64,000 bases of DNA from Eutreptiella sp. 'Long Island Sound 2002' (GCA_964036045.1 OZ038378.1:28582001-28646000); one strand, 5' to 3'. Shown: positions 1 through 64,000, counted from the stretch's first letter. Notes: generated from the letters alone by a model not told the origin. Numbers and translations are program-made.

Positions 1-2939
1 GGGGGGTGCCCAGCCGGGCCGGAGGAAGCGAAGGGGTGGACGGGGACGTGGCTCGCCGAACACATGAATCCGTTGTGGTGCTCCAAGCTCCGCGGGCCGT
101 TGCCCTTCCCTGTCCACACGCACGGGGACCGGGGAGGGGAGGGAGGGGGGGGGGTGGCGATGGGATGGCGCCGAGGGTTGTTGTGCCTGGGCGTTCCAGA
201 CGGCGGTTGGGGCCCCTTCGCGCCAGGTGCACGCCTGACATCGCCCGCGTCGTCTTCGACCCGGACACAGAGGCCTCCTGCGGAGTCTTGGGGACCGCTT
301 TCTTTGCGGAAGCGGCCGTCGTCGTCATCGCCGCCGCTTGGGTAGCTAGGTCCTAGGCTAGGGCTGGTTCGCCCCGCAATTCCGCGAGGTCACACCGCAG
401 CATGTCAATGACACCCTCAAGGGACGCATTGTGGCGCTACAGCGAAGCGATCATCGCCTCCTCAATGGTAGGAGGGGGGGGGGGGGGCTGTTGGGCGGGT
501 CCGCCGGCCCATTTTCTCCCCTTGAAGCGGGAGCGGTTGCGCGCCGCCCCCTCGTTGATGTTTGCGGGCTGAGTGCCCACATGGAAAGGAGGGAGCACCG
601 CGGCTATTGCGTAGGCATCGTGGGGCACTGTAGGAGGGCAGCCAAATAGGTGGCCATCCCCTCGGGGTCGCCCATTGTGCTCAAGGCACGCGGGCGAAGG
701 AAAAGGGAGACACAAAGGCGCCACACAATAGACGAGAAAATTGTGGTTCAGCTAGGCAGCCTCACCACGTGCAGGTTCACAACGAGAGGCCTGAAAAACA
801 CAAAAAGAGCCCCCCCCCCCCCCGCCGCCCCGCGCACCCTATACCAAAAAAGGGTAAATAACACATAAATGCGGCCTAAAACATGCTTTACGTAGCTTGG
901 ATGGCAATTTTAGGTGATCACGGTATCAAAAAAAAAAAGTTTCGAAAACTTCGGTTTTTGAGTTGGCCGGGGTGAAATATTGCATAAGCAGGTAGGGCAT
1001 CTCCATGCACACATTCAAGCCATTATAGGGGGAAATAGTGTTTTCCCGTCTTTCACACCACCCTTGACCGGCCCTAAACGGGGCTAGAGACTCATTAGGG
1101 GATGCGGTTATTGCACAAGATAATGATTTTACAAGGGTTTACATCAACAATTCAACCCCTTGGGGTAGGGTACGAGAATAGGCCCTATCACACCTCAACA
1201 CGGGTTGTTTTCGCATACATATGAGCCCGCCGGGCGTTGATCTAACAACCTCTGCTTTGATCCAACAACCTCTGCGAAGTGATTTCTGGGGCTTTGAGGG
1301 GGGGAGATTGCTCGGGCTCCATGAGCCTAGCAGGCACTCTGTGGCTCCCTATGGGTGATGAAGTACCCGTATTGTCACCAAATAATCACCCAAACCGATC
1401 CCAAGGGCGTCTAGCACGTTTTGAAAACGTCGCATGTTAAAAACTTTCTATTGCCTTCGGCAAGGCCACCTTGCAGAGAATCTACCTTGAGCACGCAACC
1501 CCCAAATAGGGTGAAACAAGGGTCGTCAAATCGGTAATTACGAACACGCCGTTGTTTCGCCTACTTTTGGGGGATTCAAAGAAAAGGGGGGGGTTATCTT
1601 AAAAAATGACACCTAAAATCTTGGCCTTGGAAAAAAGGGGGGGTTTCTCTATTCTACCATAAGCTGCACCCAAGGCGGCGAATTCGGACCAAAAAGTGGA
1701 CGTAATTGCTTGCCACTTGGTGCTCATAGGCCTAAGGGGTAAGCATTTAGGAAGCGGGCTCCTCCACTCTAAGCCCTCACCAAGCTACAGAGCCGGTGCC
1801 TAAAACCGCCCACACCCCCCGCCACGAGGGGGGTCGTTTCCTCAATGTCGAAAGCGATGCAGCCCACGGCCTCAAACAGACTGCATGCATTGGCCACATT
1901 GCTTGGTGTTGATCAAAAAATTGAATGGTAGATCCTCACGGGGCTGGCATGGCCCCATACCCCCACACCGACCGTTTCCAATGTACTTCATGCACAACAT
2001 TTGCCGCACCCATCACCCATCGTTAATGGATGTGGCCTTAGTGCTACCTGCCTTTGTAGATGTGGTGGCTTTCTTCCGGCCGCGGTTGTCCACCCATTTT
2101 TGGCCGGCGCGCATGTATGCCTTGTGGGCACTACTCTGTTCACCGTGGGCCTTGTACCACCCATTGCCAGGCACAGCTTGCACGCACAATGGAGGTCCAG
2201 ATACACAATTGTACTCGACCCGGTTGGCCTCTTGAGCCGCAAAAGCATTGCGTTCATTCATGATGTCCGCCCAATGGGAGTCACGACATGGCCACGACAT
2301 GTAGAGTAGCAAAAGGAGCGTCAACATCATCGAGGTGCTTAACCACATGTTTGGGTGGTTGCAAGGGGAACATGCTTTGACTGCGGCCCAAAGTTGTGGA
2401 GCAATTACTCGCAAAATGCTCCGGCCAACGTCCAACAATGTAGACTGTAAACCCATGATAACGGCCAAACGCAACATGATGATCATTATATTGCAGCACA
2501 GGAGCATAGGAGACCAAATTGCGTAGTGGGAAGGGTGCCTGAGGCAGCACCAAAGGCCAAAAAGAGTGATGATGTGGGCAACCCTATACGAGCCCCAAAA
2601 ATGTCGAAGGAGTCCACATTGTACTTGCATGCAATAGCTCGGCAACATATGTCCCCAACAAGAAAAAAGTCCCATTCATTGTGGTTCATTGAACCAAGAT
2701 GCATAACGAACACAGGGCATACAACATGCGACAAAGAAAGAAAGAGTACAAACATTGCAACAGAACAACAATAGCACAAACTTGACTAGTGAGGGTTACC
2801 ATTGTAACCACTCTTAAAAAAAGGAGAGGTTTGGTGAGGTGCATATTGTCATTTTTCACTAATTTCGCGTACTTGGAAAAAATTGGGGGGTCCCAAACCA
2901 TCAGCGTGTCCGAAGTTCCCAAAGTCGATGGCCCCGGGG

Positions 2940-3580
2940 GTGAAAACCACATAAATAATGCCTAAAATATGCTTACATAGCTTGGATGGCCATTGTGAGT
3001 GGCCACAATGTCCAAAAAACAAGTTTCGGAAACTTCGATTTTTGACCTATATAGGGTGAAGAACTGCATTGAGCAGGCTGTGTGCTAGTCGATTGGGAGA
3101 CCCCCCCCCCCCCCCCACACACACACCCAATACCCAAATAGGGTAAAAAAACACATGAATACTGCGTAAAACTTGCTTTACATAGCTTGCATGGTCATGG
3201 TGAGTGGTCGGGATGTCAAAGAAGGGAATTCAAGAATCTTCAATTTTTGAGCTGTACAGGGTGACAAACTGTATTGGCACGCTGTGTAACAGTCCATTGG
3301 GGCACCCCCCCCAACACACCAAATACCCAAATCTGGTGAAAAACACACAAATATCGCCTAAGACATGCTGCACATAGCTTGGATGGTCATCGTGTGTGGC
3401 AATGATGTCAAAAAAAGTTTCATAAAATTTGAATTTTGAGCCGCCCAAGGCGAAAAGCTGCATTGAGCAGGTTGTGTACCAACCCATGCACACATGGGGA
3501 AGCCATTATTGGTGGAAATAGTGATTTGTCATTATTTACATTGCCCTTGACCGGGCCTAGGCGAGGCCAGAGATTGCAGG
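2940..3580. repeat. Three diverged roughly 195-bp tandem units; a related dispersed copy lies at 851-1100
   Basis: Shared blocks GGT(G/A)AAAA..ACA(C/T)A, ACATAGCTTG(G/C)ATGG and TTTTTGAG...GGTGA. Confidence 0.7.
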
Positions 3581-6500
3581 AAACGTCGTTTTGTATCCTA
3601 GTCGGCATGTGATATTACAACATCCCCACTTCCCCCACTTCGAGTGGGTACCATGGGGTGGGTATGGTTGCCAAAAACACCATCACAGCAGAAACAACTA
3701 AAGGCCGCAAGAATTGCATTCGCACTCGTCCCACTCCGCTCCACAAAAACCCTATGGACTCATGACCCAAAAACACTTTTTCGTCTCAAAATCAAAAAAC
3801 TAAAATATACATGAATTTTGACCCCCCCTAAAGGGGGGTCATTTTCTTCGACTTTTTGATCCCACCCTTCATACCCCTCCCTCACAGGGGCAAAAAAGTG
3901 AGTATGGGGGCATCCGGACCAAAAAGTCATAGGGGGATGCATTTATAGGACAAAATGATGATATTACCACGGGTTAAACAAACGTTTTAACCCCTTGTAG
4001 TAGGGCACGCAACTACGCCCAAATAAGCCCGTAAAGGGGGGGTATGTGGCATTTTCCCCTATATCCAGGCCTGCTTGGCTTTGATCTAACAATCGCTGTG
4101 AGGTGATTTTCAAGTGTCACCAAGCAACCTACACAACATCAACTTTGGGCATTCGTCAATTAACGTCCACTGGTCTCTGTAGAGAGGTCGGGGAGCTAGG
4201 AGGTGGGACAGTTCGAGTTGAAGAGCCCGTGGCCTCCCATACAGGCGCCTATGCCTGCACTGTGGCTAGCAGGGACGAGCTGCTTGGGACTACGTCGCTT
4301 CCACGCCTAACTGGCGGCTCCTGGCCCTCTCTGCTCAGCACCACTAGCACCTCGGCAACCTTGCCCCAGTGGTGGGTTTGTGGGCCGATGTCACCCCGCA
4401 GTGCGCGTGCTTGCCCGGCCAAGGCCAGCTGTAGGCCGGGGCCCTCCAACGCGCCCACGGGCCCTGCCTGGGGTAGGTGTGCCAGTCCCTGATCTCCCAT
4501 CACCATGTGTCCCCTTGGGGCCGGCCACAAGCCGAGCACCCCCTGAAACACTTCCTTCTCCCCCGGTTGGGGCAGATGGAAGTTATGGTCTCCCCGGGTA
4601 CCCGCTGCAATGGGCGGCATCACCCCCACAATGCCACTGAGGGTGTGGCGTCGCCGCTGCCTTGGCGGCGGGGGGAGGGAGTGGTTGTGGTCCCCCTCCT
4701 CCGAAATGAGCACCCCAAAGGGCGGGCGCAAAACCTGGGCCAGTGCTTGGCCGGTGGTCACCACGGGATGGGGGAGGGGGTGATTAGGATCCCCCGCCCC
4801 CCATTTGAGCACCGCGGGGTCAACGGCTGTTGGGGCCGTCTGTCCGCCCTCCATCCTCCAGACGCACCTTGGGCTGGCGGCTTTTATAGCCGGCATGGTC
4901 CCTCCTTTCCCACAATTAGTGGACCGGGGCATTGGCCCCCGCATCCATGACAGTATCACGCCACTGCACCCCCTCCCTTGCCCTAGTGGTCGCCCGCAGG
5001 GGGACAGGGTCAGGACATGGGAAGAGAGAGATAGGGGGCCCCCTAGTGGGCTTGGGGGCTAGGTTAGCAAAAGGATGGCGACAGGCACAACCCCCCCTTC
5101 CGTGATCCCGCTAGCAGCAGCTCAAATGTAGGATGTGTCGTACCCCACAATGCAGCAATACATTCCTCCTCCTGCACCAGCTGTTGGAGCATCTAGTCAT
5201 CCCCGATCCGGCTAGCGGCTAAGATAGCCGGCTGAGCCAGGGAGTAGTCGGAACTCACCTTGGGTTGTAGTCCTAGCCCACTCTTGGGGAAGGGGGGGGG
5301 GCTTTCGGGATCGTAGCCCCCCCCCCCCCGCCTGAGAGACAAGCTCTTGCGCCGCTGGCGTTGCTGCTGAAGACTCCACGACCACAGCCTCCATGTCCGC
5401 AAGGTCTTGTGCCGCAGACTGCGCTGCTGCAGACCCCACGTCTGCAGTCTCCATGTCTACTGTGCTCTTGTGCTGCAGACATCGTTGTTGTGGGCCCCAA
5501 GTCTGCAAAATCGTTGGAGCCAGAGGTCCGAGGGCAGAGGGAAGTGCCTACTCCACCGCTGGCCGTCTCGATGGCACCTGCACCCTGTGGTCGGCCGTGC
5601 AGGCCGCGCATGGTGCCTAGAGCGCCGGGGGGCATCCCCACTCCAGCACCGGGCAGTTCCAGACCAAGCAATGCGCGAGGCTCGTCAGCCCACCTGCCCG
5701 TGGGACCCCACAGACCAAGTGGGTCCGCCCCCTCGGCCAGCCTTGAGGCATTGTGCCCCCTAGCGGCGCCTTGCAAGGCTGCGGTTGTAGAGACACCCTC
5801 CACGCGAGGCGGCACCCTATCCCCAAGGCCAGCCCGGGAGCGATCGCCAGCATGCCGCCAGCGTCAGCCACGGCTGACAGCGGTCGGCGTCCTGTCGTGG
5901 GACCGCATGACCCCCACAGGGCTAGAGACGCTGGACGCCAGAGAGCTGCCTCTGCCCGCGCTTCCGAGTGCCGTGCCAAATTTGTGGGACTCGGTGGGGC
6001 TGCACGTGTATGACGTTCCCCGATTTGGATGAGTCAGCCAGTGTGGCCGTAGCAGCGGTGGTACTGGCTCCATAGCTGCGGTCCTTCTAGGTGTTGCCCA
6101 CGGCGTCCTGCCCACACTGGGGGCATACCTGAGCATTCTCCGTTAGCCCCCTGCACCAGGGGCACAAGTTGTTGCCGCTCTCATGGGGCGGGACGCCGCC
6201 AACAAGGCCGTTGCTGCTGCCGCAGCGGCACACGCGGCCGCGACGGGGCCAATCTCAACATCAGCCCCTGTTTACGGATGGCTCTGACCGGTTGCCTCGT
6301 TGTTGCGCGCGCTGGCTCTGGCGCACGGGCAGGACCGCCACTCTCGGTCCCGCCGGCGGTGGGAGAGGGGGCCAGTGCCTATCGGATAAGCCCCGGGGAG
6401 CCCCCAGCAACACAGACATGGTGATTGCGGCTTGGCTGGAGCAGCCTCGCCACGTGTAGGCGCGCAAGAAGAGGCCTACACAACAGCAATTTGGGGCTTT

Positions 6501-7294
6501 TGGGGGGGGCCATAGCTCTGGCTACATGGGCCTAGCGGTTACTACGTGGGTCTCCATGGGTGCTCAAGTACCCGTATTGTCACCAAATGATGACCCAAAC
6601 CCATCCCAGGGGCCACACGACAGACAGTTTCCAGAAAAAGGCGAATTTTCAAAAAATTGTCAGGTGCGACTAAACAACCTAACCAGCGGGAAAATGGGTT
6701 GGTCCTCACTAGCAAGGGGAAACTGGGGGTACCCAAAGTTGGGACTCAAGACCCTGCCATGGGTTAGAGGGTCCATATACAAGAAAATAGTTCTTGAGGA
6801 CCTAGGTCTGAATCGACACACAACAGCAATACGCTGCAATACGCAAAGAAGTTTTGCCCCCCCCCCAAAAAAAAGGGGTAACCGGGTACGGGGGGGGAGG
6901 GGGGGTCAAAATCAAAAATGCATTGGGGGATCATCTTCTCTCCCACAATGATGATTTTACAAGGGGTTAAACATCCAGTACCATACCTTGGAGTATCCTA
7001 TGTGAACATATCTCTCTGGGACATCCGTTGGGTGCCAACGCAGTGCAAATTCGCAATTTTTCAGGGTTTCTCACGTTTTGGTCCAATGCACTAAAAATTT
7101 TCGTTCCGTAGGGGGGGGGTATGTGTATGCTTTTTGAAATCTGTGAGAAAAGGCCGTTTCAGAAATCTATTGCCTTCGGCAGTGCACCTCGAAGAGAGGT
7201 TGACAGTCAGCCATTCAGTCCCTGCGCCAGGCCAGCAGTGAGTCATACTGTCAGTGGCAGATGCGTCCCTAAACAGTGGAGCGACGCTTCACTA

Positions 7295-7484
7295 CAGACC
7301 GCGCAGTGGCCGAATGGTAACGCAGCCGACCGGAGTTTATTTGGTCGGCGGTTCGAACCCTGGTTGGCTGCATTTGGCGCCGCCGCCGCCGCGAAAAGTC
7401 AGCAGACCAGGGTTCGAACCACCGACCGAAAACTTTGCGTCGGCTGCGTTACCATTCGACCAGCGGTTGTCTAACGGCGGTCTG
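7295..7484. repeat. Inverted (tail-to-tail) pair of tRNA-derived units forming a 190-bp imperfect palindrome
   Basis: Each arm reads TGG(C/T)CGAATGGTAACGCAGCCGAC-N11/12-GGTCGG(C/T)GGTTCGAACCCTGGT, with A-box and B-box. The arms are separated by a (GCC)n spacer. Confidence 0.7.
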
Positions 7485-7769
7485 CTTCCCCACTGCTTGC
7501 AGCCTTCTGAGCGAAAACTTTTGACCCCCCCCCACCCCCCAACCCCCCCCCCAAAAAGTGATATCCAGTTTTAGGGGGTAGAGGCCTCAAAATCAAAAAA
7601 TCCATTGGGGGATGGTCTTATTGGGCAAAATAATGATTTTACAAGGGGTTGGACATCCAATATCATGCCTTGGGGTATGCTACGCGAATGACCCCAAAAA
7701 AGGGGGGTATATGACGCCCGCGCCTGCGCTTGATCTAACAACCTCTCTTCGAGGTGATTTGCACCGCCA

Positions 7770-8085
7770 GAGCGTGTTCTTTTGCGAACCAAAGGTTTCT
7801 GTGGTGCATCGGGTGATGCAACAGCCCATTGTGTGAATTTGTATGCGGACATGGTGATTGCCTGTTGACAAAAGGAGGCAGCAAGCAACACAGGCACTGT
7901 CCAAAACGGACGAAAACATCACACATGTCGTCAGTGCAGCATGCAAACCCAGGGTGTTCCAAATAGCCCTGTTCAAGGGCTTTCCGAATATACCCCACAT
8001 CCCCCCCCTTCGGGACACTCAGCAGGCACAATTGAGACAACGATGGCACCGACCCCTGAAAACGCTCCGTGTTGGCACCATTCCG
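7770..8085. repeat. Dispersed repeat homologous to 18655-18965
   Basis: ACCAAAGGTTT.TGTGGTGCAT...CCTGTTGACAAAA.GAGGCAGCA...CCCCTGAAAACGCTCCG.GTTGGCA is present in both. Confidence 0.8.
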
Positions 8086-8322
8086 AACGTCCCAGAGAGA
8101 TATTTTGGGGTATCCTACGTGAATGACCCCCCAAAAGGGGGGGTAAATGACGTCCGCGCCTGGGCTTGATCTACCAACCCTCTTCGAGGTGATTTATATA
8201 ACGTATGGCAGGACTGTACAGATAAGTAAGGCGGACACCCGCCAGCGTGCATGACTGAGGACTGCAACTGGCGGTGTGTAACGGACCTTACCAATGCGTC
8301 AAGGCACGAGCTTTCTTTCGAA

Positions 8323-8700
8323 TCAGTACTTTACAACAGCCCGCAAGCAATGCCCACTGTGCAGCGCTTCAATGGCCTTTGTCGTTGCTGCAACACCGTC
8401 AAATGTGTGGGTGATGTAGTGTCCCACGGGGATGTCCCCCTTCATCTCGCGGTCCACCAGCATCGGGATGGCGTCGCGAGTCTTCCATCCGCCAAAAGCA
8501 GTGCCAGCGCAGCGGCGGCCGGTGATGAACTGGAATGGTCTTGTGGAGATCTCGTGGCCAGAGGCAGCAACGCCAATGAGGCAGCACTGCCCCCAGCCCC
8601 GATGGGCGGCCTCTAGGGCGCTACGCATCACGTCGGTGTTGCCAGTGCAGTCAAAGGTGTAGTCCCAGCCGTACCCGGTCGGGCTTTCGCCCACGAGGAC
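8323..8700 (-). CDS. ADH5: Class III alcohol dehydrogenase, exon 2 of 2 (spliced product about 381 aa)
   Basis: Acceptor TTGTTGTGGCAG|GTC at 8701/8700, in phase 0 with exon 1. Translation has DYTFDCTGN, ALEAAHRGWG, EISTRPFQFITGR, GTAFGG, HYITH and RAVVKY-stop, the standard ADH3 C-terminus. Confidence 0.95.
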   Translation of the reverse strand, partial: VLVGESPTGYGWDYTFDCTGNTDVMRSALEAAHRGWGQCCLIGVAASGHEISTRPFQFITGRRCAGTAFGGWKTRDAIPMLVDREMKGDIPVGHYITHTFDGVAATTKAIEALHSGHCLRAVVKY

Positions 8701-10943
8701 CTGCCACAACAAAAACCGTATTTGCGACCAAATTTGGCCTGAGGCCTGGGCCCTGAGGGCAGCATACTGTACCGGAGTCGTGCACTTACCAGGGAAACGG
8801 AACCAAAGAGGGGGACAGTGCTTCGATTGGAAGTACCACCACCCACTGACTGCAGGCTGGCACCAGGTTTACAGACTTGCGTGTGATTAATGCAATGAAC
8901 CCACCGGTTCAAAAAAGCCGGCAATTCCGAGGCACAAAGGTGTTTTTTACGGGATTTTTTGGCGTACGGCGCCCTGGAAATGCCGCATTTGGCCGGGGAA
9001 GAAGTCGTTTTGCGGGGCAGGGGGCCGTGCGAGCTAACTTGCTAGACCCTCCACCCCCTCCAAAAGGACTCTCTGGGCCAGAACCCTACAAAGCCCTGGA
9101 GGGCATCATGGTAAGGGTTCAGGTCAGCCCCAGACATAGGCAAGTCAAAGTGGTCCCCACGGTGCACTGATCGTTTTGAGGTGTATATCATTAGGAGGGG
9201 GGGTGGGGGGGGGCTGCCACAAAGGCGCAGCAAGTGTGAAGGTTGGTCTTCCGGGTGTTCGCACTAGTTTGGGTTCTTTTTGGAATAAATTGTGCACATT
9301 GCTTCCCCACAGACGATGTGGAAATGTTTGGTGGGTGAGAGTGAGACAGTTGTCCCACTGCTCACAAATGCTGCTTCTGCCCCTTGGCATCCTTCCCCTG
9401 CCGGCGCCGGCATGCGTCACATTCAGTCAGTCCCAAGACCATGAAATTTGGAGGGTGCTCTTCTTAACACGTGATGTGGGAAATGCGAGACAGGGCCAGG
9501 AGTCTCGCATCAGCAGGCGCTATCGATCAGTAGTGTGCAACATTTGCACGTTTCCCCCCTCTTTTTTAACCAAGCACCCACACCCGGGGTGGGGGGTAAT
9601 TGCAAAAAACAACCCTTTAGCCACTTTGTGGCCCGTTTTGAAGCCAGAACAAGCCTTCAACACTGCCTTTTTATTTGAATACGGTCGCAGAACCCCACTT
9701 CCTCCTCTTTAGGGGCGCTCGAGGGGCCACTCCCCGCCACACATCTAGTATCCCTACCGGTAAGGTTCGTAAATCGAGCCGCGGGGCTACATAGGCCAGC
9801 GTCGCATACACCACCAGAAGGCAAAGACAGACGTCGATTTTGGTGTGATCATTCTTTGCGACCAGATATCAACAATAGCATTTCATGATTAGATTTAATC
9901 TATTCAATCGAAATCACAATTTTTTTTTGGGATCGTACCCCAAATATTCCATTTTTCCCATGAGCGAGTACAGGGCCTAACATGCAAAAAAAAGTCAAAA
10001 TTGTGTAAAAATGCCTTCGCTACATTTGTACACCTCGTGCAGGAGTGGTGTAATGCTGTAGAGGTTGTGAATGACTTCATTGAAAGGTGGGACACTCAAG
10101 CGCACACTGCTTCACCATTCATCAAATGATTGTTTCCCTACCTTTACAGGGCCACAGCAATCTTTCGCCTTGCTGTCAACAGCCGACTGCTGGCAGTTAC
10201 TGGCCAACTTTGTTGGGTAACTGCCAACATCTGCTGCCAGCGACTGGCTAATCGTCGTTGGTGGCTGGCCCAGCGCCGGTGGCTGGCCTCGTGCTACAGT
10301 TCTGTAGTCACACGAAAACCAACCGGATTTTCTGTCCGACCGGCGCTTCCGTCTGAAATGGTAGCCCCAGAGGCGAGACTGGCGGTTTGTAGGGGGCCGG
10401 TTGGAGGATATAACTGGAGGCGTCTTGAATGGCAACCTCCCAAAAAAACATGAGAGAATCGGTTCATCCTTGAACACAGTGTTGCAGAGGGTTGCATGGG
10501 CCTACACCACCGTGCCACACGGATGCGCTCACACACGAAACCCCCATAAGCCAACACTGCATAGAAGGCCAACACAGGCGTAGCATAGACGGCACGTTCC
10601 ATCTCTCCCCACGAAGCAATGATGGTGTGTAAGACACCTTTTGTCCACCTCAACCCCAGGAAAGTCCACAACTGCGAAAGCAGAGCCTTCTCAGAGGGTA
10701 CGTTTGCCCGGCGCGCGCCCGGCGCGCCCGGCATCCAAATCAATGTCCCGGTCGTCCATCCCAATGCTTTACCACTAAATATCACTCCCTCCTCCAGCCC
10801 ACACGCAACACACACCAATACGCCTCGTCCAGGGTCATCCAGCTGCGTTTTGGGTACGGGTGCACGTGCCCATGTTGCATCAATAGAGTATTATCAGAGC
10901 ACAGGAGGAAGGGCTTTGCATTTGGGTTGATGGGCACAGGGAC
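8701..10943 (-). other. 2243-nt GT-AG intron of the ADH gene, filled with repeat fragments
   Basis: Removing it joins MQQ to VLVGES and restores a full-length ADH3. The 8-mer GCAGGTCC spans both junctions. Confidence 0.85.
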
Positions 10944-11711
10944 CTGCTGCATGGGCTTGTCATAGCCCTTCGGGTTGAGGCAGAGAGTGCACCCGAGTTG
11001 CTTGGCCATCTCGAACTTCTTAGGGTTGGTGTCGATGCCGACGATCGCCTTGGCACCCACCGCCTTGGCCCCCTGGATGACGGCCAGCCCCACAGCCCCA
11101 AGGCCGAATACAGCAACGGAGCTGAACGGCTCCACTTTCATGGTATTCCACACCGCCCCAAGGCCTGTTGAAACGCCACACCCAAACAGGCAGGCCTTGG
11201 TCAGGTCTGCCGCTGGGTTGACTTTCGCAACGGAGATCTCCGCCAAAACGGTGTATTCCGCAAACGTCGAGCAGCCCATGAAATGCCAGATTGTGCTGCC
11301 ATCCTTTTTGAGGGTGAAGCGGGACGTGCCATCAGGCATGACGCCCTTGCCCTGGGTACCACGGATCTTGGGGCACAAATTGGTCTTAGGACTCATGCAG
11401 AAAATGCAGTCCGACCCCTTGCACTGAGGTGTGTAGCCTGGGACAACGCTGTCACCTGGCTTGACAGACGTCACGCCTTCACCGACCGACTCCACGATGG
11501 CCCCTGCCTCGTGACCCAGAATACTTGGGAAAAGCCCTTCAGGGTCTTGGCCACTCAGGGTGTAGATGTCAGTGTGGCAGAGGGCGTTACAAACCACCTT
11601 CACACGCACCTCTCCGGCCTTAGGGGGCGCCACCATAATCTCCTCCTCCCGCAGATCGTTCACACCAAAGGCCACCATGGCTTTGCATGTGATGGGCTGA
11701 CCTTCAGGCAT
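10944..11711 (-). CDS. ADH5: Class III alcohol dehydrogenase / S-(hydroxymethyl)glutathione dehydrogenase (GSNOR), exon 1 of 2
   Basis: ATG at 11711, 256 codons. Contains ALCHTD (catalytic Zn Cys), GHEAG, structural Zn cysteines ([10 protein letters not shown]...NLC), MGCSTF and the Rossmann motif VFGLGAVG. Donor CAG|GTCCCT at 10943. Confidence 0.95.
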
Positions 11712-12199
11712 GTTGTACTCGTCGCCGAAGAAAACTCGCTACTGAGAATGAGTGGATGCAAATAGGGCCGGACTATCAGGCACTATGCGAGTCAAAACCG
11801 CTCCCCACCTCTTGTCGAATATCTCAAAGTAATCCAGATCAGACACCACTGCACCAAAGACACAGCCTCATTTTGCACACGGGCTCCAACAATGATCTGG
11901 ACCCCAGGTTGAAACAGAGAGCTTTGTATGTGGAGCTGATGCCGGTGAGACCCAGAAAAAGAGGTACTACACTCGCCAGAACCACAAGACTGACTGTACA
12001 GGCGACCTGTCTAGACCATGAAAGTGCCTGATCAGCAATGCATGTGCATACAGAAAACACCATGGAGATTCATATGATGCCGGTCCTCTGCCCAATATAG
12101 CAAATTGCAAACATAGTATTTGAAACTTTGAAGTCCATAATTTGCCCATTGTACCGCTTGTACCTCACCCAGCAGTGATGACCCTGATGTCGTTGCAGT

Positions 12200-12720
12200 G
12201 GCATTATTTGCAGAGGAGAAGGAGAAACAATTTCAGCAAGTTCGAAAAATTTTTAAACACGGGAAGGGGGCAGTGAACTCCACATGGAAAAAATTCCATT
12301 ATACACCACGCATGGGTATAAAACGACGAGTTGTTGCCCGTCACGAACAAGGTATTGGATTTGAAAAACTTCAGCGAACAATCTGGGACCTCACTGCAGA
12401 GAAATGTTTTTTGACACGGCAAAGGCAATTGAATGATTGGAAGAAGGTTGTTCAACGTCTTTGGCAAGTCCTACAAAAGGGTAGGCAAGGGTACAGTTGT
12501 GGAGGCTGAAAAGCTCAATATTTCCTGGTGGACTCTGCCATGTGGACGTGGTTCTGTGACCGGTGTGCTAAAAGTCTCCCCGTTTCTGCCAAACTGCTCC
12601 ACACAGAAGCCAGTAGATTGGGTGCTGAAGAAGGGGTTGCAATAACTGCCAAATGGGTTGGTGGCTCTGGCCTCCTTCTATCGAGAGGAACACCACAAAT
12701 TATATGTGCAGCTAATTGAG
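12200..12720 (+). pseudogene. pogo/Tc5 (CENP-B-like) transposase DNA-binding region remnant
   Basis: VDSAMWTWFCDRCAKSLPVSAKLLHTEASRLGAEEG..AKWVG fits HTH_Tnp_Tc5. It is preceded by a CENP-B-N-like segment (KFHYTPRMGIKRRVVARHEQG). One internal stop, and no DDD domain seen. Confidence 0.6.
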
Positions 12721-13550
12721 GACAAGGGGAAATTAACAGTTGCCCAAATCAGAATTTCTTTTGTGGAACTCTGATGTTCAGGTTACATGGCTGCAGAACG
12801 TCGCACAACTTTTTAAAGACTTGGGCTACTTAAATCCTGCGGATGTCAAGCTGCAGGTGCCATTTCAGTTTGTGCCACCGGTTGAGGTGGTGCGGCCTGC
12901 TGCTACACCAAAGCCTAAACCAAAGGCTGCACCTAAGCAGCTATCTATGGCTGTGTTTCCGAAGACAAACTATACAACAAAGTGGATAAACCGCATGTGT
13001 TTGGCAATCGATTACACGGTTTTTAAGCTTTCATTTGAGGGACGGTGAGGCTGGGATGGTGTTACGTGCTTTTATTTTGATGCATTTAACAAAACGCCGG
13101 CCTGCGTGCTTTTATTTCGGTTGCGTGCTTTTAAAAGGGGGTGGTGGTTTATGCTTTGGGGCAGGTTTCACGGCAGGTTTAGGAATGGGTTCAAGCTTTC
13201 TATTCTTTGGCATGAAGCCATCATGCACAATGTCCTGCATGGAGCATCGTTTGCGCTCAAAAAATGTCTGGCAGAATGATGCCATGAACAGAATGAACAA
13301 TCACAGTCATGAATGAGCTCCAGGCAAGGGTTTTTCCTTCTCATGCCGCTCTTTGACATCACGTGACAGCTATTCATGTACAACCAAGTAAGGAGCAAAT
13401 TTCAGTGTGCCGCTGCATGCTCCAGCATGCTTCAAAACCCGCATCAACAGGCCCCAAAATCAGGTGCTGCAGCATGTGCGGCACGTTGTGGCATGCTTCA
13501 GCTGTCGGTACCTGGTTGTGGGCGAATCACCCTACTATAGGCGGAATACC

Positions 13551-13590
13551 AACCCAACCCAACCCAACCCAACCCAACCCAACCCAACCC
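13551..13590. repeat. (AACCC)8 pentanucleotide microsatellite
   Basis: Directly visible. Confidence 0.9.
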
Positions 13591-13749
13591 GTGGCCGCGC
13601 CCCAGATGACCAGCGTCAGAGCAAACCAATGAACGGCCCCACAACGGCCAACCCCCCTATAGAAATTTCTGCCCTGAAGAACTTTGTGCCCAAATCCCAA
13701 GAGGAGGTAGGTTGCGGTGCCAAAGATGTACGAAAAATTCCTCAAAGCG

Positions 13750-15390
13750 TGTAATTAAGTAATTAACTTCTTATTCCGCGGTAAAATGCCATATTTTTTT
13801 TGTTTTGCGGTAAGGCAACTAAATAAAAAAAATCCCTCGGTGCGTGTATTTTTTTTGCGGTAAGTTGTGTAATTAGGGGGGGGGGGGAAAGGAAAATTGA
13901 CAAAAAGTGCCATGCATACATGTGCAATATGTACAATTGCCGGTTCCGTGTGGCAACCCAAAGCGACTTTAACGATCGCACGCCGAGTCCACAAAGCACT
14001 AAGTGCTCTGTGCAGGCACCATTTATTTGGCACTCAGCCAATATTGCACAGTACCACATGGTGTAATTGGCACCAGAAACAAAACCGGGCCCAAGAAAAG
14101 AGTCCTTCTAGGGGCATGGCCAACATCAATGTGCTAGTGCTGTGAGCAAGATCAGGCTCAAAAAAAGAGGCCCAACAGGACTATAGCCAATGTTAGTGGC
14201 ACCATTTAATTGGGATAGGGGCAAAAAGGAAATCCATTCAGATGCGCTCGAGGCCCGAAGGCTCTTGCATGTGGTGTGAAGAATGCTAGAGGCAGTGGCG
14301 CAAATGGAAATATTTTGTGTGGCCACTAAGTCCGTCGGATGGGATCAATATAATAGCATGTTTATACACTCCACATTTAACGCCAAAAGCCAACAAAACA
14401 TGCACCCGCAACAAGTAGTTGCAAAATGCATGTTTGTAGATGAGGTTAGTCTTGGTATTAGAGGACTTGAGCTCTGCACTAGGACTGGTGTTCAACTGAC
14501 AAGCCACGCGCAACTCAACTAATAGCTGCTTGGTCGGCTCATTGATGAACTGCTGGTCACACTCTAGCTGCCGGATGCATCTTTGGGTAGCTATCTGGCA
14601 CCTCGTGCCACTCTCCACAGATGAAGACTTTCGGACAAGTGCCCTCCTTTGTGGCAGGAGTGGCCATTGAGGGTGCGCCTTGGGCTCCGGGCCTTTGCCT
14701 TTGAGAGGGGTGGGGATGGCTTGCACACTCTCTTGAGTCTCTACATCCTCACCTTCGACCGGGCTAGAGGTGGCTTCTAAACTCTCCCCAATCTCCAAAA
14801 TTGCACCTTCAACTTGGATGCTGGGGGCGGAGGGGGGGGGGGGGGCAAAGAATTCAAGCATGCTTAGTCACCCCCTCCAAATCCAAACCACACAATTGAA
14901 TGATCCGCACGGCACGATGAGCATTAACAATGGCCAACAGATACCCGACAAAATTGGACCATTGTTGTGAGGAAAACATCCGAAAAAGAAGCCCGGCACG
15001 TAAGGTGGAGGCTTTGAAAAGCACAAGACTAACTGTCCTTTTGGAATCCCAAGGCCTGGTGGTTGGTGGTAAAGCCGTGATTCTTGAGCGCCGCTAAGAA
15101 AAGGGGCATCAAAGAAATGGAGCCCAAAACAATGAAACGCTCCAACTAGACATGACAATTGAAGGCACACACAAACCAATGAAACCCCTCTTTGTCATCG
15201 CTATTGACCAAGAAAATGTGGCAACAACACCAAGCCATGTTGTCGAGTGTGGATCTAGATTCAAAAGTTTGCATCCACCTCGACACTCTCTTCATATAAG
15301 TAACTGCAAGAGTTCATGCATGTGGTTCATCGATTTCCATGCACTGCAACTCTTGGTTCAACCAACACAAGATATCCCAGGCCGGGGATT
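13750..15390 (-). mobile_element. Decayed Ulp1(C48)-protease-carrying repeat element, copy 1
   Basis: DILCWLNQEL...FLVNSDDKEGFHWFVCAF...ALGFQKDS*SC. Downstream segments (CDQQFINEPTKQ..VELRVAC, LIYKHAFCNYL) and the AT-rich TTTTGCGGTAA end are shared with copies 2-4. Confidence 0.7.
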
Positions 15391-16089
15391 TACGGGGGTT
15401 TATAGTGCTTTTGGCCCCCGGCCCCCACCTTGTGTAAATTGGTGTAAATTTTCCCAAAAGTGGCGTAAATTTCCTTCAAAAAAGTGTAAATTTAAGAAAA
15501 GGACGGTGTCACTCAACAGCTGAACCAATGTGCAAAACGCAGAAAAAAGTAATGTAGAGTTTTGTGATTGGTTGCCTGGGCCTTGTGACCCCAAGTGGCG
15601 TTTTCCCACCATTTGCATGGTTGGTTTGGTGTTTGAATTAGAGAATGTGTGTATACATACTTATATATACCGGCAGGCAGGGTTTGTTTTAGGTGGGTTT
15701 GCCCAAGCACTGCCACGGGGTAGAGGGGGTCATGGGGGATGGGGAATGCACCATGGACCCAGACTGTGGTCCAAATTTTGTGTTGCCACAAGGGCTCGAA
15801 GATGCTGAACAATTGAGAAACAAAGGGCAAAAATTTTGGTGCACTCTAGGCAGGGGAGGGGGGTCGTTACGGCTGGGGTGGGGTACATACGTTAGTTGTT
15901 GTATGTACGTTGTATGTTGTTAGTTTGCAGTGTGTGGGAGGGTGAGTGGATACATACACAGGTTACAAACAAGAGTTACGCAGTTAGTTTTGCAATTTCC
16001 TTTGTGGCGGGGTGGGGAAGCAGACACAGCAGGACATGAGGTTAGCAGGTTAGCAAGCAAGTTAAAACAAACTGCACAACTACACAACG

Positions 16090-16640
16090 CAAAAAGAGAA
16101 TGCGGCATTGCTTGCCGCCGATTGCTCCGAGGGCTCATTGTTTGACGCCCCGCAGCCACAACTCGAAGGCCTCGGGATCCTCCTCCATCCAGGCCTCCGG
16201 TCCATCGGCAGGCTCATGATGCTAGCATTCCACTCGGGCTGGGCTGCCAATGGGGAATGTGCGCGGCATGCCGCACACCACATCACCCCGTTCTCATACT
16301 TTAGCCAAGGGCGCCCTTGTTGCCATGAAGCGTGGAATGTACGAATTTTGGTTGAGGGAGGGCAAGGCGGGCATGTGGGTTGAGCACACTAGAGACACAA
16401 ACCTTCAAGTGTGCATTCAACATGCACATAGCATTTGTAGTGCTTGCATTGTTGGGTATCAGTGTTGCCCAAAGGCTTTTCACAACCTCTACAGGCACAC
16501 GCAAAACACCAGCGGTGCCCCTCACCCCCCACCGTGACAAAGCAATGCTCATGGACACCCCGCTTGCATTGCGTGCATGAGTTCGTCAACCCACATAGTT
16601 TGCTGTGGCAACTACTGCAATGCGACAAACCCAAAACTTT
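16090..16640 (-). pseudogene. Tandem PHD-like fingers plus a TTF-type zinc finger, in frame downstream of the transposase fragment
   Basis: CSSC-x10-CTQC-x4-HEHC-x11-CFAC (C4HC3), a second degenerate finger ending GLCL*C (one stop at 16389), then KIRTFHASWQQGRPWLKYENGVMWCAACRAH. Confidence 0.6.
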
Positions 16641-16649
16641 GACAAAGCT

Positions 16650-17214
16650 CCCGGGGGCCAAGGGGCAAATCCATAGAATGTTGCCCAAAATATCAACGGC
16701 AACAGTCACCTTGTAAACATGCGACGCATACGTAGGATTCCACAGGTCTGCACTCCATATCCCACCAATGGAACTGATGGGCATGGAGTCTGTGAAATGC
16801 GTCATAAAGAATGGAAAATGGGGACAATGGTTGAAAGGATTCAATTTGTCGGCCCACCGAATCTCTTGAACAACATGGTTAAAGTATTCACGAACACGGG
16901 GAACACTCTGCCGCCAGGCAACCTCCGAACATTTTCCGTGTGAGACATGAAAGCACCGCTCTCTGCCCGTGGGGTGTGTTGCATCCAGAAAAAAAAAGAA
17001 ACAACGACTCATGGTCGAGGAGCTCATGGTGTCCGTACTTCATCCAAAATTCCTCCAATGTTTCTGCATCCGCACCCATCCGTGCAACCTGCGTACGCAC
17101 AAAGGTGGACTTACACCGTTTCACCCACCATTGGACACCACCACCCTTGCCATCGTCATAGACGGGGTGCAAAGGGTGTGCCAGATTCTTAGACACGGCG
17201 AGAAGATACTCCAA
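16650..17214 (-). pseudogene. PIF/Harbinger-ISL2EU-type (DDE_Tnp_4-like) transposase remnant, N-terminal half of the catalytic domain
   Basis: FTDSMPI...LWNPTYASHVYKVTVAVDILGNILWICPLAPG matches the D...K-x-x-H..K..AV...G.I.W...PG pattern of IS5/Harbinger transposases. Frameshifted upstream, and cut off before the second Asp. Confidence 0.7.
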
Positions 17215-17359
17215 AATCTCATCCTCTGTCTTTTTGTTCTCCCTCGCACACTCTTCCGCTATGTACTCTCTTTCAGTGGAGGGTGGTTCAACAGGGTTGG
17301 GCTGGGGCTTGGGTTTGCCTTTGGCAGACCTAGATTTGCGTTGAGGTTTGGGTTGGGGC

Positions 17360-17565
17360 CACGCACAAAGCGTGGATTGTGAGTCCCTAACCCCAACTCA
17401 AGGGGCCGTGCAACAAAGCGTGGATTGTGAGTCCCTAACCCCGACTCGAGGGGCCACGCAAAAAAGTGTGGACTGTGAGTCCCTAACCCCAACTCGAGGT
17501 GCCACGCAAAAAAGTGTGGATTGTGAGTCCCTAACCCCAACTCGAGGGGCCACGCAAAAAAGCGT
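17360..17565. repeat. 48-bp tandem repeat, about 4.3 copies
   Basis: Unit approximately ACGCAAAAAAGYGTGGATTGTGAGTCCCTAACCCCAACTCGAGGGGCC. Confidence 0.9.
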
Positions 17566-18063
17566 GGATACAAAAATTGTCCCGGTTTCCTCAATAGCAC
17601 CGGAAGGTTGGGGCCCAAAAGAGGGCGGAAATGCTACGTCACCCCTGCATGCTTAGGGGTCCCCAACAAAGGGGACAAAATCAGAAGTCAAAACCTACGC
17701 TAGGGGTCACCATGATGCTCCTAGTATCAAAGCGCGGATACAAAGATTGTCCCGGTTTCCTCAATAGCACCGGAAGGTTGGGGCCCAAAAGAGGGCGGAA
17801 ATGCTACGTCACCCCTGCATGCTTAGGGGTCCCCAACAAAGGGGACAAAATCAGAAGTCAAAACCTACGCTAGGGGTCACCATGATGCTCCTAGTATCAA
17901 AGCGCGGATACAAAGATTGTCCCGGTTTCCTCAATAGCACCGGAAGGTTGGGGCCCAAAAGAGGGCAGAAATGCTACGTCACCCCTGCATTCTCGGGGGT
18001 CCCCAACAAAGGGGACAAAATCAGAAGTCAAAACCTACGCTAGGGGTCACCATGATGCTCGTA
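17564..18063. repeat. 170-bp tandem repeat, about 3 near-identical copies
   Basis: TTGTCCCGGTTTCCTCAATAGCACCGG recurs at 170-bp spacing. Each unit contains GGGGTCCCCAACAAAGGGGACAAAATCAGAAGT. Confidence 0.95.
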
Positions 18064-18377
18064 GTATCTCAAAGTGTGGGTCTCTAGTACAGCCAGGCGC
18101 CCAAATAGCTGCACTGCGCTAAGTGCGCCCCCTTAATGCACCCCCTAAAAGGCCACTGGAGGGGCACGGGTCCGAAAAGATGCCCGGCGCGCACCCAGCG
18201 CGCTAACGTTCCCCCAATGCAGGTCGCCAGAAATTCATGCTAGGAAGCCTTGCTAGGTGTTCTTTACGATCCCAAAACTGGGCTGCAAAAGCAGCGGCCT
18301 CTGCGGTGGACAGGATCTGGTGTTCCTCATGGGAGCATGCAGGTTGCTGTGAATGTACGAGGCTTCTCGGCCTGCTT

Positions 18378-18610
18378 GGGGGCGTTTTCACACAGCGCGG
18401 GCACAGCACCAATTATTACGTTGTTTATCCCAAGAACACCCCTGAAAACCACCCCCCTACAGAAGCGTGCATGATCCATTCAAAACAGCATCGGGATGCA
18501 GAATTCAGGACCCTGGGACCCGTGGCTACCGGTGGTGAAAAACAGCCGACTCTTCGCACAGCGCGGGCACAGCGCGGGCACAGCACGCGCACAGCACACG
18601 GTGCGCCCCC
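18378..18610. mobile_element. 233-bp MITE, an empty derivative of the 34667-35653 element family
   Basis: CTT|GGGGGCG ... CGCCCCC|CTT. The first ~110 bp and the right end (CTACCGGTGGTG...TTCGCACAGCGC) align by eye with the two ends of 34667-35653. Confidence 0.8.
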
Positions 18611-19289
18611 CTTGGCAGGACACCGAGTCACATGCACCCACTCTGCACCCCCAGAGCGAGCCCTTTCGCGCACCAAAGGTTTTTGTGGTGCATTGGGGAA
18701 AGCAACAGCACGTTGGGAGAGTTTGTATACAGACATAGTAGCTGCCTGTTGACAAAAAGAGGCAGCAGGCAGCACACACACTGTCCAAAAGGGAGGGAAA
18801 TCTCAAACATGTCGTCAGTACAGCATGCAGACCCGGGTGTTCCAAATAGCACTTTTCAAGGGCTTTCCGAATATACCCACATACCCCCCCCTTTGGCACA
18901 CTCAGCGGGCGCAAATGAGGCAACAAAGGCACCAACCCCTGAAAACGCTCCGCGTTGGCATGAAATCCGGTGTCCCCGAGAGATATTGTCGGTCACCATA
19001 CATTGGTGCACCCAATTGTGAACAAGTGCAACCCGCCTCAACTCATGCAACAATCTGTAATACTGAGACACCGTTGGACCACAAGGTGGTCGTCAGTGAT
19101 TACCTGTAGCAGATGTTGCATAACATCAAGTTATTTGGCCAGGCAACGCAATGCCACCTTGGTGTGTCCCCAAGGAGGTCCAGAGGGACGGTGCTCACCG
19201 CACAAGTGAACAGTGGACTGCAGGGTGCGGTCAGGGCACGATGCTGTACAGATGCAGATGGTATGCACAAAGTTGCCCCCTCCTCCCCT

Positions 19290-19383
<94 letters not shown>
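19290..19383. repeat. (CA)n microsatellite; others at about 48528-48570, 49143-49190 and 62492-62532
   Basis: Directly visible dinucleotide runs. Confidence 0.95.
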
Positions 19384-19385
<2 letters not shown>

Positions 19386-20486
19386 TCTCCCGCCCCACAC
19401 CCCACACTGCCCCACATTTCACCCCCCCACCCCCCCCATACACATTCACACAGAGCTTTCACAGCTATCTACTTTGTTGGATCGGTATGTGCAATAGGCA
19501 CTGAGCAGGTGGGGGGTTGAATTTGCACTCGCAACTTGCAAACAACCAGCCCCTTCTCAGGCTTTGTCCAACCATTGGTGAGACATTGCATTTTTATCAT
19601 GCACTGCCTACGGTCATGGAGTCGACTGCCAAGGGACACTAGCTGTCAAGGGACAATAACTGCAAAGGGACATTAACTGCAAAGGGACACTCACCAAGTG
19701 AGCGACCCCTGGCAGTGCCCCTGGTGAGGGTCACTGTACCAAAAATCAAGCCTTCCTTTGTGAGGAGAAAGGACGCACCGTATGCGGATGGTGCACACAT
19801 AGCAGCATTCACACCAACTCCGTTACTGCAGTTGATAATTCTGCAGAGTTTGCAGATCTTGTATGCATACGTTTGGGCTGTTAAATCAGACTTCACAATG
19901 TTTTTCACATCTTTTTCACATAATTTGTACATAATTTTGCACATGACTGGCAGCAACAATAGGCACACGCGGGGGGGCTGGAGCAACAAGAAGAGGATCA
20001 GAAGAACGCCGGAGAGCCCGCCACGCCCGCTCCAAAAGGTATTTACAGAAGAAACGTCAATTGCAATTTCCGGTCCTCTTTGTTCCTACCCCCCCCCCTT
20101 GTAATCCCCCCCATGGGGGGGCGGGGGACAGTCATGAAGTGACGGTCCCGCAGGGGGGGGGGGGGGAGGGGGGATTGCACCGCAAGACCGTACCATAATA
20201 TCACAGTGTAAATCAGCTTCGGCGCCTCCGGTGCCTTGTGAACATCTTCTCTGGCGCCTTTGGCGCCTAGAACTTTCAGTGCTTGTTGGGCTAAGTGACG
20301 GTCCCCCCCCACCGGGGGGCGGGGGGGGGGGGGGAGGGGAGGGTACACAGGTTTCAGGGGGTAACACCTGTGGGCCAAGCATGAAAATATACCAATGCTT
20401 GAACGCTGGACGATCCAATGTCAGACAATAATGCACTGGCATTATCGCCACAAATACAGTCCCCGGGCAACGCATAGTAACCACAG

Positions 20487-21530
20487 TCAGGACAGTATCT
20501 TTTTCCGGAAATATCGCTGTTGGTACAAAAATTCAGCATGTCCCACAGGCGACCAAGCATAGCAGAACTCCATAATGTACATCAATAGGTCCCATGGCAG
20601 TCGTACCAGTGGGTGAGAGGCCAGTGCGACAGGTGCTGAAGGGGCTAGCCCTCGTGTGCGCAGTAATACAAACACCCTTCGCTCTTGCCACAGGCAGTCC
20701 CTCCGATGCCTCTCGGCAATGGCCTGCAGCGACTCAATGCTTAAGCTAAAGTTTCTGGCATACAGAAAAAGCCAACAAACCTCCCGCACGCTTCCGGGAG
20801 CTAGAGGCTCCAGACCCTGGACAACATTCCACATCCCTGATAGCAGTGCATGACGAACACATATGTCAACCGAAATAAAGTGTCCCTTACCAGACACCCC
20901 GTCACTGTCCGAATCATCGCTAGGTATCAAGGCATAATCGACCAGCTCATCGAATGCTTGATGGCGTAGAAGCTTAAGAACGAGCTCTTCGCTTTGGGAC
21001 ATGATGGCAGCTTCCAGCACCTTGAGCGAGCAGTTACTGCGCAACGCCCCCCAATGTGGCACAATGTCTAGCAAGTGGCAGCAAAGCTGTGCGTTGCCGG
21101 ATCTGGCAGCCAGCACGATGGCGCCTTCTCCAAAAATGTTGCAGTGGGACCAACGAAACACTGCTGAGGATCTTTTGGTGCCGTGCGCAAGCAGGCAGTC
21201 AATAATGGCTGATGATGCTCCATGCTTGCAAGCATACAGCAGCACATGGCAGCGGTCGGAATTACGCGTGGCTAGGGACGCCCTGAATGACAACAGACAC
21301 CCAATCATAGCCGGTGCGACCGATGTGTCACTGGTGCTTGCAAGCATCAGCGGGGTGATGTGGTCTGGAGAGAACCTTGCATTTGCCAAACGGGGTTGAG
21401 AGGCAAGTAGGCTCTGCACTTGTCTCAGTTGCCCAAGGGCAATACTGTGGGCGAACTCATCGCATAGCCATGAGGGAAGGGGAGGAGGCCAGGTGCAATG
21501 TCGGTGATGGCGACGGCCGCAAGGTGCCAT
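20487..21530 (-). CDS. Intronless ankyrin-repeat protein with C-terminal F-box-like motif (about 347 aa)
   Basis: About 4 ankyrin repeats (ITPLMLAS, HVLLYACKHG..IIDCLLAHG, GAIVLAARSGNAQLCCHLL) and C-terminal LVRLPWDLLMYIMEFC. First ATG at 21530, preceded by the acceptor CCTTCCCCTGCAGTTTTGCAG (AG ends at 21572). Confidence 0.8.
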   Translation of the reverse strand: MAPCGRRHHRHCTWPPPLPSWLCDEFAHSIALGQLRQVQSLLASQPRLANARFSPDHITPLMLASTSDTSVAPAMIGCLLSFRASLATRNSDRCHVLLYACKHGASSAIIDCLLAHGTKRSSAVFRWSHCNIFGEGAIVLAARSGNAQLCCHLLDIVPHWGALRSNCSLKVLEAAIMSQSEELVLKLLRHQAFDELVDYALIPSDDSDSDGVSGKGHFISVDICVRHALLSGMWNVVQGLEPLAPGSVREVCWLFLYARNFSLSIESLQAIAERHRRDCLWQERRVFVLLRTRGLAPSAPVALASHPLVRLPWDLLMYIMEFCYAWSPVGHAEFLYQQRYFRKKILS

Positions 21531-23129
21531 TGCAAAGAACAAACTCCAAGGGATGGCCAAGATACCAGAGTCTGCAAAACTGCAGGGGGAAGGCAGTCCA
21601 AAGCTTTGAATTACAAGCCAACAGATTTCATTTCTTGATGAAAAAGTGGTGTTGCCAAATTTGTTGGAAGCATCCCTTCGACCTCATGTTTTTTACACAT
21701 AGCATTCTAATTATTTTTTGATACAGAGAGAATGTTTGCCCGAAGTGTCACCTTCGGCGCATATGCCACGGCACTGCCCGCCCCCAAGTGGATATGCACA
21801 AACAAGGGTGCCTTACATCAAACATAATGCATGCACATCGTGGCTTGAAGGATTTGAAACGATCAATGCCTATTTCTGTCGTGGCGCCTCTTGTCGGCTT
21901 GCCCTCCAACAGCCACAGGATGGTGACGGGCAAACCTCCTCCTGAGCAGTGCTGTATGTGCTCACTACACAATCACCACTATCTGTAGTAGTTTTCAGCA
22001 CAAAGATTAAAGATGAAAGATTGTCACAAGCAGTCAATAATCCACTGTGCAGCTTGTGCTCTGTGCTTTGCCCTGTATCCATAGGCGGAGCTTCTGTGTA
22101 TCTGTCCCTTGTGAATGGTAATTCTGCCGTGAATATTAAATGGCTGTCAAATATTAAACCGACGTGAATATTAGTTTGGGGGGGGGGGGTTAGATCCCCT
22201 TCCCCCTCTCCCCCTACCAATTCATGCCACAAAATCTGTGCCACAACGTGCTGTAGAAAGGATGGATTTACAAGTCCAAAGCACAACTATGGGAGCCCAG
22301 TAAGCAACCACACGGTGTACTCGCGCTGTACTTGCATCCTTCTGCAAATGCGATCCTCAATTTTTGAGTGTTTAGTCATCCGCATAGACCAACCATCATC
22401 AGCCATGCTGTGTACAAAAGCTAAACGCACAACAGTGTCCATGTGCCCTGTGAAAGCCCCCATTGAATATTCACACCCCCACTTAATATTAACGGCACTT
22501 TAATTATCACATATGAATATCATTCTACCTGGGGGGGGGGGGGGTAGGCAGAAGGGTCCCCACCCCCTTCTGGCTGACAAGGGGTCTGTGCAACTGAATA
22601 CATCACTGCTCGGACCAAACTATCTAACCTCACTGACAGCCACTGACAGCGTTGCCATTTTCACAGGTACGAACCTGTCCATTGTGTGGCCTGAAGAACA
22701 AGCACTACTTTGAAGACACCGAATCCACAATATGTGCAACACTTTTTGACCAACGGCTCATTTAGAACACTCGGCCAGAAAATCAGCTCGGGCTGTCCCC
22801 TGGCACCGGACAAAGGGGGTTGTGCCTATGGTGGAAGGGATAGGGCAGCAAAATCAAGGGTTGCCCCTTGGCGCTGAGCGAGGGTGAGGGAGGGGGTGTG
22901 ACAGGTGGGGTGAGGAAGGGGCCTGAAAATGAACCAGGCTGTCCCCTGGCGCTGAGTGTGGGTTACAGCTGGTGATCCAAAGCTATCACCTGGCATAGTA
23001 GGGGGGAGGGAGGGCGCCTCGTTCATTGTTGAAAACGGGGGATATGGTATCCTTTGCTCAAGCGACCCCTGTGGAGTCCTTTGTTAGTAGAGAGCAAGTG
23101 AAGCGTCAAGGACACATATGCCACTTTTT

Positions 23130-24560
23130 GCATGACTTTCTGAGAAGCCGTCCCCAATCAACAGACAGCATTTTGCAGGTTGGTGCACATGCTCTTCTTG
23201 CGGTCAGCATTGCCTGTGGAAGTTCAACTAACAAGCCACGCGCAACTCAGCTACCGGCTGCTTGGCCAGCTCATTAATGAACAGCCGGTCACGCTCCAGC
23301 GGGCCAAATGCATCTTTGGGTAGGCATCCGGCACCTTGCGCCACTCTCCACGGATGAGGACCTTGAGACGGGTGTCCTCTTCTGTGGCATGTGGCAGGAG
23401 TGGGGATGAAAGGTTGCGCCTTGACCTTTGGGCCTTCCACGCTTTGCTCGGCATCCTTGAGTGAGGTAGGGGTGGCGTGATCCATCAACTTGGGTGCTGG
23501 GGGACTTAGGAGGGCAAGGAAGCCTAGTTACGCCCTCCAATCATCACCAAGCGCTTCCATGACCCGCATAGCGCGATCAACAAAAACCATGCTCAACACA
23601 CAGTCGACAAACCTAGACCCATTGGGGCGTGGGGAACATCCGAAAAAGAACCCCGGTGATCTACCACCAAGTTTGTGAGGTCGAGGCTCCGAACCACAAG
23701 ACCAACCGTCCTTTTGGAATCCCAAGGCCCGGTGCTTGGTGGTTTGGCCGTGCTTCTTGAGCGCCGATAAGAAAGGGCGGATCAAATGAATGGAGCTCAA
23801 GGGTTCCCAAACCAAAATAATGAAATACTCAGCCGGGCACACCAATCGAAGGCACACACAATCCAATGCAACCCTCCTCTGTCATCGCTATTAACCACAA
23901 AAGTGTGATGACGGCACCAAGCCATGGTGTCTAATGTGGAGCCACATTCAACAAGTTGCAACCACCTGGACACTCTCTTGATGTAAAAACCACAAGAGTC
24001 CACGCACTTGGTTCATCGATTTCCATGTGGTAGAGCTCTTGGTTCAACCAACACAAGATATCCTTGTATGTCAACCAATCGCCCACCTCCAAAGGGTTTG
24101 TTTCACTCGGGATGGCACCTCGAGTGAAACCACCTTTTAGAATTGGGAGGGTCGACAGGGGGCGCACTTGGCAAGGCCTTCTTTCACTTCGGCTTTTTCT
24201 ATGGCACGGGGGGGGGGGGGAACACTTGGCAAAGTCTTCTTTCCCTTCACCTTCTCCCGTGGCACAGGGGCCGTAGGAGGAGGCGCAAAGGAGGGTGGCG
24301 GTCAAAACCTCCTTAGCGTCTACCTCTTGACACCACTTTTGAAATAGCCACTTGTCCGTGTTAGGGTGGGTCCTAACATGAATTGGACACACGAAAGTGG
24401 GCAAGCAAAAGCCACATCCTTCACAATGCATGCACCATAGGTACACAGCCTTGTGACATTGGCCACACACATAAGGGAGTACCTCATATGCCAGGTTCGC
24501 CCTGTGGGAGCAGGATGCCATGCTGAACCGCAACAAAGAGCACTAAGGTACAAACAAAAC
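23130..24560 (-). mobile_element. Decayed Ulp1-carrying element, copy 2, with an upstream Cys/His finger
   Basis: LEVGDWLTYKDILCWLN...VVNSDDRGGLHWIVCAFD...ALGFQKDGWSCG retains the His, Asp, Gln and Cys catalytic-type motifs across frameshifts. Upstream is CGQC-x6-CMHCEGCGFC-x5-CPIH. Confidence 0.75.
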
Positions 24561-25099
24561 AATGCAATGCACACCATGCTTCTTGGTAAAGAATCGGGCT
24601 ATAGCTCAATCGCAAGACTTCCTTTTCCGGTGCTTGATTGTCCTGCTTGGAGCGCAGTAGAGACCAAACTCAATGGCATATAACCCACTGTCATTCTCTA
24701 TGATTGGTGTCATCCCAATCTCAAACGAGTGATTGGTTGCTGGGGAAAATTTAACATGAAAATCCGAGAAGCACAACCCCAATTATTACGTACACCATTT
24801 GATAGGCAAAAGAAACATCGGTGGTGGGGGTAGGGGGGTCGTGCACTTTTCGGCTTGGAGCGTCCAGCAGTCAAAGGGCAGTCAAAGGCACAATCCTTTT
24901 TTATTAAGCTCAACAGCTCCACTGACTACAGTATGAGCTCTCAGGCAACAACCTAGGTCAAGACATAGGGGCATATAGTACAAATGAGGGGTTCCACATG
25001 CATCATGTGTGCCAGCTTCACCTGGGGAAACTGCTCTATTCACTACCAGCTTGATCTACCTCTCGCATGTGCAGCACGCGGTGCCACGCCTAATGGCCA

Positions 25100-28000
25100 T
25101 GTGTTGTGTGTAAAGCTCACATGTTATCTAATTTTGCAACTTGTAGAGATCCCCTGCCTCTCTCTGGGTGTCTCGCCTCAATCGTCCATCACGACATGAC
25201 ATGTCTTGCTTGCCATGCACCCCAGACCCCATTACCCCAAATTCCGTCGCTTTAATATCCTGAGCCGTTCTGTTGTATCCTCCTCTCGCGACCGTCCCCT
25301 GCGATTGGCACTCATTGCTTCCATGAATATGATGGCCACGCCCCACTCATGCGCACCCAACAGGCCAGCAATGTACTTTCGGACCTCCTCCTTCACCGTA
25401 CAATACGTGGCCTTCACAATCTTCTTACAACCTCTACCAAATAACATGGGCCTGCTCTTCCCATTCCTCCCACACCGGCTGCGGTGCCAGCGCCCTCTGG
25501 GTGTTAATGTACCTGAGCGAAGACGGTCCCTTCCTATACCAACTGCGGAATATGTGCCATACGGTGCCTTTTGTCTCTTGGTGGTATTGGTGGCGCTTCT
25601 TTTTCTGGTAGTACCCCACCCACTCTAGGGCGAACAACATCCACCTAGCCATCTTCCGCAGGGCAATTCCCATCGTGTACCGCAATCCCAACATACTCTG
25701 CGCGTCGGCTTCCATCCTTTCCAGTGTGGTTTTCATCACCCCATAAGTACCCACTGGCATAGGGTTCCCAGGTTCGAAACATATTGTCCCTGGCGACTGC
25801 AGTGCTCGCCATGTCTCGGTGCGGATGTCTCCTGCCGGTGTCGCCTGCAATGTTACAGTCCGCACCATGGCCAACAGCTTCACCTTGTTTTTTTTCCGTT
25901 AATTCCCTCGCAGTGTACAATGGTACGTGGTTGTGAATCTTCCTCACGTGTGTGGCTGCATCCTGAGGTTTGGTCCCAACTTGGGTCGTCTTCACTCGAC
26001 CATTGTTTTGTCACAATTTATAGTGCACTTGCTCCCATAGGTTCTTCTCTGCCACCTGGGGCGTAGTCTTCCTTGCCTTAAGTGCACCATACTATGCGCA
26101 TCGTGCATTACCGTCTTGCCACTCCGGGTCTTTTGGCATCATGGGCATTGTTCCTCAAAGCCGCGTCACCTCCATCATGAGTAGGTACTAATGTGTTGCC
26201 ACCGGCGTCGCGATTCACACTTTTGGCCCGTTGTTGGGTTCTCGACTAAGCTCTCTGCGACTTGTACCCTATTGATCTCACGTTTGTCCTCGGGTGTGGC
26301 TGTGTCATACTATTCCTCCCTGCGTGGGGCCCAATCCTCCCAACGTTCCATCCACACTTTCTTGAATGCTACTTCCCACTTCGGGCATTGGATCGGCCGG
26401 TTGTGCACTATCGTTCCATGCGCTTGCCCACACAGGGGACACTTTGCCTGCCCTTTCTCGCAAAGTGCCCCCGTCCCTTGCCATCGCACGCCCAATGGCC
26501 ATAGGGTGAATCTGCAGGTCCATGGGCCATGCCGCATGGCATGGGTGACTTCCACATTATCTACGAGGCCAAAATGAGGGTTGTGATTTCCCATGATATG
26601 TACGCAATGCGGGTGTGCGCCAAAAGATTGCACACGGGGATCCGCGTATACTCGCCACCCTTCCTCATTGTTACCAGCAATGCCAGAGTATCTAAGACCA
26701 TGTGGGAACACGCGGGCTCGACGTCGGGTTGTGCATCAACCAACTCGGTGTCCATGGCATGGGTAAATGCCATGGACAGAATGATTTGATTGAGGCGGTG
26801 CTGCAACGTTGGATACCCATGTGAGTTTGGAGGGGGCACTAGTCTAACACGAGGTTTTGCTATGCTCCCCTCAGCCACTCATGTTGGGACCTTCGCCTAA
26901 AAAGGTTCACATGTGCGCATAATGTTTAGCCAGTCAGCTATGCACATGCACAGTTGCTTACGTTGGTGCTTTCTCGGCCTTCTCCGTCTGTACAGCCTGC
27001 CATCCTGCATCATCTAATCCTATCTCTACCTCCCTAGAAAAAGAGGAGCGGACAAGAGGAGTGGCCTTTCCTCAAGCAAGTGGTTTTGCGGGAAGAACCA
27101 AGCTTCATACCTATTGTTTTTGGACAACAGACACACAAGGTCCGGGATCCACTTTGTCAATTGTGGAAGGAGATGTGATGGTGATGTCGCGATAGATTGT
27201 ACCCAACGAGCACACATACCTGCTTGCCTCAATGCAGTCTCTGGCTTCATACACCATCTTTTTTGGAATAGTTAACAACTTGCTTACTTGCCTTGTCAAT
27301 ACCTTGTCTTTGGCCCGAAGAGAGTTTGCCAATCCACATGGAGCATGGATTTTTGAAAAGTTCTGAGAGAGATAGGCAAGGGCGTCGCCACTGATTGGTG
27401 TTTCTTTAGTGCAACATTCCATTGGTTGCAATTTGATTCCTCGGTTGTCCTAGCAACGTCAAGTGGCGCAGACACTGAATGCTGGGGACATAGGCGTTGT
27501 GGTTGCTTGTGGTAACAATTGGTAGAAGCGGTGGAGGTTGGTATCGGTGTGGCTTTGACTTGATATGACATGATAGCGGACGGCGGCGCCATTTGCAGTG
27601 AACATGTGCGACTTGCGACGCACATCGGCACAGAAACATCCTATGAATAGTTGGGCATGAACTCTGCGTGTGGCCACCCAGCTGGAGCAGAATGTGGATC
27701 CACCATGGTTTCCGGGCAGTACAGGCGGGTGCTTGGTGCAAAATTTGATAACAGGCGTGCTTGTCGTTGTTAATTTTCAAGTGGTTCATCGACAATTATT
27801 GTGTCCCGTTGAACATGAAGTCACTATGTTGTAGGCCGGCTTGTATATGTTGGACACCTTCGGTTGTCGGCACACTGCTGCATTGTTGCTATTGTTCATG
27901 CTGGAACCAGCAACAGCTGCCGTAGAAGCATCTAGCCTAGTAGCTGCATGGGACCCCTGACAAAAAAACGTGGAACAATGACAAGAGCACGGCACTCTGA
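25100..28000 (-). mobile_element. Heavily decayed non-LTR retrotransposon-like coding region
   Basis: CPLCGQAHGTIVHNRPIQCPKW (CCHC-like knuckle at about 26360-26445) inside Trp-rich broken ORFs. RT-like LPQAT.TPMSPAF at about 27480-27520 is a weak match. Confidence 0.45.
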
Positions 28001-28249
28001 AGTTGCATCGTCTGAAAGATGTGGGAAGGTGCTCATCAAGTCTTAGGAGTGCACCGGCATAATTGCGAAGTATTCAGTGCTGCGGCGTGAGCAGCCCTGT
28101 TGCGGGGGGGGGAGGGGGCTGCAAAGTGCAGCTACAAACGTAGATCGCACGCCTCGGCGTGGCCACCATTTTGCGGAATCACTGCAACTAGGTCTTTAGC
28201 GATGATCAAGGTGCCATGCTGATCGAAATACGACAAAAAATGGACACTC

Positions 28250-29790
28250 AAGTGGTGTAATTTTGTTTTGTGGCAACGTCGTGGAATTTTCTTTGTGGCA
28301 AAGCACGTAAATTACAAAAAGAAATCCGACAAGGAAAACGAATCGTCAAATGGTGTGATTTTGTATGCGATAAATTCGCGTATTTTTTTGTGGTAGATTG
28401 TGTAATTGTAAAAAGAAATGGTAAAACTACAAAATGCAACTTTTGAAATATGTACGCAATATGCGCAATTGCCGGTTCGGTACGGCACCTCACGGCGGCT
28501 TCAACAATGAAACGCCGAGTCCACAAAGCCCCCAAAGCGCCATAGCCAACGTTACTGGCACCGTTGTATTCTTTTGGGCAACCAAGGCACTGGGAGAGGG
28601 CCAATGATACAGCATACTTATACGCACCACCATTGGTACACCATGTAGGCGGAGAAGAATGTAGTAATGCGAAAAGCCTACAACACATGCACCCGGTACA
28701 AGTAGTTGCACAATGCATGTTTATAGATGAGGTCGCTTTTTGTATCGGTGGACTTGACCTTTGCAGCAAAACTACGGTTCGGGTTGACAAGCCAAGCACA
28801 ACTCCACTACCTGCTGCTTGGTTAGTTCACTGATGCATTGTTGGTCACACTCCAAGTGGGCGGATGCATTTTTGGGGTAGCTATCCGGCACCTTGCGCCA
28901 CTCTGCACGGATGAGGACCTTGGGGCGGGTGTCCTCCTTTGTGGAAGGAGTGGCCATGGAAGGTTGTTGCTTGGCCTCTAATGTTGATGGCGGTGTGCAG
29001 GTCAATCAACCGCTTAGTGATGATTTGGAGAGGTTGGTTGAGCTTCCTGGCCAGTCTGTGTCCACCCCTAGCACCCAAGTTAAAGGTGCACTTTTAGAGG
29101 TCGAGGAAAGTGTTCATGCCGCCCCCGCCCCGCTCAAAAGAAAGGATGCCTCCTCCAAGCAAAGCAGCACATAGTCGACACAACCAAAACCCATTGGGGT
29201 GAGGGGAACATCCGAAAAAAACCCCGGTGCTCTACCACCTAGTTTGTGAGGCAAGAGCAGACGACCAACCGTCCTTTTAGAAACCCAAGGTCCGGTGCTT
29301 GGTGGATTAGCCTTGCTTCTTGAGCACTACTAAGAAAGGGCGGATCAAAGAAACGGGGCTCAAGGGTTCCCAAACCTAAACAATGAAACACTCTAACCGG
29401 ACACGGCAATGGAAGGTATACACAAAGCAGCAACCCTCCCTTGTCATCGCCATTGACGACGGTGGCGATAGCACCAAGCCATGATATCTAGTGTGGAGCC
29501 ACATTCAACAATTTGCAAACACCTAGACACTCGCTTGATATGAAAAGCCGCAAGAGTCTACGCACTTGGTTCATCAATTTTCCATGTGGTGGAGCTCTTG
29601 GTTCAACCAACACAAGATAGCCTTGTCCGTCAACCAATGTCCCACCCCCTAAGGGTTTGTTTTGCTCGCGATGGTACCGCGATAACCCCTTTTAGAAGCG
29701 GGCACTTGGTAAGGCCTTCCCATTCACCTTCTTCCATGGCACAAGGGGCACACTTGGCAAGGCCTTCTCTCCCTGGACCGTGGGCGGAAT
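28250..29790 (-). mobile_element. Decayed Ulp1-carrying element, copy 3
   Basis: GHWLTDKAILCWLNQEL, KKDGWS, KVLIRAEWRKVPDSYPK and DLIYKHALCNYL are colinear with copies 1 and 2. The His-Trp motif is deleted. Confidence 0.7.
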
Positions 29791-29939
29791 GGCTACATAA
29801 CCTCTACCGACTAGGCAGTCCCTAACGCTTCACGGAGGAGGACAAAAAATCAGAAGTGGCCCACAAAAGGGCGGATTCGCTACATAGCCCCTGCCGTCTA
29901 GGCGACCCCCAACACTTCAAAACGGGGGACAAAGGGGGG

Positions 29940-30270
29940 GTATCTGCACCGCGCGCTACTTTTCCAACGTGTTTAGCCATAAGGGGCTTGCTTTGACACA
30001 CCTCCCAAAATGCCCCCTGAGGAGAGATAACCCTTGGGTACCACACACCGGGGCTAAGCTTCGAGGGCGGGATCTTCAAAGAGCAACAAACGGCATCTGT
30101 ATAGTGCGTCGTGTTGCACCATTTGGCGCTCAAAGCATGGACGCTTTAATAAAACAACTTAGTGCAGTAGTTCAACTCAAAAGTATCACGGACTAGGCTC
30201 AGAACCCCGAGACAAGGGGCCCCCGGGGCAGAAGCTGCAGCTGCTTGGTCATGCCACACCGTTAAATCTC
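29940..30270. repeat. Dispersed roughly 330-bp repeat homologous to 56160-56480
   Basis: Identical blocks such as GGAGAGATAACCCTTGGGTACCACACACCGGGGCTAAGCTTCGAGGG and CCCCGGGGCAGAAGCTGCAGCTGCTTGGT. Confidence 0.85.
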
Positions 30271-30329
30271 TACCGCGCACGTGATGCGCACGCGCCGCGT
30301 CAGGTGCTCCCTCAAACCAGAAGGCGCCC

Positions 30330-31112
30330 ACAATTGGGCAGATTGGCTACGTAACACTTGCCGCCTGGAGGGTCCCCAACGCTTCAAGGCAAGGGACAAA
30401 ATAAGAAGTGGCACACAAGTGGGCGGATGGGCTACGTAGCCCCTACCGTTTTGGGGGGTCCCCAACACTGCTCAGCGGGGGACAAAATCAGAAGTGGCCA
30501 ACAAGGGGCAGATTGGCTACATAACCCGTATTGTCTAGGGGGTCCCCAACATTTCATGGCGGGGGACAAAATCACAAGCGGCCCACAAGTGGGCTACTTG
30601 GCTACATCACCCCTGGACAGAGGGTTCCCTAACGCTTCAGAGCGGGGGACAAACGAGAAGTGGCCCTTCAATTGGCCGATTGGCTACATAACCCCTGCCA
30701 TCTAGTGTCCCAACACTTCAAAGCGGGGGAAAAGATGAGGAGTGGGCGAAAAGTGGGCATACAAATGGGGACATTGGCTACATAACCCCTGCCGTCTCGG
30801 GGGTCCCCAACGCTTAATAGCGGGGGCAAGATCAGCAGTAGCCCACGAGCGGGCCTAGTGGCTACATAACTTCTGCAGTTTGGGGTCCCCAACACTTCAC
30901 AGTGGGGGACAAACCAAAAGTGACCCACAAGTGGGCGGATCGGCTACATAACCCGTGTCTCGGGTCCCCAATGGTTCAGTGTGGGCGACAGAATCAGAAG
31001 ATGCCCGCAGTTGGGCAGATTGGTTGCATAATCCCTGTGGTTGTGAGGGGTCCCCAACGCTGCACAGCGGGGGACGAAGTGAGAAGTGGCCCACAAGTGG
31101 GCAAATTGGCTA
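30330..31112. repeat. Diverged roughly 85-bp satellite, about 10 units; related units at 29800-29935 and 59390-59640
   Basis: Recurring blocks GGCTACATAACCC, GGGTCCCCAAC, GGGGGACAAAA and AGTGGCCCACAAGTGGGC. Confidence 0.85.
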
Positions 31113-31829
31113 CATGCATCTATTTCTATCTAAATCTATCTAAAATCGTGTGATTTTTTTCACTGCGGTAAAATTGTGTTTTTTACGGTATATGTGAGTA
31201 CAAAAAATTGTCAAGCCGTGTAATTTTTTTGGCTTTAAACACCAGTACAAAAAAAGTAGTCAAGTCATGAATTTCTTTTGTGGTGACCGCGAGTACAAAA
31301 AAATTGTCACACTGTGAAATTTTTTCGCGGTAAACACCAGTACGGTTTACACACAACTACCGGGAAACCGAATTACACGATAGGGCGATTTTTTTTCACG
31401 CGTTTACTAGACAAAAAAAAAACATTGCAGGTGTCACAACATGCACTCGCAACACTAGTGCTCTTGTTTGGAAAGATGGTTGTGGGGCTTCAACTTGGGT
31501 ACGTACTTTCCGCCATCTAAGAGCAACACCAAGATATTTAGCAGGTTGTTGCACGTGCTCTTTGTGCATTCAGCACCGCCCGTAGGATGTAAGATAGCTC
31601 AGTGCTTGATTCACACAATTTTTGAATTGGTTTCTCATAGTCAATTGGCGCCCATTGTGATGTCACATCATAACGGTCTCGAGCACTACAGGGGAAGACC
31701 CATACACGTGACAACAAATCTTTTGCACATCCGTAAGTCCAATGCACGGCCCCATCTCGCGAGCAGAATCATGGCTATGACACGGTCGGTATGATCGGAC
31801 ATGCCAGTCTATCCGAGGCGTTCACTAAC

Positions 31830-32800
31830 GCTTTCTCGAATTTTCAGCATAGGTACATTCGATCATTAGGGTATGCCAATTGGCCATGTGGCAACTTGTG
31901 AAAATGATCACAGAAATTCGTTGATATTGGTTCGTGCTCTCTCTCCCTATTCCCTCACCGCTCGTTTGACCTACGTCTTGATGTACCCATTGTCGCCGTC
32001 GCTTTCTTTCCCCTCGTCTTCCCTCTCTTCTTTGCCGTAGTCCACGGTGACTCCTGCTTTTTGCTATAGTGGTGCACGATCTGGTTGGTTCATCCAGTGG
32101 TATTGTTTCATGGCATTTCTCGCCCAAGCGCGTTGCGATGCCTGTGCACACGGCGCCACTTCCTCCCACTCCGCGTCCACACCGTGCTTATGACTTTCCG
32201 CCGTGCGTATTATCCGCCTGATCACTTGCGCGGTCCTTCTCATCTCCTGGTGCTAGCCCGGGAAGGTTTCCCACGGCATCCTGCTTTATGTTTCACATTC
32301 CTTCACCCATGTTTGTGACATCCTATTGGCCCTCAAATCCTCACCGCCTAAGGGGATTAACCCTTGTTGAAACCGTAATCCCCAACCCCGGGAGACCGTG
32401 TTTTGGGCCACATCTAGCTGCTAGGTTTTTCCTTTTGACTCAATGATGCACTTCCACCATTCGTCACCCATTGGTGCCCACTTGTCTATACCTCATGTAG
32501 CCCTCCTGAGTGTTGATCCCCCCGTGTCTTGTGGCATCCTATTGGGGAGTCGTACTTGCTGCCGGAGGCACCATGTTGTGGAATTTGGCTGAAACAGTCT
32601 CCGCCGTAGCTTCCCATACCACGGCCTATCTTTCCTCGGTCCCTCATATTCTGCTGCCACCGGCATGGGTAACTATGCATGTACCTGTGTTACGCCCAAG
32701 AACAAATGATATTGGAAGTGGGCCGGGTCCCTCCGTAGGGAATATCCCTTGCATCTCAGTGCTTTCACCAAAGTTTTAGGAATTCAAAGCATGGCACACG
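31830..32800 (-). pseudogene. Decayed coding sequence, compositionally similar to the LINE C-terminal region at 25-26.7 kb
   Basis: Long minus-strand frames with scattered stops (...PWYGKLRRRLF...; ...RRIIRTAESHKHGVDAEWEEVAP...). No diagnostic motif. Confidence 0.3.
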
Positions 32801-34039
32801 CCAAGTTTTCTTTATCCGACCCATACACGTAACAATAAATGCAAAAAAGACCAACCATGGCACAAAAAAACAGAATTGATTGGCGACATTGTGAGAGTGT
32901 CCACATGGCGTATCACATGCATGTTGGTGGAGGACATGACTATGCCTTTTTGTGACACGGAGGGACGGGGGGAGGGGTGAGATCTTGGAGGAGGCAGACA
33001 CTTTTGAGGGCAGGCACTACTTTTGTCCTACCCCTATGCGAGGAGATCTAGCTAGGGAGGCAGGCACCCACTCAACGCCTTGTCCACGGTACCTACCCAA
33101 CATCCAACCACACATAGTGCAACAAATCAGGAAAAACCATTATGCCACATTTGCAAAGTGCTTTCATGATGAGCTGTGCGGAAAAATGGGGGGAAAAACA
33201 GAACACCACTGATAGGTAAAAATCAGTGCGTTCCATGAATGGAACCAAGGACCTTTATCTCTGCAGCCCAATGCGCCACCAAATGAGCTACTGCCCAGAT
33301 CTGCCTGATTGGTGTAACAGAGCACTCAAAGCTGGCACATGATGTCCAGAAGAAAATCCCAACCCAATATTGGCCTACCCCCGCTGGCGGGGGGGGGGGG
33401 GTTCCGGTGAAAGCATCTAGAATTTCAAAAAAGGCAGTCAGGCAGGCAACCACCCCCCTACTGGTGAGTATCCGGGCCACCAAAAAAGGCTCAGATATGA
33501 CCCAACACGACTGCATATTTCTGTGTATTTTTGAGACACAGCACATGCAAATAGACCATATTGGAGAAATAACCAAACCGGCCTATGTTGCTAAAATCCG
33601 AGGTACATTTGCACGCATACAGTGAAGCGAAATAGGACTATTCATGCACTTTAGTTCCACACCTACATACGCATAGCTGTACGCAAAACGGAACTCTGGG
33701 TGTGGCATACCATGAAGTATGGACACATGCATATCCAGAGATTTCCCGGATGCATAGTCAATGTACCATGGACCATGGATGCTATACATCAGACATGTAT
33801 ACAGTGTAGCAGTCACTCCGCCCAAAATGGTCATCCAGACCCACTCCACAAATCTGGGACGCTCCGTCTCGAAATTTTGCTGTCAAGCCCTCCACACCAC
33901 CCAACCATGTCAGCCACATCTGAGTTCTCCCTTCACCCTGATGCAGCTCACAGGTGGCAGAGTGAGGCAATGCACCGCCCATCCTCTGGCAGATCATAAC
34001 TGCTGTAAAATATCCGGCTTCGGTCAGAGGTTAATGGGC

Positions 34040-34230
34040 TTGCGCTTGATGTGGTGCACGGACCAGTGCTCATATGAACAACTGCTTGCGATCCGTTGGT
34101 CCGTCAGCGTCCAAGCTAGCGCTTGTCTATGGTGGGTCCGGCTCGTTGCATGGGCCACACCTCCACAAGCCCAGTGAGGGGACGACCCTTCGGTCTTAAA
34201 AGCGACTCTCCTGGCAGTAGCAGTCAGCCC
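34040..34230. repeat. Dispersed repeat homologous to about 46625-46810
   Basis: CCAGTGCTC.(T/C)ATGAA.AACTGCTTGC.ATCC...CCTCCACAAGCCCAG.GAGGGGACGACCCT occurs in both. Confidence 0.75.
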
Positions 34231-34666
34231 AATGCCCCTCCGGGTAGCGCTGCGCCCAAGGTGGGGGGCAGCGGTCCCAACATGCCCCTCCTCCCCGTTG
34301 CGCACGCCCAGCCCAAGTGCAGAAACTGACAAATGCACGGGTTACTGCGCTCCCGCGCAGCAGTAACTCACCTCAGACACCAATCCAATACCTACTCCGC
34401 CCAATGAGCGTGCCAGTGCATCCAAATCCAAGGTCCCGCAGATGAGCATAAGAGGCGCCACGACGTCAAATACCCACCGTGGCGTGCCAGCAACTTGCAA
34501 AACTTTGGGATATAAATACATTTGACGTCAAGCCTCATGTGTTGTATACATGTGTCGCACCTTTGCTAGAGGCTGTTGTCGCCAACCCTCCAGCTGCGAA
34601 ACCTAAACCCAAAACGGCCTCCAAGTGATTGTCAATGACAACTCTCTTGAAATCGAAGTGATCTAA

Positions 34667-35653
34667 GGGGGCGTTTTCGCACAGCGCGCGCACAGCGCCA
34701 GTTATTACGGTGTTTACCCCGGTAACAGCCCTGAAAACCTGCCACCTCTAGAAGCATGCATGAGCAATTCAAAACTCCGAAATTCAAACGTGTCGTGTTC
34801 TCAGAATTATCCAATGTCCAAAACAATGCAACGTAGACAATAAAATTGTCTTGCGGGTGTTAAAGAACATATATTAGGGGCTACTCGGGAACATCAATCT
34901 CGCAAGTATGTTCACCCATGCAACCTCTACACAAGTAAAGGTCACACGTGGAGCATTCCGATGTGTCCCTTTTGTCACAAACTTGGCAAAGGAAAGTATC
35001 CTCCTCTTCCTCATCAACCTCAGGGGCCTCTTCCTCTGTCCAAATGGAAGAAGGAATGTGCTCCCATGGGCCATAAGGCTGATACCTTTTCTGTCTTCGC
35101 AACATGAATTGTGAAAAGTGCAGAAGTATGCGTGTGTTGGCATGCAAGTCTTGATGGGACCCCAGCCAAATGTCACGCACTACTCTCCAAGACCAAAGGT
35201 GGGCAAACAAGTGTTCCACCCGTGCACTAGGGATGGCAAAGGAGATGGACTCAACTTTGCACTGCCGATTCACCACCTTCACCGCGTCTTGGAAATACTC
35301 CAAGTGGACTAATCCGTCGGGCGCAAACCCCACCACTATGGCAGGAACTCGCACCCCATTGGAGCGAGTGTAGAACGCCCTGTCTCCAACATTAAAGTCC
35401 ATGGTGAATGCAATAGAGGGTCTGAGAAATGAGAGCAAAAGATGATGCCCCGCGGCAGACACCCTGAGAATGTATCACCATATACCTGCCTCAGGGTACC
35501 CGTTTGCAAGGGTACATACACGCAAGAAGGGGGAGGGTTGATGCTACAAGGATACACAATGGCAATAGTACCCTGCGGCAATCCTACACCCAAAAAACTG
35601 CCTACCGGTGGTGGAGAATGGCCTACTTTTCGCACAGCGCACGGTACGCCCCC
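34667..35653 (-). mobile_element. Complete 987-bp non-autonomous TIR element (PIF/Harbinger-like) carrying an intact ORF
   Basis: TAA|GGGGGCGT ... ACGCCCCC|TAA: perfect 8-bp TIR and 3-bp TAA TSD. GCACAGCGC subterminal motifs at both ends. Confidence 0.8.
34881..35402 (-). CDS. Transposon cargo protein: Tudor/SH3-like domain, acidic linker and B-box-like zinc finger (173 aa)
   Basis: MDFNVGDRAFYTRSNGVRVPAIVVG..., then EEEAPEVDEEEED and CQVC-x5-CSTC-x4-CRGC-x3-HTC. No internal stop. Acceptor TTTTGCTCTCATTTCTCAG lies 19 nt upstream of the ATG. Confidence 0.65.
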   Translation of the reverse strand: MDFNVGDRAFYTRSNGVRVPAIVVGFAPDGLVHLEYFQDAVKVVNRQCKVESISFAIPSARVEHLFAHLWSWRVVRDIWLGSHQDLHANTRILLHFSQFMLRRQKRYQPYGPWEHIPSSIWTEEEAPEVDEEEEDTFLCQVCDKRDTSECSTCDLYLCRGCMGEHTCEIDVPE

Positions 35654-36961
35654 TAATTCTGCATCATCAATGCTGTCAAAATGCAGCAATCTGATGCCAT
35701 TTAGAGGACACAAACCCCTCCCGCACCATGTGTTGCAAAAGCGGTGAACGGCTCCTTGACACTCAGGGCGGGTGGAGACCACGCCGCTGTTTGGAGGCTT
35801 GGGGCTAACGTATGTAGACAAGCCCGGGTGTACCATTCGCGCACTGCGCCGTTTCGTTCGCATGTGAATTCCTGTGAGTCTCACCCAACACCGCATGAAC
35901 ACCGTAGACATGTAGACCCACCAAAACAACACAACATCAACACAACACGACACAATGCCACGCAACACAACACCACAGCCACCACGACACTATGCAGGGC
36001 CACGTCACGTACAAAGGAAGACACTCGCAGATGTGACCAGAAATCGCGAAAAATTCTGTGAATTTCACCCAAAAATCACCCCAAATCGGTGGCCACAGTT
36101 CACGCACGCGGATACCATGAAAGGCGATTTACGAAGCGGACAAAGTGGGAGCCCGTTTCCATATGCATGCCCGGCATTGTATGCGAGACAAGAGGGCGCT
36201 CAAGAGGTGGCGCAAGGGACTACTCGCTGTGAGACGAGGATCAGGTGATGCTTTGCTTTGTTGGCCTAGCATGCAGGACCACCACCACCACCACCACCAA
36301 CAGCATCACCAGCAGCCCACCAGCACCGCACGACACCACCGCAAAAGTCACGAATGCGTCCCAGACGCTTCTGCATGTGTCTCGGGTCTCAGCATCACAC
36401 AGCCACAGGAATCCACCGATTCCGGTCTGTACGCTTTCTGGGTGCACTGGGCCCTGGAGCAGCCGGGCTTCTTGCATTCCCAATGCATGTGCGTGGCGCT
36501 GTGTGCCTTGTCTGAGCATGTGCCCAAGCACAATACCGCAGTGCCGCCGTCCCAAGAGACCCTGCGACGCAAGCCCAAAGCCGTCAGATGCGTGTCCGGA
36601 GCTGTCGCACGGCAAAGGGGCATGGGTGCCTGCGCGATTCGGCGCTGCATACAACGTCCCATGTGGCAGGCCCTCTGTCATATCCATTGCAGGCGGTGCC
36701 ACAATGCACCGCACCGTTGTTGCATTCGGGCACCCGCACATCATAAAATGTGTGTGTGGGGGGGGGGGGACTCCTGCTGCTCAGCCGTCTTACCCGGAGC
36801 CTGCGCGCACGAAGTCCCCAGCAGATGCCTGGAGCAGAACTGAAATAGAGGCAAATGCCGTGAGTCACTTCCCGCAACTGACCAATGACTGCCGTCGGTT
36901 GATCGCAACCACCGTCGCGAACCCACAAGAGGGTCGCGCGCACTCACGATGCCCGTGCCCC

Positions 36962-37342
36962 TCACTTCATCACGTTGGGAGTGGGGCCTTGCGGTGCGGG
37001 TTGCGCGCCCGGCTTCGGGATGTCGTTCCTGGACCCGAGGGACTGCAACACCGGGTCCGCAATCAAAAGGCAGGCCACACACAGCAGCACCGTCTGGGCG
37101 TTGGTAGCCAGCGCCCCGTGGTCCCGCAGCTTGCGGTGCAGCAGCTGCGCGTACGCCTGGACGCCACCTCCGGGGCTGGTGTCGGTCCCCCACGGGGCGC
37201 TGCGGAGCGTTTTCTGGCCCCAGAGCCCCAGCCGAATAGCGTACGTAGGGCCGAAAGGAAGTTCCTGTGCCGGCCCCGAGGGCGCCGCGGCGAAGGAGAA
37301 GTAGAACACGACGCGGTCGGGGGAGCCTGGGGCTGTATGAGC
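36962..37342 (-). CDS. PhyH-family dioxygenase, exon 3 (spliced product about 370 aa)
   Basis: Acceptor CCTCCCTCCCTCTCAG|GCT gives HRGQ-AHTAPGSPDRVVFYFSFA, the expected R-x-x-x-Y-F-S-F strand after HRG. TGA at 36962. The C-terminal tail could hide a further intron. Confidence 0.8.
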   Translation of the reverse strand, partial: AHTAPGSPDRVVFYFSFAAAPSGPAQELPFGPTYAIRLGLWGQKTLRSAPWGTDTSPGGGVQAYAQLLHRKLRDHGALATNAQTVLLCVACLLIADPVLQSLGSRNDIPKPGAQPAPQGPTPNVMK

Positions 37343-37674
37343 CTGAGAGGGAGGGAGGGAGGCAAAAGGCAGTGGCAGGGCTTGCCTGAGTGCGGCAACG
37401 AAGACCAGGTCTCTTCCCATTACTCTGCAGTCCAAAATTGGTACTACTCCCTTTCCGTGTGCCCGAAAGAAAACCGACAGCGCAAAGCAGTGGGCGCAAA
37501 AGATATGCCCTTTGATCATAGAATACCCTGAGACAACCGCCAACAGCCGTCAACTGGTCGTCGGTTGACCATCAACTGTCAACTGTCACCGGTGGGCAGT
37601 TGAAGGTGCGCGGGTGGGGATTGACTGCCAGCAGTTGGCAGTTGGAAGTCAGGCGGCGGTACGGGACTTTCCTT

Positions 37675-38452
37675 GGGGGCGTTGTCGCACGGTGCGCGCA
37701 CGGTGCGCGCACGGTGCGTGCACGGTGCGCGCACGGTCCAATGTTTTTGGGATGGTTGCCCAACTTGTACCCCGTTGAATGGCCCCCATAGAAACACACC
37801 CAGGGTCCTGATTTCTGCACCTTGCAGTCCATACTGGCATACCAGGATTCTTCAATTTTTAGTCTGATGCTTGTCACAGGTTCCAGGGTCCTATTTTCTG
37901 CACCCTGCAGCCCCTATTGGCGTACCGGGAATTTTTTTTGAATCTGATGCTTGTCACAGGTTCCAGGCTCCCAATTTCTGCACCTTGCACGCACCTCCGT
38001 AACAAACCATGCACAGGCGACAACACAGGCGACAACACTGGTTGGATTACGGGAATTTCAATTTCATCCGCCACAGAATCCACTTCAGGTAATTGGGGCT
38101 CCAGCAAAGCGTGCATCGGCGCCTCATGGTGCACAGGTTGGGGGGAATCGGGGCTCTCAGCAGTCACAATTGCAAACTCCAACCGCTCCTCGGGTGCATG
38201 CTCGTACAAGACCTCTTCACCACCCAATTCATACCAAATAGAGACGCGACGCCCACCTCTTGGAGAAGGGCCAATGACAGTGGCTGACACCCTATCCCCG
38301 TTGGAGCGGTGGTAGTACACAGGCAGTCCGGCGACAAGCCGGGGCAGCTCAGATTCAGGCATTGTGGATCTGGTAGACACAGAATACGCAAAAGGACGCA
38401 CGGTGCGTGCACGGTGCGCGCACGGTGCGCGCACGGTTCAGGCAACACCCCC
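37675..38452 (-). mobile_element. Complete 778-bp non-autonomous TIR element of the same family, in intron 2 of the PhyH gene
   Basis: CTT|GGGGGCGTTG ... CAACACCCCC|CTT with 3-bp TSD. Arrays of the 11-mer GCACGGTGCGC at about 37683-37733 and 38397-38436. Internal roughly 80-bp tandem repeat at about 37800-37990. Confidence 0.75.
37874..38362 (-). CDS. Transposon cargo ORF with the Tudor/SH3-like domain (162 aa; C-terminus runs into repeats and is probably truncated)
   Basis: VAGLPVYYHRSNGDRVSATVIGPS...VSIWYE...RLEFAI followed by an S/P/E-rich linker. Acceptor TTCTGTGTCTACCAG lies 7 nt before the ATG. Confidence 0.55.
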   Translation of the reverse strand: MPESELPRLVAGLPVYYHRSNGDRVSATVIGPSPRGGRRVSIWYELGGEEVLYEHAPEERLEFAIVTAESPDSPQPVHHEAPMHALLEPQLPEVDSVADEIEIPVIQPVLSPVLSPVHGLLRRCVQGAEIGSLEPVTSIRFKKNSRYANRGCRVQKIGPWNL

Positions 38453-38927
38453 CTTGAGTGAAAAGCCCCCCCCCAAAAAACTCCGGTGCCTTGAGGAGAA
38501 CTGAGGGGAGGGGGAGGGGGGAGGGGGGGGGGGGGGGGGCAACAAGATATATGTCAAGGTGGTATTTTTATGATGCGTTGGGCCCCAACAGCTTGTGTGA
38601 TGCGGCAGATGTACGACATCCCGCGATGCGTCGATGTACATTACATGTTCATATACACGCACACTGGTGTGCCGCATCCAGAGCCCTCAAGGATTAACAC
38701 CATCCATCCAGGGTACACTGTGCACCCGACCCCCGCGGTGCACAGTTTGTAGACACCGTGCACCCCGTTCCCGACTTGCAGCGCTGCACAGCCGCGTGCC
38801 TAATAGGCCTGAGCATGCAGTCGCACCCTCTGTACTTTTAACCCCCTGTATGCACCCTGTACCTACACACTCTGTACCGACACATCCGTACATGTCGGGA
38901 CATGTTAAGTGTAGGTGGAACGTCGTA

Positions 38928-39286
38928 CTCCCCCCCCTGGTATAAGCTACGGCAAAGCTGCAAATAAATACGGTCCCTACGCCTATTTTAGCTTGGACGA
39001 CGCCATAGACACCTAGGTTCAGAAAGAGAAGATTGCATGGTGAGCAAGTGCAAGAAAGTGGAATATAAGGCACAGATATCCCCAAAATCAGAGCTATGTG
39101 GGTTCGGGTGGGCAAACATCCACAACAAATGTGCCCATGACTCTATGTAGCTGGCAAATTTGGCACCCAACCCATGCCTTATGTGGCTGCACTACATTTG
39201 TACCAAATAAAATTAGGTACCAAATTAATACGGTCCCTGCACCCGCTGTAGCTTGGACAAGGGCGTGGCTTACACAAGGGGGGGGG
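38928..39286. mobile_element. 359-bp TA-flanked TIR element, an internal-deletion derivative of 45379-46132
   Basis: TA|CTCCCCCCCCTGGTATAAGCTACGGC ... GGCGTGGCTTACACAAG9|TA. Keeps the same leader and ATG region (MFAHPNPHSSD...TMQSSL in translation) but lacks the beta-barrel domain. Confidence 0.65.
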
Positions 39287-41603
39287 TACCCGACGCATTG
39301 AGCCCCAATGCCTTGTGTGACACCCCAACGCCTGGTGCGACACCCCGACGCATGGTACAATGCATTTCCGACGATACTCGGCAACAAGCAGCGCCAGAGA
39401 GGGAGGGGCAGTTGTGAAGGGGCACAGGGCAGAGGCAGAGACAGGCGGAGGCATGCACCGAGCGAGAGGGAGAGAGAGGGGGCAAGGGTTAAAGGGATGC
39501 GGGGAGGAGAGCCACAAGCCAGAGGGAGGGACAGGGCAGAGGGCAGAGGGCAGAGGGCCGGGGGCAGGAGGCAATTGTCGAGATTCACTGAGAGGGAGAG
39601 GGATAGATGAGAGAAGGGCCAATGGGCTTTGGGACCCCTCAGTGTTCCCCAGCCATACCCTCCACCCCTTGGGATACCCCAGGGATACGCTGCTGGCGTA
39701 TCCCTGGGCCCGGCGCCAGAGGGGCTACTGGGGACGTCCGGGGCCTGCTTTCCATCGGCGGAATCCCAGAGGAGGTCCGCCCCCCCAACCATCACACACA
39801 TACACGCACACACACACACACACACACACGATTGCAAGGCTAATGCGATGAAACGTTCCACCCTGGGTTTGCTCCATTGACCCTCGCCCTGGTGCAAGCA
39901 CTCGCTGTCTGGGCTCCGCGTCTAGTCACAACTGTCCGATCAGTCCATTGTCGCACACTCACTGTGCTACACTGATGTACCTTTGACGGTCTGGGTGGGT
40001 GGGTGGGTGGGGTCAGAGTGTTGTGATGGCAACACAGAGCGCAAAGCCCCCAAAAACAAAAAAGGACTGCATGGGGGCAGGTCACGCAGGTGGACAGTAC
40101 AGGTGGCTCAGGACACAACCGCGGGGCAAGGCTCGCTCACGCAAACCTGGTGTGGCGCCCCCCCCCCCCCCGCCATGACAGACTGCAGTTTGCTCCACTG
40201 ACCCTCACCCTGGCGCAAGCACTAGCTGTTTGGGCTCCACGTCTAGTCGTAAATGTTCGATCAGTCCATTGCAACACACGCACTGTGCTATATTGAAGTA
40301 CCTTTGACGGTCCGGGTGGGTGGGTGGGGTCAGAGTGCTGTGACGGCAACACAGAGCGCACAACCCCCAAAAACAAAAAAGGACTGCAAGGGGGTAGGTC
40401 ACACAGGTGGACAGGATAGGTGGCTCAGGACACAGCCGCGGGGCAAAGCTCGCTCACGCAAATCTGGTCTGGCAGCCCCCCCCCATGCCAGACTGCAGTT
40501 TGCTCCACTGACCCTCACCCTTGCGCAAGCACTAGGTGTTTGGGCTCCACGTCTAGTCGTAACTGTTCGATCAGTCCATCACAGCGCACTCACTGTGCAA
40601 AACGCCGGCACGCGGATGTGTGCCCCCCTTCACTGTCGGCAGCGTGCGCGTCCCTCTGGAGGACGCGCCCCGCAACTCCCCGCACCCCACCCGTGGACCT
40701 CGAGGAATAGACACTGGCGTTGTCAAGGACGCTCTGGGATGTCCCACAGCAGACGGAAAAGGGTACTGCTAGGCGAGGACTCTGCCCACCCTGCGGCCTG
40801 CAGGCTCGCTACGAAAGAAAAGAAAGGAGCACAATCAACACCTAACTAAACATACATGGCAAAACAAAAAACATACAAGGGCGGGTCGGCGGCTGGCAGG
40901 TGGCCTCATCGCAGCAGGGGCCAAGGGAAGGCTAGCATCGGGCTCAGTCGTGGCGTGTTGCAGAACTGGAGCCACTTGACAAGCATGCACCCGCTGTAGC
41001 TTGGACAAGGGCGTGGCTTACACAAGGGGGGGGGGTACCCGACGCATTGAGCCCCGATGCCTTGTGTGACACCCCAACGCCTGGTGCGACACCCCGACGC
41101 ATGGTACAATGCATTTCCGACGATACTCGGCAACAAGCAGCGCCAGAGAGGGAGGGGCAGTTGTGAAGGGGCACAGGGCAGAGGCAGAGACCGGCGGAGG
41201 CATGCACCGAGCGAGAGGGAGAGAGAGGGGGCAAGGGTTAAAGGGATGCGGGGAGGAGAGCCACAGGCCAGAGGGAGGGACAGGGCAGAGGGCAGAGGGC
41301 AGAGGGCCGGGGGCAGGAGGCAATTGTCGAGATTCACTGAGAGGGAGAGGGATAGATGAGAGAAGGGCCAATGGGCTTTGGGACCCCTCAGTGTTCCCCA
41401 GCCATACCCTCCACCCCTTGAGGGAGGGTACGCTGCTGGCGTATCCCTGGGCCCGGCGCCAGAGGGGCTACTGGGGACGTCCGGGGCCTGCTTTCCATCG
41501 GCGGAATCCCAGAGGAGGTCCGCCCCTCCCCAACCATCACACACATACACACACACACACGATTGCTACGGAGGGCCAATGCGATGAAACCTTCCACCCT
41601 GGG
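39237..41603. repeat. Direct duplication of about 620 bp (39237-39865 and 40986-41603) bracketing the 315-bp tandem
   Basis: Near-identical sequence from TGCACCCGCTGTAGC to ACCCTGGGT, including (AGAGGGC)3 and a (CA)n tract. Confidence 0.9.
39871..40597. repeat. Roughly 315-bp tandem repeat, about 2.3 copies
   Basis: GCTCCA(T/C)TGACCCTC at about 39871, 40192 and 40502. Confidence 0.85.
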
Positions 41604-42411
41604 TCTGGATGGCTGGGGGGGTGCAGGGTTTGAGGTTGATGCCAACGACGCTGGCTGGCAGACCTGCTGCACCTCATTGAGCAGACCAGACGCTAGCCCT
41701 GGGTGCTAGCCACAAGCTACATGGCCTTGATGCCCAAGGAGGCGTGCGCGCACACACACACACACACTCAAGAGGAGGATGGCCTCCCTAACGTAGACCC
41801 ACATGTGGACCCAGGGTAGGGGAACGGGATGGGCATCGCCAGAGGCAGCCCCATCTTGATCATGTGTCGCGTATCATTTTGAACTCTCCACCGCCGCTCT
41901 TGCGTACCATACCATACCTTGGCAAGGGCCTGCAATGAGGTCCGGTGGCAAATTCGCTGCCATAACGGCTGATCTGGCTCCCCATACACGCCCGAGAGTA
42001 CCGACTGTAGCGTTGTGCCCTGCTCAATGTGTAGATGTCTTGAGTACATCCCCCCCTCCATGCAATGCCACGGGACGGGATGGGTGTGTGTTGAGGTTGG
42101 GCGTCTGAAAAAACGGCAGCAGAAACAAATTAATCCCCCACAACAACATATGCCTCAAAGTGACCAGCACAACACATTTGATCAATATGAGGTGCACATG
42201 GTTGGGGTGGAAAAATGTTCCTTCCGGGGCCGTTGGCACCGATTTTCGAGCCAACACACATCCATCCTGCCCCCCCCCCCCCCCACCTCCCGCATCTGTA
42301 AAAGGGCTCGCTCCCGTAAAGGGCTGGGATGGGATGCCCCTCCTCCCCCCATAATAAGATGAAGGCTCCCCAGAGGCACAGGCAGGGGCAGAGGTGATGC
42401 TGCCCACAGAC

Positions 42412-42693
42412 CTGGCCACGGTGCAGCGTCGTGGACTGCATCAGGACGGCAGAGCCGGCGGCTGCAGTCACTTGCAGGCCCTTCTTCTTCGCGACACAGG
42501 GCTGCTTCACGGTGCACGTGTGGGTGCCTGGGCAGACCTCCAGTGGGCCCATCCCCGCGTCCGTGTCCTGCAGCGGGACAAACACCGTGATCAGCTGCGT
42601 GGCGCCCGGTGTCAGGATCGAGTCTGGGTGCCACTGCTGCTTCTCGGCCCCAGGGGCCACAGAGATGCTTGCCAGCTCCACCAGCAGGGCATG
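42412..42693 (-). CDS. PhyH-family dioxygenase, exon 2 (catalytic core)
   Basis: Acceptor CTGCTCTGCAG|CAT. Contains QQWHPD (HxD), VFVPLQD, GPLEVCPGTH and GSAVLM..TLHRG (distal His). Donor CAG|GTCTGT at 42411. Confidence 0.9.
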
Positions 42694-43281
42694 CTGCAGA
42701 GCAGAGCAGACGGGCGTGACAGTCGCAGCCCCACCTCCTGCAAGCGAGGCTGTCTGAATGCTTCACGCATTGGTCATCAGTGGCACTGGCAGCACCACAC
42801 GTGCCCCCCTAATCAATGTCAAAATTACTGGGGGGACCTAAGCGCCGGGTGGTTGAAGGGGCTCCCACTTGTTTAGTACCACACGCTGCAACATACATTC
42901 ACGTCTCCGTCCTCCGGAGCCACCCTCATCTTTTGTCCATGTATTTGAGGTTGCATGAGGGGGGGGATTGAGACAGTTTCGGGACTTTATGGCGGCGGAA
43001 GGCATTCCGGCACGGCATTGACTTGTGGTGTGTTCGAAAACGGCTGAAATTCCGCACTGCCCGTGCACGGCGCACGCAGCGCTTCTATGCTCTCCACCAC
43101 TGATGATGTGGGGATTGTAACACAGGGACGGGGTTCCAGGTCACCAAGTGTTGTGGTTGCTGTCGTTGGGGGGGGTGCCGCAAGTGGCTTTGAGTACGAA
43201 AAATGGACAGACGTAGCAAGAAGCGGCAGACAAATTCAGGGGCAACGGCACACGACAGCGCATGGCCACAGAGGGGCAGAC

Positions 43282-43731
43282 CGGGCCAAGCAGCTCCTCC
43301 AGAGGCTTCTGCAGCACCCGCACCAAGTGCACGAGCGGCTGCTCCACTTCATCGACGGCGAAGACCGTGTGGTTACGGTTTGCAGGTTCATTGATGGTGC
43401 AAGAGTCCAGCCACCGCTGCAGAGGGGATCGTGCGCCCCTGGCCCCCTGCCGTTCACGCAGCGCCCTCCGCAGGGACGCAGCCATGTCCCGAGGCAGGGC
43501 CCCCTCCACCACCGCCACCCCATGGTCCCGCATGCTCTGCACAACGCGCCGTGTGCCTGGGCCCAGGGCCTCTTCCTCCTCCTCCTCCACAGTGGGCGTG
43601 TAGGTCACAGTGTTGAGGTCAGGGAGGGGGCGCTCGGGGCACGCAACTTCGAGGACTGCAGGCGGCTGGAGAAGCGAGTACAGGGCCAAGACACACAGGC
43701 CCAGCACCGGTAGCAGGACCGTGCGAGACAT
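43282..43731 (-). CDS. PhyH-family 2OG-Fe(II) dioxygenase with N-terminal signal/anchor, exon 1 of 3
   Basis: ATG at 43731, downstream of a pyrimidine-AG (TCTGCTTCTTTTAG). Hydrophobic N-terminus VLLPVLGLCVLALYSLL, then the PhyH-like start DHGVAVVEGALP and EELLGP. Donor CCG|GTCTGC at 43281. Confidence 0.8.
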
Positions 43732-44829
43732 TACAGTGCGCTGCTGCGGAAACGGCACGGGAACGCTGCAATCTAAAAGAAGCAGAGCGGTAGTGCAAGC
43801 ACCTCTATGCATGCGTTCACCTTTGAGGTGATCTGTTGCCACAGTAGCACCAAACCGCCCCCTTGGAACAATCCCCCCAGAACGCCCGACAGTGTCCAGC
43901 GGGAACTGTCACCAAAATAACAACGCCCCCGCCAACACACACCCGGGGGAGGTAGGGGGAATATGCGCTGGGACGCAAACCTGACCTTTCCACCACAATT
44001 CCATTGTAACTCGAGGAAAATTGGTCTTTGGCGCCGGGAACTTTTGGGGCAAGAGACGGTGTCCGTCCCCCTCCACCAAGGGGGGGGGGGGGGGGGCTGT
44101 GCAAGACTGTTCAAGGGGGCGTCAGGGTACACAGAGTATGATCAACAGACCACTCAAATTCATAGGTGCATCCACCTGTACAAAAAGCAGAGAATGCTGT
44201 AACGGAATTTCTCAGCGATAGGCACACAATCAACGGGAAGTCCACGAAAGTTGACTTTGCTAAATTTTCTGATTGTTCTTAAGTCCCCCTGATTTTGCCC
44301 AATGTTCACCAGGGCATTGCACACTCAGCATCACTTTTCACACTGCATACTGAGCATTGCTGTAGGGCTCCCAGGCCCGATAGCCACTGATTGTGCGGCG
44401 GCCAGGCCCACCCACCACTTTCCTTGTCCAGCCTTGTCTAAGCACACAATCCCTGCCTGATCGTTCTGTTCCCTGACCTTGGCCCTGCTTGCAGCGGGGA
44501 GAGACTTCACCCTACAGCAGGCGTGAACAGTGTCACGGTACACCGGTGGCATGGCATTGTTGGCCTGTTTGCACCTGTGTGAGCACTTGGGCTTCCTGTA
44601 TCAGTGGTGCATGCCATGCAGTGCGGAAATTGCCGTTGTCCCAGCTACACAAGGCTAGGGACCATATGGTGTTGGCAGTTGGCTGCAGCCTGGGCAGCAC
44701 ATCAAGTGCAGCAGAGCAGTGGAAATGCCCAGAACTGCAACCTGTGTGATGTAAAGGGGGCAAAGAGCTGTACGTAAAAAAGCTGTCAGGGAAGGGTTTG
44801 CACCGTTAAACATATAACTCGTGTACAAA

Positions 44830-45300
44830 AAAATTATCTGTGTGTATAATGTTTTTTTGTGGCAAGGTTGCGTAATGTTTTTTCCACTAAAGTCGGGTTG
44901 TTTTCTTTTTGCAGTGTAATGTCATGTAATGTAAGACGTGTAATGTCAACCAAAATTCGGAGCACTTCAAAAAAAAATTGTCGGTGCACATAATTTGTTT
45001 TGTGGTAAGGTTCTGTAATTTTTTTCGTGCTGCAAAGCCGAGAAATTTTTTTCCAGAATAATGCCTCTTTTGCAATATGTACAATTGCTGGTTCGGTACG
45101 GCACCCCATAGCGACCTTAACGATGGGACTCTGAGTCCACAAAGCACAAAGTACTCTGTGTGGCCACCAATTCATTGGGACTTGGCCAATATAAGAATAT
45201 GGAGGTCTGACGGAGGAAAACGTGGAGGTAGGACACGACCATCTGTGGTGGAGTAACACAAACCTGCAAGCTACCAAAGAGAAATAGGTTGCTTACACAC
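44830..45300 (-). mobile_element. 3' end fragment of the Ulp1-element family, copy 4
   Basis: GCAATATGTACAATTGC(T/C)GGTTCGGTACGGCAC...GAGTCCACAAAGCAC aligns with about 13925-14010 and 28455-28535. Confidence 0.6.
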
Positions 45301-45357
45301 TACACCAGAAAGGGGCAGCTTACACGGCCACAAGCAGTGGCGCATAAAAAAGCATGT

Positions 45358-45879
45358 TTATAGACACCACCTTTGGTACCCCCCCCCTTTGTAATAGCTA
45401 CGCCAAAGTATGGAATTAATATGGTCCCTACGCCTATTGTAGCTATTACAAAGGCGTAGCTTGCACACGACACATACAACTACCGACATACACGTGAGAG
45501 AATGCATGGTATGAGTGCACCTTAACCTCCGCCCATGTTCCCAAAGGCATACAAACACAAGAAAGTGTTTGAGACATGTGGTGTGCCTTGGCTTGGGACA
45601 TGGTTGGGCCACCACCTCTGGTTCATGAAGAACTTCAGGAACGGGGGAAGGTGGCGACGGTGACCTTGGCTCCGGGGATGGGGACGGTGATCGGATAAAG
45701 AACTCGATTTTTGAAAAGGGGGCACAGGGGTGTGTGACCACCTGCCCACCCTTCATGTACTCCAACACCGCAAACAGGTCCCCCTTCTCCGATGGCCCCT
45801 TCATTGTGGCATCCACACGCTCACCGGTGGAACGTGTGAAAATCACTGGACGCCCACGTTGAAAAAGAGAAGATTGCAT
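45358..45879 (-). CDS. Transposon cargo ORF with the Tudor/SH3-like domain and an SP-rich linker (true 3' end uncertain; the frame reads through the TIR)
   Basis: MQSSLFQRGRPVIFTRSTGERVDATMKGPS...AVLEY...KIEFFIRSPSPSPEP. Acceptor CCCCCTTTCTTGCACCAG lies 6 nt before the ATG. Confidence 0.55.
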   Translation of the reverse strand: MQSSLFQRGRPVIFTRSTGERVDATMKGPSEKGDLFAVLEYMKGGQVVTHPCAPFSKIEFFIRSPSPSPEPRSPSPPSPVPEVLHEPEVVAQPCPKPRHTTCLKHFLVFVCLWEHGRRLRCTHTMHSLTCMSVVVCVVCKLRLCNSYNRRRDHINSILWRSYYKGGGYQRWCL

Positions 45880-46132
45880 GGTGAGCTGGTGCAAGAAAGG
45901 GGGATATAGTACACAAATATCCGCCAAATCAGAGCTATGTGGGTTCAAGTGGGCAAACACTCACAACAAATGTGTCCATGACCCTATGTAGCTGGCAAAT
46001 TTGTCACCAAACCCATGTGTTATGCGGCTGCACTACATTTGTACCGAATTAAAATTAGGTACCAAATTAATACGGTCCCTACGCCTACTATAGCTATTAC
46101 AAGGGCGTAGCTATTACAAGGGGGGGGGGGGG
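45379..46132 (-). mobile_element. 754-bp TIR element with TA TSD (Tc1/mariner/pogo-like, non-autonomous) carrying the Tudor/SH3-like ORF
   Basis: TA|C9-TTTGTAATAGCTACGCC ... GGCGTAGCTATTACAA-G13|TA. Confidence 0.7.
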
Positions 46133-47143
46133 TACACCAAATAGGCGGAGGAAATATACGAACACAAAAAGCCTACAAAACTGCACCCAAGGCCTTCTTT
46201 CCCTTCCCCATCTTTCCTTGCGGCAACTCTCCGCTAGAGGCGAGTGGAGGGGCCAGAAGAGGAGCCGGAACGTGATGTGTATGTTGTAAGTCAAGTAATG
46301 TAACACAACTTATAACATACACATTCACATTACGCCTAGCGCCATGCCCATGTTTGTGAAGCACTTCTCCTGGGTTCCCTGTCCTAGCCCAGCAATGCTC
46401 GAAGATGGGGCATTTGATCGCTCTAATTAGTGGTCTCGTTTCATCATTTTTGTGGTTTTGGCCTGTGGCCGAAGGCGAAGTTGTTGGGCTGCCAGGGGTT
46501 TTTGCACCGTGAGTGGACCACGCGGCCGGTACCCTGAGCGCTCCCAACCACACTTGCGATCTGACCCGGAACACCACCCAGATTCCACAGCACATGGGTC
46601 CGGGGGATTACATAGCACATGGGGTTACACTTGATATGGTGCGTGAACCAGTGCTCGCATGAAGAACTGCTTGCAATCCAGTGGTCTGTCAGCGTCAAGG
46701 CTGAGGCTTGTCCATATGGCTAACCTGACTCACTGCATGGGCCATTCCTCCACAAGCCCAGCGAGGGGACGACCCCTCCGTCTTAGACGCGACGCTCCCA
46801 GTCCTACTACTGCTCAGCAGAGGTGAAAGCACAAGATACCACCAGATGGTCAGCTCCTCTGGCGGATCCATGGGACAGGTGCAATCGAAAGCCCAGTCAT
46901 AGTAGCTCCAGCACTGCCCAGGGTGTTCTGGTGCTGTGCATATCCAATGATCCCAATGGTGCGTGCAACTGAGGGGGAGGGGGGGGAGGCGTCAATTGTG
47001 CTATCAGTGGATGTGGCGGCTCACGATTGTGGTGTTCTTCTCTGGCTAAGTGTTTGCACTGCGTGTGCACTGCGTGCGCACTGCGTGCATATTGCGCACG
47101 CAGAGGCTAGGATACTCACCCAAGAATACCCGTCACCTGTTTA

Positions 47144-47737
47144 CTAGAGGGAAGACTTAAAGGCGTCAATACCATAGGGTTGGCTAGGTGTCCATCGATA
47201 CTTCTGGTTGTAGTTATAACCAACAGCATCGTCGAAGAAGAACTGTCCGGTCTTGGTGTCGACTCGCCACCATCGAGTATCGGCGATCGAGAGCCTTCGA
47301 GCGACGATGACCACGTTGACTCATCTGCAGTTGTGGACGTGGCCATACCGATCGATGATCTTGAGCATCTCGGTTTGAGAATCACATTGAAGTCGACCAA
47401 GGTTTTGGTGCACGTACTATCTGTCGGGAAGAGTACTCTGCAGGGCGAATTGAACCGCCTCTACGGATACGAGGCTCGCTGCAGTGTCGGCAATGACGAC
47501 GTCGAGATCCGGGCCGTGTTGACTGTGTACACTTTGTCGATGGGCCTCTTCTAGGGGGAAATGGTTGACAATTCAAATATGCCACATCCTAAATGCTTGG
47601 GAAGCCAAAAAAACCTTGGTACGGAACCAAAAACTTGTGAAAAGGGGCCAAAACTAGGGTTCGAGTATTTGCCGACATCCAAAACTTCGCACTGCGTGCG
47701 CACTGTGTGTGCACTGCGTGCATGACATTCCCTCTAG
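47144..47737 (-). mobile_element. 594-bp segment bounded by the inverted 10-mer CTAGAGGGAA/TTCCCTCTAG, containing a decayed coding fragment
   Basis: Perfect inverted 10-mers at 47144-47153 and 47728-47737. An 11-bp GCACTGCGTGC array lies just inside the right end. The minus-strand frame covers about 136 codons with two internal stops. Confidence 0.45.
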
Positions 47738-48555
47738 ATTGGGGGTTCGCCGGTGCAGTACATCACTAAATGCGCAGACTGGTGGGGGAGGGAATGGAGG
47801 TGTGTGCCATCAAGGCTGAGTGAGGAAAGGGGAGGGGTTGGGGGGTGGGGGAGCCAGAAAATTTGGAGAAAGCAGGAAAATCCGATGCGTAGATAAAGTG
47901 TATCACCGCGAGCACAGGATACACACTTTCTTTTTTTTTCGGGGGGGGGGGGGTTGCACACATGATACACACTCTTGAACTTGGAATACACATGTGGTCC
48001 ATGACATCCAAGAGCTGAGAGAAGAGATCTTGGCCATCCCCCACAATACACATTGACATACCAGCAAAAATTCTTCAAATATCACTGCTTTATCATGTCT
48101 GAGAGCCACAAGGGACCGGGGGAAGGAAGCGCTTGGGACTACAGAAGCAAGAAAAGGCTATGAGACACACGTGACACACAATCTTAAAAATTGGGATACA
48201 GTTGGCTACAGTAATTGGTATTGTTGGGATACACCTTATCGACACAAGTGATCCAAACACTCAGCGTACTGAATCACACTGTTCCCGGGATATGAATTGA
48301 TGGACCGCTCCCAGTGCTTTCCCATTCTTTCCATCTGCAGCACCCAACAATCTGCCCCGCCCAAACTGCCGACACTGTGCAAATCCATCAAATGACTGGC
48401 AACCAATAGTGTGCTCCACGTCTCACATAGTGTTCAAATATGAGTCCAACAGCAGGTGGCGGTATGCATTCTGATTGGGTCACCCTTGTTCATGCAGCAC
48501 AACATACATCGGCACACAGCAAGGACACACACACACACACACGTACACACACACG

Positions 48556-48587
<32 letters not shown>

Positions 48588-49140
48588 CTGCGAAGCTGCG
48601 AAGGGAGGCCTGCCTGAGCCCAGCACACAACACATGCATCACATGGGGCAGGGCTGGGAAAGGGCAGGAGTGGTTTGGTTAGGGGGGCGTGGGGCAGGGC
48701 TATCATTATGGAATAAACCACTTTGGCGGGGGGGGGGGGGGGGGGCTGAAGCGCTGGACCATCAACAGATACCCACTATCGTGCTTTGGCAATCACCCAT
48801 CGTCAGTCAAGCCCAATTCTGTCACCGAGAAAGGAAACAATCCTGACAAAAAAAGAACAAAAAAGACCAAGGAAACTTCATCGCTAAGACGACTTTTTTG
48901 GACTATTCAGGGTTGGTACAATCGACTGAATGTCCGCTTGGACAGTGCCCGCTGCCACACTGCGAGCAGCACAACACCTGAACGGCCGCACACTGAGCAT
49001 GGCGACATCCAATCTGCTCGCGATCCCTCACAGCTCTTTGACAGCCCGTCCACAGCCCATCCACAGCCCCTTCACAACCTCCATCGTGGTTGCACAATCC
49101 ACATTCCCGCCACAGCCCCTGAACGCTAGCCACTCCCCTC

Positions 49141-49191
<51 letters not shown>

Positions 49192-49700
49192 ACACCACAC
49201 CGAAGAAAACAATAGGCCCTGTGAACAGTATGCCCCCTGAACAGATGCGCATCCTATGGGCAGAGCGCGTAGCAGTTGGTTAGGGAGGGGGGATGCGGCC
49301 CATTCAATGACTCGCCCATCTTCCCTCCGCAGGTGGTAGCTTGAAAACCCCTCCGGGTCCTGAAATAGTTGCCATTTCTTCACAAATCTGCCTCAAATGA
49401 CTGGGGGCCATTTGGGGCAGACAGAGGCAGGAGATCGGTGTCTTTGCACGACAGCCTCCCTTGCACACTGCACTATCGGGTGTCACCGCATCACACGGAG
49501 GGCAAAGCTGGAAGGAAAGCCAGGAAGCAGTGCACATGCAAAATGCACGTGCAGAACAGCTTGCCCCCAACACACGCATGTGCACGTCCGTCGAGATCCA
49601 TGCGCGCACACCGTCGGAATGGCACCGTGGGTACACTTAGCCCCAGCCCTGACCCGAGACGTTGTCTGTCGATTGTAAAAGCAACACACAGATAGAATAA

Positions 49701-49701
<1 letters not shown>

Positions 49702-49744
<43 letters not shown>
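49702..49744. repeat. (CAG)n trinucleotide tract; a (GAG)n tract lies at about 51887-51930
   Basis: Directly visible. Confidence 0.9.
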
Positions 49745-52700
49745 CAGAACACCATAACACCCTCAGGCACTGCTTAAATACACAGACAGACATGGTTAAA
49801 GAAAGAAGAGTAGGGTTTGTACTCTGGCTCAATGGAAGAATTTCTGGCAATTGCCAACCTCTCAAGACAGCAATGGATTTCGTGGGACTATATGAATGGT
49901 AGAGGGCCGGGACGAAAGGATTAGCTAAATTACAAGGGCTGATGAGGTACATCATGGGGACCTGGGGTTAGAAAGTTGTGCAGCAAGGATTCTGGAGAGA
50001 CCCTCAGCATCGATCACGCATCATATGTGAGTGTACCTTACATGCATGCACTTCATATATCTGATTGTATACATGTTGACAAGGCCAACCGGTAACCCAA
50101 GCAGTCGGTAGGGGGTGATCCTTACGAAGAAGAAAAGCAAAACATAAATCAGACCAGGGGGAAGAGGTACGAAATAACTGCCATCAAATTGCTTGTGGTC
50201 AGCAGGTAAATTGAAAAATGTGGGTTTCAGGTTGCAGCCTGGGGCTGACTGTGCGTCCATCCAACACCGAAGGACTGCGGTGGGTTGGGCTTTGGGCTGC
50301 ACACATCATTCGCTTTGTAGGAACTAATGAACATGGGATGGCCAAACCACTTCCGTGGTACATGTGGTACGCGGTGACACACACGCTGTTTTAAGCGCGA
50401 GCGGCGAAACCTCCTGAACCGGCCCGGCAATCCCCAGGCAGCCTCCAATCTCGAAATCCCTCAGCGTCTTCCCGCTTGCAGACACCCTCATGCTAGCACA
50501 TCGAATTGGGCACGAGCTCAGAGTAACTGGGCCGCCAGGTTATCCAGCCAAGCCTCCAAATTGATGATTGTTTGATCAAGAGTGACTTGCACCCAAGTCT
50601 CAAGGGCCCGAGAGGCCCTGAAATGGTCCACTGTCTTCTTCATGCGCTCGAGGTCTTGCTTGTACTCACATTCAATAAGAATCTGCACAACGTGGAAGGC
50701 CTGCACAGTGCCATTGCAGCAACTGACTGTGGCTTCATGATTGCGCAGGGCACTTGTGTAGCGGGGCATTTTCAACCAGGGCCAATGCTGTTCTGCCTTG
50801 GGCGTGGCAACGCTGATGGACATGCACCACCAGTGCAAGTGCAGCGGAGATCAGCTGCGACTGCTCACTGCACAAACCGATTTGCTGCACGATCCCCAAC
50901 TTGCATATGCGGATGTGCACGAATGTCACGCCACGCCACAAGGGGCGAGTGTGCCCTCACCTGGCCAGTGACCACACGGGCTGTTCTGCTAACGGATAAG
51001 AGCTGCCCCGCTGAATGGAACAAAGGGTCTTTGAGGTTTCTGATAACAGCAGTGCCCCCCAAAAGCAGAGCCTCCAGCAACGCAACAAGAATGTGCGCTT
51101 ATCATGAGTGGATACTTGCTGTACTATGGCTTGGGCCTAAGCTTAGGCGTTGCTCGGCCATTGTTACACATACAGTGGCTGTCGAGGCATGGTGCTTCAC
51201 AAACGAGGTACTTTCCTCGCCGGGAATGCCTTGGCATTCCCACGAACCGGAAAAAAATGCTGCCGTTCAAAAGAAAAAATGGTCCTTTTGCGCTGCAAGG
51301 TAGTGGTGTTGTCCGGGGGCTCCGTGCATGTAGGGGTCGAGGCCGATTCACGATGCTGACGTGGCCACAGCTCGCGGTGGCAGTCTGTGCTCCTGAAGCT
51401 CACAGGCGGTGCTGGGGCCTCCTGCCTGTTGTCCTTCGCCCCCAACCGGACAAGACCTGTTCGCTTGCTCCACGCCGGCAAGGAGGTCCACAGGGCACAG
51501 AGGGGCCACACCAGCGCAGATGCATGCAGCACCCCTCCCTGCAGGGCTGGTTGCACGCAGCGTCTCTGGAGGGCAGAGCTGTTGCATACCTTGCAGGTGT
51601 CGTACTCCAGTCCCGAGGAGAAATTTTCCATGTCCATTTCCCCGTACCTGGCAATGGCATGACAGAGAACCATGAGCCACCACGCATCACCGGCATGGAG
51701 GAGTTGCAAAGGGGGGGCGGTGGGCATCCACAAACTGCCAGCAAATCCGCAGTGCATTTGCCCTCAACCGCCCCAGGGATGGATACAAGGAGGGGGGGGG
51801 GGTTGCCGCCCACCCCCTCCCATATATCGCACTAAGTCGCCCCCCCCCCTACCTCGGAGGTAGGGGGGGTTAAGGGGGGGGGGGTAGGAGGAGGAGGAGG
51901 AGGAGGAGGAGGAGGAGGAGGAGGAGGAGCTCCAGCGATGGTCCCACGTACCGTGGGCCGCTGCCTCGTCCCCCGGGGGTCCCACGCAGACCAGCCAAGG
52001 GAGTCCTCCATGTTACCTCCGCCAGAGCAAGGCGAATCTGGCCGCACACCTGAGGACGCTCCTCCTGGCAGGTCGGCGTGCGGCGACGTTACGGTCCGAA
52101 CCACCGTCCAGGTCCCTGTCACCAGCCCTGATGGCTCTGGTCCATTCGAGTCAGCTTTCTTGAGGCAGCCAGAGATATTTTGGGTGCGGGTCTCCACAGG
52201 GGCTTCACCCCAGGCTTGGGAACGCCACTGGGCGATGGGAGACGCATCCCAGCACGACTGAGCGCAACACCAGCACGTACCGGGTGCGCGAGGCCGAGGA
52301 GGTAGTCAAGCGCGCCGCCAAGGACACCGGGAGGGGTGTGCCCGCAGCCCGAGGGCCACTTGCACATCCATGCAGGTGGTGCAGGGAGCTTGGGAGGCTG
52401 CACTGAGGATGGCGGTGAACACGAAATGGAGTGTGTAACCCCACTTGGGACCTTGTCTCCACAGAGGCCAACCTCTAGGCATCATCCACCTCTACCGTAG
52501 TGGATAGCCCAAAGGCGGCGGCGGTCTACGAAGGAGGTTGTTAGCTCGCGGCGGTGGCTGGCACTGTCCAGGATGACAACCTCGGGGTGCACCTCGTGGA
52601 TCGCTGTCCTCATGGCGGTCGGGATGCGATTGGCGGTGGTGTAGTGTAAAGGACGCGGCTGCTGCCTCCCTTGCGACGGCTAGGGGTGGCAAGGACGGTG

Positions 52701-52899
52701 TCTCGGTACGCTACCAATAGGCCCTCCGAGGCCTAGAGGCCGAGGCGGACGTCCCATGTGGGCCATCTGGGTGCTTCTCGTTCTTGTTCCCAATTGGCGA
52801 CGAGGTACCATGTAGGCGGGAGGCGCTTGGCGAGGGCCATATCCGGGGGGGGGGGGGGGTCTAAAGCGGGAGTAGCCCCCCATGAGCGGGAGGGTGGAG

Positions 52900-55800
52900 A
52901 GAATCTTGGTTAGCGCCACGTCGCAGAGAAGACGTCGAAGGCTAGCACACTGCAACCCGCGATGGAGGAGGCCGTCCTAGTGAGCGGGAGAGGGGTCGTC
53001 AAGGTGGCCAACGATGTAGCTGGGAAGGTTGTCGTGTTGGGGAGAGCAGGAAACGGAGGAAGGGGGCGTTGCCCCAAAGGATAAGGACGCCCTAGGCCTT
53101 GGCCCGGCAGTGGCGCCATGTGGTATAGCGAAGGGGAAGTTGGGTTGCCATCCAGCGGTGGTAATGGGCCCGGAGGAGTGCGTCCATGGGGCAGTCCAAG
53201 ATGTGGTCGTCCGGCGCAGGCGTGAGGCAGACTAGGCACGGCTCCTCATGAGGCGGGAACATGGAGAGTCGGAGTCCCGTTATCGTCAAGTGATCTCCCC
53301 ACGAGAGGAGGCCGTGGCTGATGGCATCTGCGTATTCCGTTAGCTGGGGGTTGTGTACGGGTGGGGGCGCTACGGCTGACGCATAGTGTGCAGCCATGAA
53401 GGCCCGGAGGGCAAGGGGGAGAGGTTGGTGGATTTGGATTCCAGCAGGGGAGAAGCAGACGCGAAGCTGCTGCAGAGGCTCTACGCATGATGTCTAGGCA
53501 GGGTAGGTCTCGGCGACAAGTTCGGCGGCCTTGTCCACCTCGTCGAGGAGCTTTTTGAGCCAAGTGCCGGTGATGTGGGGATAGATGTGGCCACGGGGGG
53601 GGGGGGGGCTCGCCGGCCGCCAGGGTACGGCACGCCCGGACTAGGTCGCTCTGCAAGGTGTCCTCTGGCTCCTTGTGTCCCTCATGGGCTGTGATGTATG
53701 ATTGGTAGTCAATGAAGTGCCAAGCATTGGCGCACTATGCAAACGCGCGTTAACCTACACGTCTTGGGCGGTCACGGCCATCTAGGTAGTATAGAGCTCT
53801 GCTGTGTAGGAATTGTCTAGGTGCATCGGGATGGGGACCGGGTGGATGTGGAATCGCAAGGTGCGGGGGCAAAACACAGCCACAACCCCACCACATTGGT
53901 GAGCCGTAGGACAACAGGAAGCGTCGTGGAGGATGCCGCAGTCCGCCGGTTGAAGGTGGGGATGAGGGCTCATACCGCCCCGTAGGTGGAAACGGGGGGG
54001 GCGTGCCAACTGGGGGGGGGGGGGGGGGTTATCACTTGAGGCCACCCAGCCCGATGCGCCGCCTCGGCACTCCGGTGACTGGCAATCATCTAGGCGTGGG
54101 TGTTGAGAACCTCCAGGGGGGGGGGGGGGAGAAGACAAGGCCATGACGTGGGGTTGGTGTTCCGGGAGGTGCTCGGCTGGGGGGAGGTGGATGGTGATGT
54201 CACTTTGGGAGCACAGTGCAACAAAGATGTCATGGTCGGTGGGGTGGGCAGGGCATCATACCCTAAGGTCTGCGGTGAGGCAGGGTTGTTGCGGATGGAA
54301 CCGCCCGAGGGCCGTGAGGAGCCCATGCCGGGTGGAGCGCCGGATAAGGGGATTGGGGTCGTTGAGGTGCCGGGTGTAGACTGCGAAGAAGTTCGCGTAC
54401 CCAACGATCTGAGAGGGGGGGATCCCAACTCCTCCTTCCAAGACGTCCGTCACGCCGTGGGCGCAGGCCTTCGGGGCCCACCCCGTAGGCGCTCGTATGG
54501 CGGACGCAGATGAACATGGCGATGGGGTAATGGGCTGGCAACCGAGGGACCTGGAGAACGCGGCTCACAACGCGCACGCCGGTGAAGAGCTTGCGGGAGT
54601 CCACTGCGTGGAACCGATGGGGGAGAGCGTGCCGACCGAGGACCCGAAAGTACTCCTGGCTAGAGGCGCATTGGATCGGATGTCTGTTGAGGTAAATTGT
54701 GCCACTGAGGAATTGGAGCATCCCGTTGCGCATCTTGGTGCCGACGAGGACGGTCTTGGTGGGGTCAAAGTATAGGTTGATGAGCCGCCCGGCACACTGG
54801 ATACCTTGTGCCCGGCGGGGGAGGCAGCTGTGTGTCGTCCATTAGGAGGATGCGGTGCAACTCTCCTGCGGGGGTAAGGGCCGGGGGCATGTCACGGTAT
54901 GCCTCGCGGCTCCGGACCTCTAGTAGACACAATAATTCAACCCCAAGACGGGGCACCCCTGTCCAGTGCGCGCATGCAGACTGTGGTGGACGCGGCTTTG
55001 CCGTCCGTTCCGCCCATGTGGGTCTCTAGACGTCGGTCATGGTTTTGGAGGATGCGGGCGTCCGTGTCAAAGACACCAACGGATAATATGACCGCGTGCT
55101 CCGTGTCATGGCTCAGGGAGTTGTAGGCATGGCGGGTGTTGTCCGACAAGATCCACACCCCGAGCTGCCTCCGCCAACGGTCCCAACTAACGTCGTGGAG
55201 CACGCGGAGCAGCTCGACAGAGGAGCTCTTGGGGCATTGCCCGAACTGGTGGGAGGACGCCGCACCCAATCAGTCTAGGCTAGTTGTGGTCCTTGAGGAG
55301 CGTTGTCATAATCTTCCACATCGTGGACAAGTTGGTGAGAGGGCAGCTGTTACCAATGGGCCCGGGCGGCTATGTCTTGGGAAGATTAATTAAGTTGGCA
55401 GAGTGCTAGGGGGGACGGGACGTTGTTGAGGATGACATTGACCATGTCGACAACGGTCGAGAGCTGGGGTTCGGTAAGCTGGATGTACAACTTGTACTCC
55501 AGCAAGTCATGGTAGGGGACCGTGGCAGAGGCACGGTGGAGGATCGCTTGGGTATTGGCGATGGTGGCGGAGGGGGGTGGTCCCACCCCCGGAGAGGGAC
55601 CCGCGGAGTGGGGGACCTCTCCACCCCGTGATGAGCCGCACTCAGGTTGGGGTTAGGGATTCAAGCGGCGCGAGGTGATGTTGACGGAGATGATCCAAGA
55701 CGACCGCGCTGTGCTAGTGCAGAGGGGGCCACATGGCGCTTTCCCGTTGTGCGGCGATAGCCCACCTTCGTGGGCTGTAGGAGTTTGGGGCTTCAGCGCA

Positions 55801-56140
55801 AACCCCACATCCTTCTCCAGCGTGAGGACGTCCCACGCTGCTCGGATTTGCTCTTATCAGCGGGCGACTTCCGCTAAGTGCGGGGCGTGGATGGCCCAAT
55901 CTGCGTGCGTCTCGGTGTAGTGGCCCCGGCGGAGAGTGGGGGTTTGCACGGCGGTGGGAACAAGGCGGGTGGTCTGTGACGGGCCGTACGCAGCCGTGGC
56001 AGCCGCCCTGAGCACCGAGGTTACGGCTGAGAACCTTGACCCGACGCGTCCAAGGCATGGGATAGGGAGGCATGCTCCTGGAACGTTTCATTGAGGGTCC
56101 GGAGTTGGGACTCAAGGGGCTAACGAGGGATGGCAAATGT
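52900..56140 (-). mobile_element. Decayed non-LTR retrotransposon (LINE): reverse transcriptase and C-terminal CCHC
   Basis: Across frameshifts: QFGQCPKSSSVELL...ILSDNTRHAYNSLSH (RT motif 3), TGQGCPVLGLNYCVY (motif 4, about 54920-54970), ILLMDD (motif 5, about 54840) and CLVC...DHILDCP (about 53200-53250). Confidence 0.75.
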
Positions 56141-56519
56141 GCCGCGCTTGGGGGGGGGTCACCTGCACCGCGCGCTACTTTTGCAACGTGTTTAGCCCAA
56201 AGGGGCTAGTTGTGACAACCCCCCCCCTCAAAATGACCCCGAAGGAGAGATAACCCTTGGGTACCACACACCGGGGCTAAGCTTCGAGGGAGGAATCTTC
56301 AAAGAGCAACAAACGACATTGGTATAGCACCTCGTCTCGCCCGATCTGGCACTGCAAGCATGGACGGCTTGATGAAACAACTTAGTGCAGTAGTCCAACT
56401 CAAAAGAACCACGGACTAGGCTCAAAACCCCTAGACGAGGACCCCCCGGGGCAGAAGCTGCAGCTGCTTGGTTAGGCCAAACCCGTTCTCGGTCGCTAGC
56501 GTGACGCATTGCCACGCTA

Positions 56520-56950
56520 GTGTCTACCTGCCGGCGGATGGCTACCTGGTGGTCCTATAAGAAGTCGTAGACCGGCTCTACCCCCACATTCTCCTCACGC
56601 CCGCTCACGTAGTCCTCCTCATTGGCGACTTCAATGCCAATTCCACTGGGTGAAATAGTTCCCCATATCACCACCCCCCAACGGTGACCTCATGCTACCC
56701 ACCTTGGCCCGCCTTGGCCTCCGCCGTCTGGGGCCCCTTGTGTAGGCCCCCACGTGCCTTCGAACCGACGCAGAAGCTGCCCGCACCACCTCGGTGCGCT
56801 CCGCTCCAAGTTTCCCCTTTTGCCACGTCCCAGTTGTGGCCACCTACATCGTACCGCGCGGCGCGGAGATTTAGCGCCCGTCTGGAGGGTTGGGTGTTGT
56901 GCCCTCCAACAACCATGTGTGGGGCGTGATAGAGCATGGTGGGGTCGCCC
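56520..56950 (+). pseudogene. Apurinic-endonuclease (APE/EEP) domain fragment of a LINE
   Basis: VYLP...VVLLIGDFNA (about 56620-56640), PTCLRT and VPSNNHVW (SDH-like). Contains stops and frameshifts. Confidence 0.6.
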
Positions 56951-58440
56951 CTAGCAACGGGCGAGGGTGCCTGCATGTATGGTGTGGTGGACGGTTTGGA
57001 GTACTTGGGGCCGAGGTCTTCTAGGTGCAGGGATGTGGGGAACCGGTACTTTCGCAAAGGGGTATCTAGGGCATGGAATTTGGGCGTTGGCCACATCTGC
57101 ACATTCGGGGTGACCATGTCGGGGCGGGATTGGGGATCGGTGTCTTGTGGGCTCGCGAGGCCGGGGGGCCGGTATCCACGCGGCAACCCAACCCTAGAGA
57201 CGTATGTTAAAACCAATATTTTCAATGTTTGCGTCAAAAATTAATGTGTTAACCCAAAGTTGACCCTTTTGGCCAGGGGGTTGACGGGTTTAGACGGGAA
57301 AAACTCTACCCCCACGGGGTGCCTTACGAGATCAGGTGTCATTTTCACCAGGGGGTTGGGGGGGGGGTTTCACCGGTTTCCTTGGAAAAAAATATTAAAA
57401 TGGTCCTGGGGTTTAATTTTTGATTTTAATTTTTCATTTAATATTTGAAATATTAAAAATTAATGCGACACCGACATTAATAATGACCTCATAAAAATTA
57501 ACTGTTTTCTGCTGAAATTAACCTCCCTAAAAATCCCTATAAATGCATAACGAGAAAGGAAATACCTTTGCACGAAGTTTTTGTATTCATGTTTGTAGCC
57601 CATGGCCACTTTGCTGCCCCCCCCCCCCCCGCCCATGTCCTTGTGGTTAGGGTTTGGGAGGGTATGCCCCATTCTTTGTGCGGGCTGTTTTAGGATGATG
57701 GAAATGAAGATTCACGATGGGACAGAGGAAAAGGTTGTAGGTATGTATGTGCGTGTGTGTTTGTGTGTGTTCATTGCTTGCGCATGGGTTGTAGTTTGCA
57801 CATTGCCCGAGAGCAAATATAGGGGGTAGTTCCAACTTCATTGTCACGGGGGGGGGGGGCGTAGCAACGGGCCATACGCGGACTCCCTCCCACTTTCCAG
57901 CCAATTTCAGGGCGGGGGGGGGGCTGAGTCTCGGGGGGGGGGGGGGGTCTAGGGCCGGCTGAAGGGGAGGGGGGCACCCGGACCCCAACATATATGGCTT
58001 AAAACGACCTCCTCATCGCGGCAGACATTTTTGCGGTATGTATGTTGGCAAAAAAAAATTGCAACAGGGGGGGGGGGGTATGGTAGGTGGTACTTGTGTT
58101 AAAGGGCATGGCACCCCCAAGTAAATTCTCGGCCACTGTTGCCAGTGGCGCCCCACCCAGGCCGAACCGCGCATGTTGTGAAGAAGAGGTTGATGTATGT
58201 TTCCAAACCCTTTAGAGGAGAGGGGGGGAAGGGTTTGCAACGCGCGCAATGCCTTCTTTTTCAAAAAAAAGTTCTCTCCGCGCACTCAGTGCCCACAATG
58301 TACGTACGCACTATGCCCGCACACCGGTTGTACATCGTGTGCACCAACGCGCCGCGTGCCCTTCATGGGGTTCTCCTCCTTGGGGCCTGAAAACATGGGT
58401 GATTGGAGTGGTGGAGTTGAGGAAGGTAATGGAAGGGGCG

Positions 58441-58977
58441 CTAAGAGCGCTTGTCCACCAAATTATCAAAGTAGTCCTCGTCGTCACTAGACGAATCGGT
58501 CGCTTCCCGAGTTCTCTTCTTTTTGGCCTCGAGAAGTGTGTCCAGGGGCTTCTTGTCTCTTCCCCGCTTCCCGGTGGACTTCAATGGCCGTGTCCGACAA
58601 TCCCCCTCCGTAGTGGCCTCCGATTCGTAGGGTGGCATGGGTGGAGTATGAGATGATTTTGGTGGCATGGGGGGAGTTGTAGAGGAGGAGGAGGAGGAGG
58701 AGGAGGACGAGGAGGAGGAGGAGGAGGAGGAGGAGCTGTTGTTGGTAGAGGTGTTGGTGAAAGATGTGATGGAAGGAGTGGGCGTATCACCGGCCACTTT
58801 TTGCCTTTTTGACCCGCTCTTGAGGGCACCAACGTTCCATCCGCGAACGGATGCTTCCTCCTCCTCAGTTACACGAAGGCCAGGTGGAATGGGATCGTTG
58901 GGATGGAGAGCAGCAAAATGGGCGGCCATACTGTACAACCAAACCGTGGTTGTGCATTGGGGGCAATTTACCGGTCG
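58441..58977 (-). pseudogene. C-terminal fragment of a C2H2 zinc-finger protein with Ser-rich and basic/acidic tail (copy A; copy B at 58987-59394)
   Basis: RPVNCPQCTTTVWLYSMAAHFAALHP (C-x2-C-x11-H-x4-H), poly-Ser, KKKRTR and SSSDDEDY. The 5' part is replaced by satellite sequence. Confidence 0.5.
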
Positions 58978-59428
58978 GTTGCTACATCACCCCTGCATTC
59001 TCGGCGGTGTCCAACAATCCCCCTCCGTAGTGGCCTCCGATTCGTAGGGTGGCATGGGTGGAGTATGAGATGATGTTGGTGGCATGGGGGGAGTTGTAGA
59101 GGAGGAGGAGGAGGAGGACGACGACGAGGACGAGGACGAGGAGGAGGAGGAGTTGTTGTTGGTAGAGGTGTTGGTGAAAGATGTGATGGAAGGAGTGGGC
59201 GTATCACCGGCCACTTTTTGCCTTTTTGGACCGCTCTTGAGGGCACCAACGTTCCATCCGCGAACGGATGCTTCCTTCTCCTCAGTGACACGAAGGCCAG
59301 GTGGAATGGGATCGTTGGGATGGAGAGCAGCAAAATGGGCGGCCATAGTGTACAACCAAACCGTGGTTGTGCATTGGGGGCAATTTACCGGTCAGTTGCT
59401 ACATCAACCCTGCATTCTCGGCGGTCCC
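58590..59428. repeat. Tandem duplication, two copies of a roughly 417-bp unit
   Basis: CAATCCCCCTCCGTAGTGGCC at 58598 and 59015. The units are nearly identical apart from the (GAG)n tract. Confidence 0.9.
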
Positions 59429-59703
59429 CAACAAAGCGGACAAAGTCAAAGTGGCCCCAAAAGAGGGCGGAAATGCTTCATCACCCCTACATTCTCGGGG
59501 ATCCCCAAACAAATGGGGACAAAATCGGAATTGGCTGCGTAAACCCTGCCTTCTGGGGGGCCCACAACTGGGCGGAAATGCTACGTCAAGCTTGCTTTTT
59601 CGGGGATCCCAAGCAAAGGGGACAAAATCAAAGCACCAAATAAACAAAAAAAACAAAAAAAATTTCCCATGGTGTCCTTGGTCCTGCCTATAGTCTGGCA
59701 GAC

Positions 59704-59775
59704 TGCCCCCACTGGGGTTTGAACCCGGAACCATTCAGTTGCAGAGCCCCTGCTTTACCCACTATGGTATGGGCC
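59704..59775 (-). pseudogene. tRNA-derived pseudogene or SINE head
   Basis: GCCCATACCATAGTGGGTAAAGC...GGGTTCAAACCCC..TGGGGGCA has A/B-box-like motifs and a partly paired acceptor stem. The anticodon arm is unpaired. Confidence 0.45.
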
Positions 59776-60089
59776 ATCTCTGACACACCTCTGACAGAGG
59801 GTGGTATTGATATTTGGTCCAATTTGGTTTTCATCCATTATTGGGTTCTGCTCAGAACACTGAGTATTTTGAGTATAGACACATGGGGTGGAAACCCATT
59901 TTTTCACCCTCTACTAGTTCAAGCAAAATTTTCTGAGGGCGCCTTTGGCGCCCATGGTGCGGCACTTTCCAGCCAATTTCCAGGGACATGGGCGGGGGGG
60001 GGGTCGGCCTAAAGGGTGCGGTCCCGGCGAGCCCCCCATGGTTCCAACTTCATTGGCTATCTCCCCCCTTCACATTGTGGTGTGTAGGA

Positions 60090-61390
60090 TTGTGATGTTT
60101 GGGGCTGTGGTGTGTGGGGATGTGTTGGGGGGGGGCTGTGGTTTGCGGGGCGGTGTTGTGGGGGTGGGTGGGTATCAGGGCTGCGGTGTGTGGGCCTGTG
60201 GTGCGTGGGTTGTGGTGTGTGTGGATGTGGTTCGTGGGGTTGTGGTTCCTGGGGGTGTCATGTTTGGGGCTGTGGTGTGTGGGTGTGGTTTCTAGGGTTG
60301 TGGTGTGTGGCGTTGTGGGGGGGGGGGGTTCTGAAGATCGGGTATGTGGGGGTGTGGTGTTAGGCGCTGTGGTGTGTGGGGGGCTAGTTTCCAGGGCCGT
60401 GGTATGCAGAGGTGTGGTGTTGGCTGCTATGGTGTGTAGGGCTATGGTGTGTGGGCCGTGGTATGCGAGGTTGTGGTGTTGGGCGTTGTGGTGTGGCATT
60501 GTAGGGCTGCGGGTCAACAAGCCTCCCATAACCCCCCCCCCCCGCACCCCATTCCCACACTTGGACAACCGCTTAAAGTGCAGCCTAGAGTATGTTTTCG
60601 TCAAAATAATCTCTGAAGGGGTCCAATTAATATCTGTCGGTTAATATTGAACGTTAATTTTAATATTTGGAACGCCGGTCCAAAAATGAAGTGTTAACCT
60701 CCAGGTATTAAACCAGGTAGTCGAAAAATCAACCTAAAACAATGGGGGCAGTATGGGGGTTTGGTGTGTGTGCCTGTCCTGTCGGGGTATCTGAGGTGTC
60801 ATGTTGGGGTGTGTGGGGTTGTGGGGGTGGGTATATGGTGTGTTGGGTTGTGGTGTGTGGGGCTGCAGTGTAAAGGGTTGTGTTGTAGGTAGCTGTGGTC
60901 TTTGGGGCAGTCGGTAGTGTGTTGGGTCGGTGTTTGGCTGCACGATGTGGGCTCTAGCGCGTTGGGTTGTGATGGGTCGTGCTGTTGGGGGTGGGGCTAG
61001 TGGCTGTGGTGTTGTGGTGCAAGGGCTCACACCACACAGCCCCCACAGCCCCACCCCCCCCCGCAGCAACACCTCCCATAGCCGCAAGCACCACAACGTG
61101 GCACGCTACAACCCCACGCCCTGCAGCCCCATGCCCTGCAGCCCAACACACCACGGCCGAACACCCACAGGATCACACCCCACACACCCCACACCCCACA
61201 CCCCACGCACCCCGCACACCACACACCACAACCGCCCATACCACAAGGGATGCGGGGTGTTGCGCTGCGGCCGGGTGCGGCTAGGTGTGGGGCTGTGGTG
61301 TGTGGGCCTGTGTGGTTTTGGCGTGTGGGGCTGTGGTGTGTGAGGCAGTGAGATGTGGGCCTATGGGGTGTTGGTTTGTGGTGTATAGTG
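60090..61390. repeat. Low-complexity GT-rich minisatellite (GGGCTGTGGTGTGTGG-like) with an inverted CA-rich block at about 61030-61240
   Basis: Repeated TGTGGTGTGTGG motifs and their reverse complement CCACACACCACA. Confidence 0.8.
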
Positions 61391-62050
61391 GCGTGGCCAC
61401 CCCTGCTCGTGTCACATGCAAAAAAAAAGACAAAAAACTAAATTCGGGGGGCCTGCAATTAATATTTGCATGTTAAAATTATCGGACCAAATATCAATTA
61501 ATAAATTAAATATTAACCGTCGCTTGCGTTAATATTAACCTACAGATGTTAATGTCACCGATTCCAATATTAACTTGAAAGAAAAAGGCATAATACACAG
61601 TGAGACGCCCCAAGTGCATGCATACCTTTGGTGCCTCACCATTTGGGGAGGGGGGGGGGTTTCGGGGGCTCTTGGGGGCTGGAGGGAGGGGGTTGCACGG
61701 GCTGTGGACACCACATACATACGCTGGCCAAGTTTGATGGAGGTGTTTCTTTGGGTGGGGGAGGGGTTGCTTGGGGGGTGGGGGGGGGGGGGCTATGGAG
61801 GGTTTTTGACCCACGGCCCTAAAAACCACACCCCCACACAACCCAGCCCTAGAAACCACACACCGAGACCAAAGCCCCCCCCCCGACCCCCACACCCCAC
61901 AGCCCCAATTGTCACCCCCTCACACACCACTATACCACGGGGGGGGGGGGGGGCAACAATGAAGCCAGAACTAGCCCCTTTATCTGCTTTGGGGCAATCT
62001 GCATGCCGCGAACACACAGACACACAGACATACACACACACACACACACA

Positions 62051-62491
62051 CACTTAGTGATAGTGAAGGGAACAAGAACCAACAGATAACCAATGTGGAT
62101 ACAAATGCACCGGGAGGCACTGTGGGTACAAGTCTCCAGCATCCTCATCAGAGGAGCAAAAAATGTTGGCCCTCACACGAGCAGGCGACTGACAGCAGTG
62201 GTGCTGTAAGTCGGAATCACAGACACACGTTCACACATACACAAGAGAGTAGCAGGAACACACAACAGCATTGCAGATGACCGGTGCTCGGGACTCACTC
62301 CCACTCGGGTTTGCCCGAGTCATCCCTGTCCAATGGCGGGCACCTTGGTGTGACGTCTCACTGACATCGCCATCATCACGGAGGAGTAAGTCGCTGCACC
62401 AAGGGTCCGGTCGCAGAACAGCAGAACACGCATGCACGCTCAGCAGGTCACACGGCCCTCACCTTCGCTGGCCATGGGTGTAACCACCCAG

Positions 62492-62533
<42 letters not shown>

Positions 62534-64000
62534 TTCGTTTTGCTGGAGTGTCGTATACCGTGCCTGTGTTGGTATGCGTGCATGCATGCGGTTGTGGTGT
62601 GTGCTACCCCAGCGGTTGAATCACCGGGCTCGTGCCGTGAAGGCGCTGGTTCGATTCCCGCTGTGCGCGTGGCTGCACTGCCGAAGAAAAGACTGCAGGT
62701 GCCCGGCTACAGTGAATGCGCCCCCCTCCCCACGCTGCCGGGCTTCAAGACCCGTAAGCCGCGCGCGCTGCCGGAGGGGGCGGTGGTGCGGTTTTTGTGG
62801 CTTGTGTCGGGGGTTGGGGGCCAATGAAAAAAAAGCGAGGCGCACCTCCCGCTGCCGGTAGACCCGGCTGCCGCGTGTGCTGTTGTAGGGGGCGGTGGTG
62901 CGTTTATGACGAAAGGAGGGATCCAACCTCCGCCATAGGCTCACGAGTCTATGTTTCAGACCACTAGACCACTCCAGGCCTCTTACCCTACATTGCGTGC
63001 ACACACACACACTCACACACTCAAGCACACTGCCACCTCCGTGTTGAGCCTGAAAAACACGTCCTCGGTGGCTATAGTAAGTAAGGCTCTATAGGGTTGA
63101 AAAACATGGAAAAACAGGACATGAGCTCGCTGAGTACAGTACTTCCTGCGATGCACCCAGATGGGCGACTCGAGCCCCCCACCTGTAAAGCCGCGGGCGA
63201 GTGCACAAAGCCCCATGCCCCCTTACACGGCCTAGTGCACCGCATGGTGTAGTGTACGCATGGACTGCAGTCAGAGCAGCGTGCATAACAGCACTGAACG
63301 CACGCCGTAGCACATAAAACTTGTGTCTGCCCAGACGTTCCGGCACTAGGGGAACTGTGGAAGGGTCTACAAATCCGGGCTCTGAGGAAGAGTAGAAAGC
63401 CATGAAGGTAGCGGTTGGTGCCAGCAATCCTTACTTTCACTCCCTCGGCACTCCCTGGGGGGTCCCACCCGGCCGACACGTAGCCGTGTCAACACACCCG
63501 GGATATAACCTCAGTACAGTACAGGTGGTGTCCAGAGCGGCAGATAGCAGTTGGTGCCAGCAAACCTCATTTTCGCCTAGGGAGTACTCCAGTGTATAAC
63601 CGTATATTGGGGGGGAGAGAGAGAAAGGTACCGAAGATGTGCAGCATACAACAGGGTGCAGAAAGAGGAAACTGAGCATTGAGCACCAAACATTTCACTG
63701 CCGAATAGTCATGGGGGTGTGCCAACAGCAGATGACACACTTAGTGATAGTGAAGGGAACAAGAACCAACAGATAACCAATGTGGATACAAATGCACCGG
63801 GAGGCACTGTGGGTACAAGTCTCCAGCATCCTCATCAGAGGAGCAAAAAATGTTGGCCCTCAGACGAGCAGGCGACTGACAACAGTGGTGCTGTAAGTCG
63901 GAATCACAGACACACGTTCACACATACACAAGAGAGTAGCAGGAACACACAACAGCATTGCAGATGACCGGTGCTCGGGACTCACTCCCACTCGGGTTTG
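62051..64000. repeat. Direct repeat with 1687-bp period; the second copy starts at 63738 and runs off the window
   Basis: CACTTAGTGATAGTGAAGGG...CACTCGGGTTTG at 62051 and 63738 differ at only a couple of positions over about 260 bp. Confidence 0.9.
62599..62668 (+). pseudogene. tRNA-derived pseudogene or SINE head
   Basis: TACCCCAGCGGTT (A-box-like) and GCTGGTTCGATTCCCGC (T-arm/B-box, 4 of 5 pairs). The acceptor stem is degenerate. Confidence 0.45.

Follow-up and report, generated by a model that had tools for sequence, protein, structure and literature searches.

Three short terminal-repeat elements and their open reading frames

Three open reading frames are located on the minus strand of the window, by which we mean the whole 64,000-nucleotide stretch of the Eutreptiella sp. 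'Long Island Sound 2002' genome that was analysed (OZ038378.1:28582001-28646000). These frames, at positions 34881-35402, 37874-38362 and 45358-45879, proved to be real and to have an N-terminal domain of about 60 residues in common. As had been stated in the initial annotation, each of them occurs within a short element that is bounded by terminal inverted repeats (TIRs) and flanked by a duplication, namely TAA, CTT and TA for the elements here termed c1, c2 and c3, respectively. No RNA genes were revealed when the window was scanned with Rfam and for tRNAs.

The c1 element (34667-35653, minus strand; 987 bp) has the ends GGGGGCGT/ACGCCCCC and subterminal 11-bp repeats in direct orientation, and is flanked by TAA as a target-site duplication (TSD; 34664-34666 and 35654-35656). 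Both of its arms align by blastn to a 2-kb element elsewhere (L006:4238-6235) at 95.5-95.7% identity, and 967 bp of the latter (L006 4690-5656) are absent from c1. Indeed, c1 is a PIF/Harbinger element of the L006 type from which these 967 bp have been lost. As a result of the deletion, codon 59 of the upstream gene in the parent is followed, in frame, by the sequence for the ~110 C-terminal residues of the transposase. The N-terminal part of the c1 frame (35226-35402) therefore represents codons 1-59 of the upstream gene, with 93% protein identity to the L006 upstream frame, while the fused tail (34881-35225) runs through this last part of DDE_Tnp_4 and a B-box-like Cys/His finger to the stop codon. 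This tail is matched by the proteins P0178, P0201 and P0223 (tblastn, E 1e-25 to 4e-28) and gives weak B-box/C1 matches in Pfam. The parent transposase P0288 scores 30.9 bits on Pfam DDE_Tnp_4 (cutoff 24.8).

The c2 element (37675-38452, minus strand; ends GGGGGCGTTG/CAACACCCCC, TSD CTT) is a non-autonomous element of the Harbinger type. Its ends, GGGGG[CT]GTTG, are of the same type as GGGGGCGT of c1, and its TSD is likewise 3 bp long. Subterminal 11-bp repeats (CGCACGGTGCG; repeat family D2) occupy 37686-37744, with a second array at 38397-38444; other subfamilies have comparable 11-bp arrays with different cores. The domain of c2, identified by tblastn and profile, lies at 38159-38362. The 3' part of the frame consists of ~80-bp tandem repeats (37800-37989; families D13 and D14) and, as judged from its translation, is read-through rather than conserved coding sequence. 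The exact 162-aa and 186-aa products of the c2 frame belong to a 90% cluster (n=15). c2 carries no part of a transposase, and no longer relative or parent was found among the copies and loci examined.

Ends of the GGGGGCGT type were present in all six Harbinger-type copies (c1, c2, L002, L003, L006 and L008), and five of the six are flanked by 3-bp TSDs (TAA for c1, CTT for c2, TGA for L006, ATG for L003 and TTG for L008); for L002 no TSD was found. Together with the DDE_Tnp_4 transposase of the parents, the tail of which is kept in c1, the 3-bp TSDs and short TIRs place these elements in the PIF/Harbinger superfamily. In the case of c2, for which a parent was not found, the placement is based on the ends, the subterminal repeats and the 3-bp TSD.

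The c3 element (45379-46132, minus strand) is also non-autonomous, and is delimited by the inverted repeat I2 with poly-C/TTGTAATAGCTACGCC TIRs (26 nt, 96% complementary) and TA flanks. A sibling without the reading frame at 38928-39286 (minus strand; repeat families D4, D5 and D9) has the same ends and TA flanks, and its deletion corresponds to c3 positions 45460-45848 (codons ~11-140). The comparisons of c1 with L006, and of c3 with this sibling and L010, identify c1 and c3 as non-autonomous derivatives. Of the four poly-C elements, three (c3, its sibling and L012) have TA on each flank, and L010 lacks it on the right-hand side. A 4-bp GTAC duplication, or a TIR that includes GTAC, was rejected for c3, as L012 has GTA on the left and TAA on the right, which favours TA, the target-site duplication typical of pogo/Tc1-mariner elements.

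The c3 domain (45688-45879, minus strand; tblastn) is 46% identical to that of the pogo-like locus L011, which encodes the domain, a Tc5-type helix-turn-helix (HTH) and the start of a DDE core that matches residues 242-355 of P0133 (E 2e-28). P0133, a Euglena gracilis transcript, itself combines the domain with HTH_Tnp_Tc5, the latter at 18.6 bits and thus below the cutoff of 22.2. Furthermore, 35-49 nt of subterminal DNA, corresponding to the 5' subterminal region of c3, are common to L011, c3 and L010. On the basis of this DNA match, the domain similarity and the TA flanks, c3 is probably a pogo-like element, although no full-length element with the c3 TIRs was seen among the loci examined. 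In another poly-C TIR element, the protein P0165 combines the domain with a WW domain. Elements such as c3, its sibling and L012, in which poly-C ends are combined with a 2-bp TA on each flank, could also belong to a RAG1/Transib-like group with CCC ends and 2-bp TSDs, in which a Tudor-like module is described as C-terminal in a partner gene. We regard this assignment as unlikely, since the domain is N-terminal here, and since the c3 domain and the subterminal DNA of c3 and L010 match L011, where the downstream coding sequence is pogo-like. The domain is thus borne by transposons of two unrelated types, Harbinger and pogo-like, and its transposon-borne nature was correctly recognized in the initial annotation.

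The shared N-terminal domain and its predicted fold

Within the window, the domains of c2 and c3 match with 42.6% identity over 54 aa (tblastn, E 1e-9), while the E-values for c1-c2 and c1-c3 were 3e-5 and 0.014, respectively. No fourth copy was detected in the window by tblastn with the three frames. A profile built from the three frames retrieved 337 cluster representatives at E≤1e-3, all of them short proteins, and 98 at E≤1e-10. In Pfam, the domain of the three frames was not assigned to any family and 65 members of the domain gave nothing significant, the weak SH3_12 matches in 6 of these 65 having a best E-value of 0.0013. Searches of the PDB with profiles of 3 and 65 sequences returned chance-level matches only, for example to proteasome alpha and ParD, and metagenome scans with P0133 and P0135 found no relatives.

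An AlphaFold2 model based on the 65-sequence alignment predicts a five-strand barrel (pLDDT 79.8). Its nearest folds according to VIA are the Tudor domain of TDRD3 (Z 8.7), a PWWP domain (8.3) and the Tudor domain of LBR (8.2), and the Tudor domains of PHF1, PHF19 and MTF2 were also among the fold matches. The match is moderate, as Z-values of 8-9 are not far from what the tool gives as background for small barrels and the best Foldseek hit, the PHF1 Tudor domain, has an E-value of 0.024. Superpositions on Tudor/royal-family barrels, chromo-barrels included, and on the SH3-like domain of Xrn1 (Z 8.7-7.9, rmsd 1.7-2.9 Å over 51-61 residues) indicate that the predicted domain shares the size and topology of these five-strand barrels. 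Thus, the model and its Tudor matches support the earlier suggestion of a Tudor/SH3-like fold. The 50 best Foldseek or VIA matches included no kinesin; a resemblance of the pattern to the RSDG-containing N-terminal domain of kinesin-13 (KIF2) had been proposed. It should be noted that the domain also differs from the Tudor/royal family, to which neither Pfam nor the PDB profiles connected it at the sequence-profile level. Moreover, its conserved surface motif R-S-[NT]-G, which is located in the hairpin of strands 1 and 2, is not aromatic, and a cage for methyl-lysine or methyl-arginine is therefore not evident. In the sequence alignment, aromatic residues are conserved at no more than two or three positions (F/Y of strand 1, the tyrosine of LEY and F of strand 5), and no aromatic cage was apparent among the conserved residues. 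We take the RS[NT]GxRVxA motif to be the mark of an uncatalogued, predicted Tudor/SH3-like beta-barrel of ~60 residues.

Each pairwise match within the window is short, which could raise the view that the likeness of the three frames reflects chance or low complexity with no underlying protein. This has almost no likelihood in view of the 98 cluster representatives retrieved at E≤1e-10, the confident five-strand model obtained from 65 sequences, the occurrence of the domain in a transcript and the omega values between subfamilies, which range from 0.14 to 0.57. These values point to purifying selection between subfamilies, and to this extent the claim that the domain is kept under selection holds. 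However, the substitutions private to single copies look neutral: in six copies of one subfamily (~20 substitutions), they affect 4.2% of the coding sequence and 4.6% of the 5' UTR, and the ratio of nonsynonymous to synonymous changes is ~13:5-7 compared to a neutral expectation of 3.2:1 (p-value of 0.29). The same distinction applies to the observation that the domain is free of stops in three divergent frames. This is meaningful between the three subfamilies but not within them, where each copy is young; given that c1 is 95.5% identical to L006 and that c2 belongs to a 90% cluster of 15, 60 open codons are expected even when the individual copies are not under selection.

Longer copies and the nature of the reading frames

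The ATG of each frame is preceded by a polypyrimidine tract and CAG, as had been reported, at distances of 19 (c1), 7 (c2) and 6 nt (c3). In c1, this candidate spliced-leader acceptor (35422-35445, minus strand) is kept in all six copies of the subfamily. Under a strict definition, to which only 1.9% of the ATGs in the window conform, the signal is present in c1 and c3, and the tract of c2 is weaker (68% pyrimidine). A start at an ATG behind a pyrimidine-rich CAG in every subfamily, the conservation of the domain between subfamilies, and the many near-identical frames of 74-187 aa in the c2 family would fit a free-standing accessory mini-gene, expressed by short elements for chromatin targeting or anti-silencing, with selection acting on the short copies. 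Since no longer c2 relative was found, the c2 family may represent a self-standing mini-gene. For the domain as a whole, we consider this very unlikely: c1 has demonstrably arisen by deletion from a larger element and its frame is fused to a transposase tail, the sequence behind the domain varies from copy to copy or enters repeats or a TIR, the private substitutions look neutral, and in longer proteins the domain is followed by those of a transposase. In addition, the existence of the c3 sibling without a frame implies that the frame is not needed in cis.

In the longer copies, the domain appears to open a long protein that runs into the transposase. The proteins of L007 and L009 continue beyond the domain, their middle regions being 35% identical over 170 aa (pairwise, E 8e-33), and in L009 the frame with the domain extends into the start of the transposase region. 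P0086 scores 24.9 bits on DDE_Tnp_4 (cutoff 24.8). The position of the transposase junction differs between c1, P0171, P0023, P0086, P0048 and P0307. None of the examined loci L004-L007 and L009 contained a fully intact parent. L004 and L005 have near-complete transposase frames with the domain absent upstream, L006 has suffered a deletion of its own at 4987, L007 has satellite DNA nested inside, and L009 is degraded, with a frameshift, a stop and ~80 nt of either intron or inserted sequence. The TGAAATG junction of L006 was considered as a site of termination-reinitiation or +1 frameshifting, which was rejected as the junction was made by a microhomology deletion.

Pieced together from these copies, the order in the Harbinger protein would be barrel, S/P-rich linker, Trp-rich helical region, a conserved middle of ~170 aa, and DDE_Tnp_4 with a B-box-like finger, probably in a single long frame in the intact ancestor. 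In the pogo-like protein, the barrel would precede CENP-B/Tc5-type DNA-binding domains and the DDE core. The Trp-rich region is modelled as four helices (AlphaFold2, shallow alignment, pLDDT 77). The best fold match of this model reached a Z-value of 5.9 and the Myb-type ARR1 only 4.6, while a Pfam match was absent; a Myb/SANT fold of the region could not be shown.

Altogether, it is likely that the three frames are ordinary remnants of internal deletions, and that at least two superfamilies of euglenid transposons encode, for their own transposition, proteins that start with the barrel. Two claims of the initial annotation had to be abandoned. Firstly, an independent accessory or cargo gene in place of the Myb-like protein of Harbinger does not agree with longer copies in which the domain heads the element's own protein. 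Secondly, a new system is not needed when c1 is L006 minus 967 bp and the sequence behind the domain is a transposase tail in c1 and read-through into repeats or a TIR in c2 and c3. The copies in the window would be non-autonomous deletion derivatives mobilised in trans. Apparently, the domain was retained in them merely because it is encoded within a few hundred bases of the 5' end, next to the probable spliced-leader acceptor, the subterminal repeats and the TIR. Their truncated peptides would be inert or, at most, competitors.

Because both superfamilies add the same barrel despite having DNA-binding domains of their own, we infer that its most likely role is to anchor the transposase at a chromatin feature or a host factor, or to fit the enzyme to the host nucleus in some other way. 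A more far-reaching interpretation is that a euglenid-specific Tudor-like reader or tether has been exchanged among unrelated DNA-transposon superfamilies (Harbinger, pogo-like and perhaps further ones), which would all have adapted to the host nucleus in this way, and that the small proteins of deleted copies regulate transposition or silencing. Hundreds of module-only copies behind spliced-leader acceptors would then compete for the same host partner. We regard this as improbable.

Comparison with known transposon systems

The notion of a small royal-family barrel on the recombinase of a mobile element has a precedent in chromoviruses (Ty3/Gypsy), where a C-terminal chromodomain of the integrase tethers integration to chromatin. 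By analogy, the barrel described here may plausibly serve targeting, but it belongs to a different class of elements, is N-terminal and has no sequence relation to the chromodomain. Internally deleted copies that still encode an N-terminal protein part are also known from the P element, in which KP retains a DNA-binding domain and is a proven repressor. The present remnants, known from sequence alone, differ in having no known DNA-binding part.

The pogo/Tigger (Tc1-mariner-pogo) elements resemble the c3 type in their TA flanks and, as judged from P0133 and L011, in a CENP-B/Tc5-type HTH followed by the DDE core. Here, an additional N-terminal Tudor-like barrel and S/P linker precede the DNA-binding domains, and a long poly-C run opens the TIRs; c3 itself is assigned to this group indirectly. 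Our literature search yielded no account of Harbinger or pogo transposases with a Tudor-like domain and none that connects Euglena with Harbinger transposons, and the transposons of this trans-splicing protist are, as far as we found, undescribed. The same uncatalogued barrel in two unrelated cut-and-paste superfamilies of one genome implies domain exchange and a common host interface. What emerges is a lineage-specific Tudor-like module with a function that we infer. If the host interface is chromatin, the module could provide a testable handle on the site choice of DNA transposons in a trans-splicing protist. For annotation, what look like mini-genes inside the short TIR elements should, in this genome, be treated as deletion remnants of transposase genes and not as a new host or cargo family.

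The Harbinger-type elements share with PIF/Harbinger and Tourist-like MITEs the DDE_Tnp_4 transposase, short TIRs, 3-bp TSDs, abundant short derivatives with the ends of a larger element, and an upstream coding part besides the catalytic core. According to two reports (PMC2836001, PMC13668399), canonical Harbinger elements need both ORF1 and TPase. The layout seen here is unusual in that the upstream part starts with a predicted Tudor/SH3-like barrel and is apparently continuous with the transposase instead of being a separate Myb-like gene, and in that a B-box-like zinc finger is found at the C-terminal end of the transposase. Lastly, the TSDs are not restricted to TWA, and the subterminal 11-bp repeats are direct at both ends.

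Three short elements with a common domain

The three minus-strand ORFs reported in the initial annotation are present in the window, and each lies, as had been claimed, within a complete element with TIRs and a TSD. The first element, c1 (34667-35653, minus strand), has the ends GGGGGCGT...ACGCCCCC, a TAA duplication and 11-bp subterminal repeats in direct orientation. The second element, c2 (37675-38452, minus strand), has the ends GGGGGCGTTG...CAACACCCCC, a CTT duplication and arrays of the 11-mer CGCACGGTGCG at each end. The third element, c3 (45379-46132, minus strand), is bounded by a 26-nt poly-C/TTGTAATAGCTACGCC TIR that is 96% complementary, with TA on both sides. An ORF-less sibling of c3 (38928-39286, minus strand) has the same ends and lacks the c3 positions 45460-45848, which comprise nearly the whole ORF. 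The right end of this sibling falls within a segmental duplication of ~1.75 kb with 98-99% identity (39278-39577/41027-41326 and 39683-39786/41426-41529), and CA-microsatellites and ~320-bp tandem repeats are located between the duplication arms. The window has a GC content of ~50-60% and looks eukaryotic; tRNA and Rfam scans gave no match in it.

A tblastn search within the window confirmed that the three ORFs have an N-terminal domain of ~60 residues in common. The c2 and c3 domains are 42.6% identical over 54 aa (E 1e-9), the c1 domain matches those of c2 and c3 with E-values of 3e-5 and 0.014, respectively, and no fourth copy was found in the window by this search. When a profile of the three domains was searched against 1.84 billion cluster representatives, 337 proteins were matched at E≤1e-3 and 98 at E≤1e-10, all of them 54-384 aa long. 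Almost all of the matches checked came from a single ENA assembly (ERZ25074135, contigs of up to 4 Mb), a few were found on short contigs from other ENA, JGI or Logan samples, and one, P0133, is the product of a Euglena gracilis transcript (EukProt EP00667 Euglena_gracilis EG_transcript_15555). The family also extends beyond this large assembly, since a pogo-like copy with the barrel (L011) was found on a 1-kb contig from a different sample (ENA ERZ27246226, a megahit-style assembly).

An AlphaFold2 model of the domain, based on an alignment of 65 sequences, has five strands and a short 3-10 turn ahead of the last strand (mean pLDDT 79.8). In an unbiased structural search, the top matches were Tudor and related royal-family barrels, namely the TDRD3 Tudor domain (Z 8.7 over 59 residues, 2.0 Å), a PWWP domain (Z 8.3), the LBR Tudor domain (8.2), PHF19 (7.9) and MTF2 (7.9), with NusG KOW domains and the Xrn1 SH3-like region ranking below them. 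The best Foldseek match was the PHF1 Tudor domain (E 0.024). The predicted fold class, a Tudor/SH3-like barrel, is therefore well supported, in agreement with the Tudor/SH3-like resemblance suggested in the initial annotation. Assignment to a sequence family is not supported; weak matches to Pfam SH3_12 (Xrn1 SH3-like) were obtained for 6 of the 65 sequences. The conserved R-S-[NT]-G motif lies in the strand 1-2 hairpin of the model, in the region equivalent to that where Tudor/SH3 domains bind their ligands. Because this motif is polar and not aromatic, we do not propose that the barrel reads methyl marks.

Harbinger-type copies

Beyond the domain, the c1 ORF matches the last ~110 residues of the Harbinger-type transposases P0178, P0201 and P0223 from ERZ25074135 (E 1e-25 to 4e-28), including their terminal B-box-like Cys/His finger. 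The transposase closest to the c1 tail, P0288 (334 aa, 13 cluster members), exceeds the Pfam DDE_Tnp_4 cutoff (30.9 versus 24.8 bits) and is encoded by a 2.0-kb element at locus L006 (4238-6235, TSD TGA). In this element, an upstream ORF starting at 4511 specifies the domain, an S/P-rich linker, a basic stretch and a Trp-rich region, and the transposase ORF starts at 5001. The c1 element corresponds to the L006 element minus L006 positions 4690-5656, both arms being 95.5-95.7% identical (blastn). In the c1 ORF, the upstream gene is thus fused in frame, at codon 59, to the transposase tail, and by sequence comparison c1 is an internally deleted Harbinger element rather than the candidate new system previously proposed. 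Domain and transposase are joined at other points in P0171, P0023, P0086, P0048 and P0307, as would be produced by independent internal deletions.

The L006 element is itself a deleted copy. In other copies and subfamilies, the Trp-rich region is followed by a conserved stretch with the consensus FLPRWGIADxxDPxWxAWRRLFQ, which L006 skips by jumping at 4987, via the microhomology CGATGGGGA, to a point shortly ahead of where the transposase begins. At the sequence TGAAATG (L006 4997-5003), the stop codon of the upstream ORF and the transposase ATG are 1 nt apart, and the transposase frame is open from 4953; translational coupling at this site is only apparent, since the junction was made by the microhomology deletion. 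Such a deleted derivative may still be active, as 13 near-identical transposase copies were identified.

Longer copies were found at L007, from the c1/L006 subfamily, and at L009, from a subfamily ~50% identical in the domain. Their middle regions are 35% identical over 170 aa (pairwise E 8e-33), and are followed by a low-complexity stretch and a conserved segment ending in ...AHPL.PV (E 5e-8). The L009 frame continues into residues matching the transposase start (...VRTQVARMG versus ...VLRKQIALMG in P0288), the defects of this copy being one stop within a PKPQ microsatellite and a frameshift at that junction. This continuation past the domain indicates that the intact ancestor probably encoded one long protein, estimated at roughly 850 aa, in which the barrel would be followed by the S/P linker, the Trp-rich region, the middle region, DDE_Tnp_4 and the B-box finger. 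Accordingly, the domain was not found to constitute a separate transposon-borne accessory protein family, but to start the element's own long protein in the longer copies. No intact parent was recovered among the loci examined, and the ancestor may instead have had two adjacent ORFs or a spliced fusion. In L009, a GT...AG stretch of ~80 nt (4660-4745) breaks the Trp-rich region in this subfamily alone. This stretch may represent an intron in a DNA-transposon gene or an insertion, and no exact frame-keeping junction was found for it. The Trp-rich region, which may or may not correspond to the Myb/SANT-like domain of canonical Harbinger ORF1, has no Pfam match, and its model has four helices (pLDDT 77) with a best fold match of Z 5.9 and Myb-type matches near 4.5.

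The ends of c2, its subterminal 11-bp arrays and its 3-bp TSD are of the same kind as those of the Harbinger copies. The c2 ORF runs beyond the domain into 80-bp tandem repeats, and no longer relative of c2 was found. The 11-bp repeats (L004 3485-3520/6105-6129; L005 4631-4652/6257-6276; window 37686-37744) share a GCGCGC frame, and each Harbinger subfamily has its own repeat with a distinct core (GCGCGCTGTGC, GCGCACGGTGC, GCGCGCCCGGC or GCGCGCAGTGC). These repeats are plausible candidates for subfamily-specific binding sites of the element's DNA-binding domain.

Several other features of Harbinger-type copies were observed. In several copies, a ~170-bp satellite is found within the 5' part or in place of it (L001 7439-7959, L004 4161-4900, L007 4640-5500), in every case with the TIR on one side and the coding region on the other. 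The copy at L002 adjoins the end of a predicted 1681-aa protein (L002 1-1238) with an ADP-ribosyltransferase (ART) match and several SH3-like matches (SH3_15 and faint others). Within the window, GGGGGCGT and ACGCCCCC recur 2.7 kb apart at 18378 and 21044-21051, and the sequence around 18378-18584 aligns with the arms of L006 at 84%; this is probably a further Harbinger-type element, the right end of which is overlapped by an ankyrin-repeat ORF (20487-21560). A fragment at 16599-17100 (minus strand) encodes the first ~137 residues of a Harbinger-type transposase, with 79% identity to P0178.

The c3 element and pogo-like copies

The chassis of c3 differs from that of c1 and c2, and the c3 domain most resembles a subfamily that occurs together with pogo-type parts. 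In P0133, the domain is followed by a psq-like stretch and an HTH_Tnp_Tc5 match (18.6 bits, below the cutoff of 22.2). In the L011 protein, P0135, an S/P linker connects the domain to a Tc5-type HTH, beyond which a DDE core begins (...NGDETQVSLEPV); L011 matches P0133 residues 242-355 with an E-value of 2e-28 and two stops. The 5' non-coding region of L011 has 35-49 nt in common (78-86%) with the subterminal regions of two c3-type copies, c3 itself and L010. P0165, which combines the domain with a WW domain (Pfam E 1.8e-8), lies within a 1.24-kb element with the TIR TA|poly-C-TTG..., and TA flanks were present in three of the four poly-C elements examined. On the basis of these parts, the subterminal match, the P0165 TIR and the TA flanks, we regard c3 as quite likely to be a deleted pogo-like element. 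A RAG1/Transib-like chassis, with CCC ends and a 2-bp TSD, is a rival that we consider unlikely. At L012 (6001-6786), a 261-aa ORF with barrel, S/P linker and canonical WW domain lies in a 1.24-kb TA-flanked poly-C TIR element, and a 90%-identical copy of this ORF is located on another contig.

Possible role, selection and expression

The three ORFs are thus best described as remnants in non-autonomous copies, and the elements represent ordinary deletion-derivative biology, not a new system. What these derivatives expose is a barrel-headed variant of known transposon architectures: the domain heads the long protein in Harbinger-type elements, and in another group of elements it precedes predicted pogo-type DNA-binding domains. 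No description of Harbinger elements in Euglena, or of this domain, was found in the literature searched. Both superfamilies have DNA-binding parts of their own and nevertheless share this additional barrel, with an S/P-rich linker behind it; one barrel-bearing variant additionally has a WW domain. Since the barrel is present despite these DNA-binding parts, the role that we tentatively favour is an interaction with the host, for example as a tether to chromatin or to a nuclear factor; non-specific nucleic-acid binding and multimerisation are the alternatives.

The view that the domain is kept under selection holds between subfamilies, but finds no support in single copies. In an alignment of six c1-subfamily copies (c1, L002, L003, L006, L007 and L008), copy-private substitutions occupy 4.2% of the coding columns versus 4.6% of the 5' UTR columns. 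Correcting a double hit and a junction artefact leaves ~13 nonsynonymous and 5-7 synonymous changes, against a neutral ratio of 3.2:1 (binomial p-value of 0.29 on raw counts). In this small sample, there was no sign of constraint on individual copies. Between subfamilies, the Nei-Gojobori omega was 0.14-0.57, with dS saturated; the domain has therefore been under purifying selection in the lineages through which active elements descended. This combination is expected of a transposase domain, and not of a gene that is preserved in every short copy.

All three ATGs follow a pyrimidine-rich tract with a terminal CAG, as previously noted, at distances of 19 (c1), 7 (c2) and 6 nt (c3). Of all the window's ATGs, 1.9% qualify under a strict definition of such a tract; those of c1 and c3 are among them, whereas c2 falls slightly short. 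Because a spliced leader is added to most euglenid mRNAs, an acceptor at a short distance before the first codon of the element is plausible, and deleted copies would simply inherit it from the parent element. The peptides from such copies, if made, would be inert or act as competitors.
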